A stretch of 54,360 nucleotides of DNA from assembly GCA_039588275.1 (NCBI GenBank), contig JBDHAC010000023.1, positions 1 through 54,360 on the forward strand, given 5' to 3'. The DNA is from Gemmatimonadota bacterium. GTDB taxonomy: Bacteria; Gemmatimonadota; Gemmatimonadetes; Palauibacterales; Palauibacteraceae. The notes under the pieces were generated by a model. That model did not search any database and was not told the origin of the DNA. It was given only the letters and a program-made list of their open reading frames with translations. The translations under genes and the position numbers were made by a program. Shown piece after piece: positions 1 to 54,360 of the stretch (its first letter is position 1; every line of letters starts with the position of its first letter).

Positions 1-1245
1 GGTCCCCGATCCCGTCCCAGCCCCCTGGACCACGAGCTCGAACTCCTGCTGGAACGACGCCGTGGCGGACCGGGCCTGGTCCATGGTGACCGTGCACGAG
101 CTGCCGGTGCAGTCCCCGCTCCAGCCGGTGAAGGTGCTCTGCTGGCCGGGACTCGAGGTCGGTGTGGCAGTGAGCGTGACCTGGACATCCTCACTGAAGC
201 CGAAGGAGCACGTCCCGCTCTCGCTCCCATTCGTAACCGTGCAATCGATCCCCGCGGGGCTCGACGTGATGACGCCGTCGCCGTCTCCGCCCCCCGATAC
301 CGAGAGCGTGAACGTTTGGACGGCGACCTGGCAGTTGACGTCGAAGCGGACGGATCTGGTGGTGTTGCTGCTGACGGACGCGGTCTGCGGATTCTGGCTG
401 ATGACGGAGCAGGTGGCGTCGACGCCCTGGAGCTCGACCGAGTAGTCGCCCGGGGCCAGGTTGGTGAAGTCGACCTGCCCGTTGACGGCGAGCGCTTTGC
501 TCTTGCGGCCGTTCACGACCACGGTGTAGCCGTCGGGGTCCGGGGTGCCGGTGGTCGTGTTCGAGATGCGGATGGCGCCCGGCGCCGGAGCCGGCGGCGG
601 AGGCGGCTCGCTCGGGGTCACGGGATCCATCGAGAGCGTATAACCGCCCGTGGCGGAGGCGTCGAAGCCCGAGACGACCACCAGGTAGCCCACGCCGGGC
701 TGGATCGTGGTCAGGATCCGGGGATTGGGATCGCTCGAGGAACGATCGTCGTTGGAGCCCAGCAGGGTGAGCGTCGCCGTGCGTCCGGCTCGCGAGGTGC
801 GCGCGAGAGGGCCGGCACCGCTCGGGTTCACCGAGGCCGACTGGGGCTCGATGACCTGGAACAGGGCCATGGCGGCGTCGAACCCGGCACTGGCCGTGAA
901 ATCGACCTGCTGGTCGCGATCGGTCTCCAGGTAGAGACTCTCGAAGAACCCAGTGCTCTGCGGGTTGGTCTCGAGCACCTCCGGCACGTCGGACACCTTG
1001 CAGTCCTGCTGCGAGGAGATCGAGCTCGAGTTCTGTTGCTGGGTGGAGGCGAGCAGCCGGGCGAGCTCGGAGAGCGCGCACATCGTCTGCTTCGTCTGGT
1101 CGCTGAGCGGCGGCACACTCTCGGTGGGAACCGGGGGCTGTGGTGGCGTCGTCCCCTCCCCGCCGCATTGCGCCAACGACACCACCAGACCGAGGACCAG
1201 TAGACGGTGCAGAACGGCCGGAAGTCGCGCAGGGAAGCGAAGCAT
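1..1245 (-). CDS. Secreted lipoprotein with a PPC-like domain, an Ig-like domain and InlB-B/Flg_new-like repeats; partial, runs off the left edge
   Basis: Not in the ORF track because it has no stop inside the window. My translation from ATG at 1245 (GAGGTG RBS) gives MLRFPARLPAVLHRLLVLGLVVSLAQC (lipobox-like), then LLGSNDD...YLVVVSGF..ATGGYTL (PPC-like), DPDGYTVVVNG, and GDGVITSSPAGIDC...VTLTATP...FTGWSGDC..CTVTMDQARSATASF (bacterial repeat). Confidence 0.75.
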   Translation of the reverse strand, partial: MLRFPARLPAVLHRLLVLGLVVSLAQCGGEGTTPPQPPVPTESVPPLSDQTKQTMCALSELARLLASTQQQNSSSISSQQDCKVSDVPEVLETNPQSTGFFESLYLETDRDQQVDFTASAGFDAAMALFQVIEPQSASVNPSGAGPLARTSRAGRTATLTLLGSNDDRSSSDPNPRILTTIQPGVGYLVVVSGFDASATGGYTLSMDPVTPSEPPPPPAPAPGAIRISNTTTGTPDPDGYTVVVNGRKSKALAVNGQVDFTNLAPGDYSVELQGVDATCSVISQNPQTASVSSNTTRSVRFDVNCQVAVQTFTLSVSGGGDGDGVITSSPAGIDCTVTNGSESGTCSFGFSEDVQVTLTATPTSSPGQQSTFTGWSGDCTGSSCTVTMDQARSATASFQQEFELVVQGAGTGSGT

Positions 1246-1307
1246 TACATCACCTCGTGGAAAGATTGGCAGACTGCCGCCGCCCCGCCCAGCCGCTGAA
1301 AGAGCTA

Positions 1308-1336
1308 TTAATAAGATCTGCTCATGCAGAATGCAA
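1308..1336 (-). promoter_or_regulatory. Putative sigma70-type promoter for the lipoprotein gene, with a palindrome in the spacer
   Basis: Minus strand reads TTGCAT-17 nt-TATTAA. The spacer holds the inverted repeat TCTGC-N4-GCAGA (1317-1330). Confidence 0.4.
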
Positions 1337-1432
1337 GATACTCGGATCCAGATATCCCGAAATCCGCCGGCGAATTACCGCGAATCGCCTGCCGACCAGA
1401 GTGCGCTGCGGAAGGGGCCGCTCGCTGACGCG

Positions 1433-2005
1433 CTAGTCGATCAGCAGGAAGATCGCAATGGCGAGCGAGGCCAGCACCGCAGCAAGCCCCGCCCAAACGA
1501 AGGGGCGCCTCGGTCGCGCCCTGATGGAGCGGAAGAACCCTTTGACGGCGGTCTCGTCGGCAGGGCCGGTGCCGGTCGCAGGTCGGGCGCTCGCCCGATC
1601 TCCCGTCTGAAACACCGCCGTCGCGGCCCTGGGCTGCGGGGGGGTAGCCGGCTCCACGGCTTCTCTCACTGGCCCGCCGTCGTTCGCTTCAGCGGCACCC
1701 TGCACCGGCGCCTCGGCTTCGAAACGTGCTGAGGGTCCGCCGAGACCGTACTCGATGATGTCTCCGTCATGAAGAACCTGCTCGGTGATCCTTCGGTCGT
1801 TGACGAAGGTGCCGTTGGTGCTGGCTTCATCGCGTATGAGGTACTGCCCATCGCGGTAGCGCAGCGAGGCTTGGAGTCGGGAAACGACCTCGTCCGGGAG
1901 AACCAGGTCCTCTTCGGGGTTTCGACCGATGGTGAAGCCCTGATCGAGCAGAGAGACCACGGCGCCCTCCAAATCCCCGCTGAGGAACACGAGCTTGGCA
2001 CTCAC
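1433..2005 (-). CDS. FHA-domain protein with C-terminal transmembrane anchor
   Basis: FHA motifs FTIGR, VSRLQA and STNGTFVND; Pro/Ala linker; hydrophobic C-terminus. GTG start at 2005 preferred because the ORF-track start at 2080 overlaps the PP2C gene. Confidence 0.85.
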   Translation of the reverse strand: MSAKLVFLSGDLEGAVVSLLDQGFTIGRNPEEDLVLPDEVVSRLQASLRYRDGQYLIRDEASTNGTFVNDRRITEQVLHDGDIIEYGLGGPSARFEAEAPVQGAAEANDGGPVREAVEPATPPQPRAATAVFQTGDRASARPATGTGPADETAVKGFFRSIRARPRRPFVWAGLAAVLASLAIAIFLLID

Positions 2006-2036
2006 CAGGTACCTACTTTCAACTTGAAATGCGCGG

Positions 2037-2912
2037 TCACCCGAAGTGTGCGACGACGACGGTGATGTTGTCGTATCCACCCCCGGCCTTGGCCATCCCG
2101 ATCAGCGCCTCGCACTGATCCAGCGGTGTCGTGCTGGACGACAGAACCTCGGCCAGCTCTGGATCATCCACCAGGCCATGAAGTCCGTCGCTGCAGAGCA
2201 ACAGCCGATCTCCAGATCCGACCCTGAAGTCGAAGGCATCTACCTCGACCGCCTCTCGGGCACCGATCGCTTGCAGGAGCAAGTTCCGCTCATTGTGCGT
2301 ACGAGCTTGTTCGGCTGTGATGTGACCGTGTGCCACTAGGCTCTGCACACGTGTCTGATCCATGGTGAGCTGTCGCAGACGACTGTGTCTCAGCAGGTAG
2401 ATTCGACTGTCGCCCACATGCGCCACCGTCAGCCCCTCTTCCAGAATGGCTACCGCGCTCAACGTGGCGCCCATCCCCTTCTTCGACGGGTCAGCCTGGC
2501 TCGCGGCCAATACTCTCCGGTTGGCCTCTTCTACACCCTCGGTCATCCACGCCTTGAATCCCGGTCCCCCGTTGGAGGACGACTCCTGAAATCCGTGCCT
2601 CGCATGGTCACACAGCGATTGAAGCGCCATGCCACTGGCCACTTCACCCGCTTGCTGCCCCCCCATGCCATCGGACACCGCGGCCAACAGGGCGGGACCC
2701 TCGTCATCGCCCCAAATCTGGAAGGCAGACTCCACCGAGCGGTCGCTGGCGAGATCCCAGAGAAGGAATGCGTCCTCGTTGTTGTCGCGGGTCAGCCCGA
2801 CATCGGTGAGCGCTGCGATCGCGAGCTGCGTGGGTCTTTCCAGCGCCGTGTGCGCGATTGGCGTCGGATTGACGCTCGAGGACTCCGACTCGCCCTGCGG
2901 CGGTTGAGACAT
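2037..2912 (-). CDS. PP2C-family Ser/Thr phosphatase (Stp1/PppA-like)
   Basis: Motifs TDVGLTRDNNEDA, SDGMGG, HVGDSRIY, LCSDGL and GGYDNITV. ATG at 2912 overlaps the upstream TGA. Confidence 0.93.
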   Translation of the reverse strand: MSQPPQGESESSSVNPTPIAHTALERPTQLAIAALTDVGLTRDNNEDAFLLWDLASDRSVESAFQIWGDDEGPALLAAVSDGMGGQQAGEVASGMALQSLCDHARHGFQESSSNGGPGFKAWMTEGVEEANRRVLAASQADPSKKGMGATLSAVAILEEGLTVAHVGDSRIYLLRHSRLRQLTMDQTRVQSLVAHGHITAEQARTHNERNLLLQAIGAREAVEVDAFDFRVGSGDRLLLCSDGLHGLVDDPELAEVLSSSTTPLDQCEALIGMAKAGGGYDNITVVVAHFG

Positions 2913-3772
2913 CAGTTGGTGGCTTCCTGCATCAGCATGTACGCGAAGGAGCACGGATCGCGTCGACACTCGGCCATACCGAACTCCACGCGATAGCTAC
3001 CCGTCCGCTCGACCGGGAACGACGCGAACGGACGGCTTTCCATGTCATCGGCTTGCTGTTCGTACGCGACGCGAAACCCATCGGCATCGAACACCTGAAT
3101 ATCCAGGTTCGCACAGTTGGTGTCGCACACGGCAATCACTCCCGCCATTCGCCCACCTTCGAAGACGCGTGTGATGGCGTATCTGGCTTCCTCGCCGAGG
3201 TTCGCCGTCTGGATGATCGAGCTCGTCTCCCAATCCGCGGCCATCGTCAGTCGGTAATGGTCGTATAGACCACTCACCACTTGGCCGGAGGCAGAACGAT
3301 CCCGCACCACCCAGTAGGCGACATAGCAGGGCTCAGATCGACATTCGGCCATCCCGAACCTGACTCGGTGTGTCGAGGAATCCCCCGCGGTGAAGCGGGC
3401 AAACGGGTACTTGGCCGCGTCTGCCTCCTGCGCGTCGTACGCTACCCTGAAGCCATCCGTGTCGAAGATCTCGATGTTCAGGTCAACACAGTCATCGTCG
3501 CAGGATCCGAGCACGCCCGCTCGTTGCCCGGCGGCCGTAGATACCTCCAAGTCGACCGTCTCCCCCTGGTCCAGGTACAGCAGGGTGACGTCCGAGCTGG
3601 GTGTCCAGTCGGTGGCCAAGTTCTGCTCGAAGTGCGTCTGCAGAGATCCCCGCGCCTGGTTCAGAAAGATCTGCTCGGAGACGATGGGGGTGCATCGAGC
3701 TGTCGACCCGGCAACGACGAGTACCGGGAAGGCGAGTGTGGCCAGACGTAAATGACCGCTAATGCTCCGCAT
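2912..3772 (-). CDS. Exported protein with two tandem Cys-containing PPC-like domains
   Basis: N-terminal hydrophobic signal. Two copies of CDxxCxxLxIxxFDxDGFRVAY...PFAxF...RVxFGMAECRxxPC. RBS GGAGGA precedes ATG 3772. Confidence 0.75.
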   Translation of the reverse strand: MRSISGHLRLATLAFPVLVVAGSTARCTPIVSEQIFLNQARGSLQTHFEQNLATDWTPSSDVTLLYLDQGETVDLEVSTAAGQRAGVLGSCDDDCVDLNIEIFDTDGFRVAYDAQEADAAKYPFARFTAGDSSTHRVRFGMAECRSEPCYVAYWVVRDRSASGQVVSGLYDHYRLTMAADWETSSIIQTANLGEEARYAITRVFEGGRMAGVIAVCDTNCANLDIQVFDADGFRVAYEQQADDMESRPFASFPVERTGSYRVEFGMAECRRDPCSFAYMLMQEATN

Positions 3773-3837
3773 ATCTTCCTCCGAAGGGCCAGGCCCTAGC
3801 CGAAGTCGGGTAAGTGCACGGCGCGACGGCGCGTGCA

Positions 3838-6642
3838 CTACCGTCTGAGCAGTCGCCACCGCCCCGAACCGCGGACCTCGCACTCGACCGTGCCGATGAT
3901 CCGGGTGCTCGACATACCCGCCGGGTCGGCTCTGTACGTGCAGTCGTGATCACCCCGGCGACCCCCGAGAACCACTCCATCCGGCTGGATGGACCCCGCG
4001 ATCCGAAGCTCGCGCGATTGTCCGGTAGTGCCGCACCTCTCCAGCAGCGTAGCTTGCCCCGAGACGCCCGATGTGGTTTGCTCCAGCTGGAAAGGGTGCG
4101 GCCCCGACGAGCACCCAGCGTCGTCGAACGTGTCGTAGAAATTCCAGCTCCCCAGGTACGAGGCGGAGAACACCTCCTCTGGAGGCTCTTCCGGATCGGG
4201 GCCCGTATCTCGTTCGGTCTCTCGCGCCGAGTCTGGCGGGTCGCCTGGGGGAGACACCGGTGGTGGCGGCGGAGTCTGAGCCACCTGGCCAGCTCTCTCT
4301 CTCTCCAAGCGACGGATCTCGACGACGGCGAGGTCGACTAGATCTCTGCAGGTCTCGTCGTGACTTGGCAGAAGATCCATGCACGCGCGCGCCGTATCGC
4401 GAGCCTGGGCCAGCCGCCGCCCATCGAGCAACGCCTGCGCGTCCGCCGCCCACTCGTTCGCGACCTCGCTGATCAGTCCGTCGGCTGTCGAGTTCCCGGG
4501 GTCGAGCTGGTCCACCTGCGAGAGTACCACCACCGCGTCCCGGTATCTCCGCGCGTCGATGGCATCGCGCGCCGCCTGCAGGAGCGAATCCGCCCGAAGA
4601 CCGGTCCGGCTCGTGAGGATCATCCGGATTTCGGTGTTCAGCCCTCCCGCCAGGTACACCGTGTCCGGCACATTCAGCGGCTCGCGCGTGCCCTGGGTCG
4701 ACCTCACATCGGTTGTGAGGACGATCCACTCCTCGGAGTCGTTTTGCACGGCGTACCAGCCCGGGGTCAGCTCTTCACCTGTATCCAGATCACAGGGAGA
4801 GCACCCTGGAGAGACGTCAGAGCGGAGCGAGACGCGGGCCTCGGCCGGCGCCCCATCGGGTCCATCCTGCTGGGCGACCACGGCGAGTCGGGCCGAGCCA
4901 CCACGGGCTCGGATCCTGACGTCCGCCTGTCGTGCCCGACGCAGGAGCTCCTGGAAGCCCATTGTCGAAGCCCAGTCGACCCTGATCAGCTCTTCGCCGC
5001 TTGCCGTGTTCCGCAGGGCTTCGAAGCTCCCGTCGTCCGTGACCCGCAATTCCGAGATCTCACCGTTCTCAGCCATACCAAAGAAGAGGCCCGCGGTCAC
5101 GGTTTGGGGTGGCGTGAACAGGTCGACGATCCAGTCGGCCGCGTTCGCGAGAGGTGCACGCAGAGGGCCGACTACCAGGTAGGTCCCTCCGCCCAGTATC
5201 AGGACGATCGCGCTGAGCGCGGTGACTCGGCGCCACGGCGCCGCAGAGGCGACGCCTGCGAGGCCGCCGCCCGCCGCCCGCCCAGCGCCCGCAAAGCCGC
5301 GTCCGATGCCCGCGACCGCGCGCCACATGAGTGAAGCCATCCCTCGGACCCCGGACGCCACGCCGCCAAGCCCTTTGCGAGCTCCCACCCCCACGCTCGT
5401 GAGCCCCGACACGAAGCGCTCGCTCGGGCTCGCCGTGCGCTCGAGCGGTATCTTGACGTGGCTCGTCTCGTCCTCGACGATCCGGACGCGGGCTTGCGCC
5501 GGCTGGCAATACTTCGCACGGACGCGGAGCTCGTACTCGCCCGGCGGCAACGGTCCGATCTCCCACGGGGTGCGCCCCTTGGCGACCACAGCCGCTTGAC
5601 GCTTGAGGAGAACGGCGGCGCCGGCCGGTACGCTTTCGACCCGTAGGCTGCCGCCAGAAGGTACGCCCACAGTGAGCTGGAGTCGCTGCAGCGCCTTGTC
5701 CAGATCCGCCGCCGATTGAAACCGGAGCGCGGGATCCTTCTCCAGTAGCCTCAGTACCACGGCCTCGATGTCGGCCGTCAGATCGGGTCTGGCCTCCCGC
5801 GGCGGAACGGGCGGCTTGTTCAGCATCGCATCCATCGCCCGGAGTTGCGTGGACTGCGAAGACGGCAACCCGAACTTCCGGCCGAGCCAGGGCTCATGCT
5901 CCGTCAGCATGTTGTAGAGGATGACCCCGGCAGCGAACAGGTCCGTGCGGGCGTCGATGTTCTCTCCGAGGTACTGCTCGGGCGGCATGTACCCGTACGA
6001 GCCCAGCCCCTGTCCCACTTCAGTGAGGCTGTCGTGTCCGACCTTCTTCGCGATCCCGAAGTCGAGGATCTTGACGAGGTCCCGCCCGTTTCGATCCAAC
6101 AGGAAGATGTTGTCGGGTTTCAGGTCCCGATGAACCACCGGCGGATCGTGGCTGTGGGCGACGGTGAGGGCCGCACAGATCTGTCGCATGATCGCAATCG
6201 TGCGATCCGGCTCCATGACCCCGGACTCCAGGAGCAGCTGATGCAGGCTGATCCCGTCCAGGAATTCGAGCGTGAAGTACCAGAGTCGCCGCTCCTCATC
6301 CTGGTCAAAGTGGTGCAGCTTCGGCACGTAATCCGTATGACCGGCGAGCTCCCGGAGCAGCTGCGCGTCCTGGCGGAATCGGCGGATTTGCTTCGGGCGG
6401 CTGGCGACGTGTGGGTGGAGGACTTTGAGGGCCTCGATCGTGTCGAGCTCGAGATTGCGGACCCGATATACGGTGCCGAACCCGCCTGAGGCGACCTTGG
6501 AAAGTACCTCGTACCGATCGTCGAAGATGACACCGACGAGCGGATCCTCCGCGACCTCGGCCCTCTCGATTCGCAACCCGCATTGCGGGCAGTACTTGAC
6601 CGAGTCGGGACAATCGGCGTTGCAGCGCGAGCAGGCGATCAT
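3838..6642 (-). CDS. Membrane Hanks-type Ser/Thr kinase (zinc ribbon, kinase, PEGA, TM, periplasmic region with TPR-like helices); PpkA-like role inferred
   Basis: CxxC..CxxC N-terminus; motifs SGGFGTVY, ALK, HRDLKPDN, DFG and YMPPEQ; PEGA signature GSLRVESVPAGAAV; TM segment VTALSAIVLILGGGTYLVV. Confidence 0.92.
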   Translation of the reverse strand: MIACSRCNADCPDSVKYCPQCGLRIERAEVAEDPLVGVIFDDRYEVLSKVASGGFGTVYRVRNLELDTIEALKVLHPHVASRPKQIRRFRQDAQLLRELAGHTDYVPKLHHFDQDEERRLWYFTLEFLDGISLHQLLLESGVMEPDRTIAIMRQICAALTVAHSHDPPVVHRDLKPDNIFLLDRNGRDLVKILDFGIAKKVGHDSLTEVGQGLGSYGYMPPEQYLGENIDARTDLFAAGVILYNMLTEHEPWLGRKFGLPSSQSTQLRAMDAMLNKPPVPPREARPDLTADIEAVVLRLLEKDPALRFQSAADLDKALQRLQLTVGVPSGGSLRVESVPAGAAVLLKRQAAVVAKGRTPWEIGPLPPGEYELRVRAKYCQPAQARVRIVEDETSHVKIPLERTASPSERFVSGLTSVGVGARKGLGGVASGVRGMASLMWRAVAGIGRGFAGAGRAAGGGLAGVASAAPWRRVTALSAIVLILGGGTYLVVGPLRAPLANAADWIVDLFTPPQTVTAGLFFGMAENGEISELRVTDDGSFEALRNTASGEELIRVDWASTMGFQELLRRARQADVRIRARGGSARLAVVAQQDGPDGAPAEARVSLRSDVSPGCSPCDLDTGEELTPGWYAVQNDSEEWIVLTTDVRSTQGTREPLNVPDTVYLAGGLNTEIRMILTSRTGLRADSLLQAARDAIDARRYRDAVVVLSQVDQLDPGNSTADGLISEVANEWAADAQALLDGRRLAQARDTARACMDLLPSHDETCRDLVDLAVVEIRRLERERAGQVAQTPPPPPVSPPGDPPDSARETERDTGPDPEEPPEEVFSASYLGSWNFYDTFDDAGCSSGPHPFQLEQTTSGVSGQATLLERCGTTGQSRELRIAGSIQPDGVVLGGRRGDHDCTYRADPAGMSSTRIIGTVECEVRGSGRWRLLRR

Positions 6643-6655
6643 GGGGCGGATCCGT

Positions 6656-7009
6656 TCAACTCACCCGCCTGAACGGGTCAGACGGGTGACGTAGCTCGAA
6701 GCGGATGACCTGCTTTCCGATCGCCACGTGATCCCCGTGCCGCAGCCGCTGGGGCCCTCGAATTCGAACATACACGCCATTCAGACTCCCCTCGTCCTTC
6801 AACGTGCAGCGAAACGCGGTCGACCCATCCTCTTGGGTGACGGTCTCGACCCGAATGGACGCGTGTTTGGACGAGAGGACGTGGTCGTCCGGGAAGGTCA
6901 AGTCGGCATCCCGACGGCCAATGACCGTCATCCCGGGCCTCAACGGGAAGACTTCGCCCTTTTGCCCCTCCTCGTGGATGCGGACGAGACGCGGCCCGGC
7001 GGCGCTCAT
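6656..7009 (-). CDS. Single FHA-domain protein
   Basis: Motifs VIGRRDADL, LSSKHA, DEGSLNGVYV and GDHVAIGKQ. Start uncertain: ATG 7009, but the frame is open to 7141. Confidence 0.85.
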   Translation of the reverse strand: MSAAGPRLVRIHEEGQKGEVFPLRPGMTVIGRRDADLTFPDDHVLSSKHASIRVETVTQEDGSTAFRCTLKDEGSLNGVYVRIRGPQRLRHGDHVAIGKQVIRFELRHPSDPFRRVS

Positions 7010-7112
7010 GATTCGCCAGCCGGCGGGTGTGAGTCGGGGTTCACGCTGTTGAGACTCCTGGTTGAGGGATCCGCCATCGGAAGCCCTGGTCGACTCGTCC
7101 GGCGCATTGCCG

Positions 7113-7754
7113 CTAGACCGTGAACTCGAATACTTGCCCACCCACGAGGATCTGATCTCCGGGACGGAGCTCGTATTCCTCGGTCAGCCGATAGAAGGTG
7201 CCGTTCACGGAGTCGAGATCCTCGATCACGTAGGACCCCTCTTCGCGACGAATCCTCACGTGTCGGTCGGATAGATACGGATCTTCTGGCACGCAGACGT
7301 CACCATTCACACGTCCGATGATGATCTCGTCCTCGAAGTCGACCGCCTCGGCACGCCCCTCGGGGAGGAGCCTCTGGATTCGTCCCTGGTCGAGCACCGT
7401 CGAGGAGACGAACAGTTGCGTGCCGGTGTCCGCGGTGCCCGTCCCGGTCGAGACCGGCGTCGCGGGGCGTGCAGCGGCGACGGGTGGCTCCGACTCCGCG
7501 GGTGGCTCTGACTCGGCGCGCGGTTCAGGCTCCGAGATCTTCCACCCGCATTCCGGGCATGATTCGGTGCCCGCCGGGTTCGCGTATCCACACTGGGGGC
7601 AGTCCGCCTGCTCGAAGACGTCGGTGGCTGACGGGGGCGTGGGCGTGGTCGTTGAAGACTCGGTTTTCTGGGGGAGAGGCTTTCCACACTCCCCACAGAA
7701 CCGGCTACCGGGGGCGTTGGCTGTGGAACACGCGGCACAGGTGACGGTCGACAA
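7113..7754 (-). CDS. Double zinc-ribbon plus FHA-domain protein
   Basis: Two CxxC-x10-CxxC ribbons; FHA motifs IIGR, LSDRH and DSVNGTF. TTG start follows a GGAGGAG RBS. Confidence 0.88.
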   Translation of the reverse strand: MSTVTCAACSTANAPGSRFCGECGKPLPQKTESSTTTPTPPSATDVFEQADCPQCGYANPAGTESCPECGWKISEPEPRAESEPPAESEPPVAAARPATPVSTGTGTADTGTQLFVSSTVLDQGRIQRLLPEGRAEAVDFEDEIIIGRVNGDVCVPEDPYLSDRHVRIRREEGSYVIEDLDSVNGTFYRLTEEYELRPGDQILVGGQVFEFTV

Positions 7755-7941
7755 GACTCCTCCGTTCGGTGGGTTGGCGGTCTGCGGCCCCCTGGGAAGC
7801 TCTCCAGACCGGGAATCTACGGACGCGAACCTCCGCTTTTCAATCAGGAGTTGATCGAGCCCGACGCCGACGAGTGGATCGGCCGACGCCTCTCGAGGCG
7901 TGGCTGCGATCCGGGATGCGGAAGCGAGACCGGGCTCCCCG

Positions 7942-8613
7942 CTACGGACCCGTGGCGGCTCTGACGGTACGCGAGGAGTACGGTACTGAAACGCGCCAGC
8001 CGGAGAGAAGAGCCGCCGTCGGCCGCGACCCGAGCGTGAGGTCCAGGTCGTCCTGGCCGCCGCAGCCCGGACCGGGCTCGGAGCTTTCCACGTACCTGAC
8101 GCCCCCCTCGAACTTCGTCACGCGGACGATCTCCAGCGGGTACACGTCCGACTCGAAAGCCGAACAAGCCTCGACCGTGCGGACTGACACCACCAGGAAA
8201 TCCTCCGTATCTCCCTCCGCGGTCGAAAGCTCGCGGATACCCACGCTGTCGACCTGGATCGAGCTTCCGACCCTCATGCGCCCGGCCGCGACCAGGATGA
8301 TCATCTCATTCTCGAAGTCGACGCTCGGGATCGGCGGAGGCGTCGGCCGCCGTGACGTCGCTCCATCCCAAACCTGTTGCCACGCAGCCGCATCGGTGAT
8401 CACACGCCGCAGCGAGTCGGCGATCCCCCCTGTGTCGTCGTAATAGACGCGCTGGAGCTGCGTCACGGGTGCCAGGTTCGATGGAGGTGGCGGACCTCCA
8501 CACGAGAATCCGAGCAAGGGAAAGGAGGCACTGACGCAGAGTACTCCGATCGGAAGTCGTCGGGCCGCCGATCCGCGGGGGAAACCTCGACCAGGAAGGC
8601 GGGATCGTGACAT
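7942..8613 (-). CDS. Lipoprotein with PrcB C-terminal-like domain
   Basis: Lipobox-like LLGFS-C. PxVDFENEMIILVAAG...SIQVDSV...YPLEIVRV resembles the PrcB_C family. Starts 11 nt after the tssM stop. Confidence 0.7.
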   Translation of the reverse strand: MSRSRLPGRGFPRGSAARRLPIGVLCVSASFPLLGFSCGGPPPPSNLAPVTQLQRVYYDDTGGIADSLRRVITDAAAWQQVWDGATSRRPTPPPIPSVDFENEMIILVAAGRMRVGSSIQVDSVGIRELSTAEGDTEDFLVVSVRTVEACSAFESDVYPLEIVRVTKFEGGVRYVESSEPGPGCGGQDDLDLTLGSRPTAALLSGWRVSVPYSSRTVRAATGP

Positions 8614-8624
8614 AGGGCAATCAC

Positions 8625-11600
8625 CTAGGGGATGGGCGGGACACAGCCTCGAAGTCCCGCCAGGAATCTCGGGTCCAAGATGCGGGCGCTCACGCTCAGC
8701 TGCAATTGGCCTTGCAGCGTCTCCCCCGTGGGGAGTTGCCACTGCAGTCCAAACTGGGAGGGGCTCTGCTCCGTCCAGGCGGCGGCGCCGAGCAGTCGGA
8801 ACAACGCCCACGGTCCCTGGAAGCTCAAGACCGTCTGCTCGTCCAGCGTCGTCCCCCTGGTGATGCTGGCCGTCTGTGCCCGTGCGCCGTCCCAACGCAA
8901 GTTCTGACGGCGCATCTCCCTCTGTCTGAAGCGGAGCTCCTGGCCATCGACCCTCAAAGTCACTTCGGGTATCTCGTCGGAAGTCTCGAGCGTGAGGACG
9001 AAATCGACCGCCGCACGCTCGCCGTCCGCGTAGAGCGACTCGGAGATGCGAACCGCACGGTTGAAGTAGGCGAGGAACGCGGAAGTCGGCTGCGGTCTCG
9101 CACCGCTCTCGACCACGTACGTGCCCCGGCGCCGAATGAGGTTGCGCTCGCGCAGGTCGGCCTCGAAAGCCCACAACTCGCTTTCTCCCGGCTTCAATGC
9201 TGCGTCGAGCTCTTCGATGGTGGCCTGCTGGCCCGCGGTCATGTTGAACGGGTACTTCGAGGTCAGGTCGGAGAGCGCGGCGCAGAACGCCTCGCCCCGT
9301 CCCCGCGCCCCGGCGGCCGGGATGCCCGCCACCAGGCGCTGAACGCGCTGTGCGGGTGACTCCAATAGACTTTGCACGAGGGACCCGTTGGCGCGCGCTT
9401 CGCCCTCGCTGGAGAAGCCTTGAGCAAGCTGGCGAACCGATTGGATCACCGCCTCGGCGTCGCCATCGGCTACGCCCAGGTTCAGCTCTTCCTCAGCCTC
9501 GTCTCGGGCGTCGGCGACGTTTCCGATCGAAAAGCTGAGTTGGCTCAGAGCATCGATGTAGGCGTTGTTGGCGGGGACGATGAGTTGCTGTCCACCCGCC
9601 GTGTCGAACGGCATGACGTGGTGAACCGGCTGGAAGGCCCGGTACACGACCCCCGAGTCCAGGGTCGTGTTGGCCGAGATCATCCAGAGTAGCTGGAAGA
9701 TGGGCGACGTGTTCGAGCTCAAACGCTCGAGAGTACGTGCAGCGGCCCGGGATGCCGAAAGCCCCTGAACCGAGGCCGATCTCAGGAAATCTCTCCAGTG
9801 GCCGACGTAGTCCGTCACATACCGGGCTTCGAGTGCCTCGGCGAGCTCCTCGGGATCGATATCGCTGAAGCTCTGCGGCCCCATGACATACTCTTCGCGC
9901 GCGAGGAGCTCGTCGATGTCGCCGAGGTTGTCCTGGACGAAGTCCCAGCCGGGAGCCGTGAATGCCCCAGGCACGGTGACCGGGTCGCTGAGCACGCCCG
10001 CCTCCCCGAACCGAATCGGCGGGCTCCCGCGACCGGCTCGCGCCAGCATGCTCTGGTAGTAGTGGTCGACGTCGGTGAAGCGCCGAAGGAAAGCGCGCGC
10101 TCTCGCGGCGACTACAGTGTTCTCGAGGTCGGCCAGGTCGGCGGGCTCGCCGATCGGCAACTCGCGTGCATAAAACGCGAATTGTGAGTCCGCGAGGATC
10201 ACGGACTCGTCTCCTTCGCTTCGTCCCCAGTGCCGCACGAGGACCGGTGCGAGAAACTCCTGGGTGGCCGAGTCGGCGTAACTCGTCACCTGCAGGTACG
10301 CCTTCAAGTCGTCGTACGTCGAGTTGAAATCGGTCGACTCACCGGGCACGTCCGGGAGACCGTCGAGGGTCGAAACGAGGCTCGTCCGCACGTCTCTGCC
10401 GAGCACGCGATCAAAGAGGCGGAAGTATGCCCCGCGCGCATCCGGGAAGATGGCGGATCCCTTGTACAGTCCCCACCGATACGACAGCGGCCGTCTGCCA
10501 GACTCGTACGTTCTGAGCCGTTGGACCTGCTCGCGGAGGTCGTCGAGTAGCCGAAGATCTTCGAGAGATGCCCGTCCTTCCGGCGCCCTGGCGAGCAACT
10601 CCGCCCCGCCGAGCGCGGCCTGCACGTCGTTCGTGAGCGATCGATTCTGGAAGAACGAGACCGTCGTCCCGAGCACCAGAAGCGTACCGAGCGCGACCGC
10701 GGAGCCCGCGACGAGGCGACGCAGGAGGTTCACGCGCACGCCCCCCCCGGTGATGGCCATCGCGACCTGATCGTCGAGCAGCACGTCACGGAAGAGACGG
10801 CGAACGAAAACCCACTGCGGGACTCGGCGCGTCCCGGACGGCGGAACCGCCGCCGGTTGTGCAGGCCCACCCGCGTCGAAGATCCGCGTGGCACCGACGG
10901 GAGAGGCATCGAACGCGTGCGGCGCGGGGGCCGGGGCGGACTCTTCCGACACGACCGGTCGCACGCCCGTGAAGTAGAAGCCCCGCAGGAACGGGCTCAC
11001 CGAGAGCTGACTAGGCCGACACAGATCGACGAGGAACTGCGTCGCGACGTCTCGGATCTTCCGGACCTCGCGCGGGAACTCGTACGTGCCTGCCGTGCCC
11101 TCCGCGCTCGCCTCCCTCCTCAACAACTCGACACGCCTGAGCGCGAGGGAGTGGATAAGGCCGTCGAAGCTCTCGTACACGCGCTGTGATTCGCGCTCGG
11201 CGTAGGCCTTGCCGCGAGGGTCAGCCGAAATCGGCAGCGTTGCCCCGAGTACGTCCCCGGTCTCGGATGTGCTGAAACTGGCTACGTACTCCTCGAAATA
11301 CGGGATGCGGTCCGCCTTCGTGAAGAAGACGTACACGGGGAGCCGCACGCCCAGGCTCTCGCCGAGCTCCATCAATTGCCTGCGAATCTCTCGTGCTGCG
11401 CTCGTGACGGACTCGGAGCTGCCGGGCTTGTCGAGCTCATCGCACGGGTAGCACACGACCGCGAGCCTCGGGGCCTGACGACCGCGCCCCAGGACGGCGC
11501 CGATTCGACGTGGCCGGAGATGGCGGATCAGCCGCGACCAGCTCTTGGGCTCGTCCAGCAGCTTCCCGCCCGCTTCGACGAACATGGCGCCCTCGCCGAA

Positions 11601-12047
11601 CCAGGCGTTCGCGGTCTCGGTCGATACGACGGATTCGCCTCGATACACCTCGCCCGCGAGATGCTCGGTGTTGAGGCCACTCACCTCAAGGAGGCTCGTC
11701 TTGGTGCTGCCGGCTGGCCCAACGAATAGAAAAACCGGAAGCCGTCCGATCTTCCCCCCACCGATTCCGCCTTCCGTCAGCCGCCTCCGCACCTCGGAGA
11801 ACAAGCGGTCGATCTCGTCCAGCGCTGCCTTCTGCGGAGCGTCTGCGGAAGACTCTTTGGGTAGGCTGCGAGAGAGATAGCGGAACATCATGAACGCCAT
11901 GCCGAGGCCGAGGAACGCGAGCGCTCCCTGGAAGATCATCCGGTTACTGCCCTGGAGGCGCAGGACGACGCTGCCGACCCATGCCAGCCCCAGGAACGAG
12001 AGCAGCATGGTGGACGGGAACACCCGCATCTTGGTTTTCTTTTTCAT
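8625..12047 (-). CDS. tssM: T6SS membrane complex subunit TssM/IcmF
   Basis: Two N-terminal TMs; LPVFLFVGPAGSTKTS P-loop; LPVYVFFTKAD; FLRGFYFTG; third TM; KYPF and GPWALFRLL C-terminal motifs. ATG overlaps the tssL stop. Confidence 0.95.
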   Translation of the reverse strand: MKKKTKMRVFPSTMLLSFLGLAWVGSVVLRLQGSNRMIFQGALAFLGLGMAFMMFRYLSRSLPKESSADAPQKAALDEIDRLFSEVRRRLTEGGIGGGKIGRLPVFLFVGPAGSTKTSLLEVSGLNTEHLAGEVYRGESVVSTETANAWFGEGAMFVEAGGKLLDEPKSWSRLIRHLRPRRIGAVLGRGRQAPRLAVVCYPCDELDKPGSSESVTSAAREIRRQLMELGESLGVRLPVYVFFTKADRIPYFEEYVASFSTSETGDVLGATLPISADPRGKAYAERESQRVYESFDGLIHSLALRRVELLRREASAEGTAGTYEFPREVRKIRDVATQFLVDLCRPSQLSVSPFLRGFYFTGVRPVVSEESAPAPAPHAFDASPVGATRIFDAGGPAQPAAVPPSGTRRVPQWVFVRRLFRDVLLDDQVAMAITGGGVRVNLLRRLVAGSAVALGTLLVLGTTVSFFQNRSLTNDVQAALGGAELLARAPEGRASLEDLRLLDDLREQVQRLRTYESGRRPLSYRWGLYKGSAIFPDARGAYFRLFDRVLGRDVRTSLVSTLDGLPDVPGESTDFNSTYDDLKAYLQVTSYADSATQEFLAPVLVRHWGRSEGDESVILADSQFAFYARELPIGEPADLADLENTVVAARARAFLRRFTDVDHYYQSMLARAGRGSPPIRFGEAGVLSDPVTVPGAFTAPGWDFVQDNLGDIDELLAREEYVMGPQSFSDIDPEELAEALEARYVTDYVGHWRDFLRSASVQGLSASRAAARTLERLSSNTSPIFQLLWMISANTTLDSGVVYRAFQPVHHVMPFDTAGGQQLIVPANNAYIDALSQLSFSIGNVADARDEAEEELNLGVADGDAEAVIQSVRQLAQGFSSEGEARANGSLVQSLLESPAQRVQRLVAGIPAAGARGRGEAFCAALSDLTSKYPFNMTAGQQATIEELDAALKPGESELWAFEADLRERNLIRRRGTYVVESGARPQPTSAFLAYFNRAVRISESLYADGERAAVDFVLTLETSDEIPEVTLRVDGQELRFRQREMRRQNLRWDGARAQTASITRGTTLDEQTVLSFQGPWALFRLLGAAAWTEQSPSQFGLQWQLPTGETLQGQLQLSVSARILDPRFLAGLRGCVPPIP

Positions 12048-12781
12048 CCGGCGATCCCCTCGGTGAGGGTGATCACCTCCCTGACTCCGGGACGGAGCAG
12101 GAGGGTATACAGGAGGAAGAGGACCAGCGCGACCCCGAAGGAGGCTGCCGCGCCGATGGTGAGCCGGCGCATCCACGGGTCCGCCGCTATCGTGAGCTTC
12201 TCGTCGGCCGGCGGCGCCCACGAAGGCGAAAGGTCGCCCCACTGCCCCCGAATGCGCCGGATCTTCTCGTCTCCTTGCGACACGAGGTTTTTCAGCTCAC
12301 TGCTTTCGCCCGATCCATAACGACCCCGGAAGCCGAGGAGCAGGCACAAGAGGTAGACCTCGAGCACGTCGGCCACGCCATGTGAGTCCGGGCGCGCGAG
12401 CAAATCGCGGTAATGATCGAAGAAGATCTCCCCTGCCGTGTGGTGCCGGAATACCTCCTCCTGGAGCGGCTGCCGCGCCCACTCCGAGAACATGGGTTGG
12501 GTGGAGTTGAGGACGCTCTCATCCAGGAACGCGATATACGCATAGACCGCCAACCGCACGTTTGCGGGGTCGTACCCCGCCTGACGCGCATCTCCATCCG
12601 CCGCAACCAACAGTTGCTTCACGTGCCGGCGAAAGGCATCGGGGTCCGTGGCCGCCTGTCGGTTCGCGCGGATTCGCACGGCCACCGTGAGAGCTTCCTG
12701 GAAAACCTGGGCGAGCCGGCCGACCTGTCGCGGGCCCCGCTGGCCCGAGCCCGGTTGGGGAAAAGACACCGCTTCGTTCAT
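12044..12781 (-). CDS. tssL: T6SS TssL/DotU
   Basis: Motifs AFLDESVL, W..QPLQ, AGEIFF and EVYLLCLLLGFRGRY; C-terminal TM; no OmpA domain. Confidence 0.95.
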   Translation of the reverse strand: MNEAVSFPQPGSGQRGPRQVGRLAQVFQEALTVAVRIRANRQAATDPDAFRRHVKQLLVAADGDARQAGYDPANVRLAVYAYIAFLDESVLNSTQPMFSEWARQPLQEEVFRHHTAGEIFFDHYRDLLARPDSHGVADVLEVYLLCLLLGFRGRYGSGESSELKNLVSQGDEKIRRIRGQWGDLSPSWAPPADEKLTIAADPWMRRLTIGAAASFGVALVLFLLYTLLLRPGVREVITLTEGIAG

Positions 12782-12821
12782 GTCGATGCGCTCCGAGAGT
12801 TGCTGATCAGCCGGTACCCCA

Positions 12822-14198
12822 TCAAGCCCCCAGCGCGATGAGGACTGCCAACTCCAAGTCGGCCAAGCGCTCGGGGACGTAAACGCCGATCTCGACCGCC
12901 TCCCCAGCCTCCAGCGACTTCTTCAACGCCAGCCAGCAGCCCTCTTTGGGGTCGGTCTCGATCCTGAAGTACTCGGCGCCCAGCTGGGGCGAGATCTCGG
13001 CCGGTGGGGCGGGGACGTGCTCGAGGCCCATCCCCGAATGCGCCGTCTGCACGAGACGAACAATGTGCCTGGCCGAGCAGATCTTCACCAGCTGCGGAAC
13101 ACGAGAAATGGCTTCCGCGTGGCTTCCGCCGCCGACCTTCGCCTCTAGAAACCAGTTGGCCCCTTCGAAGCTTCGAGGGTCGGGGACCGTGCCACGCAGG
13201 AAGGATTCCTCCATGGGCTCTAATACGACGCGCAGTGCGCGCCTTGGAAGGACGACGGTTAGGTGCGATCGGATGTGCTGCTCGAGAGCTCCGAAACACC
13301 CCTGCAAGTCCTCGTGATCGTATAGAGCGAGGTCCTGCGGCAGGGCGTGCATCGAGAAGGTGCACAGGGCGCCACTCACCCGCAGCAGCTCCATGTAGAG
13401 CTCTTCGGGGTGGGTCGTTCTGGCCTCGAAGTGATGCCGGAGAGGTGGCAGACCGGATTGAATTGCGTGCGATAGCCAGAAGTTGGTGATCTCGTCCGGC
13501 GCGAACTCGGCCGACGTCCCCTCGCTCCCCCGCTCCGCGGCCAGCGCCGCCGTCTTCGCTTCCATTTCCTCGATGAGTCGACGCAGCATCTCCATGATGC
13601 GAGAGCTGGCCCCGATGTGAAGGCACGGGGGAATATAGTGCGGATCATATACGAAGTTGCCGGAGCGATCTCTCCGCACGGTAGCCAGGGGCAGCGCCAC
13701 CACGTCTTCGAGTTCCGCCGTGTCCAACGCGAGGCAAAAGTTCTTCTTCGCGATCGTAATCTGTTTCTCGTCCAGTCCAGTCGTCTCGTCGGAGACGTCC
13801 ACGACCTCGGGGACGTAGCGAGTCGCCACGCCGCCCGGAGTGGGCTCGACGGAGCAGTTTGCCCGACCCGGTCGGTACGAAGGGACCGTCAACAGGACGC
13901 GATGACTCTCTGCCGTCGGGGAGAAGAGGTCTCCGATGGCAAGCGCAGGCGGGAGCGCCTCGTCGGGGAACGAGAACGCGAGCCCGTCGGGCATCACTCC
14001 CGCGGCGTGCACCAACGCGACGGTTCCGTTGAGGAGCGCTTCGTTGTCGAGCTCCAGCCGGGTTAATCCGTATGGCTTGAAGACAAGGCTCGAGAGCGCA
14101 AACGCCGAGGAATCCTCGAAGTATCTGTCGCGGAGCTGGAAGTGATGGTGGGCGAGGTGCATACCCTCACGCCACACGACGGGCTTGAGAGACCTCAT
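12822..14198 (-). CDS. tssK: T6SS baseplate TssK (paralogue 1)
   Basis: VVWREGMHLAHHHFQ..DRY, GVMPDG, YIPPCL, HPEELY and YDHEDL. GGAGG precedes ATG 14198; alternative start 14210. Confidence 0.92.
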   Translation of the reverse strand: MRSLKPVVWREGMHLAHHHFQLRDRYFEDSSAFALSSLVFKPYGLTRLELDNEALLNGTVALVHAAGVMPDGLAFSFPDEALPPALAIGDLFSPTAESHRVLLTVPSYRPGRANCSVEPTPGGVATRYVPEVVDVSDETTGLDEKQITIAKKNFCLALDTAELEDVVALPLATVRRDRSGNFVYDPHYIPPCLHIGASSRIMEMLRRLIEEMEAKTAALAAERGSEGTSAEFAPDEITNFWLSHAIQSGLPPLRHHFEARTTHPEELYMELLRVSGALCTFSMHALPQDLALYDHEDLQGCFGALEQHIRSHLTVVLPRRALRVVLEPMEESFLRGTVPDPRSFEGANWFLEAKVGGGSHAEAISRVPQLVKICSARHIVRLVQTAHSGMGLEHVPAPPAEISPQLGAEYFRIETDPKEGCWLALKKSLEAGEAVEIGVYVPERLADLELAVLIALGA

Positions 14199-14290
14199 CT
14201 CGACCTCCATGGGGGACGGGAGTTAATCGCGGCTACCTCTCTGCTGGGGGCCGAGGAATTCAGCCGTCGCGAAGCGGGTGCTCCGACTGT

Positions 14291-14320
14291 TTGCCTCCGC
14301 ATCGGCGTCAGGACTAGAAT
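14291..14320 (+). promoter_or_regulatory. Putative sigma70-type promoter for the inverted Pro-rich gene
   Basis: TTGCCT-18 nt-TAGAAT in the divergent intergenic region. Confidence 0.35.
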
Positions 14321-14416
14321 CTTATGGGCATCACCCCGGGCGACAACCTCTTGCCGAGGCTGACCGACGGACCGATTCCGTTTCTCGTGCTTCGACAGCC
14401 ACGACGCATCCACGAC

Positions 14417-15682
14417 ATGGACGGCGACGAATTCTGGTCTAAGTTCCGACTCCTGGAAAGGATCTCGGCGGGCGACGTCACGACGTACGTGACACAGGAC
14501 CCCGCCGGGGCCCGAGTGATGGCGCACTTCTTCCGCGGCCCGCCCGGACAGACCAGAGAGCTCCTCGCGCGGCTCGACGCACTCCCGGAGGACCGCCGCT
14601 CCACAATCCGCCAGACTCTCGAGGTGGACGGCTCCCCCGTGATCATCACGGATCACATCGAGCCGTTCGACACGTTTGAAGCGTGGATCGCGTCGGAAGC
14701 CCCATCCGGCCAACCGATCGCCTTCGTGGAACCCCAAGGAGACGTTCCTGAAGGAGCCGGTCCCGCGAAGGATGCCGCGGAAGAGCGAGCGCCGGGGGAG
14801 TTCACGCGGCTGTTCCTCACCGAGCGCGAGAGCCGCGAGGGGCCAGCCGAAGAGCCGCCGGCCCCCGCCGGCGAGGCCGAGTCAGCGGGGGAGGGATCCC
14901 GAGCACCGGGTGAGTTCACTCAGCTCTTCGGGCCCCGGGAGCGGTCTCGGACGCCCGAGGCCGAGCCTCCGCCACAGCCGGAGCCTCCGGCGGCGACGCG
15001 ACCGCCAACGCCGCCGCCACTGCCCCCGTCACCACCGCCGCCGTCAGCGCCGCCGTCAGCGCCGCCGTCGCCACCCCCTCCACCGCCACCTTCGGAGCTT
15101 TCGGGTGCGGACGCGGCAGAGCCTGGCAGCCCGGCGGGGGCGGAGCCTCCAAAGCACCCCCCTCGCCCCGCCGAGCCGGGTGAGTTCACGCGCATGTTCG
15201 GTCGTCCGAGCGAAGGCGAGACCGATGTCCTGGCTGGTAGGCGCGAGCGGGATCCGTCGGAGCGAGATTGGAAGATCGAAGACCCCGATTCGTATCTGCG
15301 CCGTCTCGGGGGATTGGCCCCCGCGGGGCCGTCACCGGAGGTGGATCCGTCAGTTTCAGAACCCGCTCCGCCTCTGGCCGAACCCTCCCCGCTACCCATC
15401 CCGAGGGGGCCGAGCGCTTACACGCGCGTGGTGATGGGGGGTGCCGACCCCGCGCTGACGCCACCTCCGCCGCGGCCCGCCGCGGCCCCGGCGCCCGAGC
15501 CGAAGGCGCGACCATCGCGCTGGCCGTACGTCCTCATCGTGGTCACGATCTTGATTGTCACCGTGGTGCTCTTCCTGTTCTTCGCTTCGAGGGGTACACG
15601 CGACGGTACGCCGGATGATGAGCCGGCCAGGGAGGAGGCCACGACGGAGGAGGCGGTCAGTCCTCCGGAGGGAGAAGGATAA
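14417..15682 (+). CDS. Pro-rich membrane-anchored protein with a kinase N-lobe-like domain and repeated GEFTxxF motifs
   Basis: N-terminus KFRLLERISAGDVTTYVTQDPAGARVMAHF...PVIITDHIE; three PGEFTxxF motifs; C-terminal TM YVLIVVTILIVTVVLFLFFA. Start at ATG 14417 or 14324. Confidence 0.75.
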   Translation: MDGDEFWSKFRLLERISAGDVTTYVTQDPAGARVMAHFFRGPPGQTRELLARLDALPEDRRSTIRQTLEVDGSPVIITDHIEPFDTFEAWIASEAPSGQPIAFVEPQGDVPEGAGPAKDAAEERAPGEFTRLFLTERESREGPAEEPPAPAGEAESAGEGSRAPGEFTQLFGPRERSRTPEAEPPPQPEPPAATRPPTPPPLPPSPPPPSAPPSAPPSPPPPPPPSELSGADAAEPGSPAGAEPPKHPPRPAEPGEFTRMFGRPSEGETDVLAGRRERDPSERDWKIEDPDSYLRRLGGLAPAGPSPEVDPSVSEPAPPLAEPSPLPIPRGPSAYTRVVMGGADPALTPPPPRPAAAPAPEPKARPSRWPYVLIVVTILIVTVVLFLFFASRGTRDGTPDDEPAREEATTEEAVSPPEGEG

Positions 15683-17012
15683 CGAGCTCGAGCTTCGCGT
15701 TGGGAAAGTCGTCCGGCACGTACGCCGCCAGGTTCCGGGCCTGCCGTATCGCATCCCAATCGGGCCCCGATCTGTCCAACCGGAAGTACTGGTAATCGAG
15801 CTTCACCGGTAATGCCCTCGGCGGGTCCGGGATGTGCCTCAGATCGAGCCCGGGAAGAGCACGCCTGATCAGCTGATCCATCCGATCCGCAGAGCTGACC
15901 TTGATCAGTTGCGGGACCTTCGAGAGGAGATCCTCCAACTTCAAGGCGGTGCGGATCGCGAGGTGCATGTCCGGGGCGCCGAAGTAGCGATCCTGGTCGA
16001 TGGCCGTCGCGTGGATCGTGGCCTCGGTGATCTGCAGCGGGAGCGTGATGTGGGTGGCCGGTACCACCGTCTCCAGCAGCTCGCGAAGCGCGGCATCCAG
16101 CTCCGTGAAGCACCGGCCGAGATCGCCGTGATCGTACCGAGGGAGCTCCGCCGGTCGGATCGTGGTCGAGAACGTGGTGAGCGCGCCCGCCAACGAGATC
16201 AATCCCAGCCACAGCTCACCGGGGTGCCCCCGCCGCGTCTCGAAGATGTGACGTAGGTTGGGCAAGTGGGTGTTCACGGTGTAGAGAAGCCAAAAGTTCG
16301 CGATGTCGGAGACGCCGAAATCCGCCAGCCCCCGTCGTCTCTCGCGCCGCATGCCTGACAGGGTGGCGCTCTTGGCCGTCAGAAGCTCTACCGAGCCCTT
16401 CGCCAGCCCCGTCAGATACTCGCTCGCTTCGATATCAATCACCGGAGGCACGAACTGACCGTCGAGCTGGTACTCGCCGGTGGAAGAACGGAGCACACGG
16501 GCGACCGGCAGAACCGAGAAACCCTCGAGGTTCTCTACTTCGGTGAGGAGTCGCAGGTTTTTTTCCGCCACCAGGATCGGTCGCTCGGAAGTCCCGGTGT
16601 TCTCGTCCCGACGGAGGATGTCGTCTGCCAGATACCTGGTGCTTCCGTTCTCCCGGTCGACCGAGACGTTGTAGCCCCCTACTCGGCGCTCGGGGATAGC
16701 GAGGTACAACTTGAGAGACTCGCGGTCGTCCTCCCAGTAGTCGTCGAGGGGCCTCGGCCCGGGAGGGCGGTCGGAGGCTGGAATGTCGAACAGAAGGCCG
16801 TCCGGAAAGATGCCGGCGGCCGCGGAGATCGCGAAGCTGCCCTGCGCCAGAGACTCGCGGTCGATTTCGAGGGTTCGGAATCCCCACGGACAGAACGCGT
16901 GCGAGGAGAGCCGGAACTCCAGGACGTCCTCCAGGAAGCGGTCCTGGATCTGAAGATGCTGCGGGGTCAGCAACACCCCCTTCGTCCACAGCACCGGCTG
17001 CATCTGTCGCAT
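15657..17012 (-). CDS. tssK: T6SS baseplate TssK (paralogue 2)
   Basis: VLWTKGVLLTPQHLQIQDRF, WGF, GIFPDG, FVPPVI, HPGELW and YDHGDL. The ORF-track extension to 17516 is not TssK-like. Confidence 0.92.
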   Translation of the reverse strand: MRQMQPVLWTKGVLLTPQHLQIQDRFLEDVLEFRLSSHAFCPWGFRTLEIDRESLAQGSFAISAAAGIFPDGLLFDIPASDRPPGPRPLDDYWEDDRESLKLYLAIPERRVGGYNVSVDRENGSTRYLADDILRRDENTGTSERPILVAEKNLRLLTEVENLEGFSVLPVARVLRSSTGEYQLDGQFVPPVIDIEASEYLTGLAKGSVELLTAKSATLSGMRRERRRGLADFGVSDIANFWLLYTVNTHLPNLRHIFETRRGHPGELWLGLISLAGALTTFSTTIRPAELPRYDHGDLGRCFTELDAALRELLETVVPATHITLPLQITEATIHATAIDQDRYFGAPDMHLAIRTALKLEDLLSKVPQLIKVSSADRMDQLIRRALPGLDLRHIPDPPRALPVKLDYQYFRLDRSGPDWDAIRQARNLAAYVPDDFPNAKLELVILLPPED

Positions 17013-17280
17013 GATCACGACCTCTGACTTCTTCGAGGAGTGAGAGGATCGCGAGTGCCGGCATGGCCTCCGCCCCGCGATCTCATCTGCTGCCCGAGCA
17101 GAAACTCCATAGTAACTTCCATCGTGGTGTCCCGCGCCGGCAAGGTTGCGCCGGGTCCCCACCGGAGTCCGTCGGCCCGGACGCTCTCTGGCGACCGGAG
17201 CCGGCGAGCAGACACCTGGAGCTGGCCGACGGGAAGCGGAACGGGAGCGGGCTACACCTCGAACTCCACGGGAGGACACG

Positions 17281-18825
17281 CTGAACGACTCCGAGATCCA
17301 CCTGGATGCGGGTGGCCTGGCCGACCCGGCCGATGCGCGAGAGGTACGGGACACCCCCTTCTGCATCGCCGTGCTCGGCGATTTCAGTGGCCGTGGGGCG
17401 GGGATTGGGCAGGCGAGTGGCCGGCCGGATTGGAGGGCGACGCGGGTCACGCCCGATAACATGCCCGAGTTGGCGGGATTAACGCCACGGTTGGACCTGT
17501 ACCTCGGTGGTTCCACGGAGGCGGTTCGGCTGGAGTTCGCGCGGCTCGATGATTTTCATCCGGACGCCATGTTCCGCACGCTTCCGTTGTTCGCGGAGCT
17601 GCTAGAAGCGCGAGCAGCCGTGAAGGAAGGACGAGAATCAGGATTCGCGTTCACTCCGCCGCCCGGTGAAGCGCCGGACGCGCCTCCGTCCGCCGAGCAG
17701 ACCGAGGTGCCGCCGTCACCTCCGACTCCCCGCCCGCCCTCAAACGACAGCGGGCTCCTGGACGCCATCGTAGAAGAAACCGCGCCCTCGACGCCGGGCA
17801 CTCACGGACCGGATCAGGAGATCCAGGACTTCGTGCGAAGCGTCGTACGTCCCCATCTCGTCCGTCCCGCTCCAGACCGGACCGCGGAACTGGAGGCCAT
17901 CGACCAGGCGGCCAGCGCCTTGATGCGTGCGGTCCTCCACCACGAGGATTTCAGGGCGCTCGAATCGCTGTGGCGGTCGCTCGTCTTCCTGCTCTCGCGG
18001 ATCGACACGACCGGGAAAGTGCGGGTATACATCGTGGACGTCTCCCGCGCCGAGCTGGAGGACGACCTGTTCGAGAGCGAGGACCCGACGAGGTCCCGGC
18101 TCCACGCGCTGCTCACCGCCCCCGATCAGGCGCCGGTGTCGGGTCGGTGGGCGTTGGTGGTCGGCGCCTACGCGTTCGGGGCCTCCACTGACGACGTCTC
18201 GGTGCTCGAGCGCCTGGCGCAGGTGGCACGAGCGGCGGACGTGCCGTGGTTGTCCGAGGGCGACATTCGCCTGACGGGTTGTGAATCGCTCGGTGTGACC
18301 CCGGACCCGCGCGACTGGTCCGATCCGTGGGCGGGTGAGTGGTCCAGAATTCCGAAGGCTCCACACGCGGCCTGGCTCGGTCTCGCTCTCCCGCGGTTGC
18401 TCGCCAGGGAGCCGTACGGGACGGACCTGGGTCCACGCTGCAAAACGTTCGATTTCGAAGAGGAGCCCGAGTCGAGAGAAGAGCCCGAAGAAAGTAGACC
18501 GACCCCTGGCCGAGCCCTCCTGTGGGGGAATCCGGCCTTCCTGTGCGCCGCGCTTCTCGCCCAGGCGTTCGCCCGCGATGGCTGGGACTTCTCGACGGAT
18601 GCCGTCCTGGATGTCGGTCAGGTCACGCTCGCCCGGGGTGCGTTCGCGGACGAGCAAACGCCGGTACTCACCGAGCACCGGCTCCATCCCGCGGCCGCCC
18701 AGCAAATCGCCAGGGCGGGGTTGATGCCCCTCGTGGCCTTTCCCCACGAAGCTCGGATTCGGTTGGGTGGGATTCGCCCGGTAGCCCCGCCTCCGGCGCG
18801 GCTACGAGCATGGTGGAACCCCTGA
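17281..18825 (+). CDS. TssB-like plus truncated TssC-like sheath hybrid protein
   Basis: TssB-like PFCIAVLGDFSG...LEFARLDDFHPD, then TssC-like IDQAASALMRAVLHHEDFRALESLWRSLVFL, LPRLLAREPYG and LLWGNPAF. Probable CTG start 5 nt after GGAGG. Confidence 0.8.
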   Translation: MNDSEIHLDAGGLADPADAREVRDTPFCIAVLGDFSGRGAGIGQASGRPDWRATRVTPDNMPELAGLTPRLDLYLGGSTEAVRLEFARLDDFHPDAMFRTLPLFAELLEARAAVKEGRESGFAFTPPPGEAPDAPPSAEQTEVPPSPPTPRPPSNDSGLLDAIVEETAPSTPGTHGPDQEIQDFVRSVVRPHLVRPAPDRTAELEAIDQAASALMRAVLHHEDFRALESLWRSLVFLLSRIDTTGKVRVYIVDVSRAELEDDLFESEDPTRSRLHALLTAPDQAPVSGRWALVVGAYAFGASTDDVSVLERLAQVARAADVPWLSEGDIRLTGCESLGVTPDPRDWSDPWAGEWSRIPKAPHAAWLGLALPRLLAREPYGTDLGPRCKTFDFEEEPESREEPEESRPTPGRALLWGNPAFLCAALLAQAFARDGWDFSTDAVLDVGQVTLARGAFADEQTPVLTEHRLHPAAAQQIARAGLMPLVAFPHEARIRLGGIRPVAPPPARLRAWWNP

Positions 18826-18878
18826 ACGCTGCGGGTTGATGCACGGCACGCCGACGACTGGACAGCCCCGGGATTCGC

Positions 18879-18908
18879 TTGACAGAGCGAAACCCCATCC
18901 CTTACCGT
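18879..18908 (+). promoter_or_regulatory. Putative sigma70 promoter of the tssB-vgrG operon
   Basis: Perfect TTGACA, 18 nt spacer, then TACCGT; flanked by inverted repeats. Confidence 0.5.
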
Positions 18909-19027
18909 CAAGTTTGCGCGTAAGTTGCCCCGGGTTCCCGCGTCTTCTTTCCCTCGCCCGACTCGGGGTGTGCGGTTCCTTCTGCCGGGCTGCATTCTCG
19001 AGGGACCACCTGGCCTAGGAGACTACG

Positions 19028-19552
19028 ATGGCCGAGAGCTTTCAGCATCGCCGTAAGCGTCAACGCCCCACCCGAGTAAACATCACGTACGACGTCGAAA
19101 CGGGCGGCGCCATGCTCAAGCGCGAGCTTCCGTTCATCATGGGCGTCATGGCCGATTTGAGCGGGGATGGAGCCGACGATCTCGACGACGTCGCCGACCG
19201 CAAGTTCGTCGAGGTCAAGCCCGACAACTTCGACAAAGTGATGAAAGGGATGAAGCCCCGGCTGTCCTACGCCGTGGACAACAAGCTCGAGCCCGATTCC
19301 GAGGACAAGATCGGCGTGGAGCTCGACTTCGAGAACTTCGAGGATTTCTCACCCGAGCAGGTCGCTCAACAGGTCGAGCCGCTCAAACAGCTCCTGGACA
19401 AGCGCAGGGACCTGGCCGACCTCAAGGGGAAGCTCGCGACCAACCGCAAACTGAACAAAGCACTGCAGGCTGCCCTGGGCGACGACGAGAAGAAAGCTGC
19501 GCTGCAGTCTGAACTGGAAGCCGCAGGAGACGAGGACAATGGCGGAAGCTGA
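19028..19552 (+). CDS. tssB: T6SS contractile sheath small subunit
   Basis: RVNITYDVETGGA..KRELPFIMGVMADLSG and DFSPEQVAQQV; AGGAG RBS. Confidence 0.97.
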   Translation: MAESFQHRRKRQRPTRVNITYDVETGGAMLKRELPFIMGVMADLSGDGADDLDDVADRKFVEVKPDNFDKVMKGMKPRLSYAVDNKLEPDSEDKIGVELDFENFEDFSPEQVAQQVEPLKQLLDKRRDLADLKGKLATNRKLNKALQAALGDDEKKAALQSELEAAGDEDNGGS

Positions 19553-21029
19553 GCAACAAAAGGCCGCGGAGGAGGTCCAGGAGACCGAGCTCGGACTTCT
19601 CGATCAGATTGTCGAGGAAGGCCGGTTCGGCACCGAGGAGACCGCGCGGAAGCGTGGCCGTGACATGATCAGCATGTTCGTCAAGGATGTCCTTGACGAG
19701 ACGGTCACGTACAGCAAAGACACCGAGGCCATGTTGAACGAGCAGATTCGTCAGATCGACGATCTGCTGTCGGCGCAGCTCAACGAGATCATGCACGCGC
19801 CAAAGTTCAAGAAGCTGGAGTCTTCCTGGCGTGGGCTCCGCTATCTCCTCTCGCAGACGGAGACGGGCAAGCTCCTCAAGATCCGGGTCATGAGCATCAC
19901 CAAGGATGAGCTCATGGACGATCTGACGTCCGGGAAAGCGGAGATGGCCGTGGATCGAAGTGAGCTATTCCGAAAGGTTTACCAGGAAGAGTTCAACCAG
20001 TTTGGAGGTACGCCGTACGGCGCTCTCCTGGGAGACTACGAGTTCGACAAGAAGGGGCAGGACATGAAGCTCCTGACCCGTGTCTCCCAGCTGGCGGCCG
20101 CGGCGCACGCCCCATTCCTGACCGGCACGGATCCGACAATGTTCGGGTTCGAGAGCTTCACCGAGCTGACCAACGTGTACGAGATGGAGAGCACGTTCGA
20201 AGGCACGGAGTACGCGCAGTGGAACGCGTTCCGCGACACCGAGGACTCGCGCTATGTCGCGTTGACGGCTCCTCGAATGCTGATTCGTGAGCCGTATGGT
20301 GCCGACACGGTTCCGGTGAAGGCGTTCGACTTCACGGAGAACGTCACCGGGAAGGAACACGACAAGTATCTGTGGGCCAACGCGGCTTGGGGTCTGGGCG
20401 CGTGCGTCACGAAGGCCTTCGCCCAGCACAGCTGGTGCGCACGGATCCGTGGCGTCACCTCGGGCGGCAAGGTCGAAGGGCTGCCCACCCATACCTTCGA
20501 GACGGATCGGGGGGACATCGCCATGAAGTGTCCCACCGAGACGCTGATCCCGGACGACCAGGAGTTCGAGCTCGCCAAGCTCGGGTTCGCGCCGCTCGCC
20601 AACGAGAAGAACACGGCGAACGCGGTCTTCTTCAGCGTGCAATCCACCCAGAACCCAAAAGAGTACGAAGGCACGGCTGGCGATGCCGCGACGGCGAATG
20701 CGGTGCTGTCGGCGCAACTCCCCTACATCTTCGCCGTGTCCAGATTCGCGCACTACCTGAAGACGATGATGCGCGACTACATCGGCTCGTACAAAACGCG
20801 GGGCGAGCTGAGCGACATGTTGAACAACTGGATCGCCGGCTACGTGCTGAAGACAGAAGGCGCGCCCGAGGAGCAGAAGGCCAAGAAGCCGCTCAAGGAT
20901 GCTCGCATCGATGTCGTAGAGAACCCCAGGAAGCCGGGTACGTACCAGGCCGTCGCGTTTCTGCGGCCGCATTTTCAGCTCGACGCCGTCGACTTCTCGA
21001 TGCGTCTGGTTGCGGACGTGCCCGAATAG
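19539..21029 (+). CDS. tssC: T6SS contractile sheath large subunit
   Basis: Motifs LESSWRGL, AAHAPF, YLWANAA, GGKVEGLP, SRFAHYLK and RPHFQL. Confidence 0.97.
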   Translation: MAEAEQQKAAEEVQETELGLLDQIVEEGRFGTEETARKRGRDMISMFVKDVLDETVTYSKDTEAMLNEQIRQIDDLLSAQLNEIMHAPKFKKLESSWRGLRYLLSQTETGKLLKIRVMSITKDELMDDLTSGKAEMAVDRSELFRKVYQEEFNQFGGTPYGALLGDYEFDKKGQDMKLLTRVSQLAAAAHAPFLTGTDPTMFGFESFTELTNVYEMESTFEGTEYAQWNAFRDTEDSRYVALTAPRMLIREPYGADTVPVKAFDFTENVTGKEHDKYLWANAAWGLGACVTKAFAQHSWCARIRGVTSGGKVEGLPTHTFETDRGDIAMKCPTETLIPDDQEFELAKLGFAPLANEKNTANAVFFSVQSTQNPKEYEGTAGDAATANAVLSAQLPYIFAVSRFAHYLKTMMRDYIGSYKTRGELSDMLNNWIAGYVLKTEGAPEEQKAKKPLKDARIDVVENPRKPGTYQAVAFLRPHFQLDAVDFSMRLVADVPE

Positions 21030-21100
21030 AGAGAACAGCGTACTAGCAGGCGAGCCACACAGTCCCGATCAGCGCTCGATCACGATCAAAGGAGGCATCG

Positions 21101-21589
21101 ATGGCATGGGACGCGTACTTGACGGTCGATGGGGTCAGCGGGGAGTCGCAGCGAGAAGGACACGAGGGTGAGATCGAAGTGATCTCGTTCAGCTTTGGCG
21201 GCTCGAATCCGTCGAGCGTGGGAATCGGGAAGGGTGGCGGGACGGGGACCGTGAACCTCAGCAGCTTCAACTTCATGAAGAAAACCGATGCTTCGAGCGC
21301 CGAGATGTTCGCCCACATGTGCGCCGGCGAGCACTTCCCCGTGGGCAAGATGACGCTCTACAAGTCCGGCGGGAAGGGCGGCGCCCTGGCATACCTGGTC
21401 TACGAGTTCGAAGAAATCTACGTCGACAGCATCCAGTGGTCCGGCTCGGAGGGTGGCGACAACGTCCCGATGGAGTCGGTGTCGTTCGCGTTCGGGAAGG
21501 CGACCATCACCTATACCGAGCAGAACCCGGACGGGACCGCCGGCGGCGACCACGTCGGATCCTGGGACGTGCGCACCAAAACGGCCTGA
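21101..21589 (+). CDS. hcp: T6SS tube protein Hcp
   Basis: AYLTVDGVSGES..HEGEIEVISFSFG, KKTDASS and ESVSFAFGK; GGAGG RBS. Confidence 0.96.
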   Translation: MAWDAYLTVDGVSGESQREGHEGEIEVISFSFGGSNPSSVGIGKGGGTGTVNLSSFNFMKKTDASSAEMFAHMCAGEHFPVGKMTLYKSGGKGGALAYLVYEFEEIYVDSIQWSGSEGGDNVPMESVSFAFGKATITYTEQNPDGTAGGDHVGSWDVRTKTA

Positions 21590-21603
21590 GGCGGTCTGAC
21601 CCG

Positions 21604-22320
21604 ATGCCGACTGCCGACGCCAGGAGTCTATACCAGGAGGGGCGTCTTTCGGATGCCATCGCTTCGCTCAACGAGGCACTTCGGAGCGACCCGAGCGATG
21701 TCGCATCGCGTACGTTTCTGTTCGAGCTGCTCTGTTTTGCGGGAGCCTACGACCGCGCCCGTAAGCAGCTCCACGCGATCAGCTCGGTGGACCCGGAAGC
21801 CCACCTGAGCACGGCCTGGTACCAGGAGGCACTGCACGCGGAGGAACAGCGGCAGAAGATGTTCCGTGGCGGGGAGCTGCCGGAAGCCGACAGCTCCCCG
21901 GCCGCCGTCGGTGGCACGCTGAACGGCGAGCCGATCCAGGACGTGCAGGACGCCGATCCTCGCATCGGCCCGCGGCTCGAAGCCCTCGTCGGCGAGCGCT
22001 ACATGTGGATCCCGTTCGAGCACCTAGCCAAGATCCGCATCGAGCCACCCACGCAGCTGCGGGATCTGTTCTGGATCCCGGCGCAGATCGAGGGCACGGA
22101 TGCTCTCGGCGGGCACTCCGGCGAGATCCTGGTGCCTGTGATGACGCCGCTCGCGTGGCAGCATCCGGACGAGCTCGTACGTCTTGGACGTCTGACCGAG
22201 TGGGAGGAGCTGGACTCCGGCGACGAGGCACCGGTGGGGCAGAAGCTCCTTCTGGTGGACGGAGAGGATTTTCCGCTGCTGGAGGTGCGCGAGCTTCTCT
22301 TCACGCCTCCGGAAGGCTGA
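21604..22320 (+). CDS. tagJ: T6SS accessory TagJ/ImpE (SciE)
   Basis: TPR-like N-terminus LFELLCFAGAYDRA; DADPRIGPRLE, YMWIPF, LRDLFW, LGRLTEW and GQKLL. Confidence 0.9.
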   Translation: MPTADARSLYQEGRLSDAIASLNEALRSDPSDVASRTFLFELLCFAGAYDRARKQLHAISSVDPEAHLSTAWYQEALHAEEQRQKMFRGGELPEADSSPAAVGGTLNGEPIQDVQDADPRIGPRLEALVGERYMWIPFEHLAKIRIEPPTQLRDLFWIPAQIEGTDALGGHSGEILVPVMTPLAWQHPDELVRLGRLTEWEELDSGDEAPVGQKLLLVDGEDFPLLEVRELLFTPPEG

Positions 22321-22348
22321 ATCGAGATCGTTATCGGCCTCGCGTGCC

Positions 22349-23860
22349 ATGTCACTCCTTGAGGAGCTGCTTGCACCGATCTCGGACGACGAGCCTGCAG
22401 GCCCGGATCTCTCGCTTAGCAACGAGTACGCCGAGATCGAACGGGCCTATCTGGATGCCGACGTCCCCCCTTTTCTGAGCCCTACCGGTGCTGTCGCAGA
22501 GCCCGACACCATGTTCTCCGACGTCGTCGGTCTCGCCAAGGACTTTCTCGGCAACCAGTCGAAGGATCTCAAGATCTCCGCGCTTCTAGCCGGGGGTCTG
22601 CTACGGGAGGAGGGGTTCTCGGGCTTGGCCTCCGGCCTGGAGCTTCTCCGGGATCTGCTGGACCAGTACTGGGAGACGCTGCATCCGGGGCCGGCCGGGC
22701 GGGTAGCGGTGCTGAATTGGCTCGGCTCGGAGGACGTAGCATACGCGTTGTACTTGACGCCGTTCACCGAAGGCGGGCACACCTATTTCCACTATAAGGA
22801 ATGGGTGAAGACGGAGGAGGGTGCCGAGCCCGCTGCGACGGGGGACAAGGCCCAGGACGCAGATGCCGCCACCGAGCTCTCCGGCGCCAGCTTCGGGCAG
22901 GGCTTCGTCGAGACCTCGTGGGTCTGGTACAACGAGCTTTGTTCATCTCTGGATCGCTCTGCGGCCGCGCTCGAGGCCCTGGACTCGCTCGGGCGCGAGA
23001 GATTCCCCGAAGCCGACGAGAAGCCGCCGCGATACAACGACCTGGCCGGCGCGTTGAAGAGAGTCACGACCGCCGCGCACGAGCTCCTCGACAGGAAGCC
23101 TCCTCCGACGCCGGCCGGGGCGGACACGCCCGACGAAGCGGGAGGCGATGCGGCGGTGTCGACCGCAGGAGCCGGGCAGGCGGCCGTCACGACCGAGCCG
23201 CGGAACCCGGCCGAGGCGGGCGCCGCCATCGCCGCGGCCGCGCGTGTCTTGCGGCATGCCGATCCGCTCAATCCGGCCCCCTACCTGGTACTGCGCGGTT
23301 TTCGATGGGGAGAGCTACGCGCCTCCGGAGACCAGCCGGACCCTCGTGAGCTGGTGGCGCCCAGCGCCAAGCAACGCACCTACCTCAGGTCCCTGTTCCT
23401 GGACCAGAAGTGGGACGAGCTCCTGGAAGCGGTGGAGGATATCATGGCCACGCCCGCCGGGCGCGGCTGGCTGGACCTCCAGCGCTACGCCGTGCTGGCG
23501 GCCGAGGGACTCGGGGCCGAGTACAACCAGGTACAGGCCGCTCTGCGGAGCGCACTGGAAGGCCTGATAGCCGATATCCCGGACCTCGTCCGGGCCACGT
23601 TGATGGATGACTCCGACGCCGCTTCGCGGGACACCGTAGCGTGGCTCGCGAGTCAGCAACTGCTCAGTCACGAGCTCTTCGACCGGCTCGCCAAGCTGGA
23701 TCCGTTGCTCGTCGTTGAGGCGAGCGACTACGTCCCGCCTCCACGCCCCTCGGCGCCGGCAGAGCCTTCGGCTGCCGAGCCGGAGGAAGCGGAGTCGGAG
23801 GACGCCGAGCCAGGTGGCGAGGAGCTAGAGGTCGGAGCGGAGGAGGGGGGCGATGGCTGA
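22349..23860 (+). CDS. tssA: T6SS TssA (ImpA_N plus VasJ-like middle domain, short C-terminus)
   Basis: LLAPISDDEPAGPDL, SKDLKI, YWETLHP, PAPYLVLRGFRWGE and WLDLQRY. Confidence 0.88.
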   Translation: MSLLEELLAPISDDEPAGPDLSLSNEYAEIERAYLDADVPPFLSPTGAVAEPDTMFSDVVGLAKDFLGNQSKDLKISALLAGGLLREEGFSGLASGLELLRDLLDQYWETLHPGPAGRVAVLNWLGSEDVAYALYLTPFTEGGHTYFHYKEWVKTEEGAEPAATGDKAQDADAATELSGASFGQGFVETSWVWYNELCSSLDRSAAALEALDSLGRERFPEADEKPPRYNDLAGALKRVTTAAHELLDRKPPPTPAGADTPDEAGGDAAVSTAGAGQAAVTTEPRNPAEAGAAIAAAARVLRHADPLNPAPYLVLRGFRWGELRASGDQPDPRELVAPSAKQRTYLRSLFLDQKWDELLEAVEDIMATPAGRGWLDLQRYAVLAAEGLGAEYNQVQAALRSALEGLIADIPDLVRATLMDDSDAASRDTVAWLASQQLLSHELFDRLAKLDPLLVVEASDYVPPPRPSAPAEPSAAEPEEAESEDAEPGGEELEVGAEEGGDG

Positions 23861-24356
23861 GCCGCTCGTTCGCCAGTCCGTGCTGGATCGGCTGATCGGA
23901 GAGGACGTCGTTTACGAAGGAGCCGGGGACCGAGGCCGGCCACCGCGCACCTGGGACGATTCGGTGACCCTCCTCCAGCGAAACCTGCTGCGAGACCTGG
24001 AGTGGTTGCTGAACGCGAGGCGCACCACCGATGCAGCCGGCCCTCCCCACGAGCACCTCAGCCGGTCGGTCTACAACTACGGACTCCGGGACATCGCCAC
24101 CTTCAGCGCCGACGCCTCCGAGACGCCGGATGAGCTGCGCCGGACCATCGAAGCCACCATCGAGCTTTACGAGCCGCGCCTCACGGATGTGCGCGTAAAG
24201 CTGGTCGAGTCTGGATCGAGCACGAGCCGTAAGGTCAAGTTCCTGGTCGAGGGCACGCTGCGCACCGAGCCGGAGCCAGAGCAGGTTGAGTTCGACACCG
24301 TGCTCGAGATCACGAGCAAGAGGTTCGAGGTCTCGACCCATACGACGAATGCGTGA
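23853..24356 (+). CDS. tssE: T6SS baseplate TssE (gp25-like)
   Basis: SVLDRL, RDLEWLLN, YNYGL and IELYEPRL. Confidence 0.95.
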   Translation: MAEPLVRQSVLDRLIGEDVVYEGAGDRGRPPRTWDDSVTLLQRNLLRDLEWLLNARRTTDAAGPPHEHLSRSVYNYGLRDIATFSADASETPDELRRTIEATIELYEPRLTDVRVKLVESGSSTSRKVKFLVEGTLRTEPEPEQVEFDTVLEITSKRFEVSTHTTNA

Positions 24357-26190
24357 CCACGGACTGAAGGACTACTACGAGCAAGAGCTCCGCTACCTCC
24401 GGGAGCTGGGTCAGGAGTTTGGTGAGCAGCACGTGGAGATCGCCTCCGCCCTGAGGCTGGAGGAGAACCGCTGCGACGACCCGCACGTCGAGCGGCTACT
24501 CGAAGGGTTCGCGTTTCTGGCCGCCCGGGTTCACCGGAGAATCGACGACGACTTCACGGAGATTTGCCAGTCGCTCCTGAACGTCGTCTACCCGCACTAC
24601 CTGAGACCGACTCCCGCCATGTCGGTGGTCCACCTGCGGCCGGATCCGGGGGCTCCCACCTCCGGGTTCCAGGTGCCGGCGGGCTCGACCCTCGTGGCAC
24701 CGCCCGCGCAGGGGGTCCGCTGCCGGTTCCGGACCTGCTACAGCACGACGATCTGGCCGCTTCGGGTGGCCGAAGCTGCGTGGCAAACGCCGCAGGGGCT
24801 CGACCTGGGCACGCACGCACGCGACCTGTCGGCCGTCCTGCGCGTCCGCCTGGAGAGCATTGGCGAGCAGACCTTCGATGAGCTGGAGCTCGACTCGCTC
24901 CGCTTCTACCTGGACGGTGACCTGCCGCTGGTCTCGGCGCTGTACGAGGTGCTCGACAACAACTGCGCCGAGATCCTAGTTCGAGATCCCGACGCGCCGG
25001 AAGACGCGCTGCCATTGTCGAGCAAGGCGCTCCGGCCCGTCGGATTCGAGGAAGATGAGGGAATGCTCCCGACTCCGGGTCGAGCATTCCAGGGTTATCA
25101 GTTGCTGCTCGAGTACTTCACCTTTCCATACAAGTTTCTGTTCATGGACCTGGGGGGACTCGATCGACTCCGCGGGCGAGGGCTCGGGAGCGCGGTCGAG
25201 CTACTCTTCCTCATCCGTCCATTCGAGAGCCCGGAGCGGCAGGAGATTCTCGAGCGCTCGGTATCGCACGAGACGCTTCGCCTCGGGTGCACGCCCGTTG
25301 TGAACCTCTTCGCGGCCGAGTCGGAGCCGATCCGCTTGAATCAGCGCCGGTCCGAATACCTGATCCGTGCTCGGGGACCGGAGGAGCACCCCTACGAGGT
25401 GTTCTCGATCGACGAGTTGTGGGCGGTGATGCCGAATCCGCCCCGGCGGGTCCATTTCGCGCCGTTCTTCTCGTATCGGCACCGCGCGGCCGCCTCAGAG
25501 AAGCCCATGTTCTGGTACTCGCGCCGCATGCCGAGCTCGTGGCTGGAGGGGGGTGCGACCGACGTCAACGTCGCTTTCGTGGATCTCTCCGGAGAGACCA
25601 TCCACCCCGAGTACCCCTCGGCGATGGCACAGCTCACGGTGTTCAACGGCGAGCTTCCGAACAAGCTGCCGATCGGCCGGGGGAAGGGAGACCTGGATCT
25701 CGAGGGTGGCGGTGCGCCGTTGGAACGGATTCAGGTCCTGATGCTCCCGACTACTCCTATCCAACCGCCCATGGACGGCTCCTTGCTGTGGCGACTCGTC
25801 TCCCAGCTCTCCCTCAACTACCTGTCGCTGGTGGATGGGGGAGGGGATGCCATGCGCGAGCTGCTCAGGCTGTACAACTTCGGCGACTTCGCCATCGGAG
25901 AGAAGCACATTCGCGGGATCGCGGCGATCGAGAGCGAGCCCTGGTACGCGAGGGTGCGGAGCGAGCATGGACTGAGCTTCGCACGCGGACGACGAGTGCA
26001 CATGGAGTTTGACGAAGACGAGTACTCCGGCGGCGGGATCTATCTCCTGGCCAGCGTGCTCGAACGATTCCTGGCCCTGTATGCGAGCATGAACAGCTTC
26101 TCTGCGCTCGTGGCGCGGGTTCGATCGCGGCAAAAGACCTACACCCTGAGGGAATGGCTACCGAGAGCGGGACACCGGACGCTGGTCTAG
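24349..26190 (+). CDS. tssF: T6SS baseplate TssF
   Basis: YYEQELRYLRE, DPHVERLLEGFAFL, LLLEYF, GCTPVVNLF, WRLVSQLSLNYL and NSF. Confidence 0.96.
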   Translation: MRDHGLKDYYEQELRYLRELGQEFGEQHVEIASALRLEENRCDDPHVERLLEGFAFLAARVHRRIDDDFTEICQSLLNVVYPHYLRPTPAMSVVHLRPDPGAPTSGFQVPAGSTLVAPPAQGVRCRFRTCYSTTIWPLRVAEAAWQTPQGLDLGTHARDLSAVLRVRLESIGEQTFDELELDSLRFYLDGDLPLVSALYEVLDNNCAEILVRDPDAPEDALPLSSKALRPVGFEEDEGMLPTPGRAFQGYQLLLEYFTFPYKFLFMDLGGLDRLRGRGLGSAVELLFLIRPFESPERQEILERSVSHETLRLGCTPVVNLFAAESEPIRLNQRRSEYLIRARGPEEHPYEVFSIDELWAVMPNPPRRVHFAPFFSYRHRAAASEKPMFWYSRRMPSSWLEGGATDVNVAFVDLSGETIHPEYPSAMAQLTVFNGELPNKLPIGRGKGDLDLEGGGAPLERIQVLMLPTTPIQPPMDGSLLWRLVSQLSLNYLSLVDGGGDAMRELLRLYNFGDFAIGEKHIRGIAAIESEPWYARVRSEHGLSFARGRRVHMEFDEDEYSGGGIYLLASVLERFLALYASMNSFSALVARVRSRQKTYTLREWLPRAGHRTLV

Positions 26191-27203
26191 AGCCGGGTGG
26201 CCTCGAGCGGGACCTGCGCGAGGATCCGCAGGCGTTCGGCTTCTTCCAGGCCGTACGTCTGCTTCACAGATTGCACCCGGAGCGCCGCAGGGTCGGAGGG
26301 TTCGCACGTCCTTCGGATGAGGTGGTGCGATTCTCGGTCAATCCGAGCCTCGCATTCGCGGCGGGCGACGTCCAGGACCTTCACCTGGACCCCGAGGACT
26401 CCGATCGACCCGGCGAGATGCAGGTCAACTTCATGGGGCTCGTCGGGAATCAGGGCGTGCTACCCACGCACTACTCGCTGCTGGTGCGCGAAGAAAGACA
26501 CCAGGACGAGCGGCCGCTCACCGACTTCCTGAACATGTTCCAGCACCGGATGCTCTCGCTGTTCAGCGGGGCTTGGGAGCGATCACGGTTTTACGTTCCC
26601 TTCGAGCGCGAAGAGCCGGACCGGCTATCCGCTCGCCTTCTGGATCTGCTCGGGCTCGGCCAGGCGGAGCTGCGTCGACGCATGGGGGTCAGGGACGAGG
26701 CGTTCCTGTTCTACTGCGGGCTGCTGGGCATGCGACAGCGGGGAGCGATCGCGCTCGAGCAGTTGTTGGAGGACTACTTCGGCGTGCCGGTCGAGGTCGA
26801 GCAGTTCGTCGGCGGCTGGTATGGATTGTCGGAAGCCTCGCAATGCCTGGTCGATGACGAGCCACACGAGGACGCCGCGGGGCTGGGCGAGGGGACGGTG
26901 GTGGGCGACGAGGTGTGGGATCCGCAGGCGCGGGTGAGGGTTCGTGTGGGCCCGCTCGACCGCGACCGCTATGATGAATTCCTACCTGGCGGGACCGCGC
27001 ACCGAGCGATGCAGGCGATCACGAGCTTCTTCAGCGACGGCCAGTTCGACTTCGACATGCAGTTGGTGCTGGCGCGAGACGACGTACCGGGGGTCGTGCT
27101 CGGAGCTGAAACGGACGAAGAGACGCTCCCCCTCGGCTGGTGCACGTGGATCCGCACCAAACCGTTCGACCGGGACGCGGACGAAACGACGCTCTCATTA
27201 TAG
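26154..27203 (+). CDS. tssG: T6SS baseplate TssG
   Basis: FGFFQAVRLL, NFMGLVG.QGVLPTHY, DFLNMFQHR, FLPGG and LGWCTW. Confidence 0.96.
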   Translation: MATESGTPDAGLEPGGLERDLREDPQAFGFFQAVRLLHRLHPERRRVGGFARPSDEVVRFSVNPSLAFAAGDVQDLHLDPEDSDRPGEMQVNFMGLVGNQGVLPTHYSLLVREERHQDERPLTDFLNMFQHRMLSLFSGAWERSRFYVPFEREEPDRLSARLLDLLGLGQAELRRRMGVRDEAFLFYCGLLGMRQRGAIALEQLLEDYFGVPVEVEQFVGGWYGLSEASQCLVDDEPHEDAAGLGEGTVVGDEVWDPQARVRVRVGPLDRDRYDEFLPGGTAHRAMQAITSFFSDGQFDFDMQLVLARDDVPGVVLGAETDEETLPLGWCTWIRTKPFDRDADETTLSL

Positions 27204-27217
27204 GGCTGGGGTCGACC

Positions 27218-30052
27218 ATGAACGTGAATCTGAAGACGCTGATCGGGAAGCTGAATCCGCACGCCCGTAACGCAGTCGAGGCCGCGGCCGGGTTGTGCGT
27301 GAGCCGCACTCACTACGATGTGGAAGTCGAGCACTACTTGATGAAGCTGCTCGACGACAACGACGGCGATGTGACTCAGATCCTCAAGCACTTCGACGTG
27401 GATCGGGCCCGGCTCGCGCGGGATCTGACCGCGAGCCTCGATCGACTCAAAACGGGGAACGCCCGCACGCCCGCGCTCAGCCCCAGCCTGGTCCAGATGC
27501 TCTCGGATGGGTGGCTGTTCGGCTCGATCGAGCTTGGAGCTGGGGAGATTCGGACGGGCTTCACGATCGTGTCGTTGATGACGACCCCGGAGCTCCGCCG
27601 GCTCGCGAGCGGTACCAGCGAGGAGTTCGACCGGATCTCCACCGAGACGCTGCGCAACGAGTTCGACAAGATCGTGTCCCGCTCGGCCGAGGAGACGCTG
27701 GTAACCGAGGCGGCCGCGCCGGGAGCGCCTCGCGCACCCGTAAAGGGCGGCAAGCTCGACCAGTACACGCTCGACATGACCGAGCGAGCGCGTCAGGGCC
27801 AGCTAGACCCCGTGCTCGGTCGTGACTTCGAGATCCGGCAGATCGTCGACATCCTCACCCGCCGGCGTCAGAACAACCCGATCCTGGTCGGCGAAGCGGG
27901 GGTGGGTAAGACCGCGGTGGTCGAGGGGTTTGCGATGCGAGTCGTCGACGGCGATGTGCCGGACGTGCTCAAGAACGTGTCCATCCGCACGCTGGATCTG
28001 GCCCTGCTCCAGGCGGGCGCCGGGGTGAAAGGCGAATTCGAGAACCGGCTCAAGGGCCTCATCAACGAGGTCAAGTCGTCGCCCAGCCCGATCGTTCTGT
28101 TCATCGACGAAGCACACACGATGATCGGTGCGGGAGGCGCGGCCGGTCAGGGCGATGCCGCCAATCTGCTCAAGCCGGCCCTCGCGCGGGGCGAGCTTCG
28201 CACGGTCGCTGCTACGACCTGGTCCGAGTACAAGAAGTACATCGAAAAGGATCCGGCGCTCACCCGCCGTTTCCAGCTGATCAAGGTGGAGGAGCCCAGC
28301 GAAGAGGCGTGCCAGGTCATGATGCGGGGCGTGGTGCCGCGCCTCGAAAAGCACCACAAGGTCCGGATCCTGGACGATGGGATGGAGGCCGCCGTCCGGC
28401 TTTCGGCCCGGTACCTCTCCGAGCGCCAACTGCCGGACAAGGCCGTCAGCGTCCTGGACACCGCCTGTGCGCGTCTCGCGCTCGGTCAGAGCGCCACGCC
28501 ACCCCCGATCGAGAACGCCACCCGGCGGCTGGATGATCTTACGGTGCAGCAGCGCATACTCGAGCGGGAGATGGCGGTCGGCGCCGACCACGCGGAGCGT
28601 GTGGCGGCGATCGAGGAGGAGCGCGGGCGAACGGAGATCGAGCTCGCGGAGCTTCGGGAGCGCTGGGAGCGGGAACGTGATCTCGTGACACGCATCCGCG
28701 GGCTACGCGAGCAGCTTGAGGCGCTCGTGGAAGGGCCGAACGGAGATCAGCCGCCGGAAGCCGAGGAGGCAGCTCCGGCCGCCGAGGCAGGAGAGGCGGC
28801 GGCAGACCCCGAGGCCGATGAGACGGCGGCAGACACCGAGGCCGAGCCGCCACCGGGCACCGAGCCCGAGGAAGCCACGACACCCGTTGCCGAAGCCGAG
28901 CCGGCTGCCGATCCGGACGAGCTGCGCACCGAGCTGCTGAAGCTCGACGCTGAGCTGGAGACCCTGCAAGGCGAGGATCCGCTCGTGCCCGTCTGCGTGG
29001 ACCACGAGTTGGTCGGTCAGGTGATCTCGGGCTGGACCGGAATCCCCGTCGGGAAGATGCTCCGCGACGAGGTCACCACTGCGCTCAGCCTCGAGAGCTA
29101 CCTCGGGGAGCGAATCATCGGGCAGGACCACGCCCTCGAGATTGTGAGCCACCGCATTCGCACCTCCCACGCCAACATCGAAGACCCCAACAAGCCAAAA
29201 GGTGTCTTCCTGTTCGTGGGGCCGAGCGGTGTAGGGAAGACCGAGACGGCGCTCGCCCTCGCCGATCTCCTGTACGGTGGCGAGCATAATCTGATCACGA
29301 TCAACATGTCCGAGTTCCAGGAAGCGCACACGGTCGCGACACTCAAGGGCTCGCCGCCCGGCTACGTCGGCTACGGGGAGGGCGGCGTGTTGACCGAGGC
29401 CGTGCGCCGACGCCCGTATTCGGTCGTGCTGCTCGACGAGATCGAGAAGGCCCACCCAGATGTCCTGGAGCTCTTCTTCCAGGTGTTCGACAAGGGGAGG
29501 TTGGACGACGCCGAGGGCCGGCAGATCAACTTCAAGAATACGATCATCATCCTGACCACGAACGCGGGCACGGACACGATCATGAACCTGTGCGACGACC
29601 CCGAGACCCAGCCGAATTGGGAGGGGTTGATCAAAGCACTGAAGCCCGAGCTCAATCAGCTGTTCAAGCCCGCCTTCCTCGGCCGCATGGTGATGATCCC
29701 ATTCTTCCCGCTTCGGGACGCAGCGCTCGAGACGATCGTGCGGCTCAAGCTCAAGAAGATCGTCGGCCGGTTGGGCGAGGTCCACTCCGCCGCGATGGGT
29801 TACGACGATCTGCTGGTCAGCGAGATCGCGAGTCGTTGCACCGAGGTGGAGAGCGGCGCGAGGAACATCGACAACATCCTGACCAACACACTGCTCCCGG
29901 ACCTCTCGAGGGTTCTGCTGGAGGCGATGGTCGAAGGGGACACGCCGGAGCGCGTGCACGTGACCCTCGACGACCAGGGGCAGTTCGAATATCAGCTGGA
30001 TGGTGAGGCCCCGGCTCTCCAGGTGGAGGCGGCCGAGCCCGCGCCCGCATAG
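27218..30052 (+). CDS. tssH: T6SS AAA+ ATPase ClpV
   Basis: [34 protein letters not shown] and SGARNID; ClpV-type N-terminus. Confidence 0.97.
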
Positions 30053-30103
30053 GGTGTGACTGCATAAGGACAGAGCGAGTTCTCGTACAAGTGAGGCCCT
30101 CTT

Positions 30104-32125
30104 ATGGGGAGCTACTCCCAGTCCGACCGTGCGTTCAGAGTCGACACACCGCTCGGCGAGGACGAGCTGCTTCTGGAGGGGTTTGACGGCCAGGAGCAGG
30201 TCTCCACCCCGTTTCACTTCACGCTAGAGCTGCTGTCGGAGAAGGACTCGATCAAGGCGGACGACCTGCTGGGTCAGCCGGTGAGCTTCTCCGTGCGGCT
30301 GGCGGATGACTCGGATCGCTACTTCCACGGGATCGTCAACCGCTTCCACCAGCACGGGAAGAGCGAGGATCTCACGTCGTACGAAGCCGAGGTCGTACCC
30401 TGGTTCTGGTTCCTCTCGCTGACGTGCGATTGCCGCGTGTTCCAGAACATGACGGCGCTGGACATCATCGAAGAGATCTTCGGCAAGTACCCGGATGCCG
30501 ACTATCAGCTCAAGTGCATCGGCACGTGCCCGGAGCGGGAGTATTGCGTGCAGTATCGGGAGAGCGATCGCGATTTCGTGTCCCGGCTGATGGAGGAGGA
30601 GGGGATCTACTACTTCTTCGAGCATTCCTCCGACGGGCACAAGCTGACGTTGGTGGACGACCCGAGCATGATCGACCCCTGCGGGGTGCAGTCTGAATAC
30701 CAGGTCGCCACCACGCCCGAGGCCTGGCTCGAAGAAGACGTCATCACGGAGCTGCGGCGGGAGCACGAGGTGAACACGGAGCGCGTCACGCTTCGGGACT
30801 ACGACTACCTGAAACCCTCGAACCAGCTCGAGGCCTCACAGGGGTCGGACGCCGGAGGCGAGTTCTACGATTACCCAGGCAGCTACACCGAGCTGAACCA
30901 GGGAGAGCGCTACGCCACGCTCCTGCTCGAAGAGAGATCGTCGGATTACGAAGTCGTTCGCGGCACGAGCACGTGTCGCACGCTCACGACGGGCTACAGC
31001 TTCGACCTGAAGGACTACTACATCGCCGACGCGAACCAGAAGTACATCGTGATCGGCGCCTGGCACAGCGCTCAGGGCGGCGGATACCGAACAGGCGGAC
31101 CCGAGACGACCTATACGAACCAGTTCGAGTGCGTCCCGGCGAACAAGCCGTATCGACCCCCACGGCGCACGCTGAAACCGGTGGTGCAGGGATCACAGAC
31201 CGCAGTCGTGGTTGGACCGTCCGGAGAAGAGATCTACACCGACGATCATGATCGGGTGAAGATCCAGTTCCACTGGGACCGGTTGGGAGGCAAGGACGAG
31301 AACAGCTCGTGCTGGGTGCGCGTGGCTACTCCGTGGGCGGGGAAGGGGTACGGGTCCGTCTCCATCCCCAGGATCGACAACGAGGTGCTCGTCGACTTCC
31401 TCGAAGGGGACCCCGACCGACCGATCGTCGTGGGGAGCGTCTATAACGCCGACCAGACACCCCCGACCGGCAACATCGAGCAAGGCATCAAGTCGCGCAG
31501 CTCGAAGGGTGGGGGGGGCTACAACCAGATCACGGTCGAGGACAGTAAAGGGAAAGAGGTCATCACGATTCACGGTCAGTTCGACATGAACACGACCGTG
31601 GAGCATGACCAGACGGAGTCCGTGGGCAACGACCAGACCGAGAGCGTGGGCCACGACCGGAAGCGGGATGTCGGGAACAACGAGACGATCAAGATCGGCT
31701 CCAACCTGAAGAGCACCGTCGGTAAGAACGAGAACGCGACCGTCATGCTGACCCGCACCCGCATGGTCGGCGTGAACGAGTCCATCAACGTCGGCGCCGC
31801 TCAGGAAGTGACGGTGGGCGCCGCGCGAGCCCTCACGGTGGGCGTCGATCAGAGCACGGACATCGGCAACAACCTTTCACTGAGCGTGGGTGATACCCGA
31901 ACGGGGCAGATTGGGAAAGATGACATGCTTCAGGTCGGAAAGAACCTCGTCATCGACGCCGGAGATCAGATCACCGTCAAGACCGGCAAGGCATCGATCA
32001 CCATGAAGAAGGACGGAACCATCGCGATCAGCGGGAAGGACATATCGATCAAGGGCAGCGGCAAGATCGATGTGAAGGCGTCGAAGAACATCACTATGAA
32101 GGGCAAGAAGATCCTGCAGAACTAG
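30104..32125 (+). CDS. vgrG: T6SS spike VgrG (no C-terminal effector extension)
   Basis: YCVQYRESD, GSQTAVVVG, RVKIQFHWDR, SCWVRV and FLEGDPDRP; gp5-type VGxD/N repeats. Confidence 0.97.
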   Translation: MGSYSQSDRAFRVDTPLGEDELLLEGFDGQEQVSTPFHFTLELLSEKDSIKADDLLGQPVSFSVRLADDSDRYFHGIVNRFHQHGKSEDLTSYEAEVVPWFWFLSLTCDCRVFQNMTALDIIEEIFGKYPDADYQLKCIGTCPEREYCVQYRESDRDFVSRLMEEEGIYYFFEHSSDGHKLTLVDDPSMIDPCGVQSEYQVATTPEAWLEEDVITELRREHEVNTERVTLRDYDYLKPSNQLEASQGSDAGGEFYDYPGSYTELNQGERYATLLLEERSSDYEVVRGTSTCRTLTTGYSFDLKDYYIADANQKYIVIGAWHSAQGGGYRTGGPETTYTNQFECVPANKPYRPPRRTLKPVVQGSQTAVVVGPSGEEIYTDDHDRVKIQFHWDRLGGKDENSSCWVRVATPWAGKGYGSVSIPRIDNEVLVDFLEGDPDRPIVVGSVYNADQTPPTGNIEQGIKSRSSKGGGGYNQITVEDSKGKEVITIHGQFDMNTTVEHDQTESVGNDQTESVGHDRKRDVGNNETIKIGSNLKSTVGKNENATVMLTRTRMVGVNESINVGAAQEVTVGAARALTVGVDQSTDIGNNLSLSVGDTRTGQIGKDDMLQVGKNLVIDAGDQITVKTGKASITMKKDGTIAISGKDISIKGSGKIDVKASKNITMKGKKILQN

Positions 32126-32162
32126 GTCTGCCGCGCCGTGTGAACTGGGTCTGCCACACCGC

Positions 32163-32762
32163 GTGAATTCTCAGAAGCCAAGGAGAGTTGTCGTGTCGAG
32201 TCAGCCAACCAGGACGCGTCAGGACCGAGCGGAGAGCCGCAGAACGCAACCGGCGACCGACGAACGAATCGATGGAATCGCGATCGGAACCCTCGTGCGG
32301 GGCCACGGAGTCCCCGAGCCACTGGTCGATTATCCGGGTAACCCCGTTGGCGGGCCGGTCGCTGCCACGTCGACCGTTACGACCTCTGAAGAGGATGTCG
32401 GCCGCCGGGTAGCACTCGCTTTTCAGACCGGCGATCCCGAGCGGCCCGTGATCCTCGGGTTCATCCGGCACCCTGAAGCCATTTCCCACCACGACTCTGA
32501 CGACGCAAAACGGGTGGAGGTCGCTCCGGCCACCGAGTCGGAAGGAGCCCCCGGCCCAGAGACCGCCCACGGCACCGTCGTGCGAGCCGCTCTCGACGGC
32601 GACCGCCTCGAGCTGACCGCAGGCCGGGAGATCGTCCTTCGCTGTGGGAAGGCGAGCATCACCCTCACGCGTGCCGGGAAGGTGTTAATCCGGGGCGCAT
32701 ACCTCCTGAATCGCTCTTCCGGAGTGAACCGGATCAAGGGAGGCTCGGTCCAGATCAACTAG
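32163..32762 (+). CDS. DUF6484-like (gp5 OB-fold fragment) T6SS accessory protein
   Basis: VALAFQTGDPERPVILG and EIVLRCGKASITLTRAGKVLIRGAYLLNRSSGVNRIKGGSVQIN; follows vgrG. Start uncertain. Confidence 0.8.
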   Translation: MNSQKPRRVVVSSQPTRTRQDRAESRRTQPATDERIDGIAIGTLVRGHGVPEPLVDYPGNPVGGPVAATSTVTTSEEDVGRRVALAFQTGDPERPVILGFIRHPEAISHHDSDDAKRVEVAPATESEGAPGPETAHGTVVRAALDGDRLELTAGREIVLRCGKASITLTRAGKVLIRGAYLLNRSSGVNRIKGGSVQIN

Positions 32763-32789
32763 GATTCCCGTCAGACTGAGGACGCGGTC

Positions 32790-33899
32790 GTGGAGCTGAT
32801 CAACGCCACGAAGATGCCGGCCGAGTACACGCTTGGCCTCGACCCCGACGGCCGGGAACGGGTCGTCGTGGTCGTGAAGGGTACGTTCACTCTCCCCCTC
32901 GACGGGAGCCAACCGGAGCTGGCGGAGGAACAGGTCCCCCTCGTGATGGCCGATGAGTTCACGGGCGAGCCCGGGTTCTCCGCGCCCCTGTACGAGTCCG
33001 AATTCGCGCCGCACAAGCCGAGGTGCGACGTGGTACTGAACGGGAGCGCGCACGCGCCGAACGGGGTTCCAGCCTACGAGATGATGGTGGGCGTCCGCGT
33101 AGGCCCGATCGAGAAGTTCTTCAACGTCGTGGGAGATCGCGTGTGGCAAGAGGACGCGCTCGGGGCCCAGCCAAGCCAGCACCCGGCCTTCAGCCGGATG
33201 CCAATCTCGTATGATCGAGCGTGGGGTGGGGTGGACAGGGACCCCGACGACCCAGAGATCGCGAAGGCCTACATGGCGAACCCCGTCGGGGTGGGCTACT
33301 ACCCGCTCTCGGTGGGAGATGCGCTGAATGGCCAATCCTTGCCCAACACCGAGGAACTCGGCAATCCGATCGGTGACCGTGCGGGCAAGTACCGGCCGAT
33401 GTCGTTCGGTCCGATCGGCCGCCACTTCGAGCCGCGCCTCGCGTACGCTGGAACCTACGACGACGAGTGGCTCGAGAACGTGTTTCCATTCCTCCCGACG
33501 GACTTCGACCCGCGTTACTTCCAGTGCGCTCCCGAGGATCAGCAGATGGACTATCCGGTCGGAGGAGAGTGGGTCGAGCTCACCGGCCTCACGCCACAGG
33601 GCCGGACGCTGTTCCAGATCCCGGAGATCGGCCTCCCGGTAGAGTTCACCGACCAGGACTTCAAGCGTGAGGAGATGGCGGCCGTCATCGACACCCTCAT
33701 GATCGAACCCGACGAAGGACGCTTCAGTATGACCTGGCGCGCGTCGAGGCCGCTGAGGCAGAACATCTTCGAAGTCGTGACGTGTGTGGTCGGGCGCATG
33801 CCGCGGGGATGGTACCGGGCGCGCACCCTCGGGAAGGACTACTACTCGTCGATCCACGAGTTTGTCGCCGCTCGCGTCGAAGAGGCCGAACCGGCATGA
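32790..33899 (+). CDS. DUF2169 T6SS effector adaptor
   Basis: VVVVKGTF, KPRCDVVLNGSA, VGDRVW, NPVGVG, YAGTYD and DFDPRYFQCAPEDQQ. Confidence 0.92.
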   Translation: MELINATKMPAEYTLGLDPDGRERVVVVVKGTFTLPLDGSQPELAEEQVPLVMADEFTGEPGFSAPLYESEFAPHKPRCDVVLNGSAHAPNGVPAYEMMVGVRVGPIEKFFNVVGDRVWQEDALGAQPSQHPAFSRMPISYDRAWGGVDRDPDDPEIAKAYMANPVGVGYYPLSVGDALNGQSLPNTEELGNPIGDRAGKYRPMSFGPIGRHFEPRLAYAGTYDDEWLENVFPFLPTDFDPRYFQCAPEDQQMDYPVGGEWVELTGLTPQGRTLFQIPEIGLPVEFTDQDFKREEMAAVIDTLMIEPDEGRFSMTWRASRPLRQNIFEVVTCVVGRMPRGWYRARTLGKDYYSSIHEFVAARVEEAEPA

Positions 33900-33936
33900 C
33901 GAGGCTCACGCGCGTCGCCTTGGCCGAGGCAGAACC

Positions 33937-34950
33937 TTGAGCGCGATCGAGATCCTCCGAACCGGGATGGTCACCGGCGTTGGTCTCGACGCCCCTTCGA
34001 GCTGCGCGGCCATACGCAGCGGAATCGCGGGCTTCGAAGAAACCCGCTTCATGTTCGACGGTGAGTGGCTACTCGGTTGTGAAGTGCCTCACGAAGAGCC
34101 GTGGAGGGGGCGGGAGAAGCACGTCTGCATGGTCGTCCCCGCGATTCAGGAATGCCTGGGGGGCCTCGACGGCGTCCCGCCGCAGCACGTTCCCCTACTT
34201 CTCTGCCTGGCTGAGGAGGAGCGTCCGGGTCGTATGCCGGGGCTCGACGAGAGCTTGCTGCCAGAGATCGAACAGCGGCTCGGCGTCCGCTTTCACCCTT
34301 GGTCACGCATCTTCGCGAATGGCGGCGTCGGGGGCGCCCAGGCGCTTGACTACTGCCGCACCGTCCTCGCAAACGGTCGCTCTCGCTGCCTCATCGCTGG
34401 TGTCGACTCCTTCCTCTCCGCCCGGACCCTGGAGGCCTACCATGCCGTGCACCGACTCCTGACCAAGCGGAACTCGGACGGCTTCATCCCCGGCGAGGCA
34501 GGGGCGGCGACGCTGATCGGACCTGAAGGCTCCGGAGGTGTCGTTCGCTGCACGGGGATCGGCTACGGGGCGGAGCCCGCCCCGATCGGCTCCGGCGAGC
34601 CGCTGCGAGCTGACGGTCTAGTCCAGGCGTTCCGCGCAGCGCTCGCGGACGCGGGCTGGGATCTCGGCCAGGTCGATTACCGCATCACCGACGTGAGCGG
34701 CGAGCAGTACGGCTTCAAGGAGGCCGCGCTCGCTCTGACCCGGGTTCTCCGTGAGAGGAAAGAGGAGTTCGATATCTGGCACCCCGCCGACTGCATCGGC
34801 GAGACAGGCGCCGCGGTGGTGCCGATCCTGCTGACCGTCGCCGGAGCCGCGGCCGCGAAGGAGTACGCGCCCGGCCGCCGCGCGATCGTCCACGTCGCGG
34901 GTGACAACGCCCTGCGGGCGGTCTTTCTACTTGATGCCTCGGTAGCCTGA
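33937..34950 (+). CDS. PRK06147-like thiolase-fold (3-oxoacyl-ACP synthase-like) T6SS accessory protein
   Basis: GMVTGVGLDAPSSCAAIRSG, GVDSF, GFIPGEAG, GEQYGFKE and HPADCIGETGAA; TTG start after GAGG. Confidence 0.88.
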   Translation: MSAIEILRTGMVTGVGLDAPSSCAAIRSGIAGFEETRFMFDGEWLLGCEVPHEEPWRGREKHVCMVVPAIQECLGGLDGVPPQHVPLLLCLAEEERPGRMPGLDESLLPEIEQRLGVRFHPWSRIFANGGVGGAQALDYCRTVLANGRSRCLIAGVDSFLSARTLEAYHAVHRLLTKRNSDGFIPGEAGAATLIGPEGSGGVVRCTGIGYGAEPAPIGSGEPLRADGLVQAFRAALADAGWDLGQVDYRITDVSGEQYGFKEAALALTRVLRERKEEFDIWHPADCIGETGAAVVPILLTVAGAAAAKEYAPGRRAIVHVAGDNALRAVFLLDASVA

Positions 34951-36182
34951 TGGCGAACGACGTCTTCGCGAACGGACGCGAGATTTCCTGCAAGGCGAGC
35001 AGCGGCAAGTCAATTTGCGCCTTTCCCGACGTATGTATGACCCCGCCGGAGAATCCGGCCACGCCGCCCGGTGTCCCAGTTCCATATCCAAACACTGGGA
35101 TGGCTAGCGACACCACATCGGGCAGTAAGAAGGTCAAGATTTCCAAGAAGGAGGTGATGCTCAAGAACAAGTCCAACTTTAAGAAAAGCATGGGAAACGA
35201 GGCCGGCTGCGCCGCCAAGAAAGGAGTTGTCACCAGCACGAATCACCCCCCCGGCGCACCCAGCGGTGGAAAAGCCTATTTCAACGCCTGGTCAATGGAT
35301 GTGAAGATCGAGGGGCAGAATGCCGTTCGGCATCTGGACCTGACGACGCACAATCATGCCTCCTTGCCTACGAACGCACCCCCACAGGTTCACACGGCGC
35401 TGATGGCGGCTGCGAAGATCTCGGAGTGTTCAGATGCTGTCTCAGAGGTTCTAAGAGAGTGCGAACCGTGGGATGAAAAAGCCAAGTGCCCGGAAGAGCA
35501 GGAGGCTCGCATCGATAAGGCTAAGGCGGATCGCGATGCTACAAAGCAGCGGCTCAAGGACTCCGGTCTGAGCGACAACGCAGCGCGGAACCATCCCTCC
35601 TATTCAGCGGCACAAGCGCTGCTGAACGACGAATTCATGGCCTATACGGGCGAGATCTCAAAGAATAAGTGCCGTAAGGCCATGCGCTGTATTCTAATGC
35701 CCTACAAAGATATGAAGAAGAAGGACAAAGATGGGAACTTCACGGTCAAGTGTCGGCACCAGACGCCGGAGCACCTAATCGAACAGTCCAGTGCCGCCGG
35801 GGTGGGCGACTACAAGCTGGAGGATGCTCCCTGTGCTTTTACCGAAGGTACGTCTTGGCACTTGGGCGAACACGGGGTGATGAGTGCTGCGCGCAGGGAT
35901 CTCCACCAAGACTGGGCCAGTCAAAACCCGGGTGCCCCCTACGACACCGCCACAGCAGCGAAGATCGGTGCCGAAGCGCACAACGATAGTAACGTAGCGT
36001 CGGACTGCGATCCGGTCTGCACCGAGAAGCAGCTCCTTGAGGGTCACCGAAAGATGAACGTACAGGATTCCGATCAACTTGATCCAACCCAGACTGGTAT
36101 CGCCGACGCAGAAGAGCAAGCTCGCCGCAAGGAAATCATGGAGTTACAACAGGCACAGCTGATGGATCGTGCGGGCGGATAG
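34950..36182 (+). CDS. PAAR-like DUF4150 effector with a Tox-GHH2-like HNH nuclease C-terminus (Tse7-like)
   Basis: AFPDVC.TPP, PVPYPN and SMDVKIEGQNAVRHLDLTTHNH; C-terminal RC.L.PY...QTPEHLI...APCAFTEG...GEHG...C.PVC.EKQL. Confidence 0.85.
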   Translation: MANDVFANGREISCKASSGKSICAFPDVCMTPPENPATPPGVPVPYPNTGMASDTTSGSKKVKISKKEVMLKNKSNFKKSMGNEAGCAAKKGVVTSTNHPPGAPSGGKAYFNAWSMDVKIEGQNAVRHLDLTTHNHASLPTNAPPQVHTALMAAAKISECSDAVSEVLRECEPWDEKAKCPEEQEARIDKAKADRDATKQRLKDSGLSDNAARNHPSYSAAQALLNDEFMAYTGEISKNKCRKAMRCILMPYKDMKKKDKDGNFTVKCRHQTPEHLIEQSSAAGVGDYKLEDAPCAFTEGTSWHLGEHGVMSAARRDLHQDWASQNPGAPYDTATAAKIGAEAHNDSNVASDCDPVCTEKQLLEGHRKMNVQDSDQLDPTQTGIADAEEQARRKEIMELQQAQLMDRAGG

Positions 36183-36183
36183 T

Positions 36184-37104
36184 ATGGAAGGGAAAATCAC
36201 GGACATAGTATCCATCTGGGACGGCCTGCCGCGCGGAGACGTCCTCTATCTGTTGGCAGGCTCAGACCGGCTAACCGAGGAGCGCGCGCCTCACTCCATG
36301 CTGATAGAGTATTCTGGAGGCCCCCGCGCCGTTGCCACTCTCGATTGGACGGCCAGAGATATTGCAGCCGATCCGCACCACGAGGACGGTGTTCTGTTGT
36401 TGGGGCTTGAAGGCGAGATCGCCCGTTTCCGTGGTGGTCAAGTCGAGAGCCTGCCACCGATATCGGGTGAGCCCCCACCGTCTGCTCGCGGCACGCTGTT
36501 ATACCTAGGCGAGGCCGGTGGGCACTTGATGGCGTGCGGGGGCAACCAACAAGTCTATCGGTATTCTCCCAGGGGTCACTGGATCCGTCAGGAACAAGGT
36601 CTGACCAGGCCCGAGGACGGAGGGCTGTCGCAATTCGAGTTCGTTGTAGGAGATTCCCAAAGCGGTAGTCTCTACACTGCCGGCGCGCGCGGCGAAGCTT
36701 GGTACTGGAACGGTGCGGAGTGGCAGTCGCTTGACATGCCGACGAACGTCCGATTAACCAGCGCCTGCCGTGGTCTGGAAGGTGAATGGTGGATTACCGG
36801 GCAGTTGGGAACGCTGATACGCGGTTCCGGAACCTCATGGGAAGCGGTACACCAAGATGAGGAGATACCGTTCTTCTGGGACTTAGCTTTCTACCGGGGT
36901 ACACTCTTCCTCACCACGGACAGAGTCCTATATCAATGGAAGGACGGCGAACTCGAGCCAGTTAATTTCGCCGATGATACCCTTTACGAGGGCCTGATCC
37001 CGTATTCCTTCTATAAACTGTCTGTGGGTGGCGATCGGCTACTCACCTTTGGGGCCAAGGACATAATGAGTTTCGACGGCGAGCGCTGGCACCGCATCGT
37101 CTAG
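36184..37104 (+). CDS. Putative cognate immunity protein, predicted beta-propeller
   Basis: Starts 1 nt after the effector stop. Repeated blades such as LYTAGARGEAWYWNGAEW, WITGQLGTLIRG and FDGERW. Lower GC, like the toxin; no signal peptide. Confidence 0.7.
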   Translation: MEGKITDIVSIWDGLPRGDVLYLLAGSDRLTEERAPHSMLIEYSGGPRAVATLDWTARDIAADPHHEDGVLLLGLEGEIARFRGGQVESLPPISGEPPPSARGTLLYLGEAGGHLMACGGNQQVYRYSPRGHWIRQEQGLTRPEDGGLSQFEFVVGDSQSGSLYTAGARGEAWYWNGAEWQSLDMPTNVRLTSACRGLEGEWWITGQLGTLIRGSGTSWEAVHQDEEIPFFWDLAFYRGTLFLTTDRVLYQWKDGELEPVNFADDTLYEGLIPYSFYKLSVGGDRLLTFGAKDIMSFDGERWHRIV

Positions 37105-37286
37105 GCGACGGTTCGTCACTGGGGTTCCGTGATGTTTCTTTTGGCAAACACCTTTCTCGGTACGGGGTGGGTATCACCTTGCTCTGACTCCTCCGTGATC
37201 TCGGCGCCGGATCGGCGGATCTCTTGCTGCAAAACCTGGTCAGTCCTTCAATCTGGTCCAGGCGCTCGTCGATGGCCTAGAACGCC

Positions 37287-38531
37287 ATGACCGTCCTGCC
37301 AGCGGTTCTCTCTCAGCATGCTGAGGACGCCGCGTTCAACTGGGTTCTTCGCGATCTAGCGGTCCACGAGGCGCACTACTCGCTCCGGGACCTGGCCGAT
37401 CTCGATGACCGCGTTGAAGCCCACCTCGATGGCCTACGCATCGCAGGTGATATGGGCTGGGAGATCCTGAAAGAGGAGCTCCGTTCGGAGGAAGCGGGAG
37501 AAGTGTTCGCTGCGGCCTCGATCGCGTTCGACTCGGGCGACCCGCCGCGGGTCGAGGGGGTCCTCGCGACCGTCTGCGATTCGGTGGAACTATCGCGAGG
37601 CCTGATCTCGGCGCTAGGGTGGCTGCCGTTCGACGTTGCCCGTGAACACCTCAACCAGCTGCTCCAGTCCGAGGACCCAAGCCGTCGGAGAGTCGGGATC
37701 GGCGGGACCGCCGTGCACCGGGCAGACCCAGGTGACGCGCTCACGAAGCTACTCACCTCGGGCGAGACGCCTGCCAAGTCACGTGCCTTGAGGGCAGCCG
37801 GTGAGCTAGGTCGCACCGACGTCAGTGGCCACTGTCGCACCGCGCTCGAATCTGAGGACGAGGAAGAGCGCTTCTGGGCCGCGTGGAGCGCCACGCTACT
37901 GGGCGACCGAAACTCCGCGATCCGCGTGCTCTTCACTGCGGCGCAGGAGGGGGGTTCCAGAGCTGAGCAAGCGGCCGATCTGGTCGCGCGGAGCATGCCG
38001 TCGCCGCAGGTGCTCGTCTGGCAACGACAACTGGCCGAGGATGGCGAGCACGCACGACTCGCGTGCAAGGTGGCGGGCGTTCTCGGCGATACGGTCGTGG
38101 TCCCCTGGCTGATCGAGATGATGGGCGCAGACGAGGTGGCGCGGCCGGCGGGCGAGGCGTTCACGTCAATCACCGGTGTGGATCTCGCGTTCGAGGACCT
38201 CGAGCGGGAGTGGCCCGAGGGGTTCGAGGCAGGTCCGACCGAGAGCCCGGAGGATGAGGACGTCGAGTTGGACACCGACGAGAACCTCGCGTGGCCCGAC
38301 CCGGAGCTGATCGGAAGCTGGTGGGATGATAACGGGAGCCGGTTCTCCGCCGGAACCCGGTATCTGCTGGGAAAGCCCATCACGAAAGAGTCACTGGGAG
38401 AGGCTCTCAGGACCGGGATGCAGCGCCAGCGAGCCGCCGCGGCGCTCGAGTTGGCCCTCATGGACTCTGGCGCTCCGCTATTCGAGGTGCGGGCGCGCGG
38501 GGACCGACAGCGGAAGATCCTGGGGGTGTAG
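37287..38531 (+). CDS. TIGR02270-family HEAT-repeat T6SS accessory protein
   Basis: QHAEDAAFNW..R, DDRVEAHLDGL, AGEAFTSITGVDL, LAWPDP, RYLLGKP and GMQRQRAAAALE. Confidence 0.88.
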   Translation: MTVLPAVLSQHAEDAAFNWVLRDLAVHEAHYSLRDLADLDDRVEAHLDGLRIAGDMGWEILKEELRSEEAGEVFAAASIAFDSGDPPRVEGVLATVCDSVELSRGLISALGWLPFDVAREHLNQLLQSEDPSRRRVGIGGTAVHRADPGDALTKLLTSGETPAKSRALRAAGELGRTDVSGHCRTALESEDEEERFWAAWSATLLGDRNSAIRVLFTAAQEGGSRAEQAADLVARSMPSPQVLVWQRQLAEDGEHARLACKVAGVLGDTVVVPWLIEMMGADEVARPAGEAFTSITGVDLAFEDLEREWPEGFEAGPTESPEDEDVELDTDENLAWPDPELIGSWWDDNGSRFSAGTRYLLGKPITKESLGEALRTGMQRQRAAAALELALMDSGAPLFEVRARGDRQRKILGV

Positions 38532-38601
38532 GCTAGCGGGCGATCGGGAGCCACGAGCTGGCAGCCACCGACACCACAGCTTACCCGACCGCGAGACTCG
38601 T

Positions 38602-39156
38602 TCAGGGCCTGATCTTGACTACCGTCCCGATCGGGGCGAGCTGCTTGATCTTCCTGATCGCGGTATTCGAGACCCTCACGCACCCGTGGGTGATGTCGCC
38701 ACCGCTCATCGAAGGCAGTTCATCCGCCCCAAGTTTGTCTCTGTGCGTGCCATGGAGCTCGATCAAGCCTGGTGACAGGTCGGCCATCAGGACGCCGAAC
38801 GGGTTGCTGTCCTTCCACACCTCGTACCACACCCCGTCGTACTCGACCTTGGCTTCCGCGGTCGACAACCGTTTGGCCTTGAAACGTCCGTGACCGGGGC
38901 GCACGAACCCGGTCTCCCCGGGCTTGGGCCAGCGGTAGCGCTTCGAGAAAGTCGCCCCAAACGAAAACCATGTGATCGGGCTGTAGTCGGGACGGTGGCT
39001 TACCGGTCCCCACACCCACTTCTTGATCTTTCGCGTCCCGGTGGTAGTCCCGGTCTTGCCGTGAGCCACGGGTGTCGAGAACACGAGCCTTCCGCGCTTG
39101 TTGTAGACGCGCAGCACCCGCTTGCTCTTCCTGATCACAATGGTCGTGGCACTCAT
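38602..39156 (-). CDS. L,D-transpeptidase (YkuD-like) catalytic domain, no signal peptide
   Basis: IVIRKSKRVLRVY, PVAHG, NPFG and IELHGT...THGCVRV (His-x-Cys catalytic motif), IGTVVKI. Confidence 0.85.
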   Translation of the reverse strand: MSATTIVIRKSKRVLRVYNKRGRLVFSTPVAHGKTGTTTGTRKIKKWVWGPVSHRPDYSPITWFSFGATFSKRYRWPKPGETGFVRPGHGRFKAKRLSTAEAKVEYDGVWYEVWKDSNPFGVLMADLSPGLIELHGTHRDKLGADELPSMSGGDITHGCVRVSNTAIRKIKQLAPIGTVVKIRP

Positions 39157-39328
39157 TGAGGCCCTCGAGGTTGAGCCAACGAGCGTCGGAGTCACCCTGG
39201 GTGGCTCGCCCAAGGTCTCCCACGCGCTACCTCCGAGCTGCGGCAGGGAGGTAAGAGAATAGTCCGAAACCTGATTCGCGCCTATCCCTGCCGGTGTCTC
39301 GAAAAAGCAGACGGGTTATCTTGGTGTC

Positions 39329-41059
39329 ATGGACGCCTTCGGTAAATACCAGGTCGTCGATCAGATTGGCGAGGGGGGATTCGGAAGGGTCTACAAGGGC
39401 TGGGATCCGGTCCTCAAGCGTCACGTCGCGATCAAGACCTGCTCCTTCGAGGACTCCCACCTGAGGGAGCGGTTCGTCCAGGAAGCCGAGATCGCCGCCG
39501 GCCTCCGCCACCCCAACATCGTCACCGTCCACGACTTCGGAGACCACGAGGGCGAGCCCTACCTGGTCCAGGAGTTCCTCGAAGGAGAGGACCTGAACAT
39601 CCTGATCGGGCGCGGCGAGCCCGGAGACCTCCACACGAAGCTGTCTTATCTGCGGCAGGTCGCCGAGGGCCTGCAGTTCGCCCACGCCCACGGAGTCGTG
39701 CACCGGGACGTCAAGCCAGCGAACGTTCGGATCGAGCCCGACGGCCGCGTCCGAATCATGGACTTCGGGATCGCGAAGCTGTTGGGGGCGGACCGCGGCC
39801 TCACCCAGACCGGCATGAGCCTCGGCACGGATGCGTATGTGTCCCCGGAGCAGCTGCGCGGTCTCGAGATCGACCACCGGACGGACATCTTCTCGTTCGG
39901 CGTGCTGGCCTACGAGCTCGTGGTTGGCAGGCGACCCTTCGAGGGGGATACGATCTCGAGCCTCCATTACCAGATCGCGCACGAAGATCCGCTCCCCGTG
40001 AGGGAAGCGAGGCCCGACTGTCCACCCCGGCTCGCCGCCTGCATCGAGCGCTGTCTTTCGAAGGACCGAGATGAACGATTCGGTGACTTCTCGCAGGTCG
40101 TGGCCGAGCTGGATGCCTCGAGCCCAGCCCCGGCGCCCACCGTCGTCGCGCGTCCCCGGGGTCCGAGACGGGCTGAACCCCGCGAAGAGGAATCCGTGCA
40201 CGAGGCACGGCGCGGCCTCAAGCGCGGGTACGTGGGACTCCTCATCGCGGCCGGGGTCGTCGCGGTTTTTGGCATCCTGAATCTGGCCCGGTCGAGCTTC
40301 TCTGATCCGAGTCCTGAGGAATTGGCGGACGGGAGCGCGCGCGACGACACGACGGTGGCCGTACTCCCCACCCCTCCGTCGTCACCTGACGATGGGGCTT
40401 TGGTAGACGACACCTCGACCGATGACGTCGCTGGCGACGCCTCGGGAGGTGAGCGCACGGATCCGAGCGACCCATCGTCGGGACGCCAACCCGCGGATGC
40501 GGACGAGCTGCGGGATGCCGGAGGAGGGGCGGACAGGCTGCCCGATCGCGACCCGACGCCCGACCCGCTCCCGGACGACGCGGCGGCCATTACTTCCTCG
40601 TCGGGGGTCCTCGTCTTGGTCTATGGCGAGGCGGGTTCCGGCTACGACGTCGTCGAGAACGTCCTCATCGAAGAACTGTCGCGGAGAGGGTACGAGGTGT
40701 GGGACCAGGCCAGCCTCGAGATGGGAGCTCCGGGAGGCGCATCGGGTCTCGACGCGGCCCGAATCCGCGAACTTGGGCAACAGCGAGGCGTGGCCGTGGT
40801 GGTTCTCGGCACGCTCGAGACCGAAGCGCGTCCGTTCGCGGACTTCTACACGGGTAGCGCGAAGCTCTCGCTTCGCACGTACGAGACTTCCACGGGGCGG
40901 CTGCTGAGTCCGGAGACCTTCGAGGTGGGTAGTGGCGGGATCCCCGGGAGACGGGGCCAGACGGCTGCGTCGGCGATGACCGAAGCGGCCCGGCAGGTGG
41001 GCTACCAGGCATCGAGCGCTTTGTTGCAGCAGCTGCGTGACCGATCGATTCGTCCGTGA
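39329..41059 (+). CDS. Membrane Ser/Thr kinase with a C-terminal CsgG/TolB_N-like periplasmic domain
   Basis: GEGGFGRVY, VAIK, RFVQEA, HRDVKPAN, DFG and YVSPEQ; TM; C-terminal ELSRRGYEV...RELGQQRGVAVVVLGTL...LRTYETSTGRLL. TATCTT lies 6 nt before the ATG (leaderless-type). Confidence 0.92.
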   Translation: MDAFGKYQVVDQIGEGGFGRVYKGWDPVLKRHVAIKTCSFEDSHLRERFVQEAEIAAGLRHPNIVTVHDFGDHEGEPYLVQEFLEGEDLNILIGRGEPGDLHTKLSYLRQVAEGLQFAHAHGVVHRDVKPANVRIEPDGRVRIMDFGIAKLLGADRGLTQTGMSLGTDAYVSPEQLRGLEIDHRTDIFSFGVLAYELVVGRRPFEGDTISSLHYQIAHEDPLPVREARPDCPPRLAACIERCLSKDRDERFGDFSQVVAELDASSPAPAPTVVARPRGPRRAEPREEESVHEARRGLKRGYVGLLIAAGVVAVFGILNLARSSFSDPSPEELADGSARDDTTVAVLPTPPSSPDDGALVDDTSTDDVAGDASGGERTDPSDPSSGRQPADADELRDAGGGADRLPDRDPTPDPLPDDAAAITSSSGVLVLVYGEAGSGYDVVENVLIEELSRRGYEVWDQASLEMGAPGGASGLDAARIRELGQQRGVAVVVLGTLETEARPFADFYTGSAKLSLRTYETSTGRLLSPETFEVGSGGIPGRRGQTAASAMTEAARQVGYQASSALLQQLRDRSIRP

Positions 41060-41152
41060 GAGAGCGGACACTCTGCTCGGGAGGAACTGGCTCCCGAGAA
41101 TCGCTCACGTGGCAATCGGAATCATCGTAACGCTTTGGACGAGGGAATGACC

Positions 41153-42058
41153 ATGCGATCTCCAACCCCAATTCTCCAACGCGCGACCCTTCTCGCCATC
41201 ATCAGCACGCTCGCGGTGGGCTGGAATGCGGTGGCAGCCCAACAGGCCGTGAAGGTGAGGATCGCCGTCGTGGACCTTCGAAACAGCAGCGGATGGAACT
41301 ATTGGGGTGAGCAGCTGGGCGCCGCCGCGGCCGATCAGCTGGCCACCGAGCTGGTGCGCACGAACGAGTTCTCGGTCATCGAGAGAGACCGGCTGCAGGC
41401 GATCCTGGCCGAGCAAGGGCTGGGTCAGAGCGGCGCCGTCGACCCGGCGACCGCCGTGAAGATCGGCGAGCTTCTTGGTGTCCAGGCGATTCTGACCGGC
41501 TCCATCACCAAATTCGCGGTCGACACCAAACGCGTCGGGATCGGACCAGCCGCCGTCAGCCGAACCCAAGCCGAGGTGGCGCTCGACATCCGCGTCGTGG
41601 ACACCAGCACCGGCGAGATCCTCGCGGTGGCGGACGGCTCGGGGGAGAAGAACCTCGGCGGCTTCGGCATCGACAGGATAGCGTTCGAATCAACCTTCGA
41701 CCGAGGCATCGCCCAGGAAGCGCTGAGCCCGGCCGTAGAGGAGGTCGTCGAACGACTCCTCGATGAGAAAGAGACCTTCGAGTCTCTGGCGCCCGTCGCG
41801 GCGGCGGCTCAGATCGTCGGATCTAGCGAAGGGTCCTTCTACATCGACCATGGAGAGAACTTCGATATCCAGGTCGGCCAGCGCTACGACGTGTTCCGAG
41901 TGACCGATGAGATCCGGGACGCCGATGGGAACCTGCTCGATACGCTGACCGAAAAGGTCGGAGTGATCGAGGTGGTCCGGGTACTGAGCCAATCGTCGGT
42001 CTGCCAGATCGTCCAGGGCGAGGCCCAGGAGGGGGACACCGTCCGCCCCCAGGCTTAG
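41153..42058 (+). CDS. CsgG/HfaB-family exported protein with FlgT C-terminal-like domain
   Basis: Signal peptide ending AVAA; RIAVVDL, FSVIERDRLQAILAEQ, AVKIGELLGVQAILTGSIT and DIRVVDTSTGEIL; C-terminal YIDHGENFDIQVGQRYDV. Confidence 0.85.
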   Translation: MRSPTPILQRATLLAIISTLAVGWNAVAAQQAVKVRIAVVDLRNSSGWNYWGEQLGAAAADQLATELVRTNEFSVIERDRLQAILAEQGLGQSGAVDPATAVKIGELLGVQAILTGSITKFAVDTKRVGIGPAAVSRTQAEVALDIRVVDTSTGEILAVADGSGEKNLGGFGIDRIAFESTFDRGIAQEALSPAVEEVVERLLDEKETFESLAPVAAAAQIVGSSEGSFYIDHGENFDIQVGQRYDVFRVTDEIRDADGNLLDTLTEKVGVIEVVRVLSQSSVCQIVQGEAQEGDTVRPQA

Positions 42059-42093
42059 GCCGCGCCTCCGCTGAGAGCGACCGACTTCGTGCT

Positions 42094-42570
42094 CTAGGCG
42101 GCTTCGCCCACGTATCCCTGCGCGCTGACTCCGAACTGCGGCAAGAACGAGTTGGAGTAGGTGAAGAGCCGATCGGTCCGGACTCCCTGCGCGAGGAAGA
42201 ACCCCTCGTCCTCGGTGGTCAGCCGGTGCATGGCGGCGACCACCACATACAGATGCTCCGACTCGATCCTGGCGCACCCGACGGCGGCCAGGGCGACCTC
42301 GTGCGCGCGAGCATCGAGCGGACCGGGCGGGGCGTGGTAACAGTAGGCTACACCCGGCCCGTCCGGAGGCGTGTGAATCCAAACGACGGCGACCGTCGTC
42401 GAGAGGCCGAAGGCGAACGCGCCCCCCTCGCCCTCGGGCTCCTCGAGGCTCACGGCGTGAGCCTGCCCGGGACCGAGACGGTGCCACTCCCCTCTTGAGA
42501 TCGTCATGTAGAGCGGAGGCCCTTCGCCGGCGGGAAAGTCCAGAAACGGGATGTCGCGCCGCTCGAACAT
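42094..42570 (-). CDS. Hypothetical protein with weak CheD/CNF1 deamidase-fold resemblance
   Basis: Fills the gap with high-GC coding style; LGPGQAH...FGLSTTVAVVWIH...AYCYHAPP. Start uncertain (42570 or upstream). Confidence 0.55.
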   Translation of the reverse strand: MFERRDIPFLDFPAGEGPPLYMTISRGEWHRLGPGQAHAVSLEEPEGEGGAFAFGLSTTVAVVWIHTPPDGPGVAYCYHAPPGPLDARAHEVALAAVGCARIESEHLYVVVAAMHRLTTEDEGFFLAQGVRTDRLFTYSNSFLPQFGVSAQGYVGEAA

Positions 42571-42730
42571 CTCGAGAGCGCCACGCACGTATCGTCTCGT
42601 CACGGCAGGAAACCTCGAGTGCCGCAGTTCGTCACTTCTCGGTCTTGGGCCCGCGTACCGTAAGCGTAGAGGTCCCGGTGGGCCAATGGCCACCGGGACC
42701 TCAGGTGCTCTAGATCCCCTCCAGACGCTA

Positions 42731-43390
42731 CTAACGCGACCGGAAGCTGAGCCCCCCCGCGAACACGATCGTATTCAGCGAGCTCGAGTCCTCGGACGGG
42801 AACAGCGAAAAATCTCCGGTGGTCGACACGATGTAGTCGCGGAGGTCGAGGCGCATCCAGACCACTTCGCTGATCGGAATCTCCAGACCGCCCCCGAAGT
42901 TGAACATGAACTCGGACGTGGTCTCCGGGCTGGTGGGGAAAGCCTTCGCAGCGTCCTCGGGACTGAACGAGATCGCACCGGCCCCACCTGACAGGTAAGG
43001 GACGACCGCGGTCTTCGAGCTCGTGAAGGCGTATCCGACGTTGCCGCCGTATATGAGCAGGTTGAGGTCGTAGCCCTGCTGGATATTGAGGTCGGCGCTG
43101 CTGGTCGGAAGCAACATCGTAGAGGGAAGGTATCCGAATACGCCCTCGATCATCAGGCGATTCGCGACGCGTACACCAGCGAACAGGCCGAAGCCGGGCG
43201 CGTTGTTGATGCTGGCCTTCTCCACCGAGAAGCCGGGGATGCTCTGCTGCTCCCCTACGTCGCCTCCGAAGAATGCGGTGGCGATCCAGGGACTCACGTA
43301 GAAGGTCGTCGACGACTCCTGACTGTGCCCTTGCGTGGGAAACATGAACACCGCGAGGGTTAGGACGCACAGCGACTTCAGCAACTTCAT
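42731..43390 (-). CDS. Outer-membrane beta-barrel protein (OmpA-like TM domain)
   Basis: Signal peptide; VPYLSGGAG, FMFNFGGG, MRLDLRDY and C-terminal GLSFR; GGAGG RBS. Confidence 0.85.
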   Translation of the reverse strand: MKLLKSLCVLTLAVFMFPTQGHSQESSTTFYVSPWIATAFFGGDVGEQQSIPGFSVEKASINNAPGFGLFAGVRVANRLMIEGVFGYLPSTMLLPTSSADLNIQQGYDLNLLIYGGNVGYAFTSSKTAVVPYLSGGAGAISFSPEDAAKAFPTSPETTSEFMFNFGGGLEIPISEVVWMRLDLRDYIVSTTGDFSLFPSEDSSSLNTIVFAGGLSFRSR

Positions 43391-43493
43391 GGTGGGCCTC
43401 CTGCGCTGGGTGTGCCTGGGAATCCGGCTACGATGTCTCCCTCCAAGGGATCGCCGAGTGCAAAAAGCATAGCCGGGGAAAGGACGTGAGACA

Positions 43494-43976
43494 ATGGAAA
43501 CGCAACGCCATGAGGCCCACGCCGTGCGTCTTCTCTGCGCGGCGTTGCTGATGGCAGGTTGCGCACACGGGTACCGTGAGACCGGGGTTCTCTTGCATGA
43601 AGACGGGCGCTACCACCTCGTGCGGGCCCCCCAGGATCTGTTTCCGGAGTCCCGCCCCGGCTCTCCGGCGGCCGAGATCGTTTTCGACAGCCGAGGCCTG
43701 GGGTTGGACCGAAACTACCTTCGGTATCGGATCGTCGTCGGCCCCCGCTACTTCACCGTTCACGAGCGCCCAGACCCGATTTTCGAAGCGCCCCCGGGGA
43801 CTCATCGCATCGGGCTGCAGCGCATCGACATCTCCACCTATGTGAGCGGCCAGACCATTCGTTACGAGACCCCCGAGGTGGTGGAGTTTCAGTTGGAGGA
43901 AGGCGATCGAGTCACGATCATCCTGCGACCTGGGAATGACGGAGCGATTCACGCCGAGCTTGTGTGGAGCGACTAG
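43494..43976 (+). CDS. Small lipoprotein of unknown function
   Basis: Lipobox LMAG-C; beta-rich domain. Confidence 0.65.
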   Translation: METQRHEAHAVRLLCAALLMAGCAHGYRETGVLLHEDGRYHLVRAPQDLFPESRPGSPAAEIVFDSRGLGLDRNYLRYRIVVGPRYFTVHERPDPIFEAPPGTHRIGLQRIDISTYVSGQTIRYETPEVVEFQLEEGDRVTIILRPGNDGAIHAELVWSD

Positions 43977-44140
43977 ACAGGGGTAGAATGGGCGGTCAAC
44001 ACAACGGTGTCCCGTGCGAAGGCGTGGGGAGACCGCGTCTCCCGAATCGCCTGGCGCGGCTCGCGAGTCCGCTATTCAGCGCCCTTCCGGCGTCCTAATA
44101 AATCCGCTCCAGTCCCCGATTAGCCGACCAGGAGGTAGAC

Positions 44141-45331
44141 GTGAAGAGATTTGCAGCGCGACTTGGACGCCCCGGACTCGCGGGCTCATGCGCCCTGCTC
44201 GCCACCGTCTTCGTTGCTTGCGGCGATGACGAACCGACCCAACCTCCGCCTGGCGCAGCGTTCAATGTCGCCCCTGTGGCGCAGGAGCTTTCCGAAGTCA
44301 CGGAGGGCCTGAGCACGCTGAATGACGCACTAAATTCGCTGAACGGGCTCGGCGGGAGCATCGCCCAGGTGATGGGACCCGGCGGGTTCCCGCCGTCGAT
44401 CGCCGAGCGTGTCCCTGAGGTACAGCTGGATCGAGTGCCGCAGGTCGAGAGCGGACATGGGCACTCTCCCGTACTCTCGGTGCTCTCCTCGCGGCGGCCT
44501 GCTCCTGCGGTCCTCCCTCTCCCGAGCTTCCTCCTGGCCCCGCTCGGGCTCACGTGCGTCTGGAACGTCGCGACCGATGGGTGGCATGGCGGCGAGAACA
44601 TCTTCGGTGACCCGCCGAGCGACGGAACCTTCTTCGAGCTCTACACCACGGACGGTTTTGGGCGCCCGCAGGAGCCTTTGGCCCCGTTAGCGGGCAGCGC
44701 ATTCAGCTCGGTGCGTCTCCTCTCGCAAAGATCCGTCTTCGACATCGAGACGGTTACGCGGCAATCCGGGCAGACCGTCCTCGACGTCAGAACTCAGGGC
44801 ACAGCCAGCAGCTTCGACATCTGGGATGTGGCGATCCGGGACGGGATGTTGAGTTCCGGCACGACGGTTCTCGACTTCAACGTCGATCTGAGCCCGACAG
44901 TCTTCCAGGGCAGTGGTACCGTACGCGACATCTTCATCTCCGAGACACTTACAGCGGGCGCGAGCGATGGGACGCTCGTCGTCGAGGTGCGTAAGACAGG
45001 GGACGGCGCCCAGACGATCCTGTTCACCATTCAGTTCGGGCTCCAAGCGCCGTTTCCGATCACGTCCGGATCCGTGACGATCGATGGCGCCACTGTCGCC
45101 TCTGTCTCGGGCTCTTCACTCGGTGCCCCGGTCATTACGGTGACCGACGACCGGTTCCCAACCTCGCAGCGAGTACTGCTCGGTGACATCTTCGGTGACA
45201 GTGACCAACTCGCACTCGAGCTCTTCGACGTCACTCTCTTCGGGGCTTGCATCGGAGCGGAGGACATCGCCGTGAACTCGGCGACTGGGGAGTCGGCGTT
45301 TTGCGACTTTCTCGTATCCCCGGCGGGGTAG
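44141..45331 (+). CDS. Lipoprotein of unknown function
   Basis: GGAGG RBS before GTG; lipobox FVA-C followed by GDDEPT; beta-rich C-terminus. Confidence 0.75.
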   Translation: MKRFAARLGRPGLAGSCALLATVFVACGDDEPTQPPPGAAFNVAPVAQELSEVTEGLSTLNDALNSLNGLGGSIAQVMGPGGFPPSIAERVPEVQLDRVPQVESGHGHSPVLSVLSSRRPAPAVLPLPSFLLAPLGLTCVWNVATDGWHGGENIFGDPPSDGTFFELYTTDGFGRPQEPLAPLAGSAFSSVRLLSQRSVFDIETVTRQSGQTVLDVRTQGTASSFDIWDVAIRDGMLSSGTTVLDFNVDLSPTVFQGSGTVRDIFISETLTAGASDGTLVVEVRKTGDGAQTILFTIQFGLQAPFPITSGSVTIDGATVASVSGSSLGAPVITVTDDRFPTSQRVLLGDIFGDSDQLALELFDVTLFGACIGAEDIAVNSATGESAFCDFLVSPAG

Positions 45332-45568
45332 CCGGCGTCTCACGCACCTCTTGCGATCGATTAGTTAACCGCCCTTCTGGGAGCCCGTTGTCGGCGAGCT
45401 CCCAGAAGGTTGCCGGTATTTGACGGCGAGGAAGCAGAGTGCGTCCATCAAATGGTCGGCGCAGTCCGTCACCGACACCCTCCTCGAACACCCGGCAGAG
45501 GTTGGCACGGGAAGGTCGGGACCCGACATTTAGGTAGCCACGAGGTACTATTTGTAGGACGGTAGAGA

Positions 45569-46354
45569 ATGAGTGGATCGCGCTCTCATCATCTGTGTAA
45601 GGGCCGGGCGGCGTGGGTTGGAGTCTGCGTGGGAGCCACGCTGGCCCTGTCCGCGCCTCGCCTGAATGCGCAAGAACCGCTTGTCGGCATACGCATGATC
45701 GCGACGTACAACCCCGCCAGCGACGCCCGGACCTTTGAGGTGCTCGAGCCCCTCAGCGGGAGCGAGATCCTCGCCCTGCAAGCCGCTCTTGCTCGGGTCG
45801 GTGGCGATCCGGGTCCGCTCGATGGGCGACTCGGTCCCGGCACCCTGGGCGCGCTGGAGCGCTTTCAGCGGGAGCGCGGACTCCGGGTCTGTGGCTGCGT
45901 GACCTACGAAACCATCATCGCGCTGGCTCTGAGGCCCCTCGTCGTCCAAACCGTCATCGGGCCCGCGGCGGAAGCGCACGATATCGAAGTGATCCTCCCG
46001 ACCGGTCCTCCGCCCGCGCGCCAGGAGCTACCAGCGGTCCCGGCCGCACCCGCGGTCCCGGCGGGGGAGGGCGCGGAGCCTACACGGACCCAACCGGCCA
46101 GCCACCTGGATGCAGGCTGGTGGGTTCCGGTGTTCCCGCTACACCCGCCGTTTCTGGAGCCGATGCGGGGGTCCGGAGGCCCCGGACGGGGGAAGGGCGG
46201 TGACCGGGGTGGGACAGGGGGGCGTGGCGGCATCCTCATCGGCCCGGGAGCGACCGGAGGTGGCGTGAGAACCGGGGGAGTGCGAGTGATCTCACCACCC
46301 GCACGGGGCGCACCGCGGCCCGCACCGCCGCGGCGTCCTCGCCCGCCGAAGTGA
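45569..46354 (+). CDS. Exported peptidoglycan-binding-domain protein with a Pro/Gly-rich tail
   Basis: Signal peptide; ILALQAALARVGGDPGPLDGRLGPGTLGALERFQRERGL (PG_binding_1 pattern). Confidence 0.75.
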   Translation: MSGSRSHHLCKGRAAWVGVCVGATLALSAPRLNAQEPLVGIRMIATYNPASDARTFEVLEPLSGSEILALQAALARVGGDPGPLDGRLGPGTLGALERFQRERGLRVCGCVTYETIIALALRPLVVQTVIGPAAEAHDIEVILPTGPPPARQELPAVPAAPAVPAGEGAEPTRTQPASHLDAGWWVPVFPLHPPFLEPMRGSGGPGRGKGGDRGGTGGRGGILIGPGATGGGVRTGGVRVISPPARGAPRPAPPRRPRPPK

Positions 46355-47904
46355 CAGGCGGCTCTCACGGCGAGCCGCCGGGAGTGGCGGAGCGTCCCCG
46401 GCTCCCAGACCTCCGAGCCGCCGATGATCCGCTACGCGCGCGGGCCCTCGAGCTGGAGCTTGCCGCCCGTCCTCTCGAGCCCGACGCCGCAGAGCGGGAG
46501 GTGATCCGGGGCGCCGTCGTCGAGTACGTCGAGCGTTTCCTCCACGAGCTTCCCGAGCGCCTCACGTACGATGCCGACAAACGCCCCGCCAAGAGGCTGC
46601 GCGACCTGCCGATCGGGACCGAGCCGCCCTCCATCGACGCGCTGCTCCGTATGATCGACGAGTGCGTGATCCATCCCGGGATCCTGCCTTCCTCCGGAGG
46701 GCACCTGGGCTACATCCCCGGCGGAGGGCTCTACACCTCCGCGCTCGGCGACTACATCGCGGCCGTCACCAACGAGTACGCGGGGATTCGTTTCGCCGGG
46801 CCGGGCTCGGTCGAGATGGAGAATCTCGTCCTCGACTGGATGGCCGAGCTCGTCGGCTACCCCGCGGGGTCGGGCGGCAATCACACGTCCGGGGGCTCGA
46901 TCGCGAACCTGATCGCGGTCGTGACCGCCCGCGACGCGCACGGGCTCGAGGCGAAGGACTTCTCGCGCGCCGTCGTATATCTCACCAGCCACGCACACCA
47001 TTGCTTCGACAAAGCGCTTCGTATCGCCGGGCTGGGGGAATGCGTGCGGCGGATGGTGCCGCTCGACGACGGCTACAAAATGATCCCCGCCGAGCTGGAT
47101 CGAGCCATTCGCGAGGATCGCGAATCCGGTCTCAGACCCTGGCTGGTCATGGCCTCGGCCGGCACCACGGACGTGGGCGCGATCGATCCGCTCCCCGAGC
47201 TCGGCCCGATCGCTCGCGAGCACGGCCTCTGGTTCCACGTCGACGCGGCGTACGGCGGTTTCTTCGCGCTCGTCGACGAGTGCAGGCCACGACTCGCCGG
47301 GATGGAGCTGTCGGACACGATCGTCCTCGACCCGCACAAGGGGCTCTTCCTGCCCTACGGGAGCGGCGCCGTGCTCGCGCGTGACAGGGTCGCGATGGCG
47401 CGAGCGCACGCGTATCACGCGCACTACATGCAGGACACCGTCGCGGAAGAATCGCGGGAGATTGGCTCTCCCGCGGAGCTCTCGCCCGAGCTCACGAAGC
47501 ACTTCCGAGGTCTGCGGGTATGGTTGCCTCTGCTGCTGCACGGGATCGCGCCGTTCAGCGCGTGCCTGGAAGAGAAACTATTCCTCGCGAGGTACTTTCA
47601 CCGGGAAGTGCAGCGGCTGGGATTCGAGGTCGGTCCGGAGCCCGAACTGACCGTCGTGACATATCGTTGGGTTCCTGAGGAGGGGGCTGCCAACGCGTTC
47701 AACCGGGCGCTCATCGAGGAAATCCACCAGGACGGTCGTGTGTTTCTCTCTTCCACGATGCTGGATGAGACGTTCGTGCTACGGCTCGCACCGCTCGCGT
47801 TTCGAACGCACCTGGACACGATCGATCTGACATTGGAGATCCTACGTGAGAAGGTCCGGAAGCTGGAGCAGGAGGGAGCGGGTGTTTCGCGCCAAACGAC
47901 GTGA
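46351..47904 (+). CDS. Group II PLP-dependent amino-acid decarboxylase
   Basis: TSGGSIAN, AGTTDVGAIDP, WFHVDAAYGG and DPHK (PLP-binding lysine). Confidence 0.92.
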   Translation: MTGGSHGEPPGVAERPRLPDLRAADDPLRARALELELAARPLEPDAAEREVIRGAVVEYVERFLHELPERLTYDADKRPAKRLRDLPIGTEPPSIDALLRMIDECVIHPGILPSSGGHLGYIPGGGLYTSALGDYIAAVTNEYAGIRFAGPGSVEMENLVLDWMAELVGYPAGSGGNHTSGGSIANLIAVVTARDAHGLEAKDFSRAVVYLTSHAHHCFDKALRIAGLGECVRRMVPLDDGYKMIPAELDRAIREDRESGLRPWLVMASAGTTDVGAIDPLPELGPIAREHGLWFHVDAAYGGFFALVDECRPRLAGMELSDTIVLDPHKGLFLPYGSGAVLARDRVAMARAHAYHAHYMQDTVAEESREIGSPAELSPELTKHFRGLRVWLPLLLHGIAPFSACLEEKLFLARYFHREVQRLGFEVGPEPELTVVTYRWVPEEGAANAFNRALIEEIHQDGRVFLSSTMLDETFVLRLAPLAFRTHLDTIDLTLEILREKVRKLEQEGAGVSRQTT

Positions 47905-47917
47905 CCGGGGCGTCAGC

Positions 47918-49225
47918 ATGAGAGCCTGGGGCGTGTGCATGGTTGCAGGTGGAGTCGCGGCCATTGCGGTCTCCCCGGCGATTCTGGTTGGGCAGGTGGG
48001 GCCGGACTGGGACCCCTTCGTCGAGGTCTACGTCCCCCACACGCCGGTATTGGCGTTTCCAGCGGATAGGCAGCTCCGCGCGGCGTACGAGCTTCACATC
48101 ACGAACCTCACGAGCTCGGCGATCGATCTGGAGCGTGTCGAAGTGTGGCCTGCCCCGGCGACCAAGGGGGAGGTACAGCGCCAGGGCACACCGTCGGGCG
48201 GCGGCGCGCTCCCGAACGCCGCCCAGCCGTTGCTCCGCCTGGAGGACCTCCGACTGCGCAACGCCCTCATGCGTCCCGGGCTGGGGGCGAACCCGCAGGA
48301 GCCGCAACGAATCGGACCTGGCCTGCGGGCCGTCGTTTGGGTGTGGCTCGATCTGACCGGGGTCGCGCACGGCAAGCTGGAGCTGGAGCACGCGCTCACC
48401 ATCCGGCGTCTGGACACCCGTGAGGGTCTCGAAGGGGACGAGGCGGAGATGCCTGGGTCGGAGATGTCCGAGGCGGAGAGCCTGGCTGCGGGAACCGCGG
48501 GCGAAGCGCGTCTCCTGAGGATAGCCCCCGTCCGGCTGGAGACGCTCGCTCCCGTGGTGATCGGTCCGCCGCTAAGTGGAGGACCGTGGATCGTGGGAAA
48601 CGGGCCCTCCAACTTCACGCACCATCGTCGCGCCCTCATTCCGATGGACGGCCGAGTGCGGATCGCGCAGCGCTTCGCGATCGACTACGCGCTCCTGAAC
48701 GACGCCGGTCGCCCGTGGATCGGTGATCAGGCCGACAACGCCAGCTATCACGGGTACGGTGCGGACGTGCTCGCGGTGGCCGACGGAACGGTGGTCGATC
48801 TAAAGGACGAGATTCCCGAGAACGTCCCGGGCCTCACCTCGCGCGCGGTCGAGATCACGATGGCGACCGTGGCGGGGAATTACGTGACCCTCGAGATTGG
48901 CGAATCGCGCTACGCGTTCTACGCCCACCTGCAACCGGGGAGCCTGCGCGTCCGTGTCGGTGACCGCGTCCGCCGCGGCGACGTGCTCGGTGCCCTGGGG
49001 AACTCGGGGAACTCGACCGCCCCACACCTGCACTTTCACGTTTCCGACGGGAACTCGCCCCTCGGTGCCGAAGGGATCCCCTACGTGATCGACTCGTTCG
49101 ATGTGATCGGTCGCGGAGCTTTTTGGAATCGGGCGCGTGCGACCGCCCCCGTTCGGCACGAGAAAGAGCTTCCGCTCGCCAACATGGTGATCCAATTCCC
49201 CGACTCGCCCGACCCTGACAAGTGA
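47918..49225 (+). CDS. M23-family metallopeptidase, exported
   Basis: QRFAIDY, VLAVADG, GNYV, YAHLQPGS and GNSGNSTAPHLHF; N-terminal signal. Confidence 0.88.
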   Translation: MRAWGVCMVAGGVAAIAVSPAILVGQVGPDWDPFVEVYVPHTPVLAFPADRQLRAAYELHITNLTSSAIDLERVEVWPAPATKGEVQRQGTPSGGGALPNAAQPLLRLEDLRLRNALMRPGLGANPQEPQRIGPGLRAVVWVWLDLTGVAHGKLELEHALTIRRLDTREGLEGDEAEMPGSEMSEAESLAAGTAGEARLLRIAPVRLETLAPVVIGPPLSGGPWIVGNGPSNFTHHRRALIPMDGRVRIAQRFAIDYALLNDAGRPWIGDQADNASYHGYGADVLAVADGTVVDLKDEIPENVPGLTSRAVEITMATVAGNYVTLEIGESRYAFYAHLQPGSLRVRVGDRVRRGDVLGALGNSGNSTAPHLHFHVSDGNSPLGAEGIPYVIDSFDVIGRGAFWNRARATAPVRHEKELPLANMVIQFPDSPDPDK

Positions 49226-49294
49226 GCGGGTGCCGGCGCGTAGGAGAGTTGGCTGGAGACAATACGCCCACGCGCAGTCGGGATCATCAGCCGG

Positions 49295-50632
49295 ATGGAC
49301 ATGACATCATATAATACTGTCACAAAATACGTTATCGCGTGCAGTCTCGTGTTGTTTGTAGGCTGTGCGGTCGAGGTGGGTGGAGAAGACGGCGTGGCCC
49401 TGCCGGGGCTGGAGATGGGTGAGGTGGAGTTTCGGCGGCCCGCCGGCAGCGGCGAGCCGCACCTGTTCGCGACGCCGGATGGCGCCGCGCTTCTCACCTG
49501 GCTCGAGCCCGTTCAGGCTCAGGCATCGCCCGGCTCCGAGCGAAGACGGCCGGGGTCCGATGTGCACGCGCTCCGGCTGGCCGTGCGCCGCGACGGGGCA
49601 TGGTCGGAGCCGATCACGATCCGCGAGAGCGATCGCTTTTTCGTGAACTGGGCAGACTTCCCTTCGGCCATACAACTGGCGGACGGTACGGTCGTCACGC
49701 ACTGGCTGGAGAAGGTGGCAGACGCTCCCTACGCCTACCACGCCATGCTCGCGCTGTCCGACGACGGTGGTCTCACGTGGAGCGAGCCGAGGCCCGCGCA
49801 CAGCGACGATTCCCCGACGGAGCACGGGTTCGTATCGCTGATTCCGTGGGAGGACGGCGCGGCGGTCGTGTGGCTGGACGGCCGTGCCATGTGGGACCCG
49901 AGCGCGTCGAGCGCGTCGGGCGATGTCAGCGGCGGGGCGGAGCGCGAGGCGAGGGGGGACATGTCCCTGCGCTTCACGACCGTGGCGGCGGACGGGACCC
50001 TGGGGCCGGAGGTACTCCTGGACGACCGGACGTGCGAGTGCTGTCAAACATCACTGGCACGCACCTCGGAGGGGCTCGTAGCCGCGTACCGCGACCGGAG
50101 CGAGGGGGAGATTCGGGACATCGGGATCGTTCGCGGAAGGGGCGAAGGGTGGACCGAGCCGGCGCTCGTTGCCGAGGAGGGCTGGCAGATTTCGGGGTGT
50201 CCGGTGAACGGACCCCAACTGTCCTCCTCCGGTCTTCGGGTCATGTCCGCGTGGTTCACCGGGGAGGGGGACGAGCCGCGGGTGCATGTTGCCTTCTCCG
50301 AGGACGGCGGCGCGACTTTCGCCGCGGCGATTCGCGCGGACGAGGGTACACCCGTCGGCCGCGTCGACGTCGAGCTCCTCGACGACGGCGCGGGTCTGGT
50401 CGTCTGGCTGGAGGCCGCGGATGGGGAGCCCCGGATCCTCGCACGAGCCATGAGTCCCGAAGGGGACGTGGGGCCGCCGGTGATCATCGTCACCGAGACG
50501 AGCGGTGCCCGCGCCAGCGGCTTCCCACGCATGGCGCGCGTCGGGGATGAGATCCTGTTCGCCTGGACCTTCCCCGGCGAAGAAGGTGGGATCCGCGTGC
50601 GTGCGGGCCGGATCGCTAGAGGACGGGAGTGA
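49295..50632 (+). CDS. BNR/Asp-box (sialidase-like) beta-propeller lipoprotein
   Basis: Lipobox FVG-C; Asp-boxes SDDGGLTWS and SEDGGATF; FVNWADFP, CECC and CPVNGP. Confidence 0.85.
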   Translation: MDMTSYNTVTKYVIACSLVLFVGCAVEVGGEDGVALPGLEMGEVEFRRPAGSGEPHLFATPDGAALLTWLEPVQAQASPGSERRRPGSDVHALRLAVRRDGAWSEPITIRESDRFFVNWADFPSAIQLADGTVVTHWLEKVADAPYAYHAMLALSDDGGLTWSEPRPAHSDDSPTEHGFVSLIPWEDGAAVVWLDGRAMWDPSASSASGDVSGGAEREARGDMSLRFTTVAADGTLGPEVLLDDRTCECCQTSLARTSEGLVAAYRDRSEGEIRDIGIVRGRGEGWTEPALVAEEGWQISGCPVNGPQLSSSGLRVMSAWFTGEGDEPRVHVAFSEDGGATFAAAIRADEGTPVGRVDVELLDDGAGLVVWLEAADGEPRILARAMSPEGDVGPPVIIVTETSGARASGFPRMARVGDEILFAWTFPGEEGGIRVRAGRIARGRE

Positions 50633-52378
50633 TCAAGCGCGGATCTCCAGGCCGATGCGCTCGAGCAGGGTGATGAAGCGCGGTTCATCGCTCAAACTCG
50701 CGTAAGCGGGTTCCACGCCCAGGAACGCGAGCGGCCAGCAGCGTCGCGCGCACGCCTCCTCCAATCGCGCCAGAGCATCGTTCGTTCGGCCGAGAGCCAG
50801 TGCGACGAGCGCTCGGTTATCGGGTGGGATCCGTTCGCTCGACGAGCCGGTTTCGAGGGCACCGAAGACCTCGACGGCCTCCGCGCGTCTTCCGGCTAGC
50901 GCCAGTGCCTGGGCGCGGAATGCTTCCAGCCCCGGCTGATCTTCCAGCCGCTCGGACCACTCCCCGTACAAGGCGGCCGCTTTTTCGTGCTCGCCGGCCT
51001 GCACGTAGGCGGGCCCAAGGAACCACGGGATGATCACGAAGTCGGGGTTGAGGGCGAGGATGTCCTCATAGCGTGCGATCGCCTCCTCGTACTGACCCGT
51101 GAAGTACTTCAACCACCCGTTCCCCGTCGCGATGCTGAGCGAAAGAGGGTCCAATGACTGAGCTCGAGCGAGCGTGTCCTCTGCTTCCGTGAAGCGCCCC
51201 ATGGCCATCAGAAACTCGGCGTACCAATGGAGAGCCGTCGAGTAGTTGGGATTGAGCCCGATGGCGTGGCGGAATCCATCTTCGGCGCCGGCCCAGTCCC
51301 AGTCGTACAGAAACTTCGCGTAGGCGAGCGACGAGTGGGCCTCGGCCAGCGAGTCGTCGACCTCGATCGCGGCTTGTGCTGCCCACTTCGTCTTCCCGAA
51401 AGCCTCTTCCGGGGTCAGGTGCCGGTACCAGCCGAGCAGACTGTACGAGTCGGCCAGGCCCGAGTACGCGAGCGCGAATCGATCATCGGCCTCGAGTGCC
51501 CGCTCATAGAACTCGATGCTCTCTCGCAGGTCGTCACCGGTTCGCCGATTCCACACGTACCGACCCTTTAGGTAGTGACCGTAGGCCTCCAGGCTTTCGG
51601 TGCAGCACCGGATCGCGTCCTTTCCACCCGCTCGCAGTAGCTCCAATCGAAGCCGATCCGCGATCGCGCACGCGATATCGTCCTGGATGTCGAACACATC
51701 TGTCGCGGGGCGGTCGTACGTTTCGGACCACAGGTGGAAGCCATCGGCTGTATCGATGAGCTGTGCCGTCACACGCAGCCTCTCGCCTCGGCGCTGCACG
51801 CTTCCTTCCACGACCGTTGCGACTCTGAGCTGGCCGCCGATTTTCGTGACGTCGAGGTTCAAGCCCCTGAACGCGAAGCTTGACGTTCGGGCAGCGACAC
51901 GGAGGTCGGGCACCTTGGCGAGCCGGTGAATCAGCTCTTCGGCGATGCCGTCGCTCAGGTATTCGTCCTCTGAGCCCGCCCCCATGTTCATGAAGGGCAG
52001 TACCGCGATCGACTTCTCCGCCGGACCCTCCCGAGGTTCCTCGACGACGGTTGTGTCCTCGCTGCGATCCACGACCGCCACCTCGCTCGCGGCGTCCTCG
52101 ACTGGGGCTACAGATGGCCCGAGCGGATCAGTGCGCTTGAGGCCCGAGCGCGTCAGATCGAACGTCCACGCGAGCGCGAGGGCGATCGGAAAGCCGACCA
52201 GGGTGACGATCACGACCCAATCGTAGACCTGATCGGGCAGCTGGAGTGTGGGAGAGATGAGATCGGTACCCTCGATGAACGCGAAGCCGACCATCAGGTA
52301 AAGGACTGCGAAGCGGAGAACCCGCCGCCGCTTTAGTTCCGAGACGAACGTACCGAGCTTCGAGTCAAGATTCGTCAT
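50633..52378 (-). CDS. Membrane protein with a TolB-like domain and TPR repeats (adenylate-cyclase-associated type)
   Basis: ELKRRRV plus two TMs; KSIAVLPF.NM, DGIAEE, ARTSSF and WSETYDR; multiple TPRs. Confidence 0.88.
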   Translation of the reverse strand: MTNLDSKLGTFVSELKRRRVLRFAVLYLMVGFAFIEGTDLISPTLQLPDQVYDWVVIVTLVGFPIALALAWTFDLTRSGLKRTDPLGPSVAPVEDAASEVAVVDRSEDTTVVEEPREGPAEKSIAVLPFMNMGAGSEDEYLSDGIAEELIHRLAKVPDLRVAARTSSFAFRGLNLDVTKIGGQLRVATVVEGSVQRRGERLRVTAQLIDTADGFHLWSETYDRPATDVFDIQDDIACAIADRLRLELLRAGGKDAIRCCTESLEAYGHYLKGRYVWNRRTGDDLRESIEFYERALEADDRFALAYSGLADSYSLLGWYRHLTPEEAFGKTKWAAQAAIEVDDSLAEAHSSLAYAKFLYDWDWAGAEDGFRHAIGLNPNYSTALHWYAEFLMAMGRFTEAEDTLARAQSLDPLSLSIATGNGWLKYFTGQYEEAIARYEDILALNPDFVIIPWFLGPAYVQAGEHEKAAALYGEWSERLEDQPGLEAFRAQALALAGRRAEAVEVFGALETGSSSERIPPDNRALVALALGRTNDALARLEEACARRCWPLAFLGVEPAYASLSDEPRFITLLERIGLEIRA

Positions 52379-52403
52379 GCGGGGAGCTCAGCGAGTGAGC
52401 GTT

Positions 52404-53498
52404 CTAATTGGGTGCAATGATCGCCTTCGTGACCCGCAGCTTCGACACGTCTTCTAGGGCTTCGGTTGCCTGCTCGAGCCCGTAACGCCCACCGATCACA
52501 TCGGCGAACGGTAGGCGATCACGGTGCTTGGCGAGCATGCGAAGCGCGCGCACGACATGGCGGAAATCGGTGCCCCATTGCCCGAGGACCTCCGCGTGCT
52601 TGCGGTTGATGTCGAGGTGAGGATTGATCTCCACGCCTCCCGCGTCGGTGTAATGTCCGGCGACGACGTACGTCCCCCCTTCTCGCAGGAGTGCAAACCC
52701 CTCGGGAATGGCTGCGGGATTCCCACTCGCTTCGATCACGACATCGGCGCCGCGCCCGCCCGTAAGCTCACGAACGCTGTCCGCGCGCTCGTCAGGCGTG
52801 AGGTCCTGAAGTGAGAGCGACACGTCGGCTCCGAGCGTCGTCGCCAGCTCGAGACGAGCCGCCGGCGCGCCAATGACGATGACGAGACCGGCGCCTCGCA
52901 ACGCCGAGAAGGCGGCAGCCGCCAGTCCGACCGGTCCCGAGCCCTGCACCAACACCACGTCACCCATCTCGAACTCCGACCGCTCTACGGCGCCGAAGCC
53001 CGTGAACAGGCCGCACCCACCCCCGATGACGTCGTCCGGGCCCAGGCCCTCGGGCAGCCTGAACGTCTTGACGCCCGGCTTCAGGTAGATTCGCTCTGAC
53101 CAGCCGCCGAGAGGTCCTTCGTTAGCCGAGTACGTGATCCCGTACACGCGCCGATGGGGACACCGGTTCGGCTGACGGGCAACGAGACAGTAGAAACAGG
53201 CGTTGCAGGCCCCATGGACATCGTAGAACGTGACGACGTCCCCCGGCGCGAGCGGCTCGCCTACGGCGTCACGCTCCACTCCGGCGATATCGAGAATCCG
53301 CCCCACGCTGACGTGTCCGGGGATAATGGGATAGGGCACACCGGCTAGCTGTCCCTGGTGGAGGTGCACATCGGTGCCACACACTTCACTGGCGATCGTC
53401 TGCAGGAGGATGGCTCCCGGCTCCAGCACCGGATCATCAAGCGTCCAGAGCTCGAGCGGAACGTTGGGTGCGCTCATCACAGCGGCCCGGATCGGCAT
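52404..53498 (-). CDS. Zinc-dependent medium-chain alcohol dehydrogenase
   Basis: CGTD, GH, CNACFYC..C and GSGPVG. TAGACT lies 6 nt before the ATG (leaderless-type). Confidence 0.92.
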   Translation of the reverse strand: MPIRAAVMSAPNVPLELWTLDDPVLEPGAILLQTIASEVCGTDVHLHQGQLAGVPYPIIPGHVSVGRILDIAGVERDAVGEPLAPGDVVTFYDVHGACNACFYCLVARQPNRCPHRRVYGITYSANEGPLGGWSERIYLKPGVKTFRLPEGLGPDDVIGGGCGLFTGFGAVERSEFEMGDVVLVQGSGPVGLAAAAFSALRGAGLVIVIGAPAARLELATTLGADVSLSLQDLTPDERADSVRELTGGRGADVVIEASGNPAAIPEGFALLREGGTYVVAGHYTDAGGVEINPHLDINRKHAEVLGQWGTDFRHVVRALRMLAKHRDRLPFADVIGGRYGLEQATEALEDVSKLRVTKAIIAPN

Positions 53499-53722
53499 GG
53501 ACTCAGTCTAACGCGCACCGCTTGGGGAAGGGAAGCGCCGCGCCGGGGGGGTGGCCGGGCAGCTCTGAGAAGGAGTCGGAACTCGGTGTGTGGTGCATCC
53601 AGAGCCAGGCTCCACCTCCTGCCCGGCCGTATCCGCTATCTAATACCCCAAAGGGGCACCGACGGCCCGGGTCCCCGTCCGCACGATTTGGAGCGGACCC
53701 GTTGCTCGTCTGTTCAGCACGA

Positions 53723-54360
53723 TCAGGTGGGGGCCTCCATGTCGAGGAGTACCTTCAGCATCCCGGGCTCGCGGGCGCGCTCGAGCGCCGATCCCGCCTC
53801 GCGAAGGGGGTAGCGAGCCTGGATCATCGGCTCCACCGTGACGCTCTCGTCCGCCAGTAGACGGAGCGCGGGCTCGAACGGTCCACATCGCGAGCCCACG
53901 ATCGTGAGCTCGTCCACGACTACCGCTGATGCGTCCAGGCTCAGCTCGCCGGCGTAGGTGCTCTTGAGTACCAGCGTTCCTCGGGGCCGCAGAGCACGTC
54001 TCGCCGTCTCGAATCCACCGGGCTGGCCGGTGCACTCGACGACCAGGTCCCATGCGTGCTCGGAGATGTGGGCTTCCGGCAGCGTATGGATGCCAGATTG
54101 CTCGAGGAGCGACAGCTTCCACGGGTGTCGGCCGACCACCGCCAGTTCGCACTCCTCGAGTGCCAGGACCTGGGCCACGAGCTGTCCCAGCTTCCCATCC
54201 CCGACCACCAACACCCGATCCGACCCGCCGACCTGAACCTGCTCGAGGATCTCGAGCGCGGCGGCCAGCGGCTCCGTAAACGTGGCTGCCTCCGTGGTGA
54301 CCTCCGCCGGGACCACGTGGAGGTTGTCGGCGGGCAGAGTGAGGAACTCGGCGAAGGCCC
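53723..54360 (-). CDS. Zinc-dependent MDR dehydrogenase (threonine-dehydrogenase-like); partial, 5' end outside the window
   Basis: The frame continues to the window edge (AFAEFLTLPADNLH); FTEPLAAA, GDGKLG and GSRCGPF. Confidence 0.88.
   Translation of the reverse strand, partial: AFAEFLTLPADNLHVVPAEVTTEAATFTEPLAAALEILEQVQVGGSDRVLVVGDGKLGQLVAQVLALEECELAVVGRHPWKLSLLEQSGIHTLPEAHISEHAWDLVVECTGQPGGFETARRALRPRGTLVLKSTYAGELSLDASAVVVDELTIVGSRCGPFEPALRLLADESVTVEPMIQARYPLREAGSALERAREPGMLKVLLDMEAPT

Follow-up and report, generated by a model that had tools for sequence, protein, structure and literature searches.

The window, by which we mean the whole stretch of DNA analyzed (54,360 nucleotides; contig JBDHAC010000023.1), carries genes of a T6SS, and between two of these, tssK1 and tssK2, lies the gene for a 421-residue tail-anchored protein that is the subject of this report (Table 1). 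The listed ORF containing this gene extends from 14324 to 15682 on the plus strand, and we set the start to 14417 because the Met at that position is invariant across the family. The encoded protein consists of a folded N-terminal domain, a disordered tether of ~270 residues, and one C-terminal TM helix. The tether is Pro/Ala/Glu-rich (27% Pro), and AF2 renders it as disordered from residue 95 to the TM helix. The K/R residues that precede the TM helix, together with the kinase fold described below, suggest that the N-terminal domain is cytoplasmic. Pfam and NCBIfam scans return no match in the protein, which thus has no FHA domain of its own by these scans, and a word-indexed search with residues 1-110 recovered nothing beyond the protein itself and a single relative at 85%. 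Elsewhere in the window, near tssM, lies a whole phospho-module: a receptor kinase (STK1), a PP2C phosphatase, and three FHA proteins.

Table 1. Features of the T6SS locus and of the tail-anchored protein, in window coordinates.
Feature	Coordinates	Strand	Remarks
Whole gene, tail-anchored pseudokinase-N-lobe/GEFT-motif protein	14417..15682	+	421 aa plus stop
Kinase N-lobe-only domain (predicted)	14417..14701	+	Residues 1-95; H37 at VAIK Lys position, degenerate Gly loop, no C-lobe
Motif 1, PGEFTRLF	14792..14815	+	T130; short helix 128-131 in AF2 model
Motif 2, PGEFTQLFG	14906..14932	+	T168
Motif 3, PGEFTRMFG	15176..15202	+	T258; helix 256-260 in AF2 model
Conserved DSYLRRL box	15287..15307	+	Family consensus DYLxRL; predicted short helix
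Membrane-proximal variant motif, GPSAYTRVVM	15407..15436	+	T336; family box GPSE[FY]TR[VI][VI]
Single C-terminal TM helix	15512..15598	+	Residues 366-394; K/R residues before, 27-residue acidic tail after
tssK1	12822..14210	-	Divergent neighbor; first gene of tssK1-tssL-tssM; PF05936 E 9.8e-112
tssK2	15657..17516	-	Convergent neighbor; listed ORF overlaps 3' end of the whole gene by 26 bp; PF05936 E 1.7e-136
tssM + tssL	8625..12781	-	tssM 8625-12242, tssL 12044-12781; membrane-complex genes traveling with the family
FHA1 + zinc-ribbon FHA2	6656..7754	-	FHA1 6656-7141, FHA2 7113-7754
Receptor Ser/Thr kinase STK1	3838..6642	-	Zinc ribbon, kinase, PEGA, TM 473-494, large outer domain; candidate motif kinase
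PP2C phosphatase	2037..2969	-	
FHA3, tail-anchored FHA protein	1433..2080	-	TM 192-215; Gln in place of SxxH His

A sequence-only reading of this DNA had taken the first ~90 residues for a degenerate kinase N-lobe, and structure prediction, two structural searches, and profile-profile alignment agree with it. The AF2 model of residues 1-110 (pLDDT of 84 and pTM of 0.71; pLDDT of 94-98 in the full-length run) has the topology helix-b1-b2-b3-aC-b4-b5-aD. When this model was compared with the PDB by Foldseek, all 50 of the matches listed were protein kinases, the best being Staphylococcus aureus PknB (4eqm_A; E of 6.3e-4). Similarly, the 50 matches listed by VIA, a Foldseek-independent search of 48,161 chains, were all kinase or pseudokinase folds (Z of 7.3-9.1 over 75-96 residues). 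Alignment by hhalign of a profile of 127 family members with one of six real kinase N-lobes yielded a probability of 88.1% and an E value of 3e-6 over 89 columns, in the same register of b1-b3, aC, b4-b5, and hinge as in Hanks kinases, which reproduces the register that the earlier reading had proposed.

The same alignment bears out the further claim that the Gly loop and catalytic Lys are lost: H37 falls on the VAIK lysine (invariant in the six real kinases), and SAGD-V falls on GEGGFG, such that the protein has neither a GxGxxG loop nor the VAIK lysine. A C-lobe with HRD and DFG motifs is also absent, the AF2 model being disordered after residue 95 until the TM helix. Unlike Hanks-type Ser/Thr kinases (PF00069), therefore, the family has no C-lobe, no Lys, and a degenerate Gly loop; what is conserved across it in this domain is H37 and W90 (invariant) and T78 and F84 (near-invariant). 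On its modeled fold and its sequence, we regard the cytoplasmic head as a predicted catalytically dead kinase N-lobe, not an enzyme, in that it is without a C-lobe, has His for the ATP-binding Lys, and has a degenerate Gly loop.

Methods working on sequence alone did not reach the kinases. No family member of the 127 matches PF00069 at an E value of ≤0.01, a 7-sequence family profile aligned to single kinases gave nonsignificant hhalign probabilities of 0.7-1.6%, and significance was attained only when the 127-sequence profile was matched to a profile of kinases. No kinase was among the matches listed when PDB sequences were searched with a profile; the top matches, designed armadillo repeats, were judged spurious, being built from many weak repeat matches. 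In the ESM Atlas, the domain falls among hypothetical-protein clusters, and kinase-fragment clusters score only 0.86, a lead at best.

The three PGEFT motifs and the PSAYTRVV variant that had been read in the Pro-rich linker, ahead of one TM segment, are all present at the positions in Table 1. The 4.1-Mb assembly has 28,523 six-frame ORFs of at least 80 aa, of which 9 contain GEFT..[FLMIV], and only the ORF studied here has more than one copy (three); because the motif is rare assembly-wide and multiple only in this ORF, we do not ascribe the copies to chance. Family proteins contain between one and seven copies. The pattern of the membrane-proximal variant box, G.[ST].[FY][TS], is found in 55 family members of 300 aa or more. 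The conservation of the motif threonine, on which the earlier reading depended, is nearly absolute: across 213 PGEF.xxF copies, position 0 is Thr in 211 and Ser in 2, with no Asp or Glu seen among them. G(-3), F(-1), and F(+3) are conserved to the same degree as the Thr (F at +3 in 290 of 323 copies), and position -2 is E or D in 290 of 340.

The family comprises 672 cluster representatives and occurs in Gemmatimonadota and Acidobacteriota. No Pfam or NCBIfam model covers it, source annotations say "hypothetical protein," and we found neither a published description (the T6SS literature being judged by titles among the matches listed) nor the family motif strings in the literature. It is, in short, an unannotated family in which a membrane tether bears both an orphan kinase N-lobe and a multivalent linear motif with a strict Thr. 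Its architecture is uniform: exactly one C-terminal TM segment is present in 105 of the 108 long members, followed in 84 of those 105 by 0-3 residues.

Related loci, which we sought with a degenerate DNA pattern for PGEFTR(L/F)FG, confirm the suggestion that homologues are linked to T6SS genes, with a tssK gene situated within 500 bp of the family gene in 37 of 41 loci. The family and TssK co-occur in the same 6 of 61 relatives, and the family is also present in 10 of another 13 genomes of the phylum that contain TssK; the gene lies between the two tssK genes in 9 of these 10 and beside one of them in the other. Every carrier examined has two tssK paralogues. In Acidobacteriaceae bacterium KBS 96, the T6SS genes are dispersed, and the family gene is located with tssK1-tssL-tssM, the sheath genes, baseplate genes, and tssK2 being at two other loci. 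By placement and by co-occurrence with core genes, the protein is a T6SS accessory component, and it probably represents a new component, serving docking or regulation, in the two-tssK T6SS lineage of these two phyla. A co-fold prediction that paired TssK1 (33-row alignment) with residues 1-175 of the protein (92-row alignment) scored 0.01 against a mark of 0.32 in a run without controls, an outcome that weighs neither for nor against contact.

The kinase, phosphatase, and FHA genes are linked to the gene in this window, and this linkage is not constant across loci. For the 19 loci with full flanks (at least 8 kb on both sides, two of the loci overlapping one place), a kinase gene lies within 10 kb of the family gene in 10, PP2C in 3, and FHA in 1-2. 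Four of five long records lack an FHA gene within ~100 kb of the family gene, the T6SS locus of genome G055 has no FHA, and the three T6SS loci of KBS 96 are all without a kinase, PP2C, or FHA gene nearby, the KBS 96 protein nevertheless keeping six Thr motifs. FHA calls were made by phmmer with the FHA domains of the window (an insensitive search), by a GR..SxxH..NG regular expression (two convincing matches and three spurious ones), and by PF00498 genome searches. Where kinase genes are linked, as in L023 and L063, in which one lies directly beside the family gene, the kinases vary in architecture (FGE-sulfatase, Big_2, and PEGA/TPR). A PEGA domain as the common cytoplasmic partner was considered and rejected, in that linked kinases carry different accessory domains.

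The mechanism that we consider most likely on this evidence is that the protein would serve as a multivalent docking array, tethered to the membrane and switched by phosphorylation of its threonines, a proposal that we put forward tentatively and to which we assign somewhat less than an even chance. As an inner-membrane accessory protein, tail anchored beside the TssK-TssL-TssM module, the protein would display its motifs on the tether; a Hanks-type receptor kinase (STK1 in this window) would phosphorylate the invariant Thr of each motif, and PP2C would strip the phosphate. Once phosphorylated, the sites would draw pThr readers, which in this window would be the three FHA proteins, to the junction of the baseplate and membrane complex, and this recruitment would license T6SS assembly; the N-lobe remnant would probably be the head through which the kinase or the membrane complex docks. 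Phosphorylation, FHA binding, the binding partner of the N-lobe, and the effect on firing are all steps that we infer. The kinase N-lobe fold argues for descent from a membrane kinase, and the tether of PknB-type membrane kinases is the usual place for docking phosphothreonines.

The earlier reading had gone further in proposing a platform for FHA proteins specifically, and this portion is only partly supported. In its favor are the kinase, PP2C, and three FHA proteins of the window, of which FHA1 and FHA2 have the canonical pThr-binding residues GR...SxxH...NG; against it is the rarity of FHA genes in the full-flank loci. Given that kinase, PP2C, and FHA genes are all lacking near the T6SS loci of KBS 96 and that FHA is scarce elsewhere, conservation of the Thr is not explained by readers encoded at the locus. 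Moreover, FHA-bound peptides are extended, whereas the prediction for F-T-R-L-F between P-G and G is a helix of one turn, which counts against FHA docking. The lack of any Asp or Glu at the Thr position also counts against the mechanism. The strict preference for Thr over Ser counts for the mechanism because FHA domains and Hanks kinases impose such a preference, the pThr specificity of FHA domains being described in PMC3953482.

The same helical motifs invite a different explanation, one that we consider unlikely but the best placed of the alternatives: the protein would be an assembly tether that works independently of phosphorylation. Its motifs would be short amphipathic helices, with F, L/M, and F on the same face and P-G and G as caps, that fit a groove on some core T6SS protein belonging to the TssK-TssL-TssM module; several copies on the long membrane-anchored tether would, through avidity, capture baseplates or keep them at the membrane complex, and the Thr would be conserved for packing. 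The constant companions of the gene are tssK and tssL-tssM, not kinase or FHA genes, and in KBS 96 it stays with the former, apart from the sheath, baseplate, and tssK2 loci; the two tssK paralogues of every carrier, the AF2 helical turns at motifs 1 and 3, and the equal conservation of the glycine and phenylalanines also fit. However, a residue that simply packs would not usually show a Thr-to-Ser ratio as strict as 211:2, half of the full-flank loci do have a kinase gene within 10 kb, and the kinase ancestry points to phospho-signaling.

The protein might instead regulate a kinase: its orphan N-lobe and that of the T6SS receptor kinase would pair in the manner of PknB-type kinases, which form back-to-back dimers, and its motifs would be substrates or pseudo-substrates, so that kinase output is tuned and readers are not docked. 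It is established that Hanks kinases can be activated by dimerization through the N-lobe. In the present protein, nothing but the N-lobe is folded, and this domain is highly conserved at H37, W90, T78, and F84; a kinase gene lies ~500 bp from the L023 gene and likewise from a second paralogue in G055. We nonetheless think this improbable, in view of the half of full-flank loci with no kinase within 10 kb, the absence of one near the KBS 96 T6SS loci, and the varied architecture of the linked kinases. Equally doubtful is a composite "phospho-velcro" scheme in which the two-tssK lineage would have swapped an Fha-type scaffold for the tether; the N-lobe would dock the receptor kinase or TssL-TssM, the F-T-R-L-F helices would receive the phage-RBP-like heads of the TssK paralogues, and phosphorylation of the central Thr would switch each contact on or off, gating baseplate docking site by site. 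A stand-alone kinase N-lobe in the role of an adaptor domain would itself, to our knowledge, be unprecedented. That the gene is not a functional unit, being either a wrongly called frame or a Pro-rich ORF of low complexity whose motifs arose by chance, as its 27% Pro tether and the long alternative ORFs overlapping it on both strands (common in 67% GC DNA) might suggest, has a negligible probability and is already refuted by the family size, the recurrence of one architecture in two phyla, and the conserved synteny, to which the confident N-domain model may be added.

The phosphorylation-switched docking array that we favor has partial counterparts among known systems. In Mycobacterium tuberculosis, both for the MviN(MurJ) pseudokinase domain with FhaA and for the juxtamembrane phosphothreonines of PknB, a Thr is phosphorylated in trans and an FHA protein is recruited at the membrane. 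These systems serve cell-wall synthesis, have full-length kinase folds and single sites, and are not known to carry a conserved GEFTxxF motif; the likeness lies in a dead kinase domain or a kinase tether as the candidate Thr acceptor at the membrane. EssB/YukC of type VIIb secretion has a complete pseudokinase fold together with an extracellular domain, in contrast to the present family, which has the N-lobe only, a disordered motif array, and, mostly, no residues beyond the TM segment. No EssB/YukC entry was among the PDB matches listed in the profile, Foldseek, or Foldseek-independent searches. EssB/YukC (bioRxiv 10.1101/2020.05.09.085852) resembles the family in being a single-pass component of a secretion machine with a dead kinase-fold cytoplasmic domain but belongs to another secretion system and phylum.

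A further counterpart is the T6SS threonine phosphorylation pathway. As in PpkA-PppA-Fha1 of the Pseudomonas aeruginosa H1-T6SS and TssL-pThr14/Fha of Agrobacterium tumefaciens (PMC3953482), kinase, PP2C, and FHA genes lie beside tssM/tssL, and the candidate acceptor is a membrane-anchored cytoplasmic Thr segment near the membrane complex. Unlike in that pathway, however, the candidate acceptor is neither Fha nor TssL but a separate tail-anchored N-lobe protein that has 1-7 repeated sites in place of one Thr, most family loci lack FHA genes, and phosphorylation is here only predicted.

Control of T6SS assembly is understood from a few Proteobacteria (PpkA/PppA/Fha1 and TssL-pThr14), and here a large unannotated family behaves like a lineage-specific core T6SS part in two major soil phyla. 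If the motifs are phospho-switches, they would provide a defined, mutable handle on T6SS arming (four Thr, one kinase, and one phosphatase in this window) in environmental Acidobacteria and Gemmatimonadota and the family would illustrate how a kinase can decay until only a scaffold is left; if they are not, they point to a new contact between the membrane complex and duplicated TssK baseplate proteins. Either prospect is testable in a cultured carrier, KBS 96.

A profile search for longer forms of the protein returned 11 sequences, none of them fused to another domain, which is weak evidence against fusions. Ten of the 11 are unnamed or hypothetical, and the remaining one has an unrelated JGI name.

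The protein encoded between tssK1 and tssK2 begins with a kinase N-lobe, an assignment made in the sequence-only reading and upheld here by three lines of evidence, namely, its AF2 fold, structure searches, and profile-profile alignment. Residues 1 to 110 were modeled from a 127-row alignment with a pLDDT of 84 and a pTM of 0.71, and in the full-length run, the domain, which reads as a helix, three strands, a helix, two strands, and a helix, reached a pLDDT of 94 to 98. All 50 Foldseek PDB matches listed are protein kinases, led by Staphylococcus aureus PknB (4eqm_A; E value of 6.3e-4; TM score of 0.47 on the query). A search of 48,161 chains independent of Foldseek likewise listed only kinase or pseudokinase folds (50 of 50 entries; Z scores of 7.3 to 9.1 over 75 to 96 residues, middling in value but uniform as a list). 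In the profile-profile comparison, the 127 family sequences matched six real kinase N-lobes, taken from the window and related loci, over 89 columns (probability of 88.1%; E value of 3e-6) and in the register proposed earlier. This alignment sets H37, invariant across the 127 sequences, against the VAIK lysine, and SAGD-V against GEGGFG, so that the Gly loop and catalytic Lys are indeed lost; the C-lobe is absent too, there being nothing folded past residue 95 of the AF2 model except the transmembrane (TM) helix. Weaker sequence methods miss the kinase relation: PF00069 matches none of the 127 family members, and the target itself matches nothing in Pfam (E value of ≤0.1) or NCBIfam (E value of ≤1). 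An invariant Met ahead of x-G-D-E-F in the family alignments places the target's start at 14417, giving 421 amino acids.

A profile built from seven N-terminal domains retrieved 672 cluster representatives at an E value of ≤1e-3, and 303 at ≤1e-10, among 1.84 billion. The domain begins no later than residue 100 in the 150 matches listed, and in most at residue 1 or 2. Architecture was compared in 150 sequences (149 other matches listed plus protein P0003), 108 of which have at least 300 residues; exactly one TM segment, C-terminal, is present in 105 of these 108, followed by no residues in 73 and by 0 to 3 in 84. Of the 108, 94 have between one and seven copies of the motif G[ED][FY]T..[FLMIV]. 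Among the source names of 11 family proteins, 10 are unnamed or “hypothetical protein,” and one is an unrelated JGI name.

The target carries the motifs where they had been claimed (PGEFTRLF at 14792, PGEFTQLFG at 14906, PGEFTRMFG at 15176, and GPSAYTRVVM at 15407), followed, as also stated, by a single TM helix (residues 366 to 394). The 4.1-Mb assembly contains 28,523 six-frame open reading frames (ORFs) of at least 80 residues; nine of them match GEFT..[FLMIV], and only the target ORF does so more than once (three copies). The family consensus is P-G-E-F-T-R-(L/M)-F-G. With one position at a time unconstrained, Thr is conserved at position 0 in 211 of 213 copies (Ser in the other 2), Gly at -3 in 290 of 299, Phe at -1 in 279 of 310, and Phe at +3 in 290 of 323. 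Another box, GPSE[FY]TR[VI][VI], lies a short distance N-terminal to the TM segment, with a DYLxRL box between it and the motifs. In the AF2 model of the target, motifs 1 and 3 and DSYLRRL each form a one-turn helix in an otherwise disordered tether.

Linkage to type VI secretion systems (T6SS), in question for the homologues, is evident from co-occurrence with TssK and adjacency to tssK genes. Among 61 genomes, strong N-domain matches (E values of 5e-22 to 2e-12) were obtained in G011, G046, G053, G055 (two copies), G056, and the window's genome, and TssK (PF05936) is present in exactly the same six, two copies each; three weak matches (E values of 0.004 to 0.006; two with in-frame stops), all in TssK-negative genomes, are probably noise. 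Of 151 genomes sampled evenly from the phylum, 14 have TssK, the window's own included, and 10 of the 13 others carry the family, the gene lying between two tssK genes in 9 and adjoining one tssK on a short contig in the tenth; the three TssK-positive genomes lacking it have single or weak TssK matches. Searching about 185,000 species genomes for PGEFTR(L/F)FG as a degenerate DNA pattern recovered 56 loci, of which 41 (two, L023 and L024, overlapping at one place) have a family ORF; some of these loci probably come from the relatives' genomes, so the counts are not independent. Record titles assign the 41 to Gemmatimonadota (22), Acidobacteriota lineages (18), and “uncultured bacterium” (1), and 37 of them have a tssK no more than 500 bp away, and 40 have one somewhere in the locus. 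Fourteen of the other 15 are single matches outside a T6SS context, and the last, L044, is a T6SS locus with no ORF qualifying as a family member. Five long records have exactly two tssK genes apiece. In Acidobacteriaceae bacterium KBS 96, the T6SS is dispersed over three loci, which lie at 1.063, 1.877, and 2.973 Mb of C1. One has the family gene with tssK1-tssL-tssM, tssB to vgrG lie about 1.1 Mb away, and another locus holds tssK2 alone, with no recognized T6SS neighbor within 20 kb. From this arrangement, the family travels with the TssK1-TssL-TssM module. The second G055 paralogue (L015, 14018-15112, minus strand) is shorter, with 359 residues and two motifs; it adjoins vgrG, has a Ser/Thr kinase gene at a distance of about 500 bp, and shares its T6SS locus with the first copy, some 24 kb away.

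The window holds a complete T6SS locus, in which the order past the target is tssK2, a VipA/VipB-like gene, tssB, tssC, hcp, impE/tagJ, tssA, tssE, tssF, tssG, clpV, vgrG, and effector genes.

Features of the T6SS locus surrounding the target gene
Feature	Position	Strand	Remarks
FHA3, third FHA protein	1433-2080	-	Tail-anchored, TM 192-215
PP2C	2037-2969	-	Upstream of target
323-aa ORF	2912-3883	-	Between PP2C and kinase; no Pfam or NCBIfam match
STK1, receptor Ser/Thr kinase	3838-6642	-	Upstream of target
FHA1	6656-7141	-	Upstream of target
FHA2	7113-7754	-	Upstream of target
tssM, tssL		-	Upstream of target
tssK1	12822-14210	-	Upstream of target
ORF holding target	14324..15682	+	From ORF listing
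tssK2	15657-17516	-	After target
VipA/VipB-like extra sheath-like protein	17146-18825	+	Adjoins tssK2, upstream of regular tssB/tssC
3-oxoacyl-ACP-synthase-like gene	33784-34950	+	NF004798, E value of 3.9e-115
Second membrane Ser/Thr kinase	39329-42058	+	TM 299-323; downstream of effector region

The proposal that the motifs form a pThr-x-x-F platform for FHA proteins holds in part: the window has a whole kinase/PP2C/FHA module beside tssM, but most loci that carry the family lack FHA genes. The strict Thr and hydrophobic +3 residue match FHA and Hanks-kinase preferences, and one study (PMC3953482) gives both the pThr specificity of FHA domains and a T6SS precedent, TssL-pThr14/Fha. STK1 is a single-pass receptor kinase (TM at 473-494), and both FHA1 and FHA2 have the canonical residues, GR...SxxH...NG. 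Among the 19 loci whose two flanks each reach 8 kb or more, a kinase lies within 10 kb in 10, PP2C is found in 3, and FHA is found in 1 by phmmer, or 2 by signature; in L023 and L063, the kinase is about 500 bp from the family gene. Searches of whole genomes with PF00498 found no FHA within ~100 kb of the family gene in four of five long records, and none occurs in the G055 T6SS locus. Near the three T6SS loci of KBS 96 there is neither a kinase nor a PP2C nor an FHA, and despite this, its family protein has six Thr motifs. The sensor domains of linked kinases differ (FGE-sulfatase, Big_2, and PEGA/TPR), which suggests that the regulatory input varies and that the kinase is not a constant partner. 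A distal reader of the motifs is possible, since all these genomes encode FHA proteins and kinases elsewhere.

We rank first, tentatively and at somewhat below even probability, a membrane-tethered docking array that would be switched by phosphorylation, because a kinase-derived head, a tether resembling the juxtamembrane part of a membrane kinase, and a Thr:Ser ratio of 211:2 are hard to explain otherwise; in the window's genome, a kinase, a phosphatase, and three candidate readers are adjacent. A serious rival, though itself on the unlikely side, is a phosphorylation-independent tether whose amphipathic F-x-x-L-F helices would bind a TssK/TssL/TssM surface, and it alone explains the constant companions. 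That the N-lobe regulates the receptor kinase is improbable, and this would be compatible with either the switched array or the phosphorylation-independent tether.

Among the nearest analogues is the mycobacterial MviN pseudokinase-FhaA pair. The motif strings had no match in the literature searched, and among the titles listed, neither work on type VI secretion and pseudokinases nor work on T6SS, these phyla, and TssK describes the protein. Also among the nearest analogues are the PpkA/PppA/Fha pathway with TssL-pThr14 (PMC3953482) and EssB/YukC, a T7SSb membrane pseudokinase (bioRxiv 10.1101/2020.05.09.085852).

STK1 begins with a zinc ribbon; its PEGA domain is cytoplasmic relative to the TM segment, and its outer region of ~440 residues has no Pfam match. 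FHA3 has Gln in place of the SxxH His (SRLQ). The 323-aa ORF includes two tandem Cys-rich modules of ~110 residues with near-identical stretches (C-D-x-x-C-x-x-L-x-I-x-x-F-D-x-D-G-F-R-V-A-Y ... F-G-M-A-E-C-R). The extra sheath-like protein matches VipA weakly (residues 62 to 160) and the VipB N terminus (residues 249 to 533), with homologues in most Gemmatimonadota and some Acidobacteriota loci. A family-bearing Longimicrobiales T6SS locus (L043, 186-1994, plus strand) encodes a fusion of FHA and SLT lytic transglycosylase domains. Within the window's effector region, the 3-oxoacyl-ACP-synthase-like gene is flanked by DUF2169 on one side and by a PAAR-like protein bearing a GHH2 nuclease toxin domain on the other. 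Downstream of that region, a CsgG/LpoB-like lipoprotein gene follows that of the second membrane kinase.
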